Origin: Deferrisomatales bacterium
GTDB taxonomy: Bacteria > Desulfobacterota > Deferrisomatia > Deferrisomatales > JACRMM01
Direction: 5' to 3'
DNA: 64,000 nucleotides
Assembly: GCA_033551855.1 (NCBI GenBank)
Contig: JAWSUI010000006.1
Coordinates: forward strand, 58,788 to 122,787
Positions within the stretch are counted from its first letter, which is position 1. Each line of letters opens with the position of its first letter. The notes under the pieces are model-generated. The model worked only from the letters and a program-made list of their open reading frames with translations, was not told the DNA's origin and ran no database searches. Positions 1-64,000 of the stretch are shown here, in pieces. A program made the translations under genes and the position numbers.

Positions 1-139
1 GGCTGGGCACTGTAGCCATCGGGTTGCATCGGAGCGAAGAGCCTGGGGGTTCCGCCGGCACATCGGAGGGCAACCCCCGCCAGCCATCTCATCGCTGCTT
101 GGACAGGCCCTCGATACCCTTCTTTGCTCGCCGTTTTCG

Positions 140-1261
140 TCATAGGGTTTTTCTGAAGATTCTATACTTCTTGTGTGGTCTTGCACCCGTTTCCTCGATC
201 AAGGAGTTGATCGACTCGTTGTCCTCCAGGGTCCAGCCCATCTCCAGCTTTTCAAACTTCTTCTTTTCCCTGGCAATTTCATAGATGTGCCGGAAAGCCA
301 ATATGGGAAACCCCAGTTGACGGTACTTCTCCTTGACCCCAAACATCAGCAACCTCAACCCGTTGATTTCCCGCCGGTAGAGGAGTGCCTTTGCAATGCC
401 CAGCAGGCCGATCCGGCCGTTGAGGCGTTTGAGCAAGGGGTTGATGTCGGGAAAGATCACGCAGACCGCCGCTGGTTCCTCTTCATGGTGGATGAAGAAC
501 ACGAGATCCGGGTCCGCGAAGGGCTTCACGCTCTTCTGGATGTCCTTCATTTCGCGATCGCTCAAAGGGACAAAACCCCAATTCCCGGACCAGGACTCAT
601 TGTATATTTCCCGGATCAGGCCGAATTCTGCATCCCGATTCTCCGGGTCTACCTGCCGGATACGGACACCCTTCTTGTTGGCGACCTTTTCAGCAAGACG
701 CTCCATCCAATCCGGCAGCCGGTACTCTCCTTCTATTTTGAAGGCCAACAGATCCTTTTCTTTGGTGAAACCGTAGGATTCGGCCAGCCGTTGGTAATAC
801 GGCGGGTTGTACGCCATCATCACGGCAGGCGGAACTTCGAAACCTTCGATGAGCAAGCCCGCTTCGTAATTCAACGAAGGGCTGAGCGGACCCCTCAGGA
901 ACGTCATCCCCTTCTGCCGCGCCCAGGTCTCCACGGAAGAGTAGAGGGCCGCCGCGACCTCCGGGTCGTCCGTGCACTCGAAGAAACCCCAGATGGCCAT
1001 CTTCTCGTCGTGGCACTCGTTCGAGCGACGGTCGATGATGCCGGCGATCCTTCCCACCGTCTTCGATCCGCGCCGGGCCAGAAAGAGGATGCGCTCGGAA
1101 AACTCCCAGAAAGGGTGTGCATCGGGGGTCAACAGGCGGCGAACCTCTTTCCTTAGGGGGGGGACCCAATGGGGGAAGTCGGCATAGATCTTCCAAGGAA
1201 GGTCGATGAAGGCCTGCCAGTCCGATCGGGAGTCGACAGGAAGAATCTCTACGCCGGCCAT
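140..1261 (-). CDS. GNAT-fold acyltransferase, YghO-like
   Basis: Start trimmed to MAGVEILP (ATG 1261, GAGGGA upstream); FIDLPWKIY..WVPPL, VGRIAGI, GFFEC, LRGP, YNPPYY, EMGWTLEDN, KKYRIF motifs typical of this family. Confidence 0.75.
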   Translation of the reverse strand: MAGVEILPVDSRSDWQAFIDLPWKIYADFPHWVPPLRKEVRRLLTPDAHPFWEFSERILFLARRGSKTVGRIAGIIDRRSNECHDEKMAIWGFFECTDDPEVAAALYSSVETWARQKGMTFLRGPLSPSLNYEAGLLIEGFEVPPAVMMAYNPPYYQRLAESYGFTKEKDLLAFKIEGEYRLPDWMERLAEKVANKKGVRIRQVDPENRDAEFGLIREIYNESWSGNWGFVPLSDREMKDIQKSVKPFADPDLVFFIHHEEEPAAVCVIFPDINPLLKRLNGRIGLLGIAKALLYRREINGLRLLMFGVKEKYRQLGFPILAFRHIYEIAREKKKFEKLEMGWTLEDNESINSLIEETGARPHKKYRIFRKTL

Positions 1262-1971
1262 GGTCGCTTCCCTCGATTTGCGGCAGCCCGGGGGCCCCGC
1301 GTTCGTCCGTGTGCCGTGTAGCTGCCAATCCCTGTAGGGGCGAAGTGCGGTTCTTCCGGAAAGGGCCCCCGTCCGCCTACGTGGTCGGGCCCACCCGATC
1401 GTCCCTGGGCACGAGCACCCAGTCATTTCCGGGATGATCCGAAATTCGTTTCTCTTCCAGACCGCCTGGGTAGTCCCGTTGTAGCGGCCTGGCCGCGACG
1501 CGGGACGAGGCCGGTAGAGTGGGCACGGCCCACCGGTTTCCGGTCGTGGCGGTGGTTGCTGAAATTCTTGAGCGCTGCATGCAGGAACGATACCGCCCAA
1601 TGGTGGTCCGTCAAATTTCGAAACCCGGAAGCCCACCGCCCCGCTGGCCCGTCACATGGTGCAGTTCCGTCACATGTGGCGACCGTGGCCGGGGCGGATT
1701 TCCTTGAAAGGCTTTCCGTTTTCCTTGCATTGGCGGTGCGTTACGTGTGCGGCGCGACTCAGGGCGCTGACGGTCCATCGCTTGCACACTCTCCCTAGCA
1801 GGGCAAGCCGGCGGTGGTGAGCCCTCCACGGGGCGCGCGGGGCGGAGAAAGGGTGGTGACCAGGGGATGGTTCGATGGAGAGCTTCACGATGGAGTGGAA
1901 CCGTGGATATCCGGAGAGGGTGGTTTTCTGGGCGGCTTCCGACGGAACGGCAGACGCGAAGGGAGGACACT

Positions 1972-2151
1972 ATGAAGTCGAGCATTCGCGACAAGACCGA
2001 GGGTACGTTTCACGAGGCGAAGGGGAAGGTGAAGGAGAAGACCGGGGAGCTCATTGACAACCCCGAGCTCGAGGCCGAAGGCACTGCGGAGAAGGTCGCA
2101 GGGAAGATCCAAAAGAAGGTCGGTGACGTCAAGGAGGATCTTGGGAAATAG
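1972..2151 (+). CDS. CsbD family stress protein
   Basis: GGAGG RBS; 59 aa MKSSIRDKTEGTFHEAKGKVKEKTG...LEAEG..EKVAGKIQKKVG pattern. Confidence 0.9.
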   Translation: MKSSIRDKTEGTFHEAKGKVKEKTGELIDNPELEAEGTAEKVAGKIQKKVGDVKEDLGK

Positions 2152-2293
2152 GTGAAGCGCTACTTCTGCAAGTTGCCATTTTGTGTGGGCCGGCATTGCA
2201 GGCAACTGGGGGTGGCGAAGCTGGTAGCAGAGTGAGTTTCCGTGCACGCAGGGCGGAACAAGACAAGAAACCACAGAATTGAGGAATCGAGCC

Positions 2294-3049
2294 ATGAAGA
2301 CAGTTTATGCAGCATCTATCGTTGTGGCAGCGGTCGCGCTGCTGGTACTGGGCGGTCTCGCCCGCGCGTCGCAAATGGACACCGACATCGAGACCAGTGC
2401 GAAACAGTCGTATGTCTTCAAAACCTACCTAGAGGGGGATGACGTGAAGGTGCAGTCCAAGGACGGAGTCGTCACGTTGACCGGAACCGTCTCCGAGGAA
2501 TCCAGGAAGTCCTTGGCCGGGGAGACCGTGGCGGCGTTGCCGAATGTGAAGAAGGTGGAAAACAAGATTGAGGTCAAGGGAGAGAGCCCTGCCGAGCGGT
2601 CGGACGCATGGCTCAAGATGAAGGTGAAGACGTCCCTCTTCTTCCATCGCAGCGTGAGCGCCTCGACCGAGGTTGACGTCAACGACGGCGTCGTGACCCT
2701 GCGAGGCGAAGCCGACAGCCAGGCGGAAAAGGACCTTACTGCCGAGTACGCCAAGGATGTGGAAGGGGTCAAGAGCGTAAAGAATGAAATGACCGTGGCA
2801 AAGAAGACCCCCAAAGAGAAGCGGACGGTAGGGGACAAGATCGACGACGCGTCCATCACTGCCCTGGTCAAGACGGCGTTGCTCACGCACAAGTCGACCA
2901 GTGGCCTCAAGACGTCCGTCCAGACCAAGGATGGTGTGGTGACCCTGAGCGGAGAGGCCGCCAACGCAGCCGAGGTGGCCTTGGCCACCAAGCGGGCAAG
3001 CGACGTCAAGGGGGTGAAGTCCGTAGACAACCGGATGACCGTCAAGTAG
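2294..3049 (+). CDS. BON-domain (OsmY-like) protein with three BON domains
   Basis: Signal peptide; three DGVVTLxG repeats; DDASITALVKTAL; VKGVKSVDN. Confidence 0.9.
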   Translation: MKTVYAASIVVAAVALLVLGGLARASQMDTDIETSAKQSYVFKTYLEGDDVKVQSKDGVVTLTGTVSEESRKSLAGETVAALPNVKKVENKIEVKGESPAERSDAWLKMKVKTSLFFHRSVSASTEVDVNDGVVTLRGEADSQAEKDLTAEYAKDVEGVKSVKNEMTVAKKTPKEKRTVGDKIDDASITALVKTALLTHKSTSGLKTSVQTKDGVVTLSGEAANAAEVALATKRASDVKGVKSVDNRMTVK

Positions 3050-3070
3050 TTCGGTCCCGGGCCGAGAATG

Positions 3071-3110
3071 CCAATGCCGGCTATTACGCGGCCCGAATAG
3101 CCGGCATTGG
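3071..3110. terminator. Perfect 15-bp inverted repeat downstream of the BON gene
   Basis: CCAATGCCGGCTATT-N10-AATAGCCGGCATTGG, 22 nt after the stop; no clear U-tract, so it may be an RNA-stability hairpin. Confidence 0.45.
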
Positions 3111-3182
3111 GCGGGGCAAACACACATGTTTTGCTACTGGGCCAAAAAATGCGGTGGTTTTCCAAGCCGGAAAGGCAACCTC

Positions 3183-3827
3183 ATGCAAATTCGATTTCAA
3201 GGCGTTCCCGCTCTTGCCACAGCACTACTCGGATTGCTCATCATCCTGCCCGCTTGCGCAACCACCGGGCGGGATCGGGCCACAAAGACAACTGCGTCGA
3301 TAACGGCTGTGGAATCAGACTACAAGGAAGCTTCGAATCAAATTGATGCAACCAATTCATCGTTGCTGGAGCTTATCCAACCTATCCAGCAAAACGTAAA
3401 AAAAGCCTACAGTGATTACGCTGCCAACGTGAATAAGACCGAGAAGCTGGCCACGCAGCTGCACCGCCACACAGAACAGATGACCCTACGACGCGATGCC
3501 TACTTCACCGAGTGGGAAGGTGAGTACACGAGCCCCGCGATCCGGGAGCTCGGGGAACGGCGCCGTATGGAGCTGAAGGCGGTGTACGCGCAAATCCCCG
3601 AGGCCAGCATTGGACTCAGGGGCGACCTCGCGTCCTATGTCACGGATATCCGGGAGATCGAGATGTATCTCTCGAACGACCTCACGCCCCAGGGAATCCA
3701 AGCCATCCGGCCGATCGCCCAGAGGGCGGTGAAGGACGGCGAGAGCGTGAAGGAGGGGATTCACCGCGTTCTGCTCGCCATCGGCCGCGTCCAAACCGAG
3801 ATGGGTCAAGGCGGAATGAAGCAGTGA
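3183..3827 (+). CDS. Helical lipoprotein, DUF2959-like
   Basis: Lipobox LPAC; YFTEW; DIREIEMYLSNDLTPQGI motif. Confidence 0.6.
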   Translation: MQIRFQGVPALATALLGLLIILPACATTGRDRATKTTASITAVESDYKEASNQIDATNSSLLELIQPIQQNVKKAYSDYAANVNKTEKLATQLHRHTEQMTLRRDAYFTEWEGEYTSPAIRELGERRRMELKAVYAQIPEASIGLRGDLASYVTDIREIEMYLSNDLTPQGIQAIRPIAQRAVKDGESVKEGIHRVLLAIGRVQTEMGQGGMKQ

Positions 3828-4110
3828 CCCCGGTGACGGCGGGGCGGATTCCGCCCGGCGCCCCGCCTGCGGGGTCGACAAGGATTCGAATCTTGCCCCC
3901 GTGGAGAAAGTGCAGACAGGTGTCAATCGGATAGAATTTGTAGCCACTTGGATATATCGATGCAATCCGTCGTTGACCGGGGGCCGATTTGCTGAAGAAT
4001 CAAGAGTATCGACTGGTTTTCTCAACAAATCGACGGATGGATCTTTTCTTTGTATGTTTCTTTGATACTCAAGCGCTCCAATGGGTAACGCCACTTGGAA
4101 GGAGAAAACC

Positions 4111-4260
4111 ATGCTGTGGACAATTGTTGTAGTTCTGATCGTTCTGTGGCTTTTGGGCTTGGTGAGCAGCTACACCATGGGAGGCTTAATCCATGTTTTG
4201 CTGGTGATCGCCGTTATTGTGGTGCTGCTCAATCTGATTCAAGGCCGCAGGGTCCGGTAG
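4111..4260 (+). CDS. lmo0937 family (DUF5670) small membrane protein, copy 1; absent from ORF track
   Basis: GGAG RBS; MLWTIVVVLIVLWLLGLVSSYTMGGLIHVLLVIAVIVVLLNLIQGRRVR* read manually. Confidence 0.9.
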   Translation: MLWTIVVVLIVLWLLGLVSSYTMGGLIHVLLVIAVIVVLLNLIQGRRVR

Positions 4261-4280
4261 GAGCCAGGAGGAGGGGCAAG

Positions 4281-4427
4281 ATGCTCACGACCATTGCGGT
4301 CGCCTTGGTTGTTCTCTGGTTTCTCGGTCTCGTCACCTCGTACACCATGGGCGGTCTGGTTCACATCTTACTCGTCATAGCAGTCGTCGTGCTCCTGATT
4401 CGTGTCCTTCAAGGACGGCGCCTGTAA
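4281..4427 (+). CDS. lmo0937 family (DUF5670) small membrane protein, copy 2
   Basis: AGGAGG RBS; MLTTIAVALVVLWFLGLVTSYTMGGLVHILLVIAVVVLLIRVLQGRRL*. Confidence 0.9.
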   Translation: MLTTIAVALVVLWFLGLVTSYTMGGLVHILLVIAVVVLLIRVLQGRRL

Positions 4428-4561
4428 CCGCTCTTGGCGCATTGCACACAGAGAGCGAGGGGCAGAGTATCGATTTGATTGTTGGTCGCATTGTTGCGGT
4501 CCCTTCTTTGTGTGCCACCCGTTGCGCAGATGAGCACCCTCCTTGAATTGGAGACCGCGAA

Positions 4562-4783
4562 ATGAGCGCAGTCAAGATTGCCGCAATCGCGCTGATCGTG
4601 GCCGGAATCCTTGGATTGGTCTACGGCGGGTTCAGCTATACGAAGGGAACGCACGAGGCGAAGCTGGGACCGATCGAGCTGTCGGTGAAGGACCGCCAGC
4701 GGGTGAACGTCCCGGTTTGGGCCGGGGTCGGGGCCATCGTGGCCGGCGGTGCACTCCTGGTCTTTGGGGGCAGGAAAGGATAG
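4562..4783 (+). CDS. Small two-helix membrane protein (DUF3185-like)
   Basis: GGAG RBS; LIVAGILGLVYGGFSYT..HEAKLGPIELSV....VNVPVWAGVGAIVAGG. Confidence 0.75.
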   Translation: MSAVKIAAIALIVAGILGLVYGGFSYTKGTHEAKLGPIELSVKDRQRVNVPVWAGVGAIVAGGALLVFGGRKG

Positions 4784-5200
4784 GCACCCCGTGGTTCGCC
4801 GAGTGGTTCGCCCGGCAGAGAGCTCCGGGTTCCCAGTAGCGGGGCAGAGGGCGCCTCGTGGGGCACGTGTGGACCGGAGTTCCGGGTCTGGACCCCCGCG
4901 AAAGCGGGGAGCTGAAAGGGGTTCGTCCGCACAACTTGTGCGCCACGGAGGGCTTCCGTATCCACGCAACACGCCGACATGCCCCGTGTTTTCGCGGCTA
5001 AAGCCGCGTCCGCGCAGCCGGACGTGGTCTTGGATCCGGTAGGGACGCCTCGCCGAGGCGTCCGTCGGGGTCCGTCGGGGTCACCATCCAAGAGCACGGC
5101 GCGTTCGGCGACCGCGCCCTACCCTCCGACGTCATCCGTGAAGGGAAGAGGGACAACCCACAGATTCCGCGGACGAACCCTGAAAGGCGACGTGGGTAGC

Positions 5201-6196
5201 ATGCGGGAAGGAAAGCTTCTGGCATGGGCACTCCTGGTGGTGGCACTTGGTTTCGGGTGCCTTCGCAGCCCCCAGGAGCTCTCCCGAGAGCACAAGGACC
5301 GGGCGCAGGCCTTGGCCGGCAAGTTCCGGGAAGCCTCCGTGGAATACCAGGCCGCGCTCCAGAGGGACCCGGGTGACGTGGAAGCCCTGTTCGGGCTCTC
5401 CCACGTCCTGGACCTCCTGGGACGCCAGGCGGAGAGCGCCCGAGTTCTCCGCAGGGCGATTGCCGCCGAACCCGACAACACCGCGGCCCGTTTGCGTCTC
5501 GCGGAAATCTCGCTGCGCGCCTGCAACTACGCCGAGGCCCTGGGGCTCGCGAGACAGGTTTCGGCCGTCAACCCCGACGACGCCGTGGCCGTTCGGCTGG
5601 AAGCCAGGGCACTGACTGCCTTGGGAGAGCGAGATCCGGCGCGGCTTCGCTGGGAGGCATTGCTCGCTTCGTCCCGGGCGGACACGGCCGCCTACCTCGA
5701 TGCGGCAGCGATGGAAGTCTCGGCCGGAGAGGCCCATCGGGCCGCGGAGCTCTTGCGGGAGGGGCTGGAGAAGTTCCCCGGTTCGGGGCCCTTGCACGTT
5801 GCGCTCGGGGGCATTCTCGCCGAAACAGAGCCCCAGGAGGCGAGGGCCCTGTTCGCGCGTGCCGAGGCTCTTGCCCCCGACGAGGCTCGGGTCTGGGTGA
5901 GCCACGCTCGGGCCCTGGTGCGCCAAGGTGTTCCAGACGAGGGCGTGGCCCTGCTCGCCCAGGCGCAGCGGGCACAGACCGAGCCGCTCCGGGAGGCGGA
6001 GCTGGCCCGGGAACGGGCCCGACTGCTGCTGGAGTTGGGCGAGGGGAGACAGGCCCAGGCCGTGCTCGACGAGGCCCGGGCGCGGCATCCCGAGCACCCC
6101 GGCCTCGCGGTGACCCTGGCCGACGCCCTCATCCTGCAAGGCCGGACCGCCGAGGCCCGCGAGCTCGTAAGACCCGAGTTTGACAGCCGATGCTGA
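5201..6196 (+). pseudogene. TPR-repeat lipoprotein, probably 3'-truncated by the IS1634 remnant
   Basis: Lipobox-like LGFGC; repeated A...P....A...LA TPR helices; reading frame ends just inside IS-associated sequence. Confidence 0.6.
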
Positions 6197-6915
6197 CATG
6201 TGGTCGAAATCCCGAGGCATACCGGTGCCTTGCACGCAGGGGCGTTTCCGGTCGTGTATGTAGGCGGTCAGCCGACCCGGAGGATCTCGGGGGGATTGTG
6301 GATCGCGAGGGATTTCAGGCGGTTGCGTGCTTCGGAGCGGGCCTCGGTGATCTGCCAGACGCTGCCGTGGGGGCTCGACAATTGAGCAAGCTTGATCTGC
6401 TTGAGGTCGTCGCGGATGTTGCGCCAGGTGTCCTGACAGGCGTGCTCCGCGGCCCGCTCCAGGAGCAGCGACAGAACCGTCAGCGCCACGTGGGCGTGGA
6501 TCCGGTGGGGAGCCCAGTGGAAGACGGGCCGGAGCTTGAGGCCGCTCTTGAGAGTGCGCCAGGCCTCCTCCACCCGCATGAGCTGCTTGTAGCCCAGGGC
6601 GAGATCTTCGGCGTGGAGAGTATCGTCGTTGGAGTGGACGACGAACTTCCCGTCGAGGCGCTCGGCGGCGCGCACCTTGGCCCAGGCGATGGAGAGCTGG
6701 CCCGTCTTGCTCTGCCGGAGGTACTTGCCGTAGCGCCCACTGGCTCGCAGCTCGCAGGCCCGCTTGCTGTGCGGCTGCCCCGCGAGGTGTCGCAGAGAGG
6801 AGAGCTCCGCCTCGAGCGCGCCGAGCACCTTGTCCCGGTGGGCCCGCTGGCGCGCCTCTTCCCGGGGGTTGTGGCACACGACGCAGCGGCGCCGGCGCTC
6901 GCAGCTGGGCGCCCC
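6172..6915 (-). mobile_element. IS1634-family transposase C-terminal remnant (coding 6268-~6900) with probable right end
   Basis: VCHNP..A, DGKFVVHSN, YKQLMRVEEAWRTLKS.L.LRPVFH...RIHAHV.L..LSLLL; N-terminal part missing; boundaries approximate. Confidence 0.8.
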
Positions 6916-7103
6916 TACGGGTGAAGCGGCCGTATTCCCGAGCTCTCAGCCGCTACGCGAACCCACACGGATCGGAACAGAGCCCGGAAACCTCGTGACT
7001 GCCGCCGAACGGGGGGGCGGAGCCCTTGCCCCCCCGGCATGGCCGACCCCGATGGTCTGACGCGGATGGACTCCGAGATGCTGAGTCACAGAGGGAGGGC
7101 ACC

Positions 7104-8519
7104 ATGGGTCAGAGCAAAGATGTCATCATCATAGGTGCGGGGACCGCGGGGCTTTCCGCGTTGCGCGAGGTGCGCAAACGCACCGATAGTTTTCTCCTGA
7201 TCAATGACGGACCTTACGGAACCACCTGTGCGCGAGTAGGCTGCATGCCGTCCAAGGCGCTCATTGAAGCGGCCAACGCTTTTCATCGGCGCCACGCGTT
7301 TGAGGCCTTCGCCATTCGCGGCAGCGAGCATTTGCAGATGGATGTGCCGGGTGTGTTGCGGCGTGTTCGCGCCTTGCGCGACGAATTCGTGGCCGGGGTA
7401 CTCAAGGGCACGCAAGATCTGGGAGAGAAGAATCTGGCGGGACGTGCGCGTCTGCTTGGACCCAATCGTGTCGAGGTCAACGATCGGCAATTCGACGCCC
7501 GAAGCATCATTGTCGCAACGGGAAGCCGCCCCATCATACCAAAGCCATGGAAAGCGTTCGCAGAAAGAATCCTCACATCGGACAGTCTGTTTGAACAGAG
7601 GGATCTTCCGCGACGAATTGCGGTTATCGGTCTGGGTGTGATCGGTGTTGAAATCGCCCAGGCATTGTCGCGCCTCGGGATAGAGGTCACAGCCTTTGAA
7701 GCCGGCAGGCAGCTTGCCGGTCTGAGCGACCCGCAGGTCAATGCCGCTTTTTCCAAGCATCTCCAGCAGGAGTTTCCCTGCCACCTTGGCTCTGAGGCCC
7801 AGGTCACGGCAACCGCCGATGGTCTCCTGGTCAGAAATCAGGAGCATGAGATCGAGGTGGACAAAATACTGGTGGCGATCGGTCGCCAATCCAACATCGA
7901 TGATCTCGGCCTTGAAAACCTTGGGGTCGCCCTGGATCAGCGAGGGATGCCGCCCTTCGATCCGACGACCATGCGGATCGCAGAGCTGCCGGTCTTTCTT
8001 GCCGGCGACGTCAACGGACAGGTTCCCCTGTTGCACGAAGCTGCGGACGAAGGTCACATCGCCGGACTCAACGCAACCCGAGAGACCTGTCACTGTTTCA
8101 CGCGCCGAACGCCACTGGCCATCGTTTTTTGCGATCCCAATGTGGGGATGGTGGGTCAACGTTTCGAGAAGGTGGATGCGAGCTCCGCAATCACCGGGGA
8201 AGCCGACTTCACAAGGCAGGGCCGGGCACGAACGGCTGAAAGCAATAAAGGGCTGATGCACATCTATGCGGAAAAATCGAGCGGACGTCTGCTGGGTGCC
8301 GAAATGTGCGTGCCGGCCGCTGAGCACATGGTGCACCTGCTGGCCCTGGCGATTGAGCGCAACCTGACCGTATGGGAGCTGCTGCGTCTGCCGTTCTACC
8401 ATCCGGTTCTGGAGGAAGGCCTGCGCGGCGCGCTGCGCCAGCTGGCGCAACAACTGCCGGCGGGCGATGAATCGGACCTGGCAACATGCGGCTCATTTCG
8501 TTGTGAGGCCCTTGACTGA
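7104..8519 (+). CDS. Dihydrolipoyl dehydrogenase-like flavin disulfide oxidoreductase
   Basis: IIGAGTAG, GTTCARVGCMPSK, GLGVIG, C-terminal HPVLEE. Confidence 0.88.
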   Translation: MGQSKDVIIIGAGTAGLSALREVRKRTDSFLLINDGPYGTTCARVGCMPSKALIEAANAFHRRHAFEAFAIRGSEHLQMDVPGVLRRVRALRDEFVAGVLKGTQDLGEKNLAGRARLLGPNRVEVNDRQFDARSIIVATGSRPIIPKPWKAFAERILTSDSLFEQRDLPRRIAVIGLGVIGVEIAQALSRLGIEVTAFEAGRQLAGLSDPQVNAAFSKHLQQEFPCHLGSEAQVTATADGLLVRNQEHEIEVDKILVAIGRQSNIDDLGLENLGVALDQRGMPPFDPTTMRIAELPVFLAGDVNGQVPLLHEAADEGHIAGLNATRETCHCFTRRTPLAIVFCDPNVGMVGQRFEKVDASSAITGEADFTRQGRARTAESNKGLMHIYAEKSSGRLLGAEMCVPAAEHMVHLLALAIERNLTVWELLRLPFYHPVLEEGLRGALRQLAQQLPAGDESDLATCGSFRCEALD

Positions 8520-8679
8520 GCCAAGAAACACCCGGCTATTCAAGAAGACAAGAGCCTCACAAATCTCCAGTCAGCTGATGGGAAGTTGCGTTCGAGCGGT
8601 CTGGTGCGCGAGGGGCCCGGAGAGCCTCACGGGGGCGGGGTGCCCCCCCTTCCCCCTCTTGGGGGCTTCGCTGCCCTTT

Positions 8680-9234
8680 TTACAGACCGGCAATTTCGAG
8701 CGCAATCAACAACAACACCAGTCCAACGGCCGCCGGAACGACCACCACCCAATCGTTGACCTTGAAGAGGCGCGGCAGGGTTAGATCCCCAAAGTCACCT
8801 TTGGTCAGAATGCCTGACTTGAGCCTCGGGTAGCGCGCTGCAAACAGGCCGCTGCCGATGGTGATACCGGCCAAGCCCCCCACAAGGGCATCGAGATAGC
8901 CGTTGCCGACCGCACCGGCAATGGTGCCCGGGCAATAGCCAAGCACGGCAAACCCCACCCCGAAAATCAGACCGCCGACAACGTTTATGCCGAGTGACCC
9001 CGACTTGATGGACAGCTCGATCCAGCCGAGGTTCTTCATGGCATAAACGCCGAGCATGCCTGTCACCACCGCCGACAGCATGATTTTCAGCACGGTAAAA
9101 TCCGTTAGAAGCAATTGGCCCAGAATTACATCGTATTTCGTGGCCCCCCCCTTGTGCAGCAGAAAGCCGAAAACGATGCCGAACAGCAATCCAAACGCCA
9201 GTGGGGCCTTGGCCGATTGTTTTTGTTTCCGCAT
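8680..9234 (-). CDS. YeeE/YedE family sulfur-compound transporter half
   Basis: GIVFGFLL, GGLIFGVGFAVLGYCPGT motif. Confidence 0.88.
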   Translation of the reverse strand: MRKQKQSAKAPLAFGLLFGIVFGFLLHKGGATKYDVILGQLLLTDFTVLKIMLSAVVTGMLGVYAMKNLGWIELSIKSGSLGINVVGGLIFGVGFAVLGYCPGTIAGAVGNGYLDALVGGLAGITIGSGLFAARYPRLKSGILTKGDFGDLTLPRLFKVNDWVVVVPAAVGLVLLLIALEIAGL

Positions 9235-9245
9235 CACTCTCACCC

Positions 9246-9764
9246 TCAGCCGATGACGTGAAAGATGAATGTGGCCGTCAGAGTCCCGCCGATAAAGAAG
9301 CAGACAGTGGAAATCCAACTCGACACCGCCAACTGCAAGGTGCCGCTGATGCCGTGGCCGCTGGTGCAGCCGTTGGACCAGCGTGCGCCAAAACCAAGGA
9401 CGATGCCGCCCAGCAACGCCACCATCAGGCGCAGCAGGGCGTTGTCGCCAAAGGTCGCCGCCCACCGATCAGGCACCCATTGCCCCTGAAAATCCCCGGA
9501 AAGCAGCGCCGACAGCAGCGCTCCGAGCACAATGCCGCTCACCAGCATGCCCTGCCAGCCCCAGGAGAGCTTGATTTCCCGATAGTAGAGCTTGTCCTCG
9601 ACCTGCGCGCCCCGCACCAGCCGTTCCAGCAGGCCGCTGGCGCGGGCAAAGGTGGTGGAGCAGGCAATGGGTTGCTTCGAGATCAGAAAAGTAAACCAGC
9701 TCAACACGCCGATACCGATCCCCACGACGTAGGGCGACCAGCGCAGCCCGGTTAGAAATTCCAT
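9246..9764 (-). CDS. YeeE/YedE family sulfur-compound transporter half
   Basis: WSPY..GIGIG; GFGARWSNGCTSGHGISG motif. Confidence 0.88.
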   Translation of the reverse strand: MEFLTGLRWSPYVVGIGIGVLSWFTFLISKQPIACSTTFARASGLLERLVRGAQVEDKLYYREIKLSWGWQGMLVSGIVLGALLSALLSGDFQGQWVPDRWAATFGDNALLRLMVALLGGIVLGFGARWSNGCTSGHGISGTLQLAVSSWISTVCFFIGGTLTATFIFHVIG

Positions 9765-9776
9765 GACACCCCCTTC

Positions 9777-11225
9777 TCAGATCCAATGCGTTTCTTGGTC
9801 CATCACCCCGGAGTAGAATCGCGATCCGTGCGGATTCTCGCAGGCGCGGCACTGTTTGGCATAACCGGCGGCACTGTAGCCCGTCATGCCGCCGGCGACG
9901 TTGGCGACAGCCTTGAACCCATGCTGCAGCAGGATGCTCACCCCGAGACTCGAACGATTGCCGGAACTGCAGATCAACAAGGTCGGCAGGCTCTTGTCCA
10001 GCTCCCCGGAGCGGGTGCGCAGATCGGCCACCGGGATATTGCGCGCCCCTTCGATATGGCTGTCGTCAAACTCGCTCGGGGCGCGAACGTCCACCAACTG
10101 AAACGCCGCCGCCTCGCTCATTCTTGCATGAAGATCTTCCACGGAAAGCTGCGGCACGGCGCGCGACGGCAGCCCCGCCACGGCCCAGCCCGGAATGCCG
10201 CCGTCGAGATAGCCGACGATGCGGTCGACCCCCACGCGCCGCACCCGGCGATTGGCCTCCAGGGCCTTCTGGTAATCCTCGGCCACGAGCAGGATGTCCT
10301 TGTCGGTGGGCAGCACCCACCCGGCAAAGGTGGGGAAGTTGCCGTTGAGATCGAGGTGCCAGGCATCCGGGATGTGCTGGCTGCCGAAGGCATGATAGCT
10401 GCGCGCATCGAGCACGAGCACATCGGATTGCGCCAGGCGCGCCTTGAACGACTTGGCGTCGAGCTCCTCGAGTACGGGAAGTTCGGCGATCAGACGGGGT
10501 CCCTTGCGGTTGATGTCGCTGCAGCGGCTGAAATGATCTGGCGCGGGCGGCATGTCTTCCGTCAGGGACTTGATGAAAGCGGCCTTGTCCTGAATCTGCA
10601 GGGCCGCATTGAAGTTTCGTTCGTAGCCGATGGTGCTCATCTGCTTGGCGCCCATGGCGCGGCCACACAGGGACCCAGCGCCATGGGCCGGATAGACCTC
10701 GCAGCAATCGGGCAGCTTGAGCAGCTTGTCGCGGAGGCTGTGATAGAGCCTTGCGGCCAGCTCCTGGGCCCTGTCCGGAAACAGGTCGGGCCGCCCGACG
10801 TCACCGACGAACAGCGTATCGCCGACAAACACGCCGACGGGGCTTTCGGAGCGCGAGGTGTCCACCACCACATAGCTCAGATGCTCGGGCGTATGGCCCG
10901 GCGTCTCCAGAACCTGCAGGCGCATATCTTCCAGTTCGATTACGTCTCCTTCCACCAGAGGCACGTGCTCGAAGGTGCATTGCGCCGATTTCGCCACATA
11001 GATTGTGGCTCCGGTCTTTGCCGCCAGCTCCATGTGCCCTGAGACGAAGTCGGCGTGCAGATGGGTTTGCAGGATGTGGGTTACTTTGACGCCCTGGGCA
11101 CGCGCGGCCTTAGTGTAGACTTCCACGTCGCGTTGCGGATCGATGACCGCGCAGTTCTTGCTGCCGGACAGGATGTAAGAGCTATGGGCGATCTTCTCCA
11201 CGAAAATATGTTTTAACAGCATCAT
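9777..11225 (-). CDS. MBL-fold hydrolase (persulfide dioxygenase-like) fused to two rhodanese domains
   Basis: THLHADFVSG, TPGHTPEH, GDTLFVGDVGRPD, PAHGAGS.CG; LDARS..F...HIP; VDVR...EF..SHI; CSSGNRS active loop. Confidence 0.9.
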   Translation of the reverse strand: MMLLKHIFVEKIAHSSYILSGSKNCAVIDPQRDVEVYTKAARAQGVKVTHILQTHLHADFVSGHMELAAKTGATIYVAKSAQCTFEHVPLVEGDVIELEDMRLQVLETPGHTPEHLSYVVVDTSRSESPVGVFVGDTLFVGDVGRPDLFPDRAQELAARLYHSLRDKLLKLPDCCEVYPAHGAGSLCGRAMGAKQMSTIGYERNFNAALQIQDKAAFIKSLTEDMPPAPDHFSRCSDINRKGPRLIAELPVLEELDAKSFKARLAQSDVLVLDARSYHAFGSQHIPDAWHLDLNGNFPTFAGWVLPTDKDILLVAEDYQKALEANRRVRRVGVDRIVGYLDGGIPGWAVAGLPSRAVPQLSVEDLHARMSEAAAFQLVDVRAPSEFDDSHIEGARNIPVADLRTRSGELDKSLPTLLICSSGNRSSLGVSILLQHGFKAVANVAGGMTGYSAAGYAKQCRACENPHGSRFYSGVMDQETHWI

Positions 11226-11252
11226 GTCCTCCCTTGATGTGTACCTGGCGGC

Positions 11253-13043
11253 TTACAGATAAAAGACATAAAAGACGGTGACGACCACAAGAATAAATAG
11301 CAATGTCATGCCGCTGCCGGCCTTGAGATAGTCGCTGTTGCGATACCCTCCCGCCGAAATGAGCATGGCATTGACTTGATGGGTCGGCAGGATGAACGAA
11401 TTGGCGGTGCACACCGCCGCCATCAGCGCCAGGGCCCGCGGATCGAGCCCGCCCTGGTTCGCCATGCTCATGACCAGCGGCGCCAGCACGACGATGGCAC
11501 CCACGTTGGAGATGAGCAGGGAGAAGGCGGTGGAGAGCGTCGCCACGCTCAGCACGAGAAAAACCGGATGGGCGCCCTGTACCAGAGCCATGAGCTGCTC
11601 TGCCAGCAGATCGGCCGTGCCCGTCTTCTGCATGGCCAGGCCCAACGGGATGAGCCCGGCGAGCAGGAAAACCACCTTCCAGTCGATGGCCTGATAGGCC
11701 TCCTGCATGCTGAGCACGCGCAGCAGCACCATGGCCAGGGCCCCGGTCAGAAACGCCACGGAGATGGGGGCGCCAGAAAACGCCAGCGCAATCGCCGCCA
11801 CAAAGCAGGCCGCCGCCGGCAGCGCTTTGGCGGGAGCCTTCTTCTCCGTGGTCAGGGGGGTGACGACCACGAAATCCGGAGTCTCCTTGAGCTCGACGAT
11901 CTTTTCCCACAAGCCGTACACAAGGAAGGTATCGCCGGTGAGCACCTGATGATCGGAAAAGTCTCCGCGCAGGCCCTCGCCCTTGCTGAACACCATGACG
12001 GGTTCCACGGCATAGCGTTTGCGCAGGGAGAAAGTGCGGATGGACTGACCGACCATGGCGGACCGCGGGGGAATGACGACCTCGGCAAAGCCCGCCTGGC
12101 CGGGATCGCCGAGCCTGGCAAAACGCGCCGGATGCTCCTGGCGCAGCAACTCGAAATCGGCGGCAAAGCGCTCGACATCGGGGGGATCGCCCAGCAACGC
12201 CAGCAGTTGCCCCCCGGCAAAACGGGTCTCACGCCAAGGGGCGTACTCAACATGTTTGTCGTCGGAAAGCCCAAGGATGTTGAGGCGGTAGTCCCCCCAC
12301 ACCCCTGCCTGCTCGGGCGTCTTGCCCTGCAACGGGCTACTGGCCGGAATGCGGTAATGGCAAATGTGATGCGGCAGGCGCAGGGCTTCGATGAGTTTTT
12401 CCTGTTCGGAGAGGCCTTGCCCCTCAGGGTGCGCCGCGGGCAGCACGAAGCGCCCGAACAGCACAAAATAGCCGATGCCCGCCGTCAGCAGGGCCAGCCC
12501 CACGGGGGTCACGCTCAATAAGCCGAAGGGCTCCAGATCGGCGCCGCGCAGCAGATCGTTCATGAGGATCAGCGGACCCGAGCCCACCATGCTCAAGGTG
12601 CCGCCGAGGATGGCGGCAAAGCCGATGGGCATGATCAGGCCGGAGGCCGCCAGCTTGCGGCGCCGTGCGATATCGAGAACCCCGGGCAGAAAAAGCGCCA
12701 CCGCGCCGATATTCTGGATCAACCCCGACATGAGGCCGACCGGTACGGACACCAGGGCGACGATCTTCGAGCGCCTTTCACCGGCCACTCTGAGGATGGC
12801 CCGCGAAAAGCCGTCCATCAGACCGGTGCGCGCCACCCCTCGCCCCATGATCATGACCGCCATCATGGACACCACGGCATTGCTGGAAAAACCCAACAGG
12901 GCTTCCTGCGGCGCCAGAACCCCCGTCCAGGCGAGCGCCAGCAGACACAGGACGGCCACCACGTCGATGCGCAGCAGATCCAGCACCAGCAACACAACCG
13001 TTGCGGCCAGAATGCTCAACACGATCAGGATGGATGAATCCAT
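11253..13043 (-). CDS. SLC13/CitMHS-type anion permease with TrkA-C domains
   Basis: EALLGFSSNAV, AAILGGTLSMVGS, IDWKVVFLLAG, GGYRNSDYLKAG. Confidence 0.88.
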   Translation of the reverse strand: MDSSILIVLSILAATVVLLVLDLLRIDVVAVLCLLALAWTGVLAPQEALLGFSSNAVVSMMAVMIMGRGVARTGLMDGFSRAILRVAGERRSKIVALVSVPVGLMSGLIQNIGAVALFLPGVLDIARRRKLAASGLIMPIGFAAILGGTLSMVGSGPLILMNDLLRGADLEPFGLLSVTPVGLALLTAGIGYFVLFGRFVLPAAHPEGQGLSEQEKLIEALRLPHHICHYRIPASSPLQGKTPEQAGVWGDYRLNILGLSDDKHVEYAPWRETRFAGGQLLALLGDPPDVERFAADFELLRQEHPARFARLGDPGQAGFAEVVIPPRSAMVGQSIRTFSLRKRYAVEPVMVFSKGEGLRGDFSDHQVLTGDTFLVYGLWEKIVELKETPDFVVVTPLTTEKKAPAKALPAAACFVAAIALAFSGAPISVAFLTGALAMVLLRVLSMQEAYQAIDWKVVFLLAGLIPLGLAMQKTGTADLLAEQLMALVQGAHPVFLVLSVATLSTAFSLLISNVGAIVVLAPLVMSMANQGGLDPRALALMAAVCTANSFILPTHQVNAMLISAGGYRNSDYLKAGSGMTLLFILVVVTVFYVFYL

Positions 13044-13151
13044 GAGAAACCACGTTCTTCCACCTGGTGAGCACACAAGAGCGGCGGCCGCCTGGGGGTT
13101 GGAAGCCCTACTGCGAACCCGAGCTAGCCACCGTGTGATGTGACCCGCCTG

Positions 13152-13478
13152 CTACCCGAATTGGCGCGCGGCGGCGATCGCCTCCACCCCTTCCGTCGAG
13201 CTGATGGTGGCGAACCGGATGAGCGGCTTGCTGTCGAGCAGCTTCATGGCTCCGATCAGAACGCTGAAGTGCACGGACCGCAGATGGTCCTCCAGGGCTG
13301 CCCTGGTCGTCCACTCGTTCTTGAAGAAGAGCGTGTTGTCCGCTTCAGCGTCCACGTAACAGTTGCAGCAGATGCAGCCCTGCTCGCTCCGAATGGGCCC
13401 CATGAGCGCTTTGAGCGTTTGCAGGATCTCCTTCCACTTCTCCGGCGGCACCGTCATATGGATCGTGGCGTCCATCAT
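13152..13478 (-). CDS. Antibiotic biosynthesis monooxygenase (ABM) family protein
   Basis: IRSEQGC..C..YVD....N..F...EW.....LE.HLRS.HF; AGGA upstream. Confidence 0.8.
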   Translation of the reverse strand: MMDATIHMTVPPEKWKEILQTLKALMGPIRSEQGCICCNCYVDAEADNTLFFKNEWTTRAALEDHLRSVHFSVLIGAMKLLDSKPLIRFATISSTEGVEAIAAARQFG

Positions 13479-13587
13479 CGGAGTGTTCCTTCCTGCGCGG
13501 GCTGCGGGCGTTCCACGGGAAGCGGCGCTGCCGGTGCCCATGGTCGGCATGTCAGCGGCAATACCCTGTCGCACAGTGGCCTGGAGA

Positions 13588-14148
13588 TCAACGAGCCGCC
13601 AGGTCTCTTTCCAGGGAATCCATCCGACGAACGATCTCTGCTCTCTCCTCGCTGGTGGGGTATCTGCCTCCTTCGATCATCCGGGAGTGGTCCACCCGAA
13701 TGGAGTCCAGCCTGGCTTGGAATTCCTTTCCTTCCTTGGGACGCAGGCGCCCGCTGGCTCTTCCATCGTCAATTTTTCGTTGCAGTCCGAGCATCCTGTC
13801 CCCCGTCCTTTGCTCATCGCCCTTGGGCGCCCTGGCAGCCTCCCTGTCGATCTCCGCCCCGAGCGCATCGAGGCGCCCATGCACGCCCTTCCACTTTTCC
13901 TCGTAGAGCGTCTTGCCCCTGAGCGCCTCGGCGTCGGTTCGGATGCCCTTGAGTGTGGTCAGATACATCTGGGACTGGTCCGGAGTGAGGCTGCCGGTCT
14001 TCAGCCCGTCGCCGATCTTCTCCTGGATGAGAACCATCTTGTCATCCACCCTTCTTTCGTGATCGGGCCATACGCGCATTGTCGCACAACCTGATAGCAG
14101 GGCCAGCGAGAGAATGAGTGACGTAGTGATGCCCATGGAAGCTCTCAT
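13588..14148 (-). CDS. Hypothetical lipoprotein with two internal helical repeats
   Basis: Lipobox LSGC; IQEKIGDGLKTGSLTP / LQRKIDDGRASGRLRP repeats. Confidence 0.7.
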   Translation of the reverse strand: MRASMGITTSLILSLALLSGCATMRVWPDHERRVDDKMVLIQEKIGDGLKTGSLTPDQSQMYLTTLKGIRTDAEALRGKTLYEEKWKGVHGRLDALGAEIDREAARAPKGDEQRTGDRMLGLQRKIDDGRASGRLRPKEGKEFQARLDSIRVDHSRMIEGGRYPTSEERAEIVRRMDSLERDLAAR

Positions 14149-14343
14149 CTCTTTTATCCTTTTCTTCGAGGTCTACCTCATTTGTACAGTCTCTGCCTTC
14201 ACAGTTGGCACGACGCTGCTCGTATTCCCGCAGAAAAACTTGAGAAGGAGCGATCTTCAACAATTCGTCACGTTCTCCTCTAGAGAAAAGGGGGCCCGCT
14301 TCGCTTGACCCATCCTACGGCTCGCCATCGCCTCAAGCGGAAC

Positions 14344-14364
14344 GCTGACGGCTGACCGCTGACA
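14344..14364. repeat. Heptamer tandem repeat (GCTGACN)x3
   Basis: GCTGACG GCTGACC GCTGACA read directly. Confidence 0.6.
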
Positions 14365-14418
14365 GCCGCGAGGCGGCGCCTCGGCGGTCTGAGGCGGGGC
14401 TTAGCTAGTCCGTCCAAA

Positions 14419-14434
14419 AGCAATCACCGTGCCG
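14419..14434 (-). promoter_or_regulatory. Putative sigma54 (-24/-12) promoter facing the lipoprotein/ABM/sulfur genes
   Basis: Reverse strand CGGCACGGTGATTGCT: GG-N10-GC with GGCACG and TTGC. Confidence 0.6.
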
Positions 14435-14627
14435 GACGGGATTCGGGGGATGCCGAGGTGCCAGGCTTTGACCGGCCGGGACAAGATGGGCGGAGCGCCC
14501 GCTGTGCCGGCATTCCTTCCCGTCGCATTTGGCGGGCCTGCTAAATGCGACGGCAAAGCTTGAAGACTTTCCCGCTCTGTTCCCATCCGGTAAGGCATTG
14601 TCATCCAAATCGCCGGCACGTTGTCCC

Positions 14628-14643
14628 CGGCACGGTAGTTGCG
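14628..14643 (+). promoter_or_regulatory. Putative sigma54 (-24/-12) promoter upstream of the esterase-kinase genes
   Basis: CGGCACGGTAGTTGCG: GG-N10-GC, about 120 nt before ATG 14764. Confidence 0.6.
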
Positions 14644-14763
14644 TCTAGCTCCGGCTGGCACTGAATCTGTCTAGAGCGCTGATGCTTCGAATCACTTCCA
14701 CCTCGAGCCGGAGGCGGCAGTGCCGAGAGGCGGATCGCAAACGGGAATCGAAAGGGTGACCCC

Positions 14764-16443
14764 ATGAGAAGCGTCCGGCGGCTCTGCATCGTCCTGCTCG
14801 GCAGCGGCAGCCTTTTCGCCACTGCGTGCGGGCAGCAGGGCTCGAACGGCGACGGCGAGCCGACCCACTTCGCCGCCCGTGATTTTCGCGCGGTGGCCGG
14901 GATCAGCATGGGCGCGTACGGGGCCATGAACCTCGGGACGAAGCGGCCGGACCTCTTCGGGACGATCGGGTCTCTCGGAGGCCCGGTCGACATGCAGGAG
15001 CTCCTGGCCCAACTGATCGGTGAGAACCTCGAGGTGAAGCCCCAGGCGGGCGTTCCCGGGCAGGAGGGGGACGACTTCACGTTCGATCACATGAAGCCGT
15101 ACCCAAGCCGCAACACGCGCATCCGCATGATCCAGGACCTGGTGTTGGCTTTCGGGAACCCGTTCCTGCACCACCCGGACCCCTCCAGGCGCTACCTCGC
15201 CTCCGACTCCGAGCCCGCTGCCGTCGGAAGGGACGATCGGTATGGATCGTTTTCGCCTCTCGTCGATCCCCGGGGGTTTCTCGACGGGGGTGACGCGAAT
15301 GCCGACGGGCTCCGCCAGGTGGGGGAGGTGCCCGATCGGCCCACCGACGTGCTCCTGCTCGCGCCGGGGTCGCTGGCGTCGGTGTTCGGGCTGGCGGGTA
15401 CCATGGTGGGCGGGCGTGAGCTCGTCGACCTCGACGCCGACGGGATCTATGACGTGGGCGACGGCATCGTGGTGAACTACTCGGAGCCCTTTGTGGACCT
15501 GAACGGCAACTTCGTCTTCGAGCCCGAGCTGGGAGAGACCTTCGAAGACCTGGGACTCGACGGGGTGGCGGGGACTGGCGACTTCGGCGAGGGCAACGGC
15601 GTCTTCGACTACGACCCGGACCGCAGCGCATGGCTGGCGGAGGATCCCCTCTCGCGGTTGGCCGCGCGGCCGGCCGCCGAGATCGCCTCCCAGAGGATCT
15701 ACATGGACGTGGGCACCGGGGACGAGTTCGGGTTTGCGCGCCACTACGACAACGTCGTGGCGATGCTTGACCGCAAGGGGCTCTCGCCGGTGGTGCGAAA
15801 CGGCTTCTCCGGCAACTGCTTCGCCGTGCCGAGACCTTCGGAGCCCTTCCTCCTGATCCGGTACGACGGCGGACACGTGGGAATCCCAGGAGACGACGCG
15901 ATTCGAGACGACCTGCTCAGCGGAGACTTCTGCGGCGCCGTTCCCATCTGGCAGCGCCTGCTGACGCTCATCGGCTACCTGGACCGGAGCTTCCCCGACG
16001 GCTTCTTCGGGGCGGGGGGGCTCCACCTGACCGGGGACGTGATCACGCGGGCGATCCCTTCCCCGGCCCTGGCGACCGGCGGTCAGCCCGCGCCCGGGCG
16101 CGAGGTCGTGGTGTACCGGCCGCCCGCGTTTGCCAACACGAACCGGAGCTTTCCCGTCGTCTACTTCCTGGGAGGGTACGGTCAGGACCCCGAGGACTAT
16201 CGGCGGATGGGCAATTTCCTGGACGTGCTGATCGGAGCCGGAGCCGTACAGAACATGTGCTTCGCGTTCCTACCGGGCTCGGGGGGGCACCGGGGCTCCT
16301 TCTTCGTGAACCACCGCGTTCCCGAGTCCCAAGTGCCCGGGCTGGCCACGGTCACGAGCGGCCGCTACGAGGACTCGATCCTCCAGGATCTCATCCCGGA
16401 GATCGAGAACGGCATCCTGGACGGCCGCGTGCGGGCGCAGTGA
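14764..16443 (+). CDS. Lipoprotein with circularly permuted alpha/beta-hydrolase (PF00756-type esterase) and Asp-rich insert
   Basis: Lipobox ATAC22; GISMG (Ser48); DVGTGD (Asp320); GGH (His371); C-terminal SPAL..REVVVYRPP..FPVVYFLGG..YEDSILQDLIPEIE. Confidence 0.75.
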   Translation: MRSVRRLCIVLLGSGSLFATACGQQGSNGDGEPTHFAARDFRAVAGISMGAYGAMNLGTKRPDLFGTIGSLGGPVDMQELLAQLIGENLEVKPQAGVPGQEGDDFTFDHMKPYPSRNTRIRMIQDLVLAFGNPFLHHPDPSRRYLASDSEPAAVGRDDRYGSFSPLVDPRGFLDGGDANADGLRQVGEVPDRPTDVLLLAPGSLASVFGLAGTMVGGRELVDLDADGIYDVGDGIVVNYSEPFVDLNGNFVFEPELGETFEDLGLDGVAGTGDFGEGNGVFDYDPDRSAWLAEDPLSRLAARPAAEIASQRIYMDVGTGDEFGFARHYDNVVAMLDRKGLSPVVRNGFSGNCFAVPRPSEPFLLIRYDGGHVGIPGDDAIRDDLLSGDFCGAVPIWQRLLTLIGYLDRSFPDGFFGAGGLHLTGDVITRAIPSPALATGGQPAPGREVVVYRPPAFANTNRSFPVVYFLGGYGQDPEDYRRMGNFLDVLIGAGAVQNMCFAFLPGSGGHRGSFFVNHRVPESQVPGLATVTSGRYEDSILQDLIPEIENGILDGRVRAQ

Positions 16444-16455
16444 GGCGGATGCACG

Positions 16456-17724
16456 ATGAAAAGTGAAGGTGTGCGACCCGACGGCTTCACCGCGCTGCGC
16501 CGGCGCGCCGAAGCGCGGGCTCGGAAAGGTGCGGCGCAGCCGCCGGAGAACGTCGCGGCGCTGTCGCCCGAGGAAGCGCGACGGACACTCCACGAGCTGC
16601 GGGTGCACCAGATCGAACTGGAGATGCAAAACGAGGAGCTGCGCCGCACGCAGGCGGAGCTGGAGCTCGCGCGGGCGCGCTATTTCGACCTCTACGATCG
16701 GGCGCCGGTAGCGTACTGCACGCTTACGGAGTGGGGCATCATCCGCGAGGTCAACCTCACCGCCGCCACCCTGCTGGGGGTGACCGCGGGGGCGCTGGTC
16801 GGGCAGCCGATCACCCGGTTCATCCTCGGTGAGGACCAGGGTTCCTTCGTCGACCTGCGCGAACGGCTCTTTGCGACCGGCGACCCGCAGGAATGCGAGC
16901 TGCGGATGCTGAGCCGGGCAGGGGACGCCTTCTGGGCGCATCTGGGCGCCACCGCCGCGCGCGACGCCGAAGGCGCCCTCGCGTGCCGCGTGGTGCTGAG
17001 CGACGTCAGCGGGCGCAAGAAAGGGGAGGAGGCCTTGCTCCGATCCCTCGACGAGCTCCGCCAGGTCTCCGCCCTGCTGCTCGCGGCCCAGGAGGAGGAA
17101 CGCGGGCGGTTCTCCCGCGAGCTGCACGACGGCGTCTGCCAGACGATGATCGCCATGAAGATGACACTGGAGGCCGCTCTGGGCACACAGGGACCGGCGC
17201 CAGAGCGGCTGGCCGCCATCGACCTCCTCGTCCCCATGATGCGGGACGCGATCCAGGAAGTGCGCGGGGTTTTCATGGCGCTCCGACCTGCCATCCTGGA
17301 CGACCTGGGGCTCGTGGCCGCGATTCGCTGGTTTGCCCGCGAGTTGCAGACGGCCTACCCGGCGATGCGGATCGTCCTTCGGATCGAGGTGGACGAGCAG
17401 GACGTTCCCAACCCCCTTCGCACGGTCATCTTCCGGGTGCTGCAAGAGGCGATGACCAATGCCGGCAAACACAGCGGAGCGGACGAAGCGGTCGTCTCGC
17501 TCGCGAAGAGCGGCGGCCTGTTGGAGTTTGGCGTCGAGGACAACGGGCGCGGGTTCGACGCGGACGCGCCACGGGTGGGGGAGGGCGCCCAGTGCGGGGC
17601 TGGCCTCGGCTGCATGCGGGTGCGCGTCGAGCGTGCCGGGGGATCCCTCGAGGTGCAAGCCCGGAAGGGGGAGGGAACGGCAATCCGGGCGCGTCTGCCG
17701 CTCGCCGCCGGGTGTGCCGCTTGA
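16456..17724 (+). CDS. PAS-domain histidine kinase (HisKA_3/NarX-like)
   Basis: EEERGRFSRELHD, FRVLQEAMTNAGKHS, VEDNGRGF, GLGCMR. Confidence 0.9.
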   Translation: MKSEGVRPDGFTALRRRAEARARKGAAQPPENVAALSPEEARRTLHELRVHQIELEMQNEELRRTQAELELARARYFDLYDRAPVAYCTLTEWGIIREVNLTAATLLGVTAGALVGQPITRFILGEDQGSFVDLRERLFATGDPQECELRMLSRAGDAFWAHLGATAARDAEGALACRVVLSDVSGRKKGEEALLRSLDELRQVSALLLAAQEEERGRFSRELHDGVCQTMIAMKMTLEAALGTQGPAPERLAAIDLLVPMMRDAIQEVRGVFMALRPAILDDLGLVAAIRWFARELQTAYPAMRIVLRIEVDEQDVPNPLRTVIFRVLQEAMTNAGKHSGADEAVVSLAKSGGLLEFGVEDNGRGFDADAPRVGEGAQCGAGLGCMRVRVERAGGSLEVQARKGEGTAIRARLPLAAGCAA

Positions 17725-17833
17725 CCCGGCCCCTCTCGATCAACTGGAAGATGAAGTTCCCGCGAGATACGACCGGGCCCACGGCACCCCGGAGCAAGGG
17801 CCGGGTCTCGGCGCCGCAACAAGGGGGCGAACC

Positions 17834-19129
17834 ATGAACCCATCCGAGATGCCGGGGGACCTGCGCCGGCGCGCCCAGGGGCGGCTTGGGGAGAGCCCCC
17901 GGGTTGCGGCTCTTCCCCAGACCGAAGAGGGCCTCACGCGGCTCGTGCACGAGCTCCAGGTCCACCAGGTGGAGCTGGAGCTCCAAAACGAGGAGCTCTG
18001 CCGGGCCAAGAATGCGCTCGAGGAGTCGAGCGCGAGGTACGCGGACCTGTACGACTTCGCGCCCGTGGGCTACTTCACGCTCGATCGCGAAGGGCGGCTC
18101 CTCGGGGCGAACCTCCGGGGCGCGGGCCTTCTGGGGCTGGAGAGGCCTCGGCTGGCGGGCCGGCGCTTTGGGGACTTCGTGGCCGCGGACGCGCGCCCCG
18201 CCTTCGCAACATTCCTCGCGGGCGTCTTCGCGGGGAAGCGCCTGGCGACCTGCGAGGTCCCCCTGGCCGCGGGCACCAGGTCCCCGCGCCACGTGCGGAT
18301 CGAAGCCGCCCTTTCCCCGTCCGGCGGCGAGTGCCGCTTGGCGGTCAGCGACATCACCGAGCTGAAGCGGGCGGAAGAGGAGCGGGCACGCCTGGAGGGG
18401 CGGCTGCGCGAGGCGCAGAAGATGGAGGCGATCGGAGCCCTGGTGGGGGGGATCGCACACGACTTCAACAACCTGCTCGCCCCCGTGGTGACCCGCGCCG
18501 AGATGGCGCTGCGGACGCTCGGCAGCGAAGACCCCGTTCGGGAGAACATCGCGCAGCTCCTGACCGCGGTGCTGCGTGCCGCCGAACTCGTCCGGCAGAT
18601 CCTCCTCATCGGCGGCGGGGAGCAGGAAGGCACCTTCGTGCCCGTGGATCTCGGGCCCCTCGTCCACGAGGCCGCGGCGGGCCTTCGCGCCACCCTGCCC
18701 GCGACGGTCGAGGTCCGGTCGGAGGCCGACCCCGCTTGCGGGCCGGTGCTGGGCGACCCTTCGCGGCTTCGCCAGGTCCTCCGGCACTTGTCCGAGAACG
18801 CCGGGTATGCGCTGGAGGAGACGGGGGGGCTGCTCGCGATCTCTCTGGATCGGGCCGGGGGCGAGCAGGAGGGGGGCCGGGTGAGGCTGCGTGTCCGAGA
18901 CACGGGACCCGGCATTCCCGGGGAGATCCAGGGCCGCATCTTCGAGCCCTACTTCACCACCAAGCCCGTCGGCAAGGGGTCGGGCCTGGGCCTCTCCGTC
19001 GTGTACGGAATCGTCTCGGCGCTCGGAGGGGAGGTCCGGGTCCGGAGTGGGAACGGGGAGGGCACGACCTTCGAGGTGCTGCTTCCCGAAGCCGCAGAAA
19101 GGGGGGTTCCGCTTGCGCTCGTGTCGTAG
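17834..19129 (+). CDS. PAS-domain histidine kinase (HisKA, NtrB-like), no receiver
   Basis: QKMEAIG.L.GGIAHDFNNLL, VRDTGPGI, IFEPYFTTK..GKGSGLGL. Confidence 0.9.
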   Translation: MNPSEMPGDLRRRAQGRLGESPRVAALPQTEEGLTRLVHELQVHQVELELQNEELCRAKNALEESSARYADLYDFAPVGYFTLDREGRLLGANLRGAGLLGLERPRLAGRRFGDFVAADARPAFATFLAGVFAGKRLATCEVPLAAGTRSPRHVRIEAALSPSGGECRLAVSDITELKRAEEERARLEGRLREAQKMEAIGALVGGIAHDFNNLLAPVVTRAEMALRTLGSEDPVRENIAQLLTAVLRAAELVRQILLIGGGEQEGTFVPVDLGPLVHEAAAGLRATLPATVEVRSEADPACGPVLGDPSRLRQVLRHLSENAGYALEETGGLLAISLDRAGGEQEGGRVRLRVRDTGPGIPGEIQGRIFEPYFTTKPVGKGSGLGLSVVYGIVSALGGEVRVRSGNGEGTTFEVLLPEAAERGVPLALVS

Positions 19130-19293
19130 GATGTCACCGGGGAACCAACGCAGGCGCCGGGATTGCGATTTCGCAGACCCAGGCTAGCATTGCGTGGGCG
19201 CAAACCACCGGGGGACTGCTCCAGCGTGTTTCGCCCCGCCCCAAAGATTTGGTGGTGGTTTCTGTATTGCACCTACGAGAAAGGCAAGCGCGC

Positions 19294-21978
19294 GTGACCA
19301 GACGTGCCAAGCAGAGCGGCCCCGCGAACCCCCCTTCGGCGTCGCCCGAGAGCCCGGTGCCGGGGGATGCGTTCCCCGTCGTCGGCCTCGGCGCCTCGGC
19401 CGGGGGGCTCGAGGCGCTGGAGCAGTTCCTGGACCACGCGCCGGCCGACTCGGGCATGGCGTTCGTGGTGGTGCAGCACCTGGACCCGACCCACAAGGGC
19501 GCCCTGCCCGAGCTCCTCCAGCGCCGCACCCGGATGCAGGTCTCTCAGGTCGAGGAGGGGATGCGGGTGGAGCCCAACCGCGTCTACGTGATCCCTCCCA
19601 ACCGGGACCTGTTCCTGGAGGGCGGCACCCTGCGGCTCCTGGAGCCGGCGGAGCCCCGGGGGCTCCGCCTGCCCATCGACTCCTTTTTCCGCAGCCTGGC
19701 CCGGGACCTGGAGGAACGGGCCATCGGCGTCATCCTCTCCGGCATGGGCTCGGACGGCACCCTGGGGCTGCGGGCGATCAAGGAGAACGCCGGCCTCACC
19801 CTGGTGCAGGACCCGGGCTCCGCCAAGTACGACAGCATGCCCCGCAGCGCCATCGACGCGGGGATCGCCGACTTCGTGGCTCCGGCCCAGGAGCTGCCGG
19901 TCAAGCTGCTGGCCTCGTTCCACGGCACCCTGGTCGCCGAGGTGGAGGACCAGGAGGCCGAAAGGAAGTCGCCGAGCGCCCTGGAGAAGATCGTGGCCCT
20001 GCTGCGCGCCCGCACCGGCCGCGACTTCGCGCCCTACAAGCGCAGCACCATCTCCCGGCGGGTCGAGCGGCGCATGGGCATCCACCAGCTCCGGACGATC
20101 GCCCGGTACGCGGACTTCCTGCACGACAACCCCCAGGAGCTCGCCCTGCTCTCCCGGGAGCTCCTGATCGGGGTGACGAGCTTCTTCCGCGACCCCAAGG
20201 CCTTTGCCGCCTTGCGGGAGAAGGCCCTGCCGGCGCTGCTCGCGAGCCGGCCGGCCGGCCGCGTCTTCCGGGTCTGGGTGCCCGCGTGCGCCACGGGGGA
20301 GGAGGCGTACTCCCTGGCCATGCTCCTGAAGGAGGCCCTGGAGGAGCGGCAGGCGGCGGCGGGGCGGAGCGGCGGCGACCGCGTCCAGGTCTTCGCCACG
20401 GACCTCGACCCGGACGCCGTCGCCCGGGCCCGGCAGGGGGCCTACCCCGAGGGCATCGCCGCCGACGTCTCGCCGGAGCGCCTGCGGCGCTTCTTCGTCA
20501 AGGAGGGCGGCGCTTACCGGGTGGCCAAGGAGCTTCGTGACACCGTCGTCTTCGCGCCGCACAACGTCATCACCGACCCGCCCTTCACCAAGCTCGACCT
20601 GCTCTCGTGCCGCAACCTCTTGATCTACTTGACCGCCGACGTACAGAAGAAGCTCCTGCCGCTGTTTCACTACAGCCTCAACCCCGAGGGCATCCTCTTC
20701 CTGGGCTCGGCGGAGACCGCCGGAGGCTTCCCCGACCTCTTCTCCCCCATCGACCCCCAGGCGAAGCTCTATCGTCGCCGCCCGTCCTCGGCCGCCGCGA
20801 GGGCCGTGGAGTTCCCCTCCTCCTACGCCCCGTCCGAGGACGACGAACTGGGGGCCGTCCGGGGGGCGCCACGCTCCCCGGGGGCCGGCCTCCAGGAGCT
20901 GGTGGACGGGGTGCTCCTCCGGGAGTTCGGGCCGCCGTGCGTGCTGGTGGACGAGCGGGGCGACCTCCTCTACGTCCACGGCCGCACCGGCAAGTACCTG
21001 GAGCCGGCGGCGGGAAAGGCCAACCTCAACCTCTTCGCCATGGCGCGCGAGGGCCTGCGCCATCCCCTCTGGAGCGCCGTGCAGAAGGCCCAGGAGGGGC
21101 AGGAGCCCGTTCGCTGCAAGGGGCTGCGGGTGAAGACCAACGGCACCCACCAGCGCGTGGACGTCACCGTGAAGCCCCTGGGGGAGCCGCAGGCCCTGCG
21201 GGGGCTCCTGCTGGTGCTGTTCGAGGAGGTGGCCGCTCCCCGCCGGCGAAGCCGCTCCCGCCCGGCGCCTTCCGGGGGGGTCGAGGCGCTGCCGGGAAGG
21301 GTGGAAGAGCTCGAGCGGGAGCTCCAGCAGAGCCGGGAGTACCTGCAGACCACGCAGGAGGAGATGCAGACCTCCCAGGAGGAGCTCAAGAGCGCCAACG
21401 AGGAGCTCCAGTCCACGAACGAGGAGCTCCAGAGCACCAACGAGGAGCTCACCACCTCGAAGGAGGAGATGCAGTCCTTGAACGAAGAGCTTCTCTCGGT
21501 CAACACCGAGATGCAGGCCAAGATCGAAGAGCTCTCCCGCACCTCGAACGACATGAAGAACCTCTTGAACAGCACCGACATCGCCACCCTGTTCCTCGAC
21601 AACGACCTGAACGTGCGCCGCTTTACCGGCCAGACGACCCGCATCATCAAGCTCATCCCGAGCGACGTGGGGCGGCCCATCACCGATATCGTGTCCGACC
21701 TGAGCTACCCCGGCCTGGCCGACGACGTGCGAGACGTGCTGGAAACCCTCGCCTTCCAGGAGCGGGAGGTCGCGACGGTGGACGGGCGCTGGTTCCAGGT
21801 GCGCATCCTGCCCTACCGCACCTACGAGAACCGCATCGACGGCGTGGTGCTCACGTTCTCCGACATCACCGTCGCCAAGCAGCTCGAGCAGGCTCTGCGG
21901 GATGCGCAGCAGGCGGCGCAGCAGCGGATCGAGACCCTGGAATCCGCGGTGACGACAAAAGGGGAGGGCCGTTCATGA
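19294..21978 (+). CDS. CheB-CheR fusion with PAS and methyl-accepting-type coiled coil (MAC-like), no kinase domain
   Basis: GASAGG, VQHLDP, GMGSDG (CheB); VTSFFRD, CATGEEAYS, SCRNLLIY (CheR); NEELQSTNEEL heptads; GTG start inferred. Confidence 0.92.
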   Translation: MTRRAKQSGPANPPSASPESPVPGDAFPVVGLGASAGGLEALEQFLDHAPADSGMAFVVVQHLDPTHKGALPELLQRRTRMQVSQVEEGMRVEPNRVYVIPPNRDLFLEGGTLRLLEPAEPRGLRLPIDSFFRSLARDLEERAIGVILSGMGSDGTLGLRAIKENAGLTLVQDPGSAKYDSMPRSAIDAGIADFVAPAQELPVKLLASFHGTLVAEVEDQEAERKSPSALEKIVALLRARTGRDFAPYKRSTISRRVERRMGIHQLRTIARYADFLHDNPQELALLSRELLIGVTSFFRDPKAFAALREKALPALLASRPAGRVFRVWVPACATGEEAYSLAMLLKEALEERQAAAGRSGGDRVQVFATDLDPDAVARARQGAYPEGIAADVSPERLRRFFVKEGGAYRVAKELRDTVVFAPHNVITDPPFTKLDLLSCRNLLIYLTADVQKKLLPLFHYSLNPEGILFLGSAETAGGFPDLFSPIDPQAKLYRRRPSSAAARAVEFPSSYAPSEDDELGAVRGAPRSPGAGLQELVDGVLLREFGPPCVLVDERGDLLYVHGRTGKYLEPAAGKANLNLFAMAREGLRHPLWSAVQKAQEGQEPVRCKGLRVKTNGTHQRVDVTVKPLGEPQALRGLLLVLFEEVAAPRRRSRSRPAPSGGVEALPGRVEELERELQQSREYLQTTQEEMQTSQEELKSANEELQSTNEELQSTNEELTTSKEEMQSLNEELLSVNTEMQAKIEELSRTSNDMKNLLNSTDIATLFLDNDLNVRRFTGQTTRIIKLIPSDVGRPITDIVSDLSYPGLADDVRDVLETLAFQEREVATVDGRWFQVRILPYRTYENRIDGVVLTFSDITVAKQLEQALRDAQQAAQQRIETLESAVTTKGEGRS

Positions 21979-23828
21979 CCCGTGCGCGGAAGGGGTCAAG
22001 AGACGCCCAACCCCTGCGCCGGCGCGCGGAGAGTTGGCTGCAGGGAAGGCCGCCCGGCCCTGCGGGGGACCCGGCGCCCGCAGACCTCCCGAGGCTCCTC
22101 CACGAGCTCCAGGTCCACCAGGTGGAGCTCGAGATGCAAAACGAAGAGCTCCGCGGGACCCAGGCGGAGCTCGAGTCCGCGCGCGACGCCGCCCAGGCCG
22201 CCAATCGGGCGAAGAGCGCCTTTCTCGCCAACATGAGCCACGAGATCCGGACCCCCTTGAGCGCCGTCGTCGGGATGCTGCGCCTGCTGCGCGGCACATC
22301 GCTCGACGACACCCAGCGCCGCTATGCCGAGCTGGCGGCAAGCTCTGCCGATCACCTGCTGCACCTCATCGACGACCTCCTGGACTTCTCCAAGATCGAA
22401 GCCGGCAGGCTGGAGCTGGAGTCCGTGGCGTTCAGCCCGAGACTCGTCGTCGAGGACACCGTCAGCAGCCTGGCGCCTCAGGCGAAGGCGAAGGGCATCG
22501 GCCTGACCCACCGGATCGGACCCCTGGTCCCGGGATTTCTCGCGGGCGACCCGCACCGGCTCCGACAGGTGCTGTTGAACCTGACCGGCAACGCCGTGAA
22601 GTTCACCCGGAAGGGCGAGGTGACGGTGTGCGTCGGCATCGACGGGGAGGTGCGCGGTTCCGAGCCGCCGATCCCCGGTTCGAGAGTCCCGAACGGGAAC
22701 AGGGATCCGGGAGCCGGCAACGCCGTGCGCGTGCGGTTCACCGTCCGCGATACCGGCATCGGGGTGCCGATCGACTCGCTGGACCGCCTCTTTCGGAGCT
22801 TCAGCCAGGTCGACGGCTCGACCGCACGGGTGCACGGGGGCACGGGCCTCGGGCTCGCCATCTCCAAGCAGCTCGTGGAGCAGATGGGCGGCTCGATCGA
22901 CGTGCAGAGCGCGGAGGGAAAAGGCAGCATCTTCGCGTTCACGGTTCCGTTCGCCCCAGCCCCGATCGATCTCTGGGCGCCCGAGAGCGCGGTCGGCGAC
23001 GAGGCTGCGCTGCTCCCCCCGCCATCCCAGGTTCGCATCCTGGTCGCAGAGGACGAGTCGGCCAATCGCGAAGTCGCAGTCGAGTACCTGCGGTGGCGGG
23101 GCTGGCTCGTGACGGCGGTTGCAGACGGCGGGGCGGCGGTGGAAGCCCTGCTCTCCGAGCCCTACGACCTCGTCCTGATGGACGTCCAGATGCCCGGGCT
23201 CGACGGTATACAGGCCACGAGGCGCATCCGGGAGCGGGAAGCGTCCGGCGGAGCCCGCGTGCCGATCATCGGTCTCACGGCGCACGCCCTTCCGGAGGAC
23301 CGGGCGCGGTGCCTCGAGGCCGGCATGGACGACTACCTCGCCAAGCCCGTGGAGCCCGAGACGCTGCACGCGGCCGTGGAGCGGTGGCTCGGGAGGCGGC
23401 CCCGTCCGCTGCCCCTGAAGGAAGTCCCGAACCGAGCCGGTCGTGCCCTGCTCCTCGCGAGTCTCCAGAGCGGGAGCGGGCAGGAGGGGAATCTCGGGCG
23501 GGGCTTTCTCGGCACCGTGAACGAGGGCCCCGGGCAAATCCGCAAGGCGTTGTCCCTGGCGGACGCGGAACGGGCCGCCTCCTGGGCCCACCGCCTGCGG
23601 GGAACCCTGCTCATCTTCGGGTTCCCGGTGGCCGCGGCCGTTGCCCGGGAGATCGAGGCGCGGGCCGCGGAGGGCCGGCTCGACGGCGTCACCGAGCTCG
23701 TGGGGCGGCTGGACGAGGAGATCCTTCGGGTCAAGGCCCTGCTTGCGGGGGCCGCGGGCGCCCAGACCGGCACCCCCGGGGAGGGGCCTCCGGGGAAAGA
23801 CCCGTCGGAGAGGAGTGACTTCCCTTGA
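21975..23828 (+). CDS. Hybrid histidine kinase (HisKA-HATPase-REC-Hpt)
   Basis: ATGA overlap with the CheBR gene; KSAFLANMSHEIRTP, GGTGLGL, LVAED..DLVLMDVQMP..DG, AHRLRG. Confidence 0.92.
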   Translation: MTRARKGSRDAQPLRRRAESWLQGRPPGPAGDPAPADLPRLLHELQVHQVELEMQNEELRGTQAELESARDAAQAANRAKSAFLANMSHEIRTPLSAVVGMLRLLRGTSLDDTQRRYAELAASSADHLLHLIDDLLDFSKIEAGRLELESVAFSPRLVVEDTVSSLAPQAKAKGIGLTHRIGPLVPGFLAGDPHRLRQVLLNLTGNAVKFTRKGEVTVCVGIDGEVRGSEPPIPGSRVPNGNRDPGAGNAVRVRFTVRDTGIGVPIDSLDRLFRSFSQVDGSTARVHGGTGLGLAISKQLVEQMGGSIDVQSAEGKGSIFAFTVPFAPAPIDLWAPESAVGDEAALLPPPSQVRILVAEDESANREVAVEYLRWRGWLVTAVADGGAAVEALLSEPYDLVLMDVQMPGLDGIQATRRIREREASGGARVPIIGLTAHALPEDRARCLEAGMDDYLAKPVEPETLHAAVERWLGRRPRPLPLKEVPNRAGRALLLASLQSGSGQEGNLGRGFLGTVNEGPGQIRKALSLADAERAASWAHRLRGTLLIFGFPVAAAVAREIEARAAEGRLDGVTELVGRLDEEILRVKALLAGAAGAQTGTPGEGPPGKDPSERSDFP

Positions 23829-25600
23829 GATACCTGTTCATCGAGCCCAAGGCTCCCGGTCAGCACATCTTCAGCCGCATCCCGATACCGCGGCTGGGCA
23901 ACGTTCTTCTCGCCACGATCCTGGCCCGACACGGCTACGAATGCCGGGTGCTGGTGGAGGAGGTCCGCCCGGTGCGCACCGAGGACATCGCCTGGGCGGA
24001 CGTCGTGGGCATCTCCTCGACGACCACCACCGCCCCCGCGGCCTACGCCTGGGCCGACCTGGCCCGCGCGGCCGGCAAGATCGTGGTGATGGGCGGTCCC
24101 CACGTGAGCTTCCTGGCCGACGAAGCCCTGGAGCACAGCGACTACGTCGTGCGGGGCGAGGGGGACGAGGCCATGCTGGAGCTGGCGCAGGCGCTCGGCG
24201 GCACCCGGGATCCGGCGTCGATCGGTGGGCTCTCCTACCGGGCGGCGGGCGCGGTGCGGCACAACCCCTCCCGGCCCTTCTTGCAAGACCTGGACCCCTT
24301 GCCGACCCCGGATTTCTCGTTGGTGGAAGGGTGGAGCCCGCGGCGGGTGCTTCCGCTCTCCACCAGCCGCGGCTGCCCTTTCCAGTGCCGGTTCTGCTCC
24401 GTCATTCCCATGTTCGGCACCCGCTACCGGTTCCACTCCGTGGGCCGGGTGCTCGACGACCTGGCCCGCGCGGCCGCGTCGTCCCGGCACGTCTTCGTCT
24501 GCGACGACAACTTCGCGGCCGACAAAAAGCGGGCCCGAGCCATCTGCCAGGGGATGCTCGACCGGGGTATCCGGGTTCAGTGGTCCGCTCAGGTCAGGGC
24601 CGACTGCGCCCGGGACACGGAGCTCGTGGACCTCATGGCCCGGGCCGGCTGCTGGTACGTCTACATCGGCTTCGAGTCCCTCAACCCGCACACCCTGGAG
24701 TCCTTCGGCAAGCGCCAGACGGTGGACGACATCCGGCACGCGGTCGAGGCGTTTCGGGGTCGCGGCATCCGAATCCACGGGATGTTCGTGCTCGGGGCCG
24801 ATCAGGACGACCGGCGGTCGATCCGGGAGACGGCCCGCTTCGCCCGCCGAGCCAGGATCGATTCCGTCCAGTTCCTGATCCTCACGCCGACCCCGGGAAC
24901 GCCCATCCACGACGAGATGGCGGCGGCGGGGCGCCTGCTCACCCGGGACTGGGCCCTCTACGACGCCCATCACGTGGTGTACGAGCCGCTGCAGCTCACC
25001 CCCGACGAGCTCCAACGGGAGGCGGAGCGCGCCTCGGCCCGGTTCTACAGCCTGGGAAGCGTCCTGCGCGGCGCCGCGCGGCTCGACCTCTTCGACATGG
25101 GCCTGAAGCTCTATGCGTGGGGGGCGGCCCGCCGGCTCCAGCGCGGCAAGGCCCCCTTTCTGCAGAACTTACGAGCCGGCGTCCTCAAGGGCGCCCAGGA
25201 CCTGAGGCAGGTGCTCCCCGCAAGGGCACGGCTCATCGCGCTGCCCACGGCAGGACTCCCGGAGGGGGACCGGCGCTTCCTGGTGAAGTTCATGACAGGG
25301 CTGAACATCCGCCCCATCGAGGTCCCGCTGGCGGCCGAGAGGCTCTGGGAGCATCCTGCGGCGCTGGCCCAGCGCGTCGACGTCGTCCTGCTGCCGCTCT
25401 CGAACGAGCCCGACGGGCACTTTGGCGGCCTCCAGCGTTTCGGGTGGGCATGGGGCGCGCGGGGCGAGGGCCACGCGTTCCTGGGGCTCCCGCTGCATCG
25501 CGACCGGCTCTACCGCGCCTGCATCGAGGCGGGGCTGGCCCTCGGGCGCAGCCTTCGGCGGGTGCGCCGTGCCTATCGCCGGGCGACGGGAGAAGGTTGA
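23825..25600 (+). CDS. B12-binding radical SAM protein with C-terminal extension
   Basis: VVMGGPHVS, VVRGEGD, TSRGCPFQCRFC, DDNF, IGFES, LTPTPGT; TTGA overlap with the kinase. Confidence 0.88.
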   Translation: MRYLFIEPKAPGQHIFSRIPIPRLGNVLLATILARHGYECRVLVEEVRPVRTEDIAWADVVGISSTTTTAPAAYAWADLARAAGKIVVMGGPHVSFLADEALEHSDYVVRGEGDEAMLELAQALGGTRDPASIGGLSYRAAGAVRHNPSRPFLQDLDPLPTPDFSLVEGWSPRRVLPLSTSRGCPFQCRFCSVIPMFGTRYRFHSVGRVLDDLARAAASSRHVFVCDDNFAADKKRARAICQGMLDRGIRVQWSAQVRADCARDTELVDLMARAGCWYVYIGFESLNPHTLESFGKRQTVDDIRHAVEAFRGRGIRIHGMFVLGADQDDRRSIRETARFARRARIDSVQFLILTPTPGTPIHDEMAAAGRLLTRDWALYDAHHVVYEPLQLTPDELQREAERASARFYSLGSVLRGAARLDLFDMGLKLYAWGAARRLQRGKAPFLQNLRAGVLKGAQDLRQVLPARARLIALPTAGLPEGDRRFLVKFMTGLNIRPIEVPLAAERLWEHPAALAQRVDVVLLPLSNEPDGHFGGLQRFGWAWGARGEGHAFLGLPLHRDRLYRACIEAGLALGRSLRRVRRAYRRATGEG

Positions 25601-25621
25601 GACGGCAGTCCTCCGCCGGCG

Positions 25622-26686
25622 TCAGAGGGATCTTCCCGACGGAGCCCGCGCTTGGAGGGCAGAGAAACCGACCAGCTCGCGCCGTTCCTCGTCCCAGAGC
25701 TTCAGCCGCGGGGACGCGAGGCTCTTGCGCAGGGTGAGCGGTTCCTTGGCGTGCAGCTCCGGGATGCCGTCGTAACAGCGCTGCAGATTGTAGTTGGGGA
25801 TGCGCGAGGCGAGGTGATGGATGAAGTGGATGCCGATGCTGCCCGAGAACCAGCGCAGCACGGCCGGCAGCCGATAGAAGGAGCTGCCGGCCACCGCGGC
25901 GCGCAGGGGATCCCAGGCGTCTTTCCTCGACCAGTACACACCCTCGAACTGGTGCTGCACGTAGAAGAGCCAGATCCCTCCGGCGCCTCCCAACCACAGC
26001 ACCGGCACCTGGATCAGGAGGTAGGTCCCGAGCCCGATCGCCCAGGAGGCCGATATGGCGACGGCAGCGATGAGGAGGTTGGTGAGCCACACGCTCCTGC
26101 GCGCGATCTTGCTGACCGCCCGGCTCGGCCAGCGCTGCCGGAGCAGGAAGTAGAACAGCGGACCCGCCCCGAAGAGCACCAGGGGGTTCCGGTACAGGCG
26201 GTACTTGAGCCGCCTGGCCCAGGGCAGGCGCAAGTACTCTTCGACGGTGAGCGTCGTGATGTCGCCCACGCCCCTCGCGTCGAGGTTGGCGTAGGTCGCG
26301 TGGTGGCGCAGGTGGGTGAAGCGCCAGTCCTCCAGCGGCGTGAAGGTGAGCGTGCCGCAGAGGTACCCCAGCACGGTGTTGGCCCTCGAGGAAGCGAAGA
26401 ACGAGCTGTGCACGCAGTCGTGGAAGAGGATGAAGAGGCGCACGAGCAGACCCGCCGCGGGCACGGCCAAGAGGAGCGTCAGGATATAGGGATACCCGAG
26501 CTGGATGGACCGGACCATGAGGAACCAGAGCAGGAGATACGGGACGAAGGTGTCGACGAGCTGCCACGCGGCGCGCCTCGCGTCCCGGGTCTCGAACCGC
26601 TTGAGGCTCCGGTGCCAGTCGGGCCACCGGTACGGCGGAGACCCCAGGGGGATCGAATGGGATGTCTGGTAACCGATCTCGGGCAT
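25622..26686 (-). CDS. Membrane fatty acid desaturase (Des-like)
   Basis: His boxes HDCVH, HLRHH, HFIHH; LFYVQHQFE; RIPNYNL. Confidence 0.9.
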   Translation of the reverse strand: MPEIGYQTSHSIPLGSPPYRWPDWHRSLKRFETRDARRAAWQLVDTFVPYLLLWFLMVRSIQLGYPYILTLLLAVPAAGLLVRLFILFHDCVHSSFFASSRANTVLGYLCGTLTFTPLEDWRFTHLRHHATYANLDARGVGDITTLTVEEYLRLPWARRLKYRLYRNPLVLFGAGPLFYFLLRQRWPSRAVSKIARRSVWLTNLLIAAVAISASWAIGLGTYLLIQVPVLWLGGAGGIWLFYVQHQFEGVYWSRKDAWDPLRAAVAGSSFYRLPAVLRWFSGSIGIHFIHHLASRIPNYNLQRCYDGIPELHAKEPLTLRKSLASPRLKLWDEERRELVGFSALQARAPSGRSL

Positions 26687-26976
26687 GCGGCGCCCTTCCT
26701 GCGGACCGTCTTCGGACCCGACACGGCCCCTGTCTGTGGTGGCGAACAACGATTCGAGGGATCCGCGGTCTGGAAAAGTCTACCGCGCACAGGCGCTACC
26801 GGAAGAGGAGCAAAGGCCGCGATCGGGCCTGCCGGGGCCCCGGAAGCGTGGACCTTGTCTTCGTCCGAGCGCACGAGAGCGTCGCTCCCGTCGCCCTGGA
26901 AGGGCACGTGCCGCGGCAGCGGACGCGCAGCATCCGCGATTGTGCCGCACGGTTCCGCAACAGGAGGAGCCCACCC

Positions 26977-27939
26977 ATGTTCCGACACATCCTCGTTCCT
27001 CTCGATGGTTCTCCCCTGGCCGAGTGCGTGCTGCCCCACGTGGCGGCCCTGGGCAAGGCGTTCGGCGCCGACGTGACCCTCCTCCACGTCTTGCCCGAGT
27101 CCTCTTCCGCAGGCCGGATGATGCCCGTCGACCCCCTCGAGTGGCAGGCGAGCCGGGCCGGTGCCTGGATGTATCTGGACGAGAAGGTGGAGCTGCTCGG
27201 GACGCAGGGGGTCAAGAGCTCCCGCGTGCTCCTGGAGGGGCAACCTCCCCAGCGCATCCTCGAGCACGCCCAGGAGCACGGCGCCGACCTCATCGTCCTC
27301 AGCAGTCACGGGAAGGACGGTTTGAGCGGCTGGAACCTTGCCAGCGTCGCGCAAAAGACCGTTCTTCGGTCGCGGGTCTCCACCCTGGTGATCCGCGCGT
27401 ATCGGGCCGAGACGGCGGGGCCGGACGTGCCGGCCTACCGCAGGGTGCTGGTGCCCCTGGACGGGTCCCAGAGGGCGGAGTGCGCCCTCTCCCCGGCCAC
27501 GGCCCTGGCGGGGTTTCTCGGGGCCGAGCTGGTGCTCGCGCACATCCGGGTGCGTCCCCGCCCCTATTTTCCCCAGCAGGGGCCGGTCCGCCCGGAAGAT
27601 ACGGAGCTCATCGAGCGGCTCGTCGAGCGCCAGGAGGGGGAAGCGCAGCAGTACTTCGACCGGCTCAAGGCCCGGCTCCCCCTGGCCGTCCGCACCCGAA
27701 TCGCCGTAAGCGAGCAGGCCGCGGTGGCTCTCTACGACGTGATCCGGGAAGAGCAGGCCGACCTGGTCGTCATGAGCGCCCACGGCCACACCGGGACGAC
27801 GCGCTGGCCCCACGGGCGGACGACCACCCACTTTCTCCTCTACGGGGCGACGCACGTGCTGATCGTGCAGGATCTTGCGCCCCACCCGTGCGAACTCACC
27901 GAGGCGGAGCAGGCGGCCGCGGAAGTGCCGGGGCACTGA
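26977..27939 (+). CDS. Tandem universal stress protein
   Basis: AGGAGG RBS; ILVPLDGS twice; ADLIVLSSHG / ADLVVMSAHG. Confidence 0.92.
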   Translation: MFRHILVPLDGSPLAECVLPHVAALGKAFGADVTLLHVLPESSSAGRMMPVDPLEWQASRAGAWMYLDEKVELLGTQGVKSSRVLLEGQPPQRILEHAQEHGADLIVLSSHGKDGLSGWNLASVAQKTVLRSRVSTLVIRAYRAETAGPDVPAYRRVLVPLDGSQRAECALSPATALAGFLGAELVLAHIRVRPRPYFPQQGPVRPEDTELIERLVERQEGEAQQYFDRLKARLPLAVRTRIAVSEQAAVALYDVIREEQADLVVMSAHGHTGTTRWPHGRTTTHFLLYGATHVLIVQDLAPHPCELTEAEQAAAEVPGH

Positions 27940-27943
27940 CGCG

Positions 27944-30900
27944 ATGGCCCCGAAGAGCCCTGCCGCCGCGGAAGCTCCCCGCGAGCTCACGCGCCGCGAC
28001 GACCCCCTAGCGGACCGCGCTCGGGAACTGGCGCAGCGCCACCATGTGTCGAAGCGCCGGAGCACCGGCTCCCTCACGGCGCGCGTGGCCGAGCTGAAGA
28101 ACGGGATCGATCGGGTGGCGCGCCACTGGTCCCAGGCGTCGATCCAGGCCTCCGATCTCGCCTACGCGGCGGAGTGGCTGCTCGACAACCTCTACGTGGT
28201 GCGGCGGGCGCTGCGGGAAGTCCGGGAAGACATGCCGGCCGGCTACTATCGCAGCCTGCCCCGGTTGACCCTCCCCGAGCTCGGGGAGGAGCCTCGGATC
28301 TACGCCGTGGCCACCGAGCTCCTCCGCGGGTGCCGTGGGCGGTTCTCGGGCGACGACGCGGAGCACTTCCTCCACGCCTATCAGGAAACCCGGCCTCTCA
28401 CCATGGGCGAGCTCTGGGCGCTCCCCACCATGCTGCGGTTCACGGCGTTGGAAGTCCTCGCCGAAGCGGTGTCCCGTTTGAGCGGGCTGCCCTTCGCCGG
28501 GCGGCCTCTGGCCGGATCCGAGGGCAAGTCCTCCTCGTTCGGCTGGACGGAGGAGCTGTCCAGCGTGGACCGGGTCTCCACCGCGATCGCCAGCTTGCGA
28601 GCCCTGGATGCGATCGACTGGAGCGCGTTTTTCGAGGCGGTGAGCCACGTCGAGCGCGTCCTTCGAGGCGATCTCACGTACGCGTCGATGGATTTCGACA
28701 CCCGCGACCGGTACCGGCGCGAGGTGGAGTCACTGGCGTCCACTTCGCGCAGGGAAGAGGTTCCCGTGGCGGAGGCGGCGCTCGAGTTCGCCTCGCGGAT
28801 GCCTTCGAACCGGGGCGATCCGGCCCAGGGGCATGTGGGCTGTGCCCTCCTGGGGGAAGGCCGCCGGGAGCTGGAGAGGGAGCTCGGCTGCCTCCTGCCG
28901 CTGGGCCTCCGGCTCCGTCGCCTGCTCCTGGCCCATCCCACGTTCGTCTATCTGGGGGGGATCGGCTCGCTCGCGGCCGGTCTGTGGCTGCTGGCGGTGG
29001 CCTACGGCGTCTCGCGAGGAGGCGGCGCCGGGCAGGTGGCGGCCGTGGCCGTGTTGACGGCCGTCCCCGCGCTCACGATCGCGGTGGCCCTCGTCAACTG
29101 GCTGCTGACGCTCTCCCTTCCCCCCCGCGTGCTCCCCAAGCTGGACTTCCGAGAAGGAATTCCAGGGGACTGCCGGGCCATGATCGTGGTTCCGGCGCTC
29201 TTTCGGGACGGGCACGACGTCGACTCCCTCCTCGAACAGCTCGAGCTCCATCACCTGAGCAATCCCGACCCCCTGCTGGGCTTCGCGGTGCTGGCCGACT
29301 TCGCAGACGCGCCCCGGGCGCACATGGTGGGCGACGGGCCCATCGTGGAGCGGGCCAAGACGGCCCTGGAGGCGCTCAATCGGCGCTACGGCCGGGACGG
29401 CCCCGGGCCCTTCTACGTGTTTCTCCGGGAGCGCCGCTGGAATCCCTCCGAGGGCGTGTGGATGGGGTGGGAGCGCAAGCGGGGGAAGCTCGAGGAGTTC
29501 AACCGCTTGCTCCTCGGGGGCGGGCCGACCTCGTTCACGGTGCAGGCAGGAGATCTCTCGGTGCTTCCCGAGTTCCGCTACGTCCTCACCGCGGACGCGG
29601 ACACCGGCCTCCCCCGAGGCAGCGCCGCGCGGCTGGTCGGAACGCTGGCCCACCCGCTCAACCGCCCCCACGTGGACCCTCGGAGCCGCAGGGTCGTCGC
29701 CGGGTACACGATCCTCCAGCCCCGCGTCGAGATTACCGCCGTGAGCGCCAACCAATCGCCCTTTTCCCGGATCTTTTCCGGCGACACCGGGCTCGATCTG
29801 TACTCCCGCGCCGTCTCCGACGTGTACCAGGATCTGTTCGGGGAGGGCCTGTACGTGGGCAAGGGGCTCTACGACCTCGACGGCTTTCATCGGACGCTGG
29901 AGGGGGTCGTTCCGGAAAACAGCCTGCTGAGCCACGATTTGCTGGAGGGCGTCCACGGTCGGGTGGCCCTGGTGACCGACGTCACCCTCCTGGAGGACTA
30001 CCCGGGTGCCTACCTCCCCTGGGCCAGCCGGCAGCACCGGTGGATCCGCGGAGACTGGCAGCTCCTGCCGTGGCTCTTCCTCGGGCGCTCCCGGCAGGGG
30101 GCGGGGCGCTCCCTGCCGGCCATCCATCGCTGGAAGATCGCCGACAACCTGCGGCGAAGCCTGCTCGCCCCGGCGCTCCTGGCCTGGCTGGCGGCGGCCT
30201 GGCTGTGGCTTCCCGGGTCGGCCCTGCTGTGGACCCTGCTGGCCGCGCTCACCCCGGAGGTTCCCCTCTTGACGTCCGCGGGGCAGGAGGTGGCGGCGCG
30301 GGCCCGTCGAGGGGCCTGGGCGGGACCGGTGCCCGCCCTGCGCCGGCACGCGCTGCGCTGGCTCCTCCAGTTGGCCTTTCTGCCGTACGAGGCGTTTCTC
30401 ACGCTCGACGCCATCGTTCGCACGTTGTTTCGCCTGGGCGTGACCCGGCGAAACCTCCTGGAGTGGACGACCGCCGCGCACACCTCTCGGCTGTTCCAGG
30501 ATGGGGGCGGGCATCTGCGAACCTGGACCCGCATGGCGGCGGCGCCGCTGTCGGCCGGCCTCCTGGCGTGGGCTGTCGCCGCGGTCAACCCCACTGCGCT
30601 TCTCGCTGCCGCTCCGTTTCTGCTGGCCTGGATGCTCGCCCCCCACCTCGCCTGGCGGATCAGCAAGCCGGAGGTCGTCACCGCGAAGCTCGCCACCCCC
30701 GAGCAGCGCTACCGCCTCTCGTGGCTCGCCCGGCGGACCTGGTTCTTCTTCGAGCGGTTCGTGGGGCCCGACGACCACTGGCTTCCCCCGGACCACTTCC
30801 AGGAGTCACCGAAGGGCGTGGTGGCCCACCGCACCTCTCCCACGAACGTGGGGTTGGGACTCCTCTCGACCCTCTCCGCCCACGACTTCGGGTATATCGG

Positions 30901-33900
30901 CAAGCTGCTGCTGGCCTTTCGCGTGTCGCAGGCCTTCGAGAGCCTCGACCGCCTGGAGCGGTACCGGGGCCACTTTCTCAACTGGTACGACACCCGGACC
31001 CTGAAGCCCCTGCACCCGCGGTATGTCTCCACCGTGGACAGCGGCAACCTGGCGGCCAGCCTGGTGGCCCTGCGGGAGGGCTGCCTGGAGGTGCTCGAGG
31101 CGCCCGTGCTGCGCTGGGAGGAGTGGCAGGGCCTCCTGGATACGCTCTCGGTGCTCGCGGAGGAGCTGGAGCGCATGAAGGAACCCGCCCATACGGTCTT
31201 CTCTCCCGTGCGGGCGCATCTGGACGAAGTGCGCCGGCAGATCCTCGCCGTGCGGCACGACCGGCTCCGCTGGCCGCCGCTGTGGGAGACGCTCGCCGAA
31301 CGGCAGGGCCCGGAGCTGGCCCGGTTGCTCGGCGTCCTGCTCGACCAAGGCACCGTGGGCATGTCTGCCGGCGAGCTGGACGGCCTGCGAGACTGGTCGG
31401 AGCGGATTCGGCGGCAGTTGCACAACACCCTACGGGAGCTCCGCACCCTGACTCCGTGGCGCTTCTCGCTGGCGCACGTGCCGGAGTTGCTGCGATCCGG
31501 GCCGGAAAGCGGGCTGCAGCGGGCCTGGCGAGCCCTGCGGGGCCGGCTGGAGGCAACGGAGAGCCTCGTTGCCCTGGCCGGCGCGTACGAGACACACCGG
31601 GAGGGGCTGCGTGATCTGGTACTGCGGACCCGCCGGGCCCCCACCAGCTCGGAAGCAGAACGCGAACGGGCTGCGGGTTGGCTCGAGGATCTCCTGGGGT
31701 CGCTCCGGAGGACCGAGAACGTGGCTCGGGAGCTCGTAAAGCGGTACACAGACATCATGGCACGGGCCGAGCGCACTGTGGCCGCCATGGATTTTCGTTT
31801 CCTGTTCGATTCCCGGCGCAAGCTCTTCACCATCGGCTACAACGTCGACGCCGAGCAGCACGACACGAACCACTACGACCTGCTCAGCTCGGAGGCACGG
31901 GTCGCGAGCCTCCTGGCCATCGCCAAGGGAGATGCGCCCCAGGCTCACTGGCTCCACCTCGGCCGTCCGGTGACGCAGCTGAACGGCTCGCGAGCGCTCC
32001 TGTCCTGGAGCGGAACCCTGTTCGAGTACCTGATGCCCCTGTTGCTCCTCGAGGAGCACCCGGGGACGCTGCTCGCCGAGAGCGACCGGGCGGCGATGAA
32101 GTGGCAGGTCGCGTACGGGCAGCAGAAGGGGGTCCCCTGGGGCGTCTCGGAATCGGGCTACTACCGATTCGACACCCAGCAGAACTACCAGTACAGGGCC
32201 TTCGGGGTGCCGGGCCTCGGGTTGAAGCGCGGGCTGGAAGAGGACCTGGTGGTGGCGCCCTATGCGTGCCTCCTGGCCCTCCCCCTCGATCCCCAGGAGG
32301 TGATGGACAACGTCGAGCGCTTGATCGAAGAAGGGCTGCTCGGGGGGTACGGTCTCTACGAGGCCGTGGATTACACGCCGTCGAGGCTGACCCTGGGCCA
32401 GAAGAAGGCGCTTGTGCGCTCCTACATGGCGCACCACCAGGGCATGATCCTCGTCTCGCTCGGCAACTATCTCCACAAGGGCCCCATGGTGCGCCGTTTT
32501 CACCGCGACCCCTCGATTCGCAGCGTGGAGATGCTCCTCCAGGAGCGGATCCACCACACGGCCCCCCTCGAGAGACCCCACCCCTCGGTTTCGGAAGGCT
32601 CGCTCAAGGAACGCAGGGCCGCGCGACACGAACCGTGGTCGGCGCCCCTCGATGCGCCGTTCCCGCTCGTGCACTTCCTCTCGAACGGCACCTACGGCGT
32701 GTTGATCACGAGCGGGGGCGGCGGCTACAGCCGGTGGGGAGACGTGGATCTCACGCGCTGGCGCGCCGACACGACAGGGGACGACTGGGGCACCTGGATC
32801 TACCTTCGGGACGTGGACGCCGACGCCCTCTGGTCGGTCGGCTGTCAGCCCACGGGGACCGGGCTCCAGGGTAGGACGGTCACCTTCTCGGCCCACAAGG
32901 CCGACCTGCGCTGCGAGCTCCACCAGATCGCCGTCTCGACGGAGATCGCCGTCCACCCCGAGGATTCGGTGGAAGTGAGACGGGTCGTGCTCACCAACAA
33001 GAGCTCGAGGCCCCGCCTCCTGCAGGTGACCAGCTACGGGGAGGTCGTGCTCGCCCCCCAGGACACCCGTCACCCCGCCTTCAACAAGCTCTTCATCGAG
33101 AGCCGATTTCTCGAGGACGCCAACGCCCTGCTGTTTTCCCGCCGTGCGCGCGGTCCCGAGGAGAGCCCCGTCCACCTGGCCCACCTGCTGGTCCTGAAAG
33201 AGGGGGCCGCGAAAGGGGATTGTGAAACCGATCGGGCCCGCTTCTTGGGGCGCGGCGGCACGGTGCGCAGACCTGCGGCGCTGGGTGCGGGAGGCGAGGG
33301 GCTCACGGGCACCACGGGCGCGACGCTCGATCCCGTGTTCTCTCTGTCGCAACAGATCATCCTGGAACCGCACGCCACCGTCGAGCTGGCGTTCGTCACC
33401 CTGGCGTCGGAGAGCCGCGAGCAGGCCCTTACCCTGGCCGAGCGCTACCGCCAGTGGAACCAGATCCACCGGGTCTTCGGCGAGGCGCGCACCCACAGCG
33501 AGATCGAGCTGGAGCGCACGGGCCTCACCACGGCGGAGCTCGAGCGGTTTCAGGTGTTGTTGAGCCTGCTCCTCTACCCCCACGAAGCCCTTCGGGCAAA
33601 GCCCCACGTGATCGCCGCCAACCGTTTGGGCCAGCCGGGGCTCTGGCCGTTTGCCATCTCCGGCGATCATCCGATCCTACTGGTCCGGGTCGGGGCCGAG
33701 GACGAGGCGGGCGTCGTGCTGGACGTCTTGAAGGCCCACGCGTACTGGAGGAGCCGCGGGCTGCGAGTGGACCTGGCGATCCTGAACGAGAAGCAGGCCG
33801 GGTACTCCCAGGAGGTCCAGGGCCACCTCCAGCGGCTGGTCGCCCAGACGGGGGGCGACGCATGGCTGGACCGGCACGGAGGCATCTTCCTGCTCCGGGC

Positions 33901-36493
33901 GGAGTTCATGCAGCCGGAAGAGATCGTCCTGCTCGAGACGGCGGCACGGGTCGTCGTGAACGGGGTCCAGGGAGACCTGGCGTCCCAACTGCGAGGGATC
34001 GTGCGGGACCCGCCGCCCTTGCCGGCACTCTCCCCCTCGCCTACGCACCGGGAACCCCCGAGAGAGATCCCGCCGATCTCCCGCCCGCAGGACCTCGTTT
34101 TCGACAACGGCTGGGGGGGGTTTAGCCCCGACGGACGGGAGTACGCGATCTTTCGAGAGCCCGGCTCCCCTCCCCCCGCCCCCTGGATCAACGTGGTCGC
34201 GAACCCCCACTTCGGGTTCCTGGTCACCGACTCCGGCTCCAGCTGCACGTGGTGCGAGAACAGCGGAGAGAACCGGCTGACCCCCTGGCACAACGACCCG
34301 GTGAGCGACCCCACCGGCGAGGCGTTGTACCTGCGAGACGAGGAGACGGGCGCGGTGTGGACCCCCATGCCCATGCCGGCGGGCGCCGCCGCCCCCTATC
34401 TGGTGCGCCACGGCGTGGGGTACTCCACGTTCGAGCACTCGAGCCACGGGTTGAAACAGCAGGTTCGGGTGTTCGCGGCACAGAGCGACCCGGTCAAGTT
34501 CGTCCAGGTCCGGCTGGAGAACGCGTGGAGTCACACTCGCCGGATCACCGCCACCCACTACGTGGAGTGGGTCCTGGGAACCCATCGGTCCGAGACGCAG
34601 CCGTTCGTGGTGCTGGAACACGACGAAGCCCGAAACGCCATCCTCGCCCGCAACCCGTACCACTCGGAGTTCGGCGCGCGCGTGGCGTTCTCGGCAGCCG
34701 ACCGTCGCCTCCACGGGCTCACGGGGTCGCGCTCGGAGTTTCTCGGCCGGATGGGCAACCCCGAGAGCCCGGCGGGGCTGGGTCGGATCGGGCTCGCCGG
34801 GGCGGTGCGGGCCGGGCTCGACCCCTGTGCGGCGCTGCAGATCCACCTCGACATCCCGGCCGGAACCTCGGTGGAGTTCGTCTTCTTGCTGGGACAGGGG
34901 GGCGACCGGGAGCACGCACTCCGGCTGATCGAGAAGTATCGGGGCGTTCCGGCCGCCGAAGCCGCTCTCGCCCAGGTCCGGTCCGCCTGGGAGCGCCGGT
35001 TGGAGACCGTGCAGGTGCGCACGCCCGACCCGGCGCTGGATCTCCTCCTCAACCGCTGGCTCCCGTACCAGAACCTGTCCTGCCGGTTGTGGGGCCGGTC
35101 GGCGCTCTACCAGTCGAGCGGCGCCTTCGGGTTTCGAGACCAGCTCCAGGACGTGCTGGCGGTCCTCCACGCCGAGCCCGGCCTCGCCCGGGAGCATCTG
35201 TTGCGCGCGGCGGCCCACCAGTTCGAGGGGGGAGACGTGCTCCACTGGTGGCACCCCCCTACCGGCCGCGGCGTGCGGACGCGCATCTCGGACGACCTCC
35301 TCTGGCTGCCCTTCGTCACAGCCGAGTACGTGGCGGTCACCGGCGACGACTCGATCCTGGACGAGAAGATCCCGTTCCTGCAGGGGCCGGAGCTGGAGCC
35401 GGGCGAGCACGAGCGCTACGGCTGGTTTCCTCCCACGGACGAGGCGTTTCCCTTGCTGGAGCACGGCCGCCGCGCCCTCGAACGCGCTTCGACGAAGGGC
35501 CCCCACGAGCTGCCGCTCTTCGGCGGCGGGGACTGGAACGACGGCATGAACCGGGTCGGGGCTGCGGGGGAGGGGGAGAGCGTGTGGCTCGGCTGGTTTC
35601 TCTTCGCCGCACTGGAGAGCTTCGCCCCGCTTTGCGAGAGGCGCGGCGAGGCGCCGGCGGCAGAGGGGTTTCGCCGGCAGGCGCGCGCGCTTCGGGAGAG
35701 GATCGAGGCCGAAGCGTGGGACGGAGGCTGGTACCTGCGCGGTTTCTACGACGACGGCGCGCCGCTCGGTTCCGCTCGAAACGAGGAGTGCCGGATCGAC
35801 GCGGTCGCCCAGTCCTGGGCCGTGCTCTCCGAAGCGGGAGACCCGGTACGCGCCGGAGAGGCGATGGACGCCGTGGCCGAGCGCCTCGTGCGCCCGGAGG
35901 ACGGCCTCGTCCTCCTCTTGTCTCCCCCCTTCGACACGACGAGCCGCGACCCCGGCTACATCAAGGGGTATCCCCCCGGCATTCGCGAAAACGGGGGGCA
36001 GTACACCCACGCCGCCCTCTGGACGGTGTGGGCTTTTGCCCGGCTCGGGCAGGGGTCACGGGCCGGCGAGCTCCTTCGGCTCCTGAACCCCATATACCAC
36101 GCCGACACCCCGGGAAAGGCGGCCCTGTACAAGGTCGAGCCCTATGTCGTCGCCGCCGACGTCTACGGGATCGATCCCCACGTGGGACGGGGCGGCTGGA
36201 CGTGGTATACGGGCTCGGCAGGCTGGATGTATCGCCTGGGGGTGGAAGCACTCCTGGGGCTACGACGAAGGGGCGACCGGCTCTTCCTCGAGCCGTGCAT
36301 CCCGGCGGACTGGCGAAGTTTCGAGATCACCTACCGAGAGGGCGACACCACCTACCGGTTCGAGGTGCAAAACCCGAGCGGTGTGGAGCAAGGCGTTGCG
36401 GAGCTGCTCCTGGACGGTGAGCCGAGGCTCGACCGCTCGATTCCCCTTCTGCAAGATGGGCGGGAGCATGGAGTGGTGGTCCGGATGGGGTAG
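27944..36493 (+). CDS. Cyclic beta-1,2-glucan synthase (Cgs/ChvB/NdvB-like; glycosyltransferase, cyclizing and GH94 phosphorylase domains)
   Basis: ~2850 aa; WMGWERKRGKL, SHDLLEG, RWIRGDWQL, RTSPTN, SWSGTLFEYLMP, PWGVSES, YQSSGAFGFRDQLQD, GDWNDGMN, ENGGQYTH, GWTWYTGS. Confidence 0.92.
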   Translation: MAPKSPAAAEAPRELTRRDDPLADRARELAQRHHVSKRRSTGSLTARVAELKNGIDRVARHWSQASIQASDLAYAAEWLLDNLYVVRRALREVREDMPAGYYRSLPRLTLPELGEEPRIYAVATELLRGCRGRFSGDDAEHFLHAYQETRPLTMGELWALPTMLRFTALEVLAEAVSRLSGLPFAGRPLAGSEGKSSSFGWTEELSSVDRVSTAIASLRALDAIDWSAFFEAVSHVERVLRGDLTYASMDFDTRDRYRREVESLASTSRREEVPVAEAALEFASRMPSNRGDPAQGHVGCALLGEGRRELERELGCLLPLGLRLRRLLLAHPTFVYLGGIGSLAAGLWLLAVAYGVSRGGGAGQVAAVAVLTAVPALTIAVALVNWLLTLSLPPRVLPKLDFREGIPGDCRAMIVVPALFRDGHDVDSLLEQLELHHLSNPDPLLGFAVLADFADAPRAHMVGDGPIVERAKTALEALNRRYGRDGPGPFYVFLRERRWNPSEGVWMGWERKRGKLEEFNRLLLGGGPTSFTVQAGDLSVLPEFRYVLTADADTGLPRGSAARLVGTLAHPLNRPHVDPRSRRVVAGYTILQPRVEITAVSANQSPFSRIFSGDTGLDLYSRAVSDVYQDLFGEGLYVGKGLYDLDGFHRTLEGVVPENSLLSHDLLEGVHGRVALVTDVTLLEDYPGAYLPWASRQHRWIRGDWQLLPWLFLGRSRQGAGRSLPAIHRWKIADNLRRSLLAPALLAWLAAAWLWLPGSALLWTLLAALTPEVPLLTSAGQEVAARARRGAWAGPVPALRRHALRWLLQLAFLPYEAFLTLDAIVRTLFRLGVTRRNLLEWTTAAHTSRLFQDGGGHLRTWTRMAAAPLSAGLLAWAVAAVNPTALLAAAPFLLAWMLAPHLAWRISKPEVVTAKLATPEQRYRLSWLARRTWFFFERFVGPDDHWLPPDHFQESPKGVVAHRTSPTNVGLGLLSTLSAHDFGYIGKLLLAFRVSQAFESLDRLERYRGHFLNWYDTRTLKPLHPRYVSTVDSGNLAASLVALREGCLEVLEAPVLRWEEWQGLLDTLSVLAEELERMKEPAHTVFSPVRAHLDEVRRQILAVRHDRLRWPPLWETLAERQGPELARLLGVLLDQGTVGMSAGELDGLRDWSERIRRQLHNTLRELRTLTPWRFSLAHVPELLRSGPESGLQRAWRALRGRLEATESLVALAGAYETHREGLRDLVLRTRRAPTSSEAERERAAGWLEDLLGSLRRTENVARELVKRYTDIMARAERTVAAMDFRFLFDSRRKLFTIGYNVDAEQHDTNHYDLLSSEARVASLLAIAKGDAPQAHWLHLGRPVTQLNGSRALLSWSGTLFEYLMPLLLLEEHPGTLLAESDRAAMKWQVAYGQQKGVPWGVSESGYYRFDTQQNYQYRAFGVPGLGLKRGLEEDLVVAPYACLLALPLDPQEVMDNVERLIEEGLLGGYGLYEAVDYTPSRLTLGQKKALVRSYMAHHQGMILVSLGNYLHKGPMVRRFHRDPSIRSVEMLLQERIHHTAPLERPHPSVSEGSLKERRAARHEPWSAPLDAPFPLVHFLSNGTYGVLITSGGGGYSRWGDVDLTRWRADTTGDDWGTWIYLRDVDADALWSVGCQPTGTGLQGRTVTFSAHKADLRCELHQIAVSTEIAVHPEDSVEVRRVVLTNKSSRPRLLQVTSYGEVVLAPQDTRHPAFNKLFIESRFLEDANALLFSRRARGPEESPVHLAHLLVLKEGAAKGDCETDRARFLGRGGTVRRPAALGAGGEGLTGTTGATLDPVFSLSQQIILEPHATVELAFVTLASESREQALTLAERYRQWNQIHRVFGEARTHSEIELERTGLTTAELERFQVLLSLLLYPHEALRAKPHVIAANRLGQPGLWPFAISGDHPILLVRVGAEDEAGVVLDVLKAHAYWRSRGLRVDLAILNEKQAGYSQEVQGHLQRLVAQTGGDAWLDRHGGIFLLRAEFMQPEEIVLLETAARVVVNGVQGDLASQLRGIVRDPPPLPALSPSPTHREPPREIPPISRPQDLVFDNGWGGFSPDGREYAIFREPGSPPPAPWINVVANPHFGFLVTDSGSSCTWCENSGENRLTPWHNDPVSDPTGEALYLRDEETGAVWTPMPMPAGAAAPYLVRHGVGYSTFEHSSHGLKQQVRVFAAQSDPVKFVQVRLENAWSHTRRITATHYVEWVLGTHRSETQPFVVLEHDEARNAILARNPYHSEFGARVAFSAADRRLHGLTGSRSEFLGRMGNPESPAGLGRIGLAGAVRAGLDPCAALQIHLDIPAGTSVEFVFLLGQGGDREHALRLIEKYRGVPAAEAALAQVRSAWERRLETVQVRTPDPALDLLLNRWLPYQNLSCRLWGRSALYQSSGAFGFRDQLQDVLAVLHAEPGLAREHLLRAAAHQFEGGDVLHWWHPPTGRGVRTRISDDLLWLPFVTAEYVAVTGDDSILDEKIPFLQGPELEPGEHERYGWFPPTDEAFPLLEHGRRALERASTKGPHELPLFGGGDWNDGMNRVGAAGEGESVWLGWFLFAALESFAPLCERRGEAPAAEGFRRQARALRERIEAEAWDGGWYLRGFYDDGAPLGSARNEECRIDAVAQSWAVLSEAGDPVRAGEAMDAVAERLVRPEDGLVLLLSPPFDTTSRDPGYIKGYPPGIRENGGQYTHAALWTVWAFARLGQGSRAGELLRLLNPIYHADTPGKAALYKVEPYVVAADVYGIDPHVGRGGWTWYTGSAGWMYRLGVEALLGLRRRGDRLFLEPCIPADWRSFEITYREGDTTYRFEVQNPSGVEQGVAELLLDGEPRLDRSIPLLQDGREHGVVVRMG

Positions 36494-36786
36494 TTCGAGC
36501 TTGCCGGGCGATCCGGGGCAAGGAAAGCCCCCCCGGGTTGCGGCAGAGATGTCCGGGAGGGTCGCGCATCCATGGCCGTGGCTCAGGATGAACCCGTACA
36601 GGACGGGCAACAAGAGGGGTTTGCACAGCGAGGCCGGAGGCGTAGGGGCGCACGGCTGTGGGCCCCGGCGCGTAACCCAGCCGTGCCGCCGAGCCCCCAG
36701 GTTCGACGCGCAGGCGCGACCCCAACCCACACAAATCACAACAGAACCGACGATCTGGCCCTTGGGTGCCGGAAGCTCGCCGCCCC

Positions 36787-37413
36787 ATGATGGCGGCACT
36801 CGCCCAAGGGTTCTTGTTCGGCTGGGTCGGTTCCATGCCGATCGTCGGCGCGGTCTCCGTCTTCGTCTGCCAGCGCGGCCTCGCAGGGCAGTTGCGGAAT
36901 GGCCTCGCGTTGGCGAGCGGCGCAGCACTCGCCGAGGGTGCGTGGTGCCTCGTCGTGCTCCAGGGCGTCGGCCAACTGTTCACTCGCTGGCCGGCCGCCG
37001 CCACCGTCGCCAAAGCCCTGGGCGGGGTCCTGCTCGTCTGTGTGGGCGTCTACTTCCTGACCCGCCACACGACGCTGCGCAACCAGGGGGCTCCGGTCGG
37101 CGCGCCGGCGCGGCGCCTTCGCGACGAGTTCCTCCTCGGCGCGACTTTGGTCGGCGTCAATCTCGCGATCCCCGTAAACTGGCTGGCGGCGGTGACGGTC
37201 GCGGTCTCGATCGGTCTGGTGCCCACGGTCCCGCCGCCGACGTTCGCCCTGGGGGTCACCTTCGGCGTCGTGGCGTGGTTCGCCCTCCTGCTGCGCCTTC
37301 TCGTCGGGTTTCGTCGGCGATTGAGCGCTTCGGTTCTCGACCGCGTGCTGCACATCCTGGGAATGCTGCTCATCGGGGGGGGATTCGTGGCGCTATGGAT
37401 GGCGTGGACCTAG
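36787..37413 (+). CDS. LysE family translocator
   Basis: GFLFGWVGSMPIVGAVSV....RGL..G...G.ALAE; hydrophobic helices. Confidence 0.75.
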   Translation: MMAALAQGFLFGWVGSMPIVGAVSVFVCQRGLAGQLRNGLALASGAALAEGAWCLVVLQGVGQLFTRWPAAATVAKALGGVLLVCVGVYFLTRHTTLRNQGAPVGAPARRLRDEFLLGATLVGVNLAIPVNWLAAVTVAVSIGLVPTVPPPTFALGVTFGVVAWFALLLRLLVGFRRRLSASVLDRVLHILGMLLIGGGFVALWMAWT

Positions 37414-37568
37414 CAGGCTGCTGAAAAAGCAGCCTGCGTGCGTCCCATGGATGGGACGGAGAATTGCGGCGCTTGAAAAGCGCAGTGATTCGTGAGGGTT
37501 CGAAGGGGCCGTCTCCGAGAACCCGTAGCTGAAAAACCCAGGGAGGGGGTTTTTCAGCATCCTGCTAG
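37410..37568. mobile_element. MITE-like non-autonomous element (159 bp including CTAG at both ends)
   Basis: CTAGCAGGCTGCTGAAAAA ... TTTTTCAGCATCCTGCTAG, 19-bp inverted repeat with 1 mismatch; no internal transposase. Confidence 0.75.
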
Positions 37569-37639
37569 ATCGCACACAGAAGCGCTCCAGGATTGTTGGA
37601 GCCATCCTCTCGTCCTCGCTGGGTGTGGTCACCTTCAGC

Positions 37640-38482
37640 TCAAGGCTGGGCCTGCACCAGCTTCTTCGATTCCGCGAACACCCACGAAAGACCGAGTCCT
37701 GCCATCCAGACGTGACGGGTCCTCATGAGCGGGCTGTCTTCAAATACCGCGCCCGCCAAGTTATCGTAACTGACAAATGAACCGAGCCACATGTGGCGAA
37801 AACGCTTGGTCGTCGTCAGCATAAGGAACGCACCGCTGTATCCGCCGCGTGCATCGTAGGCTGGACGAGAATCGGGAATGGCATGTTCTGGCGCGACCTC
37901 GTAGTAGTAGTCGTGGTACCGCTCAGAGGCGAAATACGTGCCGGCGGTTCCCCGGAGATCCAAGCCCGCGCCGGGCCCGATGTTGCGAAGAGCGAGTGTG
38001 AGCTGGGGATTGACGACAAAGCCGATGGCCTTCCAGGTGGAAAGATCCGTGGCAATGACGGCGCGGACCGGAAGACGAAAGAGCACTTCGCGCTCCGACT
38101 GGGTGTCCCTGGCAAGGCAGATCTCCAGTGCAGGTCCCACCTGGAACGTGAGATCGAGGTCCGGCATGCCCCTCCGGGCCCGGTTCTTGTCGCTCTTGGT
38201 CGGCATGGTGGCTTCGCCGCTCAGCTTCAACCGCACTCGCTCCGAGCGGAAGAGCAAGCCCGTGATCCCCTCGCTGTCCATCCTCAGAAGATCTCCGCGA
38301 TACACCAGATACGGCAGCGGCAGCACATAGAGGCGCTGTTGGTCGGAACCGCGGTAGTCGGGAAGGCTCAATGCCGCAGCTCCCAGTCCCATCTCCCACA
38401 GGGGCAGTTCCTCGGAACGGCCGATGTTCGTGGAGGAGACAGCCAGCAGGAGGCCCACCAGACAGGAAATCCGTGGCCTCAT
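37640..38482 (-). CDS. MipA/OmpV family outer-membrane protein
   Basis: Signal peptide; LPLWEMGLG..A..LPDYRGSD; RRGMPDLD; YHDYYYEV; YDARGGYSG. Confidence 0.85.
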   Translation of the reverse strand: MRPRISCLVGLLLAVSSTNIGRSEELPLWEMGLGAAALSLPDYRGSDQQRLYVLPLPYLVYRGDLLRMDSEGITGLLFRSERVRLKLSGEATMPTKSDKNRARRGMPDLDLTFQVGPALEICLARDTQSEREVLFRLPVRAVIATDLSTWKAIGFVVNPQLTLALRNIGPGAGLDLRGTAGTYFASERYHDYYYEVAPEHAIPDSRPAYDARGGYSGAFLMLTTTKRFRHMWLGSFVSYDNLAGAVFEDSPLMRTRHVWMAGLGLSWVFAESKKLVQAQP

Positions 38483-38609
38483 GGTCCCGACTCCCTGACC
38501 GCGACCTTGGAGGAACTCTTTGCTGCTGCGTGATTCGGCTCCCCCTCCCCGGGGCGAACTGCAGGCCGCGTTGCAACGGCGTGCTGGTACGAACCGCGCA
38601 CGGCCCGGG

Positions 38610-39473
38610 TCAGGGCCGAAAGCCTTCGAAGATTTCCCCGATCGCCTCGGCACCGAGCGGTGGGAGTTCGGCCAGGGGCCGGTCCGAGATCTCCTCCCGG
38701 AAACGGCTCCCGAAGGTGGGGCGCGGGTTCGCGCGGTAGAGGACGCCGATGGGCAAACGGTCGCCCCACTCCCGGGTCCGGGCCAGAGCAGCCTCCGGGT
38801 TTCCGGGGTCGTGGTCTGCCCCCAGCTTGACCACCCGCTCCTTGTACCAGCCGACCGGATGCCGGTCCCAGGTGATGCACGGCTGGATCACGTCCACGAC
38901 CGAGAACCCCGGGTGCTGGATCGCCTGCACCAGGAGGTCGGTCAGGTGGTCGGGGTCTGCCGCGAACCCGCGGGCCACGAAGGTGCAGCCGTGGAGGACC
39001 GCGATGCCGAGCGGGTTGAGAGGATCGGCCTCCGTGCCCTGGAACTGGATGCTGCGGGGCTCCCCTCGCGGGGTGGTGGGGGAGCCCTGTCCCTTGGTGA
39101 GGGCATAGATCCGGTTGTCGTGAACCACCATGGTCAGGTTGGGGTTGCGCCGCAGCGCGTGCAGAAAGTGGTTGCCGCCCTCGCCGTAGCAGTCTCCCTC
39201 CCCCGAGACCACCACGGTGGTCAGGCCCGGGTTGGCCGCGGCGATGGCCGTGGCCACGGGCAGGGCGCGGCCGTGGAGGCCGTTGAAGAAGTTGGCCTTG
39301 ACGTAGTGGGGAAGCTTGGCGGCCTGACCGATCCCCGAGACCAGGCAAAGCCGGTGGGGCTCGACTTCGAGCCGTTCCAGGGCCGAGCAAAAGGCCTTGA
39401 GAATGGAAAAGTTCGGGCATCCGGGGCACCACTGAACCTCGGCGTCGGTTCGGAACCGGTCGGCGTCAGCCAT
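38610..39473 (-). CDS. 2-oxoacid:ferredoxin oxidoreductase beta subunit
   Basis: WCPGCPNF, VSGIGQ, LHGRALP, GEGDCYGEGGNH, DNRIYALTKGQ.SPT, QPCIT. Confidence 0.92.
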   Translation of the reverse strand: MADADRFRTDAEVQWCPGCPNFSILKAFCSALERLEVEPHRLCLVSGIGQAAKLPHYVKANFFNGLHGRALPVATAIAAANPGLTTVVVSGEGDCYGEGGNHFLHALRRNPNLTMVVHDNRIYALTKGQGSPTTPRGEPRSIQFQGTEADPLNPLGIAVLHGCTFVARGFAADPDHLTDLLVQAIQHPGFSVVDVIQPCITWDRHPVGWYKERVVKLGADHDPGNPEAALARTREWGDRLPIGVLYRANPRPTFGSRFREEISDRPLAELPPLGAEAIGEIFEGFRP

Positions 39474-41136
39474 GGAACTGGCTCCGAATGACCTCGGCAG
39501 TGAGCGGCAGGCCATCGTACCGGCTCACCCGGCCCTGGAACTCCACCGGGTACTCCGAGCGCAGCAGCCGGGCAAGCTGACCTGTCGCGTTGCTCTCCAC
39601 CGTCCAGTAGCGCTTTCCCTCTGGAAACCGGTACTCGGGGAGCGGCCAGAGCTCGGTGAAGTGGATCCGACCGGCGGCCACGCCGTCTCGCCGGAGAAGC
39701 TCCACGGCCTCCCGAACGGCCTCCCGGCTCGAACCCCAACCCACCAACACGTGCTCCGCCGCCTCCACGCCGACCTCTTCGGGCCGTCGGACCGCGCTCC
39801 GCAGGCCGTCGAGCTTGGCCAGCCGCTTTTCCATCATGGGCAGCGCCGTGCCCGCGAGGTCCTCGGTGATGTGCCCGGCTTCGTCGTGCTCGTCGCTGTC
39901 CGCGGCCACCAGGTGCTCGCTCTGCCCCGGGTAGAGCCGCGGGGAGACCCCACCAGCGGCAAAGCGGTAGCGCCGGTAGTCTTCGAACTCCGCCGGGTCG
40001 GCCAGGTGGGACTCCGGTGAGGACCGGCCGAGTTCCAAATCTTCCACCGAGAACAGGGACTCGGCGAGGAGTTGATCGGTGAGGAGGATCACCGGAACCT
40101 GGAAGCGGTCTGCCAGATTGAAGGCCCGCACGGTCTGGTGGAAGGCGTCCACCGGGTCCGAAGGAGCCAGCACGACCTTGGGGAACTCCCCGTGGCCCGC
40201 GTGGACGGCGAAGAGGAGGTCGCCTTGGGAGGTGCGGGTGGGCAGGCCGGTGGCAGGGCCCGGCCGCTGGGCCAGGGTCACCACCAAGGGCGTCTCGGTC
40301 ATCCCCGCCAGGCTCAGAGCCTCGACCATCAGGGCAAACCCGCCTCCCGAGGTGGCGGTCATGGACCGAGCCCCCGCGTAGCTCGCGCCAATGGCCATGT
40401 TCACGGCGGCGATCTCGTCCTCGGCCTGCTCCACGAACACTCCCAGCCGCTCCTGCTCCCGAGCGAGGTACGTGATGATGCTGGTGGAAGGGCTCATGGG
40501 GTAGGCGCTCAGGAACCGACACCCGGCTCGCGCGGCTCCCAGGGCCAGGGAGGTATGCCCATCCACGAGGAAATAGCGATCTTTCCGCCGGGGGAGCTCC
40601 CAGGGGCAGCGGTCCCCGCAACGCTCCTGCGCAAGCCGTCGGCCCGCCTCGACCGCTTCCCGATTGGCCTGGAGCACCTCTTCTCCCTTGCTGCCGAAGC
40701 GTCGCTCCAGCGCGCGGTCCAGGCACTCCGAGGCCAAACCGACCGCGGCTGCCAGAAAGCCCACGGCCACGGTATTGGCGTAGAGCTTCTTCCCCAGTTC
40801 CTCCTCCGCGATCTGGGCGAAGGGTACGGCAAGGGCTCCGCCTTCGCCCTCCGTGGGGGTCACGAGTAGGCCCCCCTCCCTGACGAGGGGGCGATATTTG
40901 CCGGCCGCGTCGTCGTTGAGGGCGAGCAGGAGGTCGGCCTGCTCGAGCGGTGCGTTTCGGGCCCGCTCGCCGATGCGAAGGGAGAAGCGGCTGTGACCTC
41001 CGCGGATCCGCGACTCGAGCTCCTGCCAGGCGAAGACCGCGTACCCCTGGGCTGCCACCGCCTCGGCCAGCAGGCCGCCGATCACCTGGATGCCTTCGCC
41101 AGCCGCGCCGACCAACACCAGGTTGATGTCCTCCAC
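39466..41136 (-). CDS. 2-oxoacid:ferredoxin oxidoreductase alpha subunit (gamma-alpha fusion)
   Basis: GAGGAG RBS, GTG start; GAAGEG, ESRIRGGHS, AYPMSPST, QAEDEIAA, TATSGGG, QRPGPATG. Confidence 0.92.
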   Translation of the reverse strand: MEDINLVLVGAAGEGIQVIGGLLAEAVAAQGYAVFAWQELESRIRGGHSRFSLRIGERARNAPLEQADLLLALNDDAAGKYRPLVREGGLLVTPTEGEGGALAVPFAQIAEEELGKKLYANTVAVGFLAAAVGLASECLDRALERRFGSKGEEVLQANREAVEAGRRLAQERCGDRCPWELPRRKDRYFLVDGHTSLALGAARAGCRFLSAYPMSPSTSIITYLAREQERLGVFVEQAEDEIAAVNMAIGASYAGARSMTATSGGGFALMVEALSLAGMTETPLVVTLAQRPGPATGLPTRTSQGDLLFAVHAGHGEFPKVVLAPSDPVDAFHQTVRAFNLADRFQVPVILLTDQLLAESLFSVEDLELGRSSPESHLADPAEFEDYRRYRFAAGGVSPRLYPGQSEHLVAADSDEHDEAGHITEDLAGTALPMMEKRLAKLDGLRSAVRRPEEVGVEAAEHVLVGWGSSREAVREAVELLRRDGVAAGRIHFTELWPLPEYRFPEGKRYWTVESNATGQLARLLRSEYPVEFQGRVSRYDGLPLTAEVIRSQFHG

Positions 41137-41331
41137 GGTGCTCCTCTGCTTTACCTCCTTGGTCCTTCGCCGCAGCTCACCCGCCCCATCCTGGCCCGGC
41201 CCAGCCCATGCACCTACCAGTGGTGGCAGGTCTTCCCCGTCCAGCCGACCCGGCGGGATGACCATCCCCGAGGAGGGGTGGGGGTGGGCGTGGCGCGGAT
41301 CCTGGGTCCGACGCCCCGGCAATCAGGCCCC

Positions 41332-41448
41332 TCACTGCTTCTTCATGGGTTCCCCGCAACAGACCAGCTCTCCGTCGCCGGCCTCCAGAACCTTGACCTT
41401 GTTTCCGCAGATCTCGCACAGATAGGTTTCGCCTACCTTCGTAGCCAT
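41332..41448 (-). CDS. Desulforedoxin (stand-alone Fe(Cys)4 protein); absent from ORF track
   Basis: [46 protein letters not shown], CxxC...CC motif. Confidence 0.92.
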
Positions 41449-41531
41449 GGATCTTCTCCTCTGCCTCGCTGGTCGAGGGGTACGGGCGGCCAGTTCGTGG
41501 CCGCGCATTCTCTTCGCGGATGGGATCTCCG

Positions 41532-41819
41532 CTACGTTCTCGATCGCTCCTGCGCCCGCAGGTGGTCGACTTCGGCCTCCGCCTCGAGCCAGTCCTGCTC
41601 GGGGCTGCCCCCGACAAAACCACGGCTCTCGGCCCGAACGTACGCGGCCTGGCGAATCAGCGCCTCCCGGTCCGCCGGCTGGGTTCCCGCCGGGGCTGGG
41701 GCAGGCCGGACCTCCGTTCCTCCTCGGCTCCCGACGGATTTTCGCGCCCGCGTAGCCCGCTTTCTCCTCGCCGGGGCTTCAGCCTCCTCCGGCCCGATCC
41801 TTCTCTTTGCCGCTGTCAT
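41532..41819 (-). CDS. DUF2934 domain protein
   Basis: [30 protein letters not shown]; start at MTAAKRR inferred. Confidence 0.85.
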
Positions 41820-42278
41820 ATTCCACTCCGCTGAGGGAAGGTGTGATTGGTGGACGGGAGCCGACACCGGGGACCAGGGTCGGTGCGAGAGGGTCGGACC
41901 GCGGCGATGGTCAGCCTGCCCTCCCGTGGCCCCGTTCGGCCTCCCATCCGCTGGAGACCCTACACCCAGCCGCTGCATTGTCCACCTTCTCCGACGAAAA
42001 ATCACCGAGAAGGCAGGTAAAATACCTGACCGGCCCCTCCGCACGACGGGAGCTACGAAGGTCGGGGCTGCGACGGGCCGATTCATCGTCTCGGAACAGC
42101 CAGGGCGCCGGGTGCCACTTTGAGGACGGTCAGCGGGCCGAAATGGAGCTGCGCCGGGGTGGGGCCGGGTCGAGCAGCGCTCCTGACCGTGTTTGGCTGC
42201 CGAGGGGAAGGAGTGAAGGGTTGTCCTCCGGCGGGCGGGCACGGATCCGTCCGGGGGGCCAGGGCCCGAGGGACGGTG

Positions 42279-42306
42279 TTGACACCCCCTTCGATCTTGC
42301 TAGCCT
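42279..42306 (+). promoter_or_regulatory. Putative sigma70 promoter
   Basis: TTGACA-N16-TAGCCT with extended -10 TG, 40 nt before ATG 42347. Confidence 0.6.
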
Positions 42307-42346
42307 CACCTGCGTTGGTTTTCCGCTCAGCAACCGAGGAGGCCAC

Positions 42347-42769
42347 ATGCGCGACAAGCGAAATCTCCACCTGAAGGTCCAGGAACTGGCCGACTGCTAC
42401 AAGGGCACCGACCCGCTCAAGGAGATGTGTCTCGTGGCCAAGGATGCAGACCCCGACGAGGCCGCCCTCAAGTGGATCGCCCTGGCCGTGCTCCACGGGG
42501 TCAACAGCAACGCCAAGAGGCTCTGTCTCCAGGTCGGCGCCGATGGCGAAGCCGCGGTCACCGCCGAGTACCGCAAGGGGAGGCTGCCCTCCCCCGGTGG
42601 CACGGTGGCGAAGAAGGCCGTGGAGGCACTGCGGCAGATCACCCACTTCGAGAAGGACAAGGAGAGCGGCCCCCTGGCCGTTGGATGGGGCAACGAGAGC
42701 CTGGAGCTGCGGGTGAAGGTAAGGCGCAACGACAAGCGCGATATCGTGGAGATCGAGTTCCCTAGATAG
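42347..42769 (+). CDS. Hypothetical protein (140 aa)
   Basis: GAGGAGG RBS; strongly biased codon use; MRDKRNLHLKVQELADCY... Confidence 0.75.
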   Translation: MRDKRNLHLKVQELADCYKGTDPLKEMCLVAKDADPDEAALKWIALAVLHGVNSNAKRLCLQVGADGEAAVTAEYRKGRLPSPGGTVAKKAVEALRQITHFEKDKESGPLAVGWGNESLELRVKVRRNDKRDIVEIEFPR

Positions 42770-42969
42770 GCTCGGGCACCGCCAGGGACGGCCCAGCACC
42801 CCCGGACGCGTGTTGAGCGATTTTGTCCGAGAGGAACTCTGCCTGGCAGGTCTTGAACAGGTCGGGGAGGAGGTCGTCGATCCGCTGGCGGTCCCGCTCT
42901 CGGAAGGCGAGAGTCATGACGTAGGACGCCGGGAGCAGGACCCGCTCCCCGACGGCGTGACCACCGTGC

Positions 42970-43197
42970 ATCCGCAGGGCCACCTCCCGCTTGCGCGCCA
43001 CGCTCCAGCGCTGCCCCGGTGCCAGGGGAACCACCACCGCCGCGCCGCTCGCCGGGGTCACTCCGGTCGGCCTACGGCCTCCCTGCGTTCCCCCGGCGCC
43101 CCCTTCCTCAGGCTTGCTCTCTTCTCTCATGTCGTCCGCCTCCTTGGTCACAGTTCCTTACCGGAAATCCGTGTCCAAGAAAACCGGCGCCGCCGCA
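42970..43197 (-). mobile_element. IS3-family remnant: left IR plus start of orfA
   Basis: Reverse strand TGCGGCGGCGCCGGTTTTCTTGGACAC resembles an IS3 left IR; peptide GGRRPTG...GQRWSVARKREVALR breaks off. Confidence 0.55.
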
Positions 43198-43337
43198 GCA
43201 CTTGCACCAGCCCACCGGCAAACCGTGCCCGGTGGTACGGGGACACGATGGTGCGCTCGGCCAGATCCGCGAACCATCGCACGGGTTCGCGGAGTCGAGA
43301 AAGGACTCGTCTTGATCGGCAAGCACAGGATCGGAGC

Positions 43338-44465
43338 TCATGAGGACCCCTCGACCTTCTCATCCACGCGGCCCCGAAGGCGGAGCACCTCCTTCAGGAT
43401 CGTGAGATCTTCTCGAGCCCGAACGACGAGGACGCGAACCCGAGACGCCGGTGCGGCGACGTCGTGGTCGGCGTTGCTCGGCGCGTGCGCATCTTCGGGG
43501 AGCTCGAGTCCAGCAAACCGGAGGGCGCGCGTTGCATCCCGGCGAACGCGAGCGCTGTTCTCTCCGATACCTCCCGTGAACACGACCGCGTCCACACCTC
43601 CGAGAACGGCCGCCATCGCGCCCAGGGCCCGACGAAGGGAAAGGACGAAGCGCTCATAGGCGAGCTGCGCGCGCGACGAGCCTCCATCCGCGGCCTCGAG
43701 GACCTCCCTCAGATCTCCGGAGATGCCGGACACTCCGCGAAGTCCGGAACGCTTCGTCAGAGTTTTGCGGAGCTCGTCAACGCCCACTTCGCAATGCTGC
43801 TGGAGGTAGAGAAGGACTCCCGGATCGACCGAGCCCGAGCGCGTGGCCATCATCAAGCCCTCGAGCGGTGAAAACCCCATGGTGGTGTCGACCGACCGGC
43901 CGGCTTCGACCGCCGTGACCGAGCAGCCGCCGCCAAGATGACAGACGATGAGGCGCGAGGGAGGGGCGCCGAGAAGGTCGGTCGTTCGCTCGACCGCGTA
44001 TGCCACGCTGAGCCCGTGGAAGCCGAAGCGGCGAAGGCCCCACCGCTCCGCCCATTCGAACGGCAGGCCGTAGCCGGCTGCTGCCTCCGGCAGGGTCGCG
44101 TGAAACGCGGTGTCGAACGCCGCGACTTGCGGAACCGTGGGAAAAGCGGCACTGACCGCGTCGATTCCCGCGAGCGAGGCATGCATGTGCTCGGGGTCGA
44201 GATCGGAAAGTGCCGTGAGCCCTTCACGAATGCTCTCGTCGATGACGACGGCCTCGCGGAAGCGCGTGCCCCCGTGCACCACCCGGTGACCCGCGGCGTC
44301 GAACGTGGGCGCTTGTTCGAGCGCGGCCCGGAGCTGATCCGCGCGGGCGGCGCTGTCCTCCGCCGCCCACGGCTCGCTCCCGCCGGCGAGGACCGTCTTG
44401 TCGGCAGCAAGCACCGTCCACTTCACGCTGCTCGATCCGGTGTTGAGGACCAACACGCGCGTCAT
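43338..44465 (-). CDS. ackA: Acetate/propionate kinase
   Basis: VLNTGSSSVK, GHRVVHGG, FDTAFH, RFGFHGLS, HLGGGCS, TMGFSPLEG, TRSGSVDP, FTGGIGEN. Confidence 0.93.
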   Translation of the reverse strand: MTRVLVLNTGSSSVKWTVLAADKTVLAGGSEPWAAEDSAARADQLRAALEQAPTFDAAGHRVVHGGTRFREAVVIDESIREGLTALSDLDPEHMHASLAGIDAVSAAFPTVPQVAAFDTAFHATLPEAAAGYGLPFEWAERWGLRRFGFHGLSVAYAVERTTDLLGAPPSRLIVCHLGGGCSVTAVEAGRSVDTTMGFSPLEGLMMATRSGSVDPGVLLYLQQHCEVGVDELRKTLTKRSGLRGVSGISGDLREVLEAADGGSSRAQLAYERFVLSLRRALGAMAAVLGGVDAVVFTGGIGENSARVRRDATRALRFAGLELPEDAHAPSNADHDVAAPASRVRVLVVRAREDLTILKEVLRLRGRVDEKVEGSS

Positions 44466-44499
44466 GGCGTGCCCGCACTCGCGTGACCTGCTCGCGTGC

Positions 44500-45834
44500 T
44501 CATAGCCAACCTCCATGAAACCCCGCGGCCCGAAGTCCGCCCGCGATGTACTGGCATTTTCGCGTGAGCTGCCACAGCAAGCCGCTGCGATAATTTTCGA
44601 TCATCAAAATGATCGGTCCCTGGTTGAGCCCATAGTGCCACGGTGAGACCCACCAGCCGTAGGGATTGCCGACCGGTCCGGGGTGGGTCGGATTGAAGGA
44701 CGCCTTGAATCCGTACGAGTTGAATAAGGCCAACTTGGCCTGATGAATACAGTGGTGTAGAGCGGGCAACACGAGCTCGGGTGCAAATGGCAGTGATGCC
44801 ACCAACGCCCACGGCGCAAGGGTGCCGTCGTCGGGGCCGTACGGCACCCCGCGCGCCAGGTAATTGAAGAACTGGCGCTCGATGCCGTCTATCGCCATGG
44901 TGTCCGGACCGGGGCCGTCGCTAGCGGTAATGCCCCAGCAATGAGGGCCGTAGTCCTTGAAGTCGAGCGGGTTATCGATCGCGTACTGTTGTTGCACGTA
45001 GGTGGCACGGCGGCTGTTCTCGAAATAGTCGATGCCTTTGTCACGCATGAAAGCGTCCTGGATTCCACGAAAGTCAATCCAGACAGGGGAGAGCTGATGG
45101 GTAAATAGCGGGCCAGCGTACAGATACTCCTGTCCGTAATGGCGTTCCCACCGGTACGTGGAGGTCCACACCGCGTAGCTCTCTTCGGGCAGCGGATACG
45201 TCGGCGAGCCGAGCCCCAGGACATACAGCAGCAGCGCTTCGTCGTAGCCTTCCCACCGAGAGTCGAGGAAGCCGCTCTCTGGCCTCCAACCGTGCGTCAC
45301 CGTCGCCCCATGGTTTTGCGCCCACTGCCAATCGGCGCGGCGATACAGCGCATCGCCGAGGTCGCGGATTTCGCGCTCGGCGGGCGTCTCGGCATCGAAA
45401 TACGTCCCGGCCGTCAACGCGCCGGCCAGCAAGAAGGCGCTATCCACCGTCGACAGCTCGCACTGCCAGGCGCGACGGCCGGTCTGCATGTCGAGAAAGT
45501 GATAGTAGAAGCCGTGGTAGCCGGTGGCGTCGGGCTCGGGGCCTTGCCGGCTGTTCCAGAAGAATCGCAACGTCGCGAGCGTGCGTTCCTCTGCGGCGGA
45601 GCGCGAGATGAAGCCGCGCTCCACGCCGACCGGATACGCCGCCAAGGCAAGGCCGGTAGCCGCGATACTCGCTGGCCAATCCTCCGCGGTCTTGTCGATC
45701 ACCAGGCCGTTGGCGGGATTCGTCTCATGTAAGAAGTATCCAAAGGTGTCACGCTGCAGTTTGTCCAGGTCGGCATCGATCCCCGGTGTCTCGTCGCTCA
45801 TGGCCGCTTGCGGCTTGCTGACCTGTTCAATCAC
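44500..45834 (-). CDS. GH144-like (glucoamylase-family) endo-beta-1,2-glucanase, no signal peptide
   Basis: LQRDTFGYF..ETNP.NGLV, SIAATG, GFYYHFLD, ELSTVDSA, GYDEA, GPLFTHQ, WGITASD, DDGT.AP. Confidence 0.75.
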   Translation of the reverse strand: MIEQVSKPQAAMSDETPGIDADLDKLQRDTFGYFLHETNPANGLVIDKTAEDWPASIAATGLALAAYPVGVERGFISRSAAEERTLATLRFFWNSRQGPEPDATGYHGFYYHFLDMQTGRRAWQCELSTVDSAFLLAGALTAGTYFDAETPAEREIRDLGDALYRRADWQWAQNHGATVTHGWRPESGFLDSRWEGYDEALLLYVLGLGSPTYPLPEESYAVWTSTYRWERHYGQEYLYAGPLFTHQLSPVWIDFRGIQDAFMRDKGIDYFENSRRATYVQQQYAIDNPLDFKDYGPHCWGITASDGPGPDTMAIDGIERQFFNYLARGVPYGPDDGTLAPWALVASLPFAPELVLPALHHCIHQAKLALFNSYGFKASFNPTHPGPVGNPYGWWVSPWHYGLNQGPIILMIENYRSGLLWQLTRKCQYIAGGLRAAGFHGGWL

Positions 45835-46436
45835 TTCGCACCCGCGGTCGCCGCGACGCGGCCATTCCAGACGTGGATGACAGGCTCGGTGAGATCGTGA
45901 TCGTATCCAAGGACGCTCAGCGACGCGGTCGCGAGCAGCAGGCGGCGCCCTTCGATCGGCGCAAGCCCGATCCAGCGGGCGCCAAGAATCCGCAGGGCTT
46001 CACGATGGCCGAAGAGGAGGACATTGCCGCCGCGTGCGCGAAGGCGACCGATGACGCGGTCGGCACGCGCGCCGACGGCCGCGAGCGTCTCGCCGCCCGG
46101 GCTGCCGTCGCGGAGAAGGCGCCAGCCGGGGCGCTCGACCTCGATATCGACCGTACGTCTACCCTCGTAGGCGCCGTGGTCCCATTCCAGCAGATCGTCG
46201 TCCTCCTCGACGTGAGCATGCGGCATCGCCAGCTCGGCCGTGCGCCATGCGCGCCGCAGCGGACTGGAGAATATGCGATCGAAGCTCAGCGCGGTGAGGC
46301 TCGGCCCGAGCTCGCGCGCCTGCCGCTCGCCTTCCTCGGTCAGTGGAAGATCGGTGCGGCCGGTGTGCTGTTCTGTCAGCGTCCACGCGGTCTCGCCGTG
46401 GCGCACGATGTATACCATCGGCAGCGCCTGGTTCAT
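45831..46436 (-). CDS. Histidine phosphatase family protein
   Basis: VRHGET, SSPLRRA, EWDHG.YEG, PGGE. Confidence 0.9.
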
Positions 46437-48823
46437 GTCGCTCTCCCGTCTGCGGCGCGTCTCGCGTCCCAGCGCCAGTCGCGGATTTCCGGCATGTCCT
46501 GACCGTATTGGTCGATGTATCGCTTGTGCTCGATCCGCTTGTCCTTGAGCGCCTGCTTCAGGGCGATGCCTCTGGTCCCGGTCTGCGGCACGCGGTCGAT
46601 GACGTCCATGACGAGATGGAAGCGGTCCATGTCGTTGAGCACCGTCATGTCGAAGGGCGTGGTGATGGTGCCCTCCTCTTTGTAGCCGCGGACGTGGATG
46701 TTCTCGTGGTTGGTGCGGCGGTAGGTCAGCCGGTGGATCAACCACGGGTAGGCGTGGAAGGCGAAGATGACCGGCCTGTCCTTGGTGAAGAGCTCGTCGA
46801 AGTCGGTGTCGCTGAGCCCGTGCGGGTGCTCGGATTGCGGCTGGAGTCTCATGAGGTCGACGACGTTGACCACGCGGATTTTCAGGTCCGGAAGGTGCTC
46901 GCGCATGATGGAGACGGCGGCGAGCGTCTCCAGCGTGGGTACATCGCCGCAGCAGACCATGACCACGTCGGGCAGAGTTCCCTGGTCGTTGCTGGCCCAC
47001 TGCCAGATGCCGATGCCGGCGGTGCAGTGCTTGACGGCGGCGTCCATCGTCAGCCACTGCGGGGCCGGGTGCTTGCCCGCGATCACGAGGTTCACGTAGT
47101 GGCGGCTGCGCAGGCAGTGGTCCATCACCGAGAGCAGACAGTTTGCGTCCGGCGGAAAGTAGGCTCGCACCACCTCCGCCTTCTTGTTCACGACGAGGTC
47201 GACGAAGCCGGGATCTTGGTGCGTGAACCCGTTGTGGTCCTGACGCCAGACGTGCGAAGCCAGGAGGTAGTTCAACGAGGCGATCTTGCTCCGCCACGGC
47301 AGATCGGCCGTGACCGTCAGCCACTTGGCGTGCTGGTTGAACATCGAATCGACGATGTGGATGAACGCCTCGTAGGAGTTGAAGACCCCGTGCCGCCCCG
47401 TGAGCAGGTAGCCCTCGAGCCAGCCCTCGCATTGGTGCTCGCTGAGCATCGAGTCGAGCACGCGTCCGGTCGGCGCGAGAAACTCGTCGTTCGGCAAGGT
47501 CGCGGCGTCCCATTGACGATTGGTCACCTCGAAGACGGCTCCGAGGCCGTTGGAGACCGTCTCGTCCGGCCCGAAGATCCGAAAGTTTCGCTGCTCACTG
47601 TTGAGCTTCGCCACATCGCGCAGGAAAGGCCCAAGCACGCGCGTGTCGCCGATGCCGTGCTCCCCGGGTGTGGGCACGTCGGCCGCGTACTCGCGGAAAT
47701 CCGGCATCCGCAGATCCTGGAGCAGCACGCCGCCGTTGGCGTGCGGATTCTTGCCCATGCGTCGCTGCCCCTCGGGCGCGAGCTCGGCCAGCTCCGGCTT
47801 CAGGCGGCCCCGCTCGTCGAAGAGCTCCTCTGGCCTGTAGCTCCTCAGCCAAGCATCGAGCAGCTCGAGGTGTTCGGGATGGGCGCGTGGGTGGAGCGGA
47901 ACCTGATGCGCACGGAAGGTGCCTTCCACCTGCAAGCCATCAACTACCTTGGGCCCCGTCCAGCCCTTGGGTGAGTTGAGGATGATCATCGGCCAGCGCG
48001 GACGGCTGAGGTTGCCGCGAACCCGGGCGTCCTCCCGGATCGCCTTGATGTGCTCGACGGCGGTGTCGAGCGCCCCTGCCATCGCCTCGTGCATCAGCTC
48101 GGGCTCGTCTCCTTCGACGAAGAGAGGCGTCCATCCGTAGCCGCGGAAGAGCTGCTCCAACTCCTCTCGCGTGATGCGGGCGAGGAGCGTCGGGTTGGCG
48201 ATCTTGTAGCCGTTGAGGTGCAGGATCGGCAGCACGGCGCCGTCGGTGGCCGGGTCGAGAAACTTGTTGGAATGCCACGCCGTCGCGAGCGGCCCCGTCT
48301 CCGCCTCGCCGTCGCCGACGACGCAGGCGACGACGAGCTCCGGGTTGTCGAACACGGCCCCGAACGAGTGGCTGAGCGAATAGCCCAGCTCGCCGCCCTC
48401 GTGGATCGAGCCCGGGCACTCCGGCGATGCGTGGCTGGGAATGCCTCCCGGAAACGAGAACTGGAGAAAGAGCTTCTGCAGCCCGGCCTCATCCTGGCTG
48501 ATGTCGGGATAGATCTCGCTGTAGGTGCCCTCGAGGTACGTGTTGGCCACGACGGCCGGGCCGCCGTGCCCGGGGCCGGAGACGTAGATCATGTCGAGGT
48601 CGTATTTCTTGATGACCCGGTTCAAGTGCACGTAGATGAAGTTCTGCCCGGGGGTCGTGCCCCAGTGCCCGAGCAGCATGTGCTTCACATCCGCGAGCGT
48701 CAGCGGCCGCCTGAGCAGCGGATTGTCGAAGAGATAGATTTGGCCCACCGACAGGTAGTTGGAGGCGCGCCAGTAGGCGTCCATCCTGTGGAGCAATTCC
48801 GGAGTAAGGGTGTTGGTGGTCAT
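46433..48823 (-). CDS. xfp: Phosphoketolase (XFP family)
   Basis: [62 protein letters not shown]. Confidence 0.95.
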
Positions 48824-49130
48824 GGTTGATGTCTCCTGTATGGGCCGAGGTTGAGGACGCGGGCGACCGACCTGGCGATTATGAGCGCCTCGTCGGTATG
48901 GATGACCCGCACCCCGATGCGACCGTCGTCTGGCAAAATCAGCGCTGCATTTTTCGCATTGCGCTGCGGGTCCAGTTCGATGCCGAGAAAGCCAAACTCG
49001 GAGCAGATGCGCGCCCGGACCAGCGGTGCGTTTTCGCCGATGCCGCCTGCGAACACCAGCGTGTCCATCCCACCCAACGCCGCCGCGAATGCGCCGATCT
49101 GATAGGCAAAACAGCGCAACTGCTGCACCG
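48820..49130 (-). pseudogene. Acetate kinase C-terminal relic (frameshifted)
   Basis: AVALFC / [33 protein letters not shown]...[14 protein letters not shown]; first ~290 aa absent. Confidence 0.85.
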
Positions 49131-49234
49131 TCAACGGCTTCGGGCGATGCGTCTGAGGCGGCCATTTGCGTTGATAATCGCGACATCCGTATGCAGCAGG
49201 CCGTATAGCGGCTGGCTGACATGTGTTTCATTTC

Positions 49235-51307
49235 TCATGGGTTCTCCTTGATTTTTTCGACCAGGGCCAGCGCTCGTTGGCACACGTTCTCCACGCCGAA
49301 TCCATATTCGCGCAGCATGACCGGCCCCGGCGCCGACGCGCCGAAGCGATCCACGCCCAACACGTCTCCCCGGTCTCCCACGTAGCGATGCCACCCCTGC
49401 GTCACCCCCGCCTCGATCGCGAGCCGCGCCGGGATGGAGGGCGGCAACACCGCGTCGCGATACGCCTGGGATTGGCCCTCGAACAGTTCCCAGCTCGGCA
49501 TGGAGACGAGGCGCACCGCCACGCGCTCTCCCCGTAGACGTTCCGCCGCGGCCACGATCAGTCCGACCTCGGAGCCGCTAGCGATCAGGATCAGCGCGGG
49601 CTTGCCGTCCGCCGCATCGGACAGCACGTACGCCCCGCGGCGCAGGTCGTCCGCCGGCGCATAGCGGCGGCGATCGAGCGTGGGCAGGTCCTGCCGGCTC
49701 AGCACCAGCACCACCGGGCGAGCGCGCGTCTCCAGCGCGACCCGCCAGGCGACCGCGGTTTCGTTGGCGTCGCCGGGGCGGATCACGGTCAGGTTCGGAA
49801 TCGCACGCAGCGCGGCCAGCTGCTCCACCGGCTGGTGGGTGGGACCGTCTTCGCCTAGCGCGATGCTGTCGTGGGTGAACACGTGCACGAGGTGCAGCCC
49901 CATCAGCGCGGCCAGCCGGAGCGGCGGACGCATGTAATCGGAAAAAATCAGGAAGGTCGCGCCGTAGGGAAGAGTTGCGCCGTGCGCCGCCAGACCGTTG
50001 ACGATCGCGCCCATCGCATGCTCGCGCACGCCGAAGTGCAGGTTGCGTCCGGCATGACTCCAGCCATCACCATCGGAGCCCTGGGTATCGTTGTTCGCAC
50101 CCGCCGGGGGATTGAAATCCCCAAGGTCTTTCAGCGCGGTCTTGGTCGACGGATCCAGATCCGCCGAACCGCCGGTCAGCGCCGGCAGCCGCGGCGCGAT
50201 CGCATTCATCACCTGGCCCGAAGCGACGCGCGTGGCGATGCCCTTGGCGTCGGCGGGAAACACGGGAATGTCCGCGTCCCAGTCCGGTGGCAGCTCGCCG
50301 CGCAGGCTGCGCCGCAGTTCCTCGGCCAGGTCGGGGAAGGCCTGCGCGTAGAGTGTCATGCGCGCGTTCCACGCCGCCTCGTCGCGCGCGCCGCGTTCGA
50401 CGGCGACGGCCTCGCGAAAATGCGCCAGCGCCGCTTCGGGAATCAGAAACGGCGGCTCGGTCGGCCAGCCGAGGTTCTGCTTGGTCAGGCGCACCTCGTC
50501 GACGCCAAGCGGCGAGCCGTGCGCCTCGAAGCTGTCGTGCTTGTTGGGGGAGCCGTAGCCGATGTGGGTGCGCGCCAGGATCAGCGAGGGCCGCGCCGTT
50601 TCCGCGCGCGCGGCCCGCAGCGCGGCGTCGATCGCGGCGAGGTCGTTGCCGTCCGCGACCGGCAGCGTGTGCCAGCCATAGGCCTCGAAGCGGCGCGCGC
50701 GATCCTCCGAGAACGCGATGTCGGTGGCGGCGGCCAGCGTCACGCGGTTGTCGTCGTACAGACAGGTCAGCTTGCCGAGCTCGAGATGCCCGGCCAGCGA
50801 GGCCGCCTCGGAGGCCACCCCCTCCATCAGGTCGCCGTCGCTGACGAGCGCATAGGTGGCGTGGTCGATCACCTCGAAACCGGGGCGGTTGTAGCGCGCC
50901 GCCAGCTGCGCCTCGGCGATGGCCATGCCGACCGCGTTGGCGAGGCCCTGTCCGAGCGGCCCGGTGGTTGTCTCCACGCCCGGCGTGTGTCCACGTTCCG
51001 GATGTCCAGGGGTCTTGCTGCCCCACTGGCGGAACTGCTTGATGTCGTCCAGCGAGAGCGCGTAACCGGTCAGGTGCAGCAGGCTGTAGAGCAACATCGA
51101 CCCGTGTCCGGCCGAGAGCACGAAGCGGTCGCGATCGAACCAGTCCGGATTACGCGGATTGTGCTTGAGCAGGCGTGTCCACAGCACATAAGCCATCGCG
51201 GCAGCACCGAGCGGCAGGCCCGGATGCCCGCTGTTCGCCTGTTGCACGGCGTCCACCGACAGAAACCGCACCGTGTTGATGCAAAGCTGATCGAGCGGGT
51301 CGGACAT
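49235..51307 (-). CDS. tkt: Transketolase
   Basis: [58 protein letters not shown]. Confidence 0.95.
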
Positions 51308-51336
51308 GGTCACTCCGACTATGTGTGCAACGCGCG

Positions 51337-52983
51337 TCAACGATCCGACAGCGCGCGGTCGACGATGGCCTGCGCCTCGCGCAGGATGTCGCGCAGATGG
51401 TCTTCGCCGCGGAAACTCTCCGCGTAGATTTTGTAAATGTCCTCCGTGCCGGACGGCCGTGCGGCGAACCAGCCGCTGGCGGCGACCACCTTGATGCCGC
51501 CGATCGGCGCGTCGTTACCCGGCGCGCGGTCGAGTACGCGGTCGATCTTCTCGTCGCCCAGTTGCGTGATCCGCACCTGTGGTGGCGAAAGCTTTGACAG
51601 CATCTCTTTTTGGGCCGGCGTGGCGGGCGCCTCGACCCGGTCGTTGGCTGGCTCGCCAAACTCGCGCGTCAGCTCGCGGTAGAGCTCGCCGGGATCGCGG
51701 CCCATGCGCGCCGTGATTTCGGCGGCAAGCAACGCCGGGACGATGCCGTCTTTATCCGTCGTCCAGACGCTGCCATCCAGACGGATAAAAGATGCACCCG
51801 CACTCTCTTCCGCGCCGAAGCCAAGCGAGCCGTCCAGCAAGCCATCGACAAACCACTTGAAACCGACCGGCACCTCGTAGAGCTTCCGGCCCAGCTTCGC
51901 CGTGACGCGATCGATCATTTGGCTGCTGACTACCGTCTTGCCAACCGCCGCATCCTCGTTCCACTTCGGTCGATGCTGGAAGAGGTAGAAGATGACGACG
52001 GAAAGGTAATGGTTGGGCGGCAGCAACCCCGCGCCCCTGGTGACGACCCCATGCCGATCATGGTCGGTGTCGCAGGCAAAGGCGATGTCGAAGCGATCCT
52101 TGAGGTCGATCAAGCTCTGCATTGCATAAGACGAGGACGGATCCATGCGAATGCGGCCGTCCCAGTCGACCGTCATGAACCGGAAGGTCGGATCGACGAC
52201 TTCGTTCACGACGGTGAGATTCAAACCATAGCGCTCGGCAATCGCGGCCCAGTAGTGGACGCCCGCGCCGCCGAGCGGGTCCACGCCCATGCTGATGTTC
52301 GCGCCGCGAATCGGCTCCATGTCGATCACCTTGTCGAGATCGCTCACGTACGCGTTGAGATAGTCGTGCCGGTGCGTGGTGGCGGCGCGCAACGCCTGCT
52401 CGAAAGGGATTCGTTTCACACCCTGGAGGCCGTCTTTCAGAAACGCATTGGCCCGGGCTTCGATCCATACCGTGACATCCTTATCCGCCGGCCCGCCGTT
52501 GGGCGGGTTGTACTTGAAACCGCCGCTGTCCGGTGGATTGTGCGACGGCGTGATGACAATACCATCCGCCAGCCCGGTAGCGCGGCCACGGTTGTAGGTG
52601 AGAATTGCGTGTGAAACCGCAGGCGTGGGCGTGTACTCGTCCTTATCCGCTAGCATCACTTCGACACCGTTGGCCGCCAGCACTTCGAGCGCGCTGGCAC
52701 AAGCCGGCACCGACAGCGCGTGCGTGTCGATGCCGAGAAACAGCGGGCCGCCGATGCCCTGCCGCTTGCGGTAATCGCAAATGGCCTGACTGATGGCGAG
52801 AACATGCCATTCGTTGAAAGTACGTTCGAAGGCGGAGCCACGATGGCCCGAGGTGCCGAACGCGACTCGCTGCGCCTGCACTGAAGAATCAGGGACGTCG
52901 GTGTAGTAGGCCGTAACAAGCCTGGGTACATCGACCAGCATTGCCGGCGTGGCCGGCTTGCCTGCCAGCGGACTTACGTTCAT
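51337..52983 (-). CDS. pgm: Phosphoglucomutase
   Basis: [39 protein letters not shown]. Confidence 0.95.
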
Positions 52984-53445
52984 GAACGTCCATTCCTGAG
53001 TCGGCGGTAACGCCGGATGAGTGCGTTGGTCGAGCTGTCGTGCTCGAGCTGCGGTTCGTCCGTGCTTTCAAGCTCGGGGATCTTGCGCTCCGCCAGCACC
53101 TTGCCCAACTCGACGCCCCATTGATCGAACGAATCGATATGCCAGATGGTCCCTTGCGTGAAGACGCTGTGTTCGTAAAGCGCGACCAGCAGCCCCAGCG
53201 TCTCCGGCGTCAGACGCTCGGCGAGCAGGGTGTTGGTCGGGCGATTGCCTTCGAAGACCCGGTGCGGCGCGAGCCACTCGGGCGTCCCCCCGGCCTTGAC
53301 CTCATCTTCGGTCTTGCCGAACGCCAGCGCCTCGGTCTGCGCAAACAGATTCGACATCAGCAGATCGTGATGCCTGGCTGGCGGATTCAACGGCTGGCAA
53401 AAGCCGATGAAGTCGCACGGGACCAGCCTTGTTCCCTCGTGGATG
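52980..53445 (-). pseudogene. pgi: Glucose-6-phosphate isomerase C-terminal relic
   Basis: [13 protein letters not shown]...[12 protein letters not shown]...FEGNRP...YEH...[11 protein letters not shown]...HDSST; first ~390 aa missing. Confidence 0.88.
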
Positions 53446-53502
53446 CCCAGGCGGCCTCAACGGCGTCTTCGCGGGTGAAGAACGCGCCGTTGCCGGTTAT
53501 GC
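53446..53502 (-). pseudogene. Tiny glucose-6-phosphate dehydrogenase (Zwf) C-terminal relic
   Basis: Manual translation [18 protein letters not shown] matches the Zwf G....F.R.D.VE.AW motif. Confidence 0.55.
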
Positions 53503-53507
53503 CGCCG

Positions 53508-53654
53508 CAAGAGCAGCAACGTGACGCTCTCCGCATGCTTCGAGTAAAGCGCAAAGTTGCATGCGCCCTCTTCTTCTATCCGAGTCCGGCCCAGGGGGAA
53601 CGGCAGCCCTTCCGTAGCCGATCACCGAGATGATGCTGTCTCTGGTAATGTCAT
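53508..53654 (-). pseudogene. Glycogen debranching enzyme/isoamylase (GlgX) N-terminal relic
   Basis: GGAG RBS; MTLPETASSR*SATEGLPFPLGRTRIEEEGACNFALYSKHAESVTLLL with in-frame stop; G.P.PLG...NFALYS.HA..V.L.L motif. Confidence 0.7.
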
Positions 53655-53696
53655 GTTTGCTCCGATGTCATTTTCTCTATCGACAAAGGCTTACTC

Positions 53697-54722
53697 TCAT
53701 TCGTTCTCCATCGCGGCTGTATATTTGCCTTGCGAAGCCGCGCTATTTAAATGCGCTCGCTTGTATAGCTCTTGCTGCGCAATCGACTTGTTCGCGGCCT
53801 CGCCGCGCCAAGCCTGCAGCACGGATGCCTGCAACGCGCGCCCGTATGAAAAGCTCAAGACCCACGGCTGCTTCTCGACAGTGGTGTTCAAGGCATGGAG
53901 GTTGGCGGTGGCCGTTGCCTCGCTCTGACCACCGGAAAGGAAGTTGATCCCGGGCACAGCTGCTGGCACCGTGTGCCGTAGGCAGACAAGCGTTGCTTGT
54001 GCCACCTGTTGCGGCGTAGCGGGCTCCGGGCAAGCGCGGCCAGGCTCGACCATGTTGGGTTTCAAAATCATGTACTCCAGTGCAACGCGTTGAAGGTGCA
54101 GCGCGTGAAATACCGCATGCAAGACTTCCTCTGTGACGCGTGCGGAAGTCGCGAGCGTGTGATCGCCGTCCATTAATACCTCGGGCTCGACGATAGGTAC
54201 CAACGCTTGTTCTTGACAAATGGCCGCGTAGCGCGCCAGCGCATGCGCATTGCTGGCAATCGCCTGCGGCGTTGGGATGCCTGTGCCGATGTGAATCACC
54301 GCGCGCCATTTGGCGAAACGCGCACCCATCTGTTTGTATTCGCTCAGCCGCTGCGCCAGACCGTCCAAGCCCTGCGTCACCGTCTCACCGGGAAATTCAG
54401 ACAGCAGCACCGTGCCTTTATCTACCTTGATGCCGGGCACGATACCCTGTGATTTCAGTAACTCCGGCAAGGGCACGCCTGCGGCACTTTTCTGTTTGAG
54501 GGTCTCCTCGAACAGGATGACGCCGCTAATAAAACCACCGAGACCGGGTGTGGAAAATAACAGCTCGCGGTAATCGCGCCGGGCTTCCTCCGTGGTCGTT
54601 ATATTCACCGTTTTGAGCCGCTTTTCAATGGTGCCCGTGCTCTCATCGGCTGCAAGAATTCCTTTACCCGGCGCCGTTAGCGCGGCTACCGTCTTTGCCA
54701 TCTCTTGTGTGGATATCGACAT
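53697..54722 (-). CDS. Class I fructose-bisphosphate aldolase
   Basis: GKGILAADES, GVILFEET, GIKVDKG, FAKWR, VPIVEPE, LKPNMV, FLSGGQ, FSYGRALQ. Confidence 0.95.
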   Translation of the reverse strand: MSISTQEMAKTVAALTAPGKGILAADESTGTIEKRLKTVNITTTEEARRDYRELLFSTPGLGGFISGVILFEETLKQKSAAGVPLPELLKSQGIVPGIKVDKGTVLLSEFPGETVTQGLDGLAQRLSEYKQMGARFAKWRAVIHIGTGIPTPQAIASNAHALARYAAICQEQALVPIVEPEVLMDGDHTLATSARVTEEVLHAVFHALHLQRVALEYMILKPNMVEPGRACPEPATPQQVAQATLVCLRHTVPAAVPGINFLSGGQSEATATANLHALNTTVEKQPWVLSFSYGRALQASVLQAWRGEAANKSIAQQELYKRAHLNSAASQGKYTAAMENE

Positions 54723-54769
54723 AAAACCTCCATCGGTTATTACCCATCCGATAGTTTGAACTGCGGCGC

Positions 54770-55360
54770 TTACGCGTGTCGCGCTTCGTTGAGCTGGCGG
54801 ATAACTGGCTCATCCAAATCATGGTCATAACCCAATACACTCAAGGAAGCCGTCTCCAGATGCAATCGGCGGGCTTCCAGAGCAGGCAGTGCAATCCAAC
54901 GCGCAATGAGGATGCGCAATATGTCCCGGTGCGCGAAGACGAGCACATCGCCCTCCAGCGCACGAACCCGGGTAATAATCCGGTCCGCGCGCATACTCAC
55001 CTCCACCAGCGTTTCCCCGCCGGGGCAACCGTCCTCGAACAAACGCCAGCCGGGGCGCTCGGCCCGGATGTCTGACGTGCGCCGGCCTTCGTACGCGCCG
55101 TAGTCCCATTCCAGCAGATCGGGATCGGCCTGCGCGCGCTCGGCAAAGCCCGCCAGCTCACCAGTCCGCAGTGCCCGTTGCAGCGGGCTGGTGAGCACTT
55201 TGGTGAAGCTCATGCCCCTCAGCCGCGCGCTCAACGCTTGCGCCTCGCGTTCGCCCCGCTCGGTAAGTGGAATGTCAGCACGGCCGGTGGCCTGTCTGCT
55301 GATCGTCCAAGCGGTCTCGCCGTGGCGAACCAGATACACCTGCGGAAGTACGCCGCTCAT
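54770..55360 (-). CDS. Histidine phosphatase family protein (paralog of 45831-46436)
   Basis: [26 protein letters not shown]. Confidence 0.9.
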
Positions 55361-55701
55361 TTGCGCGAGGGGCCTGTCTTCCCCGTTTCCCTGGCGCCCC
55401 ATTTCCAATCCCGGATTTCCGGCATGTCCTCACCGTGTTGCCGGATGTAGCGCTGGTGGTCGATCAATTTGTCTCGAATGATCTGGGTGAGATAAGCAGA
55501 GCGCGGGCCCAAACTCGACACCCGACCGACGACGTCTTTGACTAAATGAAAGCGGTCCATGTCATTGCGCACCGCCATGCCGCAGGGCGTGGTGGTGGTT
55601 CCTTCTTTCTTGTAACCGCGAACGTGCAGGTTGTGATGGTTGGTTCGCGGGGACGTCAGTTGATGGATCAGCGAAACAATTATTTCAGAGGATTTATTCA
55701 T
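55357..55701 (-). pseudogene. Phosphoketolase relic (start codons joined to last ~100 aa)
   Basis: [27 protein letters not shown]...[11 protein letters not shown]...[10 protein letters not shown] matches the C-terminus of the intact Xfp. Confidence 0.88.
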
Positions 55702-56180
55702 GATTTTGTTTCCTTGTTTTCCAGCTCCGCCACTTTGGCCAGACGGCGACGATGCCGCTCGGCACCGCTGAATCGCGCGGCGAGAAATGTTTGAATCAAT
55801 TCCCAAGCAAGTGCGTGGCCGACTACGAGCCCCCCGAGGCAGATCATGTTCAGATCGTCGTCCTCGACGCCTTGGTGCGCCGAAAAGGTTTCATGGATCA
55901 GGCACGCCCGCACGCCAGGCACTTTGTTGGCGACGACGGACGCACCGACGCCACTGCCGCAGATGGCGACGCCGCGATCCACCTCCCCGCGCGCGACGGC
56001 ACGGGCCAAAGGCACAACAAAATCCGGATAATCATCGTCCGACGTCGGCGGGCGGTCGCCAAAGGCAATGACTTCGTAGCCGGCTTCGCCCAACATCCTG
56101 GCCAGTTGTTCCTTCAAGTCATAACCTCCGTGGTCGGCGGCGACCCCGATGCGTTTCGGTGTCCTTGGCAACACTGTCAT
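55698..56180 (-). CDS. rpiB: Ribose-5-phosphate isomerase B family
   Basis: [32 protein letters not shown]. Confidence 0.9.
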
Positions 56181-56359
56181 GGCGCGGCTCCCTAAATAAA
56201 TACCATTTCGACTTTCAATTTTTTAGCCTTCCCCTCTTCAATCTTGTCAATCGGACTTCCAAGCCTGGCGTCCTTGAATCAACGAGAAGCTCTGCGCAAC
56301 AGAGAAACAGCTCCAAAATCGTTTTTTGTTGTCGTGGTCGCCTCCTTCATCACAAGCGA

Positions 56360-56555
56360 GTCTGGCCTCGCGCAGTAGACCCGTGTGTCGGGAAACTTGC
56401 GCAGTCGCTATCCCGCTCCCAGGAGTCGCTCGATCAGATAGGGCAGAACGCAGAAGCACGACGCCAAAGCCGACCGACACCATGAAAACGGCGAGCATGA
56501 GCGTGGCCATAGTGGACGCGGGAACGCTCGCTGGGAGCTCGGTGTTTATCCTCAC
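56360..56555 (-). pseudogene. MFS transporter N-terminal relic (frameshifted)
   Basis: MLAVFMVSVGFGVVL / LPYLIERLLGAG in a second frame / VSRHTGLL, then similarity is lost. Confidence 0.6.
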
Positions 56556-56575
56556 GCGGCTTCTTTCCTATCGGG

Positions 56576-56779
56576 TTACGGGTTTGCCGGCGCCGCAGGC
56601 GCCTCATCTGGCTTCGGCTTGGCTGCCGCGTCGGGCGTCCTGGACGCCGCCGTCTTGCCAGGCTGACGGATGCCTGCCAGCTTGGTGCGCTTCAGAAGTA
56701 GCGCATTGATCGCCACAATCAGAGTGCTGCCGGACATCGACAGCGCCGCCACCTCCGGACTCAGCACGAAGGGGTACAG
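56576..56779 (-). pseudogene. Heavy-metal P1B ATPase C-terminal relic
   Basis: LYPFVLSPEVAALSMSGSTLIVAINALLLK is the last-helix motif; compare MSASTVIVAINARLL in the intact ATPase. Confidence 0.75.
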
Positions 56780-57185
56780 GACGCACCAGCCCGTAGAGCC
56801 GGTCTGTGACGAGCCGGTTTTCCTGCCGGGCGCGGTGCAGCTCGCGCCATCCCTCGATGAATACCCCGATGCCGGCGAACAGGAGCACGTAGCCGAGGAT
56901 CATCGCGATCATCATGCCCGTCTCACCGAACCCCAGCAGCGTGGACCAGAGGTTGGCGTTGAGGTTAGTCTGATCAAGACCGAAGAACCGCACGAGCAGG
57001 TAGATGGTGAGGGGAAAGCCATACATCTCCGCATAAAGAGCAATGATGAAGGCTTGGATCACGCCGGCACTCGCCCACTCCCTCCACGTCTTGGGCGCGA
57101 GGTAGCGGTATAAAACCCACGAGGCAATAACGATCACGATCAGGGCGATGCCCCAAGCTCCGGAGTGTGCAATGTGTTCGTTCAT
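56780..57185 (-). pseudogene. Isoprenylcysteine carboxyl methyltransferase/PEMT-family membrane protein, 3'-truncated
   Basis: AFIIALYAEMYGFPLTIY...LVTDRLYGLVR breaks just before the expected HPQY motif. Confidence 0.75.
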
Positions 57186-57293
57186 GGTCTTGTTTCTTGC
57201 TTTGCGGTTGTTGTTGTCACTGTGTTTTGATTCCGGCGTTCATGTCGTTTAGAGTTAAGCGAAAAGTCTTGTTTCCGTTCCTCAACAGAGTGA

Positions 57294-59450
57294 TCATTTT
57301 TTGGTTTCAGACTGAGGCTCGGCCTTCAATCTCAGCAGTCGCGCGTTGATGGCCACAATCACCGTGCTCGCGGACATCAGCACCGCGCCCAGCGCAGGAG
57401 TGAGCAGCACGCCCCATGCGTAGAGCGCTCCGGCCGCTAGCGGAAGAGCGACGACGTTGTAGCCCGTCGCCCAGAGCAGGTTCTGGATCATCTTTCGGTA
57501 CGTCGCGCGGGAGAGCCTCAGGATGGCGACGACATCCAGCGGATTGCTCCGCACAAGAATCACGTCGGCGGTCTCTACCGCCACATCGGAGCCGGCTCCG
57601 ATCGCGATGCCCAAGTCAGCCTGCGCCAGCGCCGGGGCATCGTTCACGCCGTCGCCCGTCATGGCCACCAGGTCGCCCCGAGCTTGGACTTCCTTCACCT
57701 TGGCGGCTTTGTCCTTGGGCAGGACTTCAGCGAAATATTCATCCAGCCCGACCTGCTCCGAGACCCACTTTGCCGTCGCCTTGTTGTCGCCGGTGAGCAT
57801 CAGGCAGCGGATGTCGAGTGCCTTGAGGGCCGCGATGGCCTGCTTCGCCTCGGGTCGAATGATGTCGGCGAGCGCAAGTGCCCCTTTCAACTTCCCGTCC
57901 ACGAGGACGAACACGACCGTCTTGCCTTGCGCTTGCAGGGGTTCGACGCGCGGGTCGCTGAGCGCGATGTTCTGGTCGCGCACGTAGCCGGGACTCACGA
58001 CCTTGATGTCCTTGCCCTCGACCCGGCCCTCGGCCCCCTTGCCCGTGATGCTCTTGAAGCCTTCGACGGGCAGCTTCTTTTCCGAAGCGGCGGCGATGGC
58101 CTTGGCGATGGGATGCTCGGAGCTCGCATCCACGGAGGCCGCGTAGGTGCGCAGCGCTTCTTCGGTGATGTCTTCGCCCAGGATCAGCGTGTCCGTCACC
58201 CCAAATCGGCCCTCGGTCAGCGTGCCGGTCTTGTCGAAAATGATGGCCCGCAGTTTGCGGGCACCCTCGAAAGCGACCCGATTGCGAATGAGCAGCCCGT
58301 TTTTTGCGGCCAACGCCGTGGAGACAGCCACCACTAGCGGCACGGCAAGACCCAGGGCATGCGGGCAGGCGATGACCATCACGGTCACGGCGCGTTCGAT
58401 GGCGAACGCGAGATCCTTGCCCGTGAGAACCAGCCAGATCACGAAGGTGAGAACGCCGCCCCCTAAGGCCACGACGGTGAGCCACATCGCGGCGGTGTTG
58501 GCGAGGTCCTGGGTCTTCGATTTGCTTTCCTGGGCCTGCTTGACGAGATCGATGACCTGCGACAAGAACGAGTCCTTGCCGGTGCCCTTGACCTCGATGG
58601 TCAATGAACCTTCCCCGTTGATGGCCCCGCCAATGACCTTGCCGCCGGTCGTCTTGGCGACGGGGGTCGATTCACCGGTCAGCATGGCCTCGTCGACCGA
58701 GCTTTCGCCCTCAACGATGACACCGTCCGCAGGAATTTTCTCGCCGGGTTTGATCAGGACTTTGTCATCCACCGCCAGCTCGCCAAGGGGCACGTCCTTC
58801 ACGCTGCCGTCCGGCATGAGCTTGTGGGCGTCGGAGGGCATGAGTTTGGCCAGCTCCTCCAGCGCCCGCGAAGCGCCCATCACGGACTTCATCTCGATCC
58901 AGTGCCCGAGCAGCATGATGTCGATCAAGGAGACCAGCTCCCAGAAGAACATCTTGCCGGTCAGCCCGAACACCACCGCGCTGCTGTAGAGGTACGCGGT
59001 GGCGATGGCGACGGAGATGAGCGTCTTCATCCCGGGCCGGCGGGCTTTGAGCTCCTCGAGAAAGCCCTTGAGAAACGGCCAGCCGCCATACCCGAAGACC
59101 GCCGAGGAGAGACCGAACAGCACGTAGATGTCGCCGGGGAAACGGATGGCCTCTCGCAGGCCTACCAGTGATTGGAGCATCGGCGAGAGCGCGAGAATCG
59201 GCAGGGTCAAGACCAGCGAGATCCAGAATCGCTTTCGGAAGTCCGCCGCCATGTGGGCATGATGGTCCTGTTGCTCAGGAGGGTCGGAGCCGGCATGCTT
59301 CAATTGAGCTTCTGCCGCCAACCAGTTCTGGTCGGCATGCCCTTGCGGACGACCTTCCTTCTCATAGATGGCGTAGGCTTTCCTGGCCACTTCGTCCTGC
59401 GCCGGCTTGGATTCGGGTTTATTCGGGGTTGCGTGTTCGTGTTCTTTCAC
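57294..59450 (-). CDS. Copper-translocating P1B ATPase (CopB-like, CPH) with N-terminal DUF2934-like domain
   Basis: GAGGAGG RBS, GTG start; LTGES, IACPHALG, DKTGTLT, SEHP, GDGVNDAP, YN, MSAST. Confidence 0.92.
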   Translation of the reverse strand: MKEHEHATPNKPESKPAQDEVARKAYAIYEKEGRPQGHADQNWLAAEAQLKHAGSDPPEQQDHHAHMAADFRKRFWISLVLTLPILALSPMLQSLVGLREAIRFPGDIYVLFGLSSAVFGYGGWPFLKGFLEELKARRPGMKTLISVAIATAYLYSSAVVFGLTGKMFFWELVSLIDIMLLGHWIEMKSVMGASRALEELAKLMPSDAHKLMPDGSVKDVPLGELAVDDKVLIKPGEKIPADGVIVEGESSVDEAMLTGESTPVAKTTGGKVIGGAINGEGSLTIEVKGTGKDSFLSQVIDLVKQAQESKSKTQDLANTAAMWLTVVALGGGVLTFVIWLVLTGKDLAFAIERAVTVMVIACPHALGLAVPLVVAVSTALAAKNGLLIRNRVAFEGARKLRAIIFDKTGTLTEGRFGVTDTLILGEDITEEALRTYAASVDASSEHPIAKAIAAASEKKLPVEGFKSITGKGAEGRVEGKDIKVVSPGYVRDQNIALSDPRVEPLQAQGKTVVFVLVDGKLKGALALADIIRPEAKQAIAALKALDIRCLMLTGDNKATAKWVSEQVGLDEYFAEVLPKDKAAKVKEVQARGDLVAMTGDGVNDAPALAQADLGIAIGAGSDVAVETADVILVRSNPLDVVAILRLSRATYRKMIQNLLWATGYNVVALPLAAGALYAWGVLLTPALGAVLMSASTVIVAINARLLRLKAEPQSETKK

Positions 59451-59461
59451 CTGGGACCTCC

Positions 59462-59740
59462 TCACCGCTTTCCGGCCCTTGCCTCGTCGTTCAATCGAAA
59501 GACACGCGTAGTACCGCTGACGAATTCGCAGACCTCGCCGTCGACGTGGCGCGGGTAGTCGGTCTCGATATCAAAAGGCACGAACGGCGTGCCTGCCTTG
59601 GTGGCGCGCGGCTCGAGAAAGCCGTCGAAGAGCTTCTTCCAGGCCGCCGCATGCACGCTCGCCGTCCTGGTCAGCACGCCGTCGAGATCGAACAGCACGG
59701 CGTCGTAGTCCCTGGGGGAGAGGGTAATGACGACGTTCAT
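59462..59740 (-). pseudogene. Beta-phosphoglucomutase-family HAD hydrolase relic (internally deleted)
   Basis: AVLFDLDGVLT.TA.VHAAAWK.LFD...DY..HVDG, then an unrelated short tail; only 92 aa. Confidence 0.8.
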
Positions 59741-59871
59741 CCCGCCGCCTCATTCACCGACGTCCTGCAAACCGGATCGACGCCATCCAGGGAGTGCGGA
59801 GATAAGAGATCGGCGACCTCGATGGTAGTCATCTTCACGGCAAGTTCTCTCGTCCTTTTTCGCTGCATCAT
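59737..59871 (-). pseudogene. 44-aa ORF, possible relic of a metal-binding gene
   Basis: ATGA overlaps on both sides; MTTIEVADLLSP.S..GV then DPVC (YHS-like). Confidence 0.35.
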
Positions 59872-61031
59872 TCCTCCGGCTCTTCGGCACCCTTGAAGCC
59901 GATGCCGCGGAACTCGGCGTGACGAGCGACGACCCGCTCCAGCGCCGAGTGCGGGACATCGGGGCTTGCCAGGTGCGGAATGGGCCTCGTCGTGGCGGGC
60001 AAGAACGCCTTGGTCACCCCGAGCGTCGTGTCGGTCTTCTCGATGGATCGTCCGGCGTCCCGTTCAAGGTCTGTCAGCGCGCGGATGCAGTCGATGTTCT
60101 CGGGGGTGGTGATGGCTTCGTTGTGCACCTGGAAGGTGAGGTAGACCTCCCGATCATCGGTGGCGAGGGATTCCTCCCACACGGCGACCTCCCACATGTC
60201 GGCACGAGGTCGGCCGAGGTCGCGCATCAGCTCGATCACGGAGTTCAGGGCGACGAGCCCGTCGGAAGCCCGGACGAATGCGATCCGCGGCGCGTCCCAC
60301 AGCGCGTCGCGAAGCTCATCCACGCTCACCGGGCGTGTCGTCTCCACCATCGCGAAGTGGATGTGGCTCAGGTTGTGCGCCGCGGCGCCGGCGAGCGTCG
60401 TGATGTCGAGGCCGGGGATGACTTTCTGCAGGTCGGGCCCCTGGTGGCTCGGCACCTTCGTCTCGGGAATGACGGTGTTGATCATCCCCGTCACGTGCGA
60501 CTCCCACGGATCCGTGGCTCGGCGGAGCAGAACGGCCCGGGCGCGTTTCACCCATCCGCGCGAATGCAGCGCGCCCATCGCGCGGGCGAGCGCCGTCGTG
60601 TTGCAGGAGACGACGCGGGCGGAGTCGCGGCCGAGAGCGCCGGCATAGTTCACCTGCGCCACGAACGAGTAGCCGGCCACTTCGTGCTTCTCACCGCCCT
60701 GCCACACTGCCTTTACCCCGGCGGCTTGGTAGCGCTCGCGGTTCTCCGCGCCGACGCGCTTCGGCGTGCAGTCCACAACGATCTCCGTTCGAGCGAGAAG
60801 GTCGTCGAGCGTCCCCACAACGGGGATGTCGGCCGCTTCCATCTCGGCACGCCGTGCGGGATCCGAGGCGAACACCGGATAGCCTCGTTCCACGGCGACG
60901 CGGACGCGATAGTCGTGGACCACGTCCGCAACCCCCACGAGCTCCATGTCATCCTGCAATCTCACCGCGTCCGCTACGCGCTTGCCGATGACCCCGTAAC
61001 CGTTGATCCCCACGCGCACTCTTCGAGACAT
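59868..61031 (-). CDS. Type II (archaeal-type) glyceraldehyde-3-phosphate dehydrogenase
   Basis: GGAGGAGG RBS; GINGYGVIGKRVADAV, DCTP, QGGEKH, VVSCNTT, RRATDP, PSHQGPD, VHNEAI..PENID. Confidence 0.92.
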   Translation of the reverse strand: MSRRVRVGINGYGVIGKRVADAVRLQDDMELVGVADVVHDYRVRVAVERGYPVFASDPARRAEMEAADIPVVGTLDDLLARTEIVVDCTPKRVGAENRERYQAAGVKAVWQGGEKHEVAGYSFVAQVNYAGALGRDSARVVSCNTTALARAMGALHSRGWVKRARAVLLRRATDPWESHVTGMINTVIPETKVPSHQGPDLQKVIPGLDITTLAGAAAHNLSHIHFAMVETTRPVSVDELRDALWDAPRIAFVRASDGLVALNSVIELMRDLGRPRADMWEVAVWEESLATDDREVYLTFQVHNEAITTPENIDCIRALTDLERDAGRSIEKTDTTLGVTKAFLPATTRPIPHLASPDVPHSALERVVARHAEFRGIGFKGAEEPEE

Positions 61032-61108
61032 CTCGTCCTCCTCCTTGATCTTGTTTCGTAGCGGCTCGCAGGCCGGGCGCACTCTTGAAGAGGTCTCCTG
61101 TCATATGT

Positions 61109-63070
61109 TTAGCTTTCGGCGAGCTCCACAAACGGCGGGATCGGACAATCCAGCGTGTCGGCGACGGCGCGAAGCAATTCGGCTTCGCGTTCCTCGATCA
61201 AGCCGTCCGCGCCGACGACATGCACGCAGGCTTCGAGCAGATCCTTTTTGATTTGCGGCACGGCCAACGCGAGGCGCTCGAGCGCGGCATCCAGTGGTTC
61301 CAGCCCACATTCTTCGCGCGGCAGGAGCTGCAGCCCATCTGCCTTCGCACGCAAATGGGGCGCGCCCGTCCGGAATGCCTTTTCGACTTCGCCGGCGTCC
61401 CTGTTGCCGGCGTTCGCCAGCGCCGAGAGCACGACGCTGCAATCCCGCACGAGCGGTTTGAGCGTGTGGTATTGAGTGGAGGTCGAGCGGGTTTCGCCCG
61501 ACTGCGGCGCGAGATGGCGGCGGACGATCTTCTGAAGGACGAACTCAAAGACTTGGATCTTCTCGTCGCTCTCCATGAGCCATTGCAACGCCTGGCTGAA
61601 TTGCTCGGCCTCGTCGGGCCGAAGATGACGCAGCGCGGGCAAAGCGAGGTTCGCGAGCGGCAGCCGCGCGCGAGCGGCGACGGGCGCGACTTCAGGCCAG
61701 AGCGCGGCGGTTGTTTCGCCAACCCCCGGCGCGGTTCGCTTGGCAAGCTCCGTGAGTTGCTTCGCGCGCAAGGGTTCGTCCGGGCTGAGGAGCATCGCGT
61801 AAATCAGCGCGGCGGCGGCGAGCGGTTCGCGGGCGGCGGAACGGACCGTTTCGGGGAATGAATTCCGCAACTCCACGGCGTAGCGCACGTGCAGCGGCGT
61901 TGGTTTACCCAGGTTTGGAAGCACGGCTCCCACTTCGACGCGGTTGGGAGCGAAGCCGGCGGCGCCAACCGACGCATCCGGCATCCCGGGAATCGGCGGA
62001 AACGGAAATCGTGACGGCGGCGGCTTCACCGCCCCGCGCGGAGCTTCTGCTTCAACCGCTGTAACGCTGCCTTGCTGGAAAGTTCCGTCCCAGCCTGGAT
62101 CGATGGCGCGGATGCGCTCGTCAAGCGGGGGGTGCGTGGCCAGGATCCCGAGGAACGGTTTGCTCAGGCCGTTTTCGAAGAACATGTGGCTGGCTTCCCC
62201 GGCGTGAGCGGATTCGACCCGCGAGCCGGCGCTGCCGATTTTTTGCAGCGCCCCGGAGAGCCCTGCAGGATTGCGGGTGAACTGAACCGAGGAGGCATCG
62301 GCCAGAAATTCTCGTTGCCGGCTGAGCGCGGCCTGGATGAGCCGGCCAAAGAAAACGCCGATCGCGCCGATGATGATCAGGGCAAGCCCCAAGAGCATCA
62401 GCGGATTCTTGTCCTTGCTGCTGCTGCGGCTGCGCGAGAAGAGCAGGATACGGCCAACCACCCCGAGGCACAGGATGCCGAAGACGACGCCCATGAGGCG
62501 CAGGTTCAGACGCATGTCGCCATTGAGGATGTGGCTGAATTCGTGACCGATGACGCCCTGCAATTCATCACGGCTGAGCAAGGTCATGCAGCCGCGCGTG
62601 ACGCCGATGGCGGCGTCGCCCGGTGCGTGGCCGGCCGCAAAAGCGTTGATGCCTTTTTCGTCGTCGAGCACATAGATCTTGGGAACGGGCACACCGGCGG
62701 CGATGGCCATTTCCTCGATCACGTTCCGGAGTTTGCGCTCCTCGGGATGGGTCGTGTTGGAGTTGACGAGCCGTCCGCCGAGCGATTCGGCGACGGCGCT
62801 GCCGCCCTTGGCCAATACTGCGGTCTTGTAGAGGCTGCCAATGATCACGACACCGAGCGTGCCGAGCACGACGTAGAAAAAAAGCTTGGGATCCCACAGG
62901 ACGAGCTCGGGCGTCGGGACGCCAGGTTGCGGTCGGGACTGGGTGCCGTAGAAAATCAGCAGACTGGCGATATAAACCGCCGCGATGATGCAGGCGACGG
63001 CGATCGCGAAGTAAAACACCAGCACCTTCGTGTTCTTCCTGGCTTTGTCCTGATGCTCGAAAAAATCCAT
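61109..63070 (-). CDS. M48 (HtpX-like) metalloprotease with C-terminal extension
   Basis: MDFFEHQ..AR, INAFAAG, GHEFSH, SRQREFLADA, THPP. Confidence 0.9.
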   Translation of the reverse strand: MDFFEHQDKARKNTKVLVFYFAIAVACIIAAVYIASLLIFYGTQSRPQPGVPTPELVLWDPKLFFYVVLGTLGVVIIGSLYKTAVLAKGGSAVAESLGGRLVNSNTTHPEERKLRNVIEEMAIAAGVPVPKIYVLDDEKGINAFAAGHAPGDAAIGVTRGCMTLLSRDELQGVIGHEFSHILNGDMRLNLRLMGVVFGILCLGVVGRILLFSRSRSSSKDKNPLMLLGLALIIIGAIGVFFGRLIQAALSRQREFLADASSVQFTRNPAGLSGALQKIGSAGSRVESAHAGEASHMFFENGLSKPFLGILATHPPLDERIRAIDPGWDGTFQQGSVTAVEAEAPRGAVKPPPSRFPFPPIPGMPDASVGAAGFAPNRVEVGAVLPNLGKPTPLHVRYAVELRNSFPETVRSAAREPLAAAALIYAMLLSPDEPLRAKQLTELAKRTAPGVGETTAALWPEVAPVAARARLPLANLALPALRHLRPDEAEQFSQALQWLMESDEKIQVFEFVLQKIVRRHLAPQSGETRSTSTQYHTLKPLVRDCSVVLSALANAGNRDAGEVEKAFRTGAPHLRAKADGLQLLPREECGLEPLDAALERLALAVPQIKKDLLEACVHVVGADGLIEEREAELLRAVADTLDCPIPPFVELAES

Positions 63071-63158
63071 GGGTCACTTCCTTGAAATGTTCAAGCGTTG
63101 CGACTGCCTTGGGCCGCCACGCTTCAACGGTTGTAACGCATTCATGTTCTAACCCTCC

Positions 63159-63761
63159 TCAAGAGAACGAAACCTTCGGCGCCTCTCGTTGCTCCGGCTC
63201 CTCGATGACGAACAGCTCGGCGGCGTTGAAGTGGAAGCTCGAGGCGATGATGCTGCTTGGAAAAATCTCCCGCCGCGTGTTGTAGGCCATCACCGAGTCG
63301 TTATACGCCTGCCGAGAGAAAGAGACTTTGTTCTCTGTCGAGGTCAATTCTTCCATCAGGCTCAGCATGGTCGTGTTCGCTTTGAGGTCGGGATACGCCT
63401 CGGAGAGGGCGAACAGGCGACCGAGCGCGCCGGTGAGCTCGCCTTCGGCGCTGGCGAGTTGCTTCATCGCGGAGGGTTCGCCGGGACTGGCGGCGGCGCC
63501 CGCATTGGCGGACGACGCGGCATTACGCGCGGCGATCACGGCTTCGAGCGTGCCGCGTTCGTGTTGAAGGTAGCCCTTGGCAGTCTCTACTAGGTTTGGA
63601 ATCAGGTCATAACGCCGCTTGAGCTGCACATCAATTTGCGCGTAGGCGTTCTTGAAGCGGTTGCGCAGCGCGACGAGTTTGTTGTAGATGCCGACAAAGA
63701 ACAGTGTTGCAACCAATACCAGAGCAGCCAGCACGATGATGAATATGAGAAATGGGCTCAT
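63159..63761 (-). CDS. lemA: LemA family protein
   Basis: GGAGG RBS; YNKLV.LRN, IDVQLKRRYDLIPNLV, EAYPDLKAN, ENKVSFSRQAYND. Confidence 0.95.
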   Translation of the reverse strand: MSPFLIFIIVLAALVLVATLFFVGIYNKLVALRNRFKNAYAQIDVQLKRRYDLIPNLVETAKGYLQHERGTLEAVIAARNAASSANAGAAASPGEPSAMKQLASAEGELTGALGRLFALSEAYPDLKANTTMLSLMEELTSTENKVSFSRQAYNDSVMAYNTRREIFPSSIIASSFHFNAAELFVIEEPEQREAPKVSFS

Positions 63762-64000
63762 AACATTATCCTCCTATGGTTAACTGTAAGACCAAGGCTC
63801 CAAGGTCGGTGCCGTTCTTATCTTTGTTTGTTAAGATCCACTCTTTCCGCCAACATGGTTAAAGTTTAAAGACTACCGGTCGTAAGACTTCGCCTTTAGG
63901 CGGAATTGCTTCAGCGGGTCTTTCCCCGTAAGGTTGGGTGGACGGCCGACGAGGAGGGATCGAAGGATGGCGGAATAACCGGAAGGGCGCGCACACGGTC

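What the first reader, a model, noticed from the sequence alone, without database searches (positions are those of the whole stretch)
14764..16443. Circularly permuted esterase lipoprotein heading a signalling cluster
PF00756-type esterases normally run S..L...R...VY.PP - YPV.Y.LHG - YE.FI..ELIP.IE - RAI.G.SMGG - Asp - GGH - terminal helix. Here the order is swapped. The nucleophile strand RAVAGISMG (Ser48) directly follows the lipobox. Asp (DVGTGD, 320), His (GGH, 371) and the usual last helix (W.RLLTLIGYLDRSF) come next. Only after a Gly-rich linker does the normal N-terminal half (residues ~424-559) appear, ending at YEDSILQDLIPEIE. The motifs and their order are seen in the sequence; the canonical order is established knowledge; a natural circular permutation with an intact triad is inference. 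The first kinase starts 12 nt downstream.
Basis: partly seen in the sequence, partly recalled or inferred. Interest (0 to 1): 0.82.

Follow-up and report, generated by a model that had tools for sequence, protein, structure and literature searches.

The report
Circularly permuted esterase with novel cap
This gene encodes an esterase-family protein whose two sequence halves are swapped relative to its closest relatives, an order shared by hundreds of homologues, and it is predicted to fold into one normal enzyme core, like a known fungal bioplastic-degrading enzyme, with an extra acidic domain of unrecognised shape.

Summary
ORF 14764..16443 (+, 559 aa) has a signal peptide and lipobox Cys22, followed by the Ser48 nucleophile elbow, Asp320 and His371. 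The part that forms the N-terminal half of ordinary PF00756/CE1 esterases comes last (residues ~425-559).

It is not an assembly chimera. All 120 listed homologues share the order, the termini and Asp/His, and contigs bridge the junction.

The permutation type (beta1-4 moved to the C-terminus) is already published for type-2 PHB depolymerases. By sequence, however, this clade sits with non-permuted CE1 esterases, not with 2D80 (E 0.48).

A conserved ~217-residue acidic insertion at the lid position folds confidently on its own (pLDDT 91) and has no PDB match.

The kinase adjacency (12-nt gap) is real but is not conserved across the family. The substrate is unknown. Verdict: new variant of a known kind.

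The parts
14764..16443 (+). Whole ORF, 559 aa plus stop: circularly permuted PF00756-type esterase lipoprotein
14764..14829 (+). Signal peptide and lipobox (residues 1-22, Cys22 in LFATAC)
   Evidence: The sequence shows it. Cys is in this column in 108 of 120 family members. Lipid modification is inferred.
14830..14877 (+). Gly/Ser/Pro-rich tether (residues 23-38), low-confidence in the model
14878..15012 (+). Strand beta5, nucleophile elbow G-I-S48-M-G, helix C and strand beta6 (residues 39-83). The Ser48 codon is 14905-14907.
   Evidence: Pfam best stretch 39-87 matches profile 113-159. Ser is present in 110 of 120 members; the other 10 start at Met49. Model elements E42-47, H49-60, E67-71.
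15013..15663 (+). Conserved acidic insertion at the lid position (residues 84-300). It contains one EF-hand-like loop, DLDADGIYDVGD, at residue 222, and the run GLDGVAGTGDFGEGNGVFDYDPD.
   Evidence: Conserved down to 24-40% identity. 40 Asp+Glu against 15 Lys+Arg. Folded alone: pLDDT 91.1, pTM 0.86. No PDB fold match.
15664..15990 (+). Strand beta7, Asp315/Asp320 loop, helix E, strand beta8, His371 loop and the former last helix F (residues 301-409). Asp320 codon 15721-15723; His371 codon 15874-15876.
   Evidence: Asp315, Asp320 and His371 are present in 120 of 120 members. Model elements E311-317, H324-337, E362-367, H389-409. This part aligns to the C-terminal halves of canonical esterases.
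15991..16035 (+). Gly-rich linker joining the old C-terminus to the old N-terminus (residues 410-424). Its length varies among homologues.
   Evidence: Alignment A1 has indels here. A contig of run X1 bridges it.
16036..16440 (+). Transposed former N-terminal half: beta1-beta4, helices A and B, and the oxyanion-loop equivalent L469-G-G-Y-G-Q (residues 425-559)
16444..16455 (+). 12-nt spacer between the esterase stop and the kinase start; no terminator-like site
16456..17724 (+). Downstream PAS / HisKA_3 / HATPase_c histidine kinase, the first gene of the local signalling cluster

Best explanation
The gene encodes a member of a large bacterial clade of PF00756/CE1-type alpha/beta-hydrolases whose sequence order is circularly permuted, and it is predicted to be a lipid-anchored, exported serine esterase that works through Ser48, Asp320 and His371. 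Shown by calls or sequence: the block that carries strands beta1-beta4 and helices A and B in ordinary relatives lies at the C-terminus. The protein starts, after a signal peptide, lipobox and tether, with the nucleophile strand. The cut lies in the helix B / strand beta5 loop, and the old termini are joined by a variable Gly-rich linker. The termini and the candidate triad are fixed across the family. Predicted: the two parts fold into one normal hydrolase core with the same connectivity as the permuted P. funiculosum PHB depolymerase. Inferred: the oxyanion hole is formed by the backbone of Met49 and the L469-GGYG loop, so half of the catalytic machinery is supplied by the transposed C-terminal block. 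A conserved 217-residue acidic domain inserted at the usual lid position (after beta6) likely binds Ca2+ and likely shapes the substrate pocket. The substrate is probably an ester outside the cytoplasm, possibly polymeric, but it is not identified. In this genome the gene is probably co-transcribed with the kinase 12 nt downstream. That link is local to this lineage.
Against: No activity data exist and no substrate clue comes from the neighbourhood, since no operon partner is conserved. The whole-protein model has a mean pLDDT of only 60.9 because the insertion was poorly modelled in that run. For the insertion alone, only the best of five models reached 91; the others scored 65-78. Two of 20 distant clade members lack the Ser, so some branches may be non-catalytic. 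Ca2+ binding rests on motif resemblance only: the pattern scan found one DxDxDG-type loop, and Pfam reports no EF-hand. The assignment of Asp320 rather than Asp315 as the catalytic acid rests on a recalled alignment with esterase D. No signal-peptide or lipoprotein predictor was available.
Confidence: 0.82

Rival explanations
1. The permuted order is an assembly chimera or mis-join of two esterase fragments, or a frameshifted tandem pair.
For: The window comes from a 132-contig assembly. In run X1 no single listed contig spans the whole stretch.
Against: All 120 listed homologues, from many sources, share the same order and the same termini. There are 42 loci in different MAGs. The X1 contig covers 14600-16109 across the linker, and a second contig covers 16083-16628. 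The single open frame has no stops.
Confidence: 0.01
2. It is functionally a polyester (PHB/PHA-type) depolymerase, a bacterial counterpart of the type-2 catalytic domain enzymes.
For: The best structural match is P. funiculosum PHB depolymerase with identical connectivity. The oxyanion-loop equivalent lies C-terminal to the triad, as in type-2 domains, and position x1 of GxSxG is hydrophobic (Val in 79, Ile in 31, of the 110 members with a residue there), a feature stressed for PHA depolymerases (passage seen in PMC2666664). The protein is predicted to be exported.
Against: There is no sequence kinship. PF10503 does not hit. NF050058 scores 17.2 bits against a cut-off of 150. 2d80 scores only E 0.48 against the clade profile, while CE1 feruloyl esterases reach 5.8e-34. 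No substrate-binding domain was found by Pfam. The query-aligned segment of the feruloyl esterase chain 6rzn_A reads GLSMGG in the alignment printed, so a hydrophobic x1 is not specific. The top structural rank may simply reflect shared connectivity.
Confidence: 0.2
3. The esterase is a functional partner of the downstream kinases, for example by releasing or removing a signal that the PAS kinases and the CheB-CheR fusion sense.
For: The gap is 12 nt with no terminator-like site. The esterase GC content (0.682) matches the downstream block (0.70-0.72) and not the upstream DNA (0.60-0.63). L010 (78% identity) has the CheB-CheR homologue 258 nt downstream. Two-component genes lie within 4 kb in 13 of the up-to-42 loci (10 with hybrid kinases and 5 with sigma-54 response regulators, 2 with both).
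Against: The two kinases between the esterase and CheB-CheR are absent in L010. In the other loci the two-component genes differ in type, strand and distance. No neighbour is conserved family-wide. The loci are related to each other, and these lineages carry many two-component genes (the last point is my recall), so 13 of 42 is at most weak enrichment.
Confidence: 0.12
4. It is a non-catalytic pseudo-enzyme, a binding or structural lipoprotein that only retains the fold.
For: Two of 20 distant clade members have lost the Ser. The large acidic domain could be an adhesion or binding module.
Against: In the 120-member family, Ser is present in all 110 sequences that reach that column, Asp320 and His371 are in 120 of 120, and the GGYGQ loop residues G471-Q474 are in 120 of 120. 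That pattern indicates selection on catalysis.
Confidence: 0.05

Closest known systems
Polyhydroxybutyrate depolymerase of Penicillium funiculosum (PDB 2D80/2D81) and the 'type 2' catalytic domains of extracellular PHB depolymerases
   Different: There is no detectable sequence relationship beyond the elbow (E 0.48). 2D80 is 318 residues and lacks the 217-residue acidic insertion. This protein has a lipobox instead of a plain secretion signal. PHB activity was not tested here.
Canonical PF00756 / carbohydrate esterase family 1 enzymes (feruloyl esterases 7XRT, 6RZN, 1JJF; soil metagenome esterase 8Z91; esterase D / S-formylglutathione hydrolase 3FCX)
   Same: These are the closest relatives by sequence: E 5.8e-34 for 7xrt and 7.9e-30 for 8z91 against the clade profile, and the Pfam score is above the gathering cut-off. 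They share the same G-x-S-M-G elbow, the D.G..D.F acid loop, the GGH histidine loop and the RYED...IE helix B.
   Different: Their order is beta1-4 first and then the triad. Here the two blocks are swapped. They lack the acidic cap, and several carry CBM48 or other modules instead.
[quoted passage not shown]
   Same: They show that an alpha/beta-hydrolase tolerates new termini and remains active (passage seen in PMC8540959).
   Different: They are man-made, cut at a different site, and belong to a different family.

Membership tests
Pfam PF00756 (Esterase; esterase D / CE1-like) | Score above the Pfam gathering cut-off | tested here: met
   52.6 bits against a cut-off of 22, E 7.2e-14, 3 stretches
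Pfam PF00756 (Esterase; esterase D / CE1-like) | Collinear match to the profile (beta1-4 block before the nucleophile) | tested here: not met
   Blocks are cyclically rotated against PDB chains and against 14 of 14 canonical relatives
Pfam PF00756 (Esterase; esterase D / CE1-like) | Ser-Asp-His triad residues conserved (GxSxG elbow, acid loop, His loop) | tested here: met
   Ser48 in 110 of 120 members (the other 10 start at Met49). Asp320 and His371 in 120 of 120.
Pfam PF00756 (Esterase; esterase D / CE1-like) | Carboxylic-ester hydrolase activity | not testable with these tools
   Needs an enzyme assay
Circularly permuted alpha/beta-hydrolases of the type-2 PHB depolymerase kind (2D80) | Strands beta1-4 follow strand beta8 and helix F in the chain; nucleophile strand first | tested here: met
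Circularly permuted alpha/beta-hydrolases of the type-2 PHB depolymerase kind (2D80) | [quoted passage not shown] | tested here: met
   The loop equivalent to the canonical HG loop (L469-G-G-Y-G-Q) lies after His371 and is conserved, with G471-Q474 in 120 of 120. Its oxyanion role is inferred.
Circularly permuted alpha/beta-hydrolases of the type-2 PHB depolymerase kind (2D80) | Sequence homology to PHB depolymerase families (PF10503, NCBIfam dPHAscl models, 2D80) | tested here: not met
   No PF10503 hit. NF050058 scores 17.2 bits against a cut-off of 150. 2d80 scores E 0.48, at the elbow only.
Circularly permuted alpha/beta-hydrolases of the type-2 PHB depolymerase kind (2D80) | Hydrolysis of PHB; presence of a substrate-binding domain | not testable with these tools
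Pfam finds no binding domain.
Bacterial lipoproteins (lipobox / signal peptidase II substrates) | Basic n-region, hydrophobic h-region and a lipobox ending in an invariant Cys | tested here: met
   MRSVRR-LCIVLLGSGSLFATA-C22. Cys is in this column in 108 of 120 members. A strict PROSITE-like pattern, written from recall, matched 90 of 120. No dedicated predictor was available, and acylation itself is not testable here.
EF-hand-like / DxDxDG calcium-binding loops | 12-residue loop with acidic ligands at positions 1, 3, 5, 9 and 12 and Gly at position 6 | tested here: inconclusive
   One exact loop at residue 222, DLDADGIYDVGD. The clade consensus is DLNGNGxRDxGE. Eleven acidic columns are near-invariant in 73 sequences. 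No Pfam EF-hand hit. The loop consensus is recalled.

The most novel reading that the evidence does not exclude
The beta1-4-to-C-terminus permutation arose a second time, independently of the PHB depolymerases, inside the CE1/PF00756 esterase lineage. It is still traceable at the sequence level on both sides of the cut. It became fixed together with a calcium-binding cap domain of a fold not yet seen in any solved structure. Together these define a large uncharacterised clade of exported esterases in Binatia, Myxococcota-like and other soil and sediment bacteria.
Probability: 0.35. Interest if true: 0.65.

Novelty: new variant of a known kind. Interest (0 to 1): 0.5.

Why it matters
Natural circular permutations of the alpha/beta-hydrolase fold are rare. 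The standard example, the fungal PHB depolymerase, is recognisable mainly by structure. In this clade both halves still match non-permuted relatives by sequence (E 1e-16 to 1e-21 for one block and about 1e-9 to 1e-12 for the other). The cut site, the linker and the relatives on either side of the event can therefore be studied directly.

Three consequences follow:
- It offers a natural test of whether the helix B / beta5 loop is a preferred place to re-open this fold.
- It shows that domain-order-dependent annotation under-describes hundreds of proteins currently labelled 'hypothetical' or 'enterochelin esterase-like'.
- It points to a conserved acidic cap domain with no structural match, which may confer an unexplored substrate specificity of possible use in polyester or plant cell-wall ester hydrolysis.

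Tried and rejected
- **Assembly chimera:** rejected.
- **Paralogues in the own genome:** the gene is single-copy.
- **Own phylum:** among 200 other sampled genomes, 7 had only partial matches to ordinary esterases (E 5e-7 to 1e-3) and none had a full-length match. This means 'not found in those searched', not 'absent'.
- **Conserved operon partner:** none found. tblastn with 7 window neighbours against 42 loci gave CheB-CheR only in L010 and the upstream ABM and lipoprotein genes only in L009. Clustering 226 flanking ORFs gave, at most, hybrid kinases in 10 loci and sigma-54 regulators in 5.
- **Upstream RNA:** Rfam found nothing in the 615-nt upstream intergenic region at E up to 1.
- **Promoter and terminator scan:** no promoter-like site. 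The one terminator-like site is inside the ORF, below the shuffle mean of 2.2.
- **Kelch-like hit:** the designed propeller 7ong matched residues 266-334. I judged this a compositional Gly/Asp resemblance, and it fell to E 7.6e-4 with the profile.
- **Tandem-esterase intermediates:** among 11 long relatives scanned, P0219 and P0245 each show two PF00756 stretches, so tandem arrangements may exist. This is not evidence for the route taken here.
- **RNA evidence:** no RNA holder was listed.
- **Earlier findings of this scan:** none by sequence.
- **Literature:** full-text searches found no paper describing a permuted PF00756/CE1 esterase. A search for 8Z91 found nothing. Subscription-only papers, including Hisano 2006 itself, were not searchable. 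I saw it only as cited by others.

Full report
**Observation.**
The window holds a 559-codon ORF at 14764..16443 on the + strand. Its translation shows the following, in order:
- a basic n-region and hydrophobic stretch ending in LFATA-C22;
- a short Gly/Ser/Pro tether;
- RAVAGISMG with Ser48;
- a long Asp/Gly-rich stretch;
- YMDVGTGDEF with Asp315 and Asp320;
- YDGGHVG with His371;
- the helix IWQRLLTLIGYLDRSF;
- the Gly-rich stretch PDGFFGAGGLHLTGD;
- a block that reads like the start of an ordinary PF00756 esterase (VVVYRPPAF ... FPVVYFLGGYGQ ... RYEDSILQDLIPEIE) and stops 11 residues later.

The next ORF, a PAS/HisKA_3/HATPase_c kinase, starts 12 nt after the stop. The only correction is that about 16-20 tether residues separate the lipobox from the nucleophile strand.

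**Is the order really swapped?**
Pfam PF00756 scores 52.6 bits (cut-off 22) in three stretches, the best being residues 39-87 against profile positions 113-159 of 251. In phmmer against PDB sequences, residues 424-550 align to the first part of esterase chains (8z91_A 3-105, 6rzn_A 146-256). Residues 37-71 align to later parts of the same chains (131-163 and 261-295).

A profile of 36 family members raises 8z91_A to E 2.5e-21. It gives three stretches in cyclic order: 432-529 to chain 2-106, 39-74 to 128-163, and 278-330 to 230-283. A wider profile of 20 sequences, down to 26% identity, gives 7xrt E 5.8e-34 and 8z91 E 7.9e-30, each in two stretches.

I built an HMM from the 120 listed family members and ran it on the 14 nearest canonical-order relatives from the exhaustive search. 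In 14 of 14 the target order is HMM 430-560, then 41-96, and in 7 of 14 a third block at 291-357. The first two blocks lie 4-27 residues apart in the targets. The cut therefore lies in the loop between helix B and the nucleophile strand, and nothing was lost. This meets the classical sequence definition of a circular permutation.

**Is it an artefact?**
No. The word-indexed search found 258 proteins at E <= 0.001. All 120 listed cover at least 91% of the query, are 513-700 aa long, and are 57-100% identical.

Counts from a MAFFT alignment of those 120:

| Column | Members with the residue |
|---|---|
| Ser48 | 110 of 120 (the other 10 begin at Met49, i.e. shortened gene calls) |
| Asp315, Asp320, His371 | 120 of 120 each |
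| G471, Y472, G473, Q474 | 120 of 120 each |
| Lipobox Cys22 | 108 of 120 |
| Protein ends 2-4 residues after the Arg555 column | 112 of 120 |

The genome-contig scan returned 42 loci. All are MAGs, mostly labelled Candidatus Binatia or 'delta proteobacterium', with some labelled Polyangiaceae, Planctomycetota, Thermodesulfobacteriota, Acidobacteriota or Actinomycetota.

In public runs, a 5605-nt contig of run X1 covers 14600-16109 with 4 differences and so crosses the linker at 15991-16035. A second contig covers 16083-16628 across the stop and the kinase start. In run X2, from another study, contigs of a relative cover 15963-16186. X1 may be the source sample, so the homologues are the independent evidence.

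**Do the halves form one domain?**
AlphaFold2 with the 36-sequence alignment gave a mean pLDDT of 60.9. The core was confident, with 10-residue blocks of 79-95 at about 41-70, 291-370, 391-500 and 541-559. Residues 84-286 were poor. The element order is E42-47, H49-60, E67-71, then the insertion, then E311-317, H324-337, E343-346, E362-367, H389-409, then E425-432, E445-452, E465-469, H482-491, E499-503, H535-551. This reads as beta5-C-beta6 ... beta7-E-beta8-F followed by beta1-beta2-beta3-A-beta4-B.

Foldseek agrees: 131-146 columns for the canonical feruloyl esterases against 231-243 for 2d80/2d81. Because 2D80 is a single-domain enzyme, aligning both parts at once means that they pack as one hydrolase core in the model.

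**What is already known.**
- The PHA Depolymerase Engineering Database paper defines 'type 2' catalytic domains by an oxyanion hole C-terminal to the triad. It lists bacterial examples (Acidovorax, Caldimonas, Comamonas, Delftia, Schlegelella, Streptomyces exfoliatus) alongside P. funiculosum (passages seen, PMC2666664).
- The 2026 CIRPIN paper uses the same enzyme as its example (passages seen, PMC13552848).

The connectivity is therefore a known kind. Two things differ in this clade.

First, by sequence it belongs with non-permuted PF00756/CE1 esterases and not with PHB depolymerases. PF10503 does not hit. NF050058 scores 17.2 bits against a cut-off of 150. 2d80 scores E 0.48, at the elbow only. 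This makes an independent permutation at the same loop plausible.

Second, it carries the insertion described below.

Four full-text searches found no paper on a permuted PF00756/CE1 esterase. Subscription-only literature was not searchable.

**Breadth of the clade.**
The exhaustive search of 1.84 billion representatives gave 1053 hits at E <= 0.001, 144 at <= 1e-10 and 31 at <= 1e-30. Distant full-length relatives (30-36% identity, for example P0139, P0158 and P0161) align collinearly with the query from about residue 15-41 to 548-549.

Eighteen hits were scanned with Pfam. In 11, the best stretch starts at profile position 1-11 and lies in the C-terminal part of the protein. In 8 of these it ends within 14 residues of the C-terminus. 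The canonical P0185 and P0225 match collinearly, at profile 7-236 and 10-236.

In a 20-sequence alignment spanning 26-79% identity, Asp315 and Asp320 are invariant and His371 is at least 90% conserved. The S-M-G elbow is present in 17 of 20 (two have lost the Ser and one is N-terminally truncated). One relative carries SLH domains instead of a lipobox.

**The insertion.**
Residues 84-300 lie after strand beta6, the usual lid position (passage seen, PMC11878206).
- They hold 40 Asp+Glu against 15 Lys+Arg and 29 Gly.
- They contain one exact EF-hand-type loop, DLDADGIYDVGD, at residue 222. The EF-hand consensus is from my recall.
- In 73 sequences down to 24% identity, about 11 acidic columns are at least 90% conserved.
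- Folded alone with that alignment, the best model has pLDDT 91.1 and pTM 0.86. The other four models scored 65-78.

I infer a Ca2+-stabilised, loop-rich cap that shapes the active-site entrance. A missing match does not prove a new fold, and the model is a prediction.

**Surroundings.**
Downstream lie two PAS histidine kinases, a CheB-CheR-PAS fusion, a further ORF at 22034..23828 that gave no Pfam hit in the frame I scanned, and a B12-binding radical SAM gene. Upstream, on the other strand, lie an unassigned putative lipoprotein, an ABM monooxygenase and a CitMHS transporter.

There is no terminator-like site between the esterase and the first kinase. The esterase's GC content (0.682) matches the downstream block (0.70-0.72) rather than the upstream DNA (0.60-0.63). 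Co-transcription in this genome is therefore plausible.

The link is not a family feature:
- The CheB-CheR gene recurs only in L010 (76.6% over 900 residues, starting 258 nt after the esterase and without the two kinases).
- The upstream genes recur only in L009.
- Among 226 flanking ORFs, the largest homology groups are hybrid kinases in 10 loci and sigma-54 response regulators in 5, at varied strands and distances.
- The gene is single-copy in its genome.
- No full-length homologue was found in 200 other sampled genomes of its phylum, which suggests patchy and possibly horizontal distribution.

**Mechanism, with status.**
- Shown: the permuted sequence order, fixed termini, conserved Ser/Asp/His and GGYGQ loop, and a conserved lipobox Cys.
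- Predicted: a single alpha/beta-hydrolase core with 2D80-like connectivity, and an independently folding cap.
- Inferred: export and lipid anchoring; Ser48 attack with His371 as the base and Asp320 as the acid; an oxyanion hole formed from Met49 and the 469-473 loop of the transposed block; Ca2+ binding by the cap; an extracytoplasmic, possibly polymeric, ester substrate.
- Unknown: the substrate.

**Verdict.**
The finding is a genuine natural circular permutation, but of a connectivity already described for PHB depolymerases. It is best rated as a new variant of a known kind. It is made more interesting by the sequence-level traceability of the event, the size of the uncharacterised clade, and a conserved cap domain without a structural match.

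Noticed in passing
window 16588-16658 (start of the first kinase); similar motifs near the starts of the ORFs at 17837.. and 22034..: A short coiled-coil-like motif (LHELRVHQIELEMQNEELRR and variants) recurs at the N-termini of the three PAS kinases in the window. In all four metagenome runs laid, summed contig depth at this stretch jumps to 200-620, against roughly 1-80 in the neighbouring bins, so the motif is shared by very many genes in those communities.
   Followed up: no
window 14149-14763, compared with 14764 onward: A compositional step lies at the 5' end of the esterase gene. Upstream genes and the 615-nt intergenic region have GC 0.60-0.63, while the esterase and the following roughly 36 kb have 0.66-0.72. 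This could be an island boundary. No Rfam family and no sigma-70-like promoter was found in the intergenic region.
   Followed up: partly
window 27875-36493 (+): A very long ORF of 2872 aa lies inside the high-GC block. It was not examined.
   Followed up: no
window 13588-14148 (-): A 186-aa ORF with a lipobox-like LALLSGC start and no Pfam family. A 59%-identical copy lies upstream of the esterase homologue in L009.
   Followed up: partly
window 19273-21978 (+): A single ORF fuses CheB methylesterase, CheR methyltransferase (both domains), a coiled coil and a PAS_10 domain. It is conserved at 76.6% identity next to the esterase homologue in L010.
   Followed up: partly
L012:6650-7417, L014:6695-7462, L047:5804-6571: In three Binatia loci a 256-aa ORF with no Pfam family starts 3 nt after the esterase homologue on the same strand. 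It is absent from the window.
   Followed up: no
L038 (contig CAMBZJ010000037.1): One family member sits on a contig labelled as a Klebsiella pneumoniae MAG. Given the rest of the family's distribution, this label looks like a binning or labelling error.
   Followed up: no
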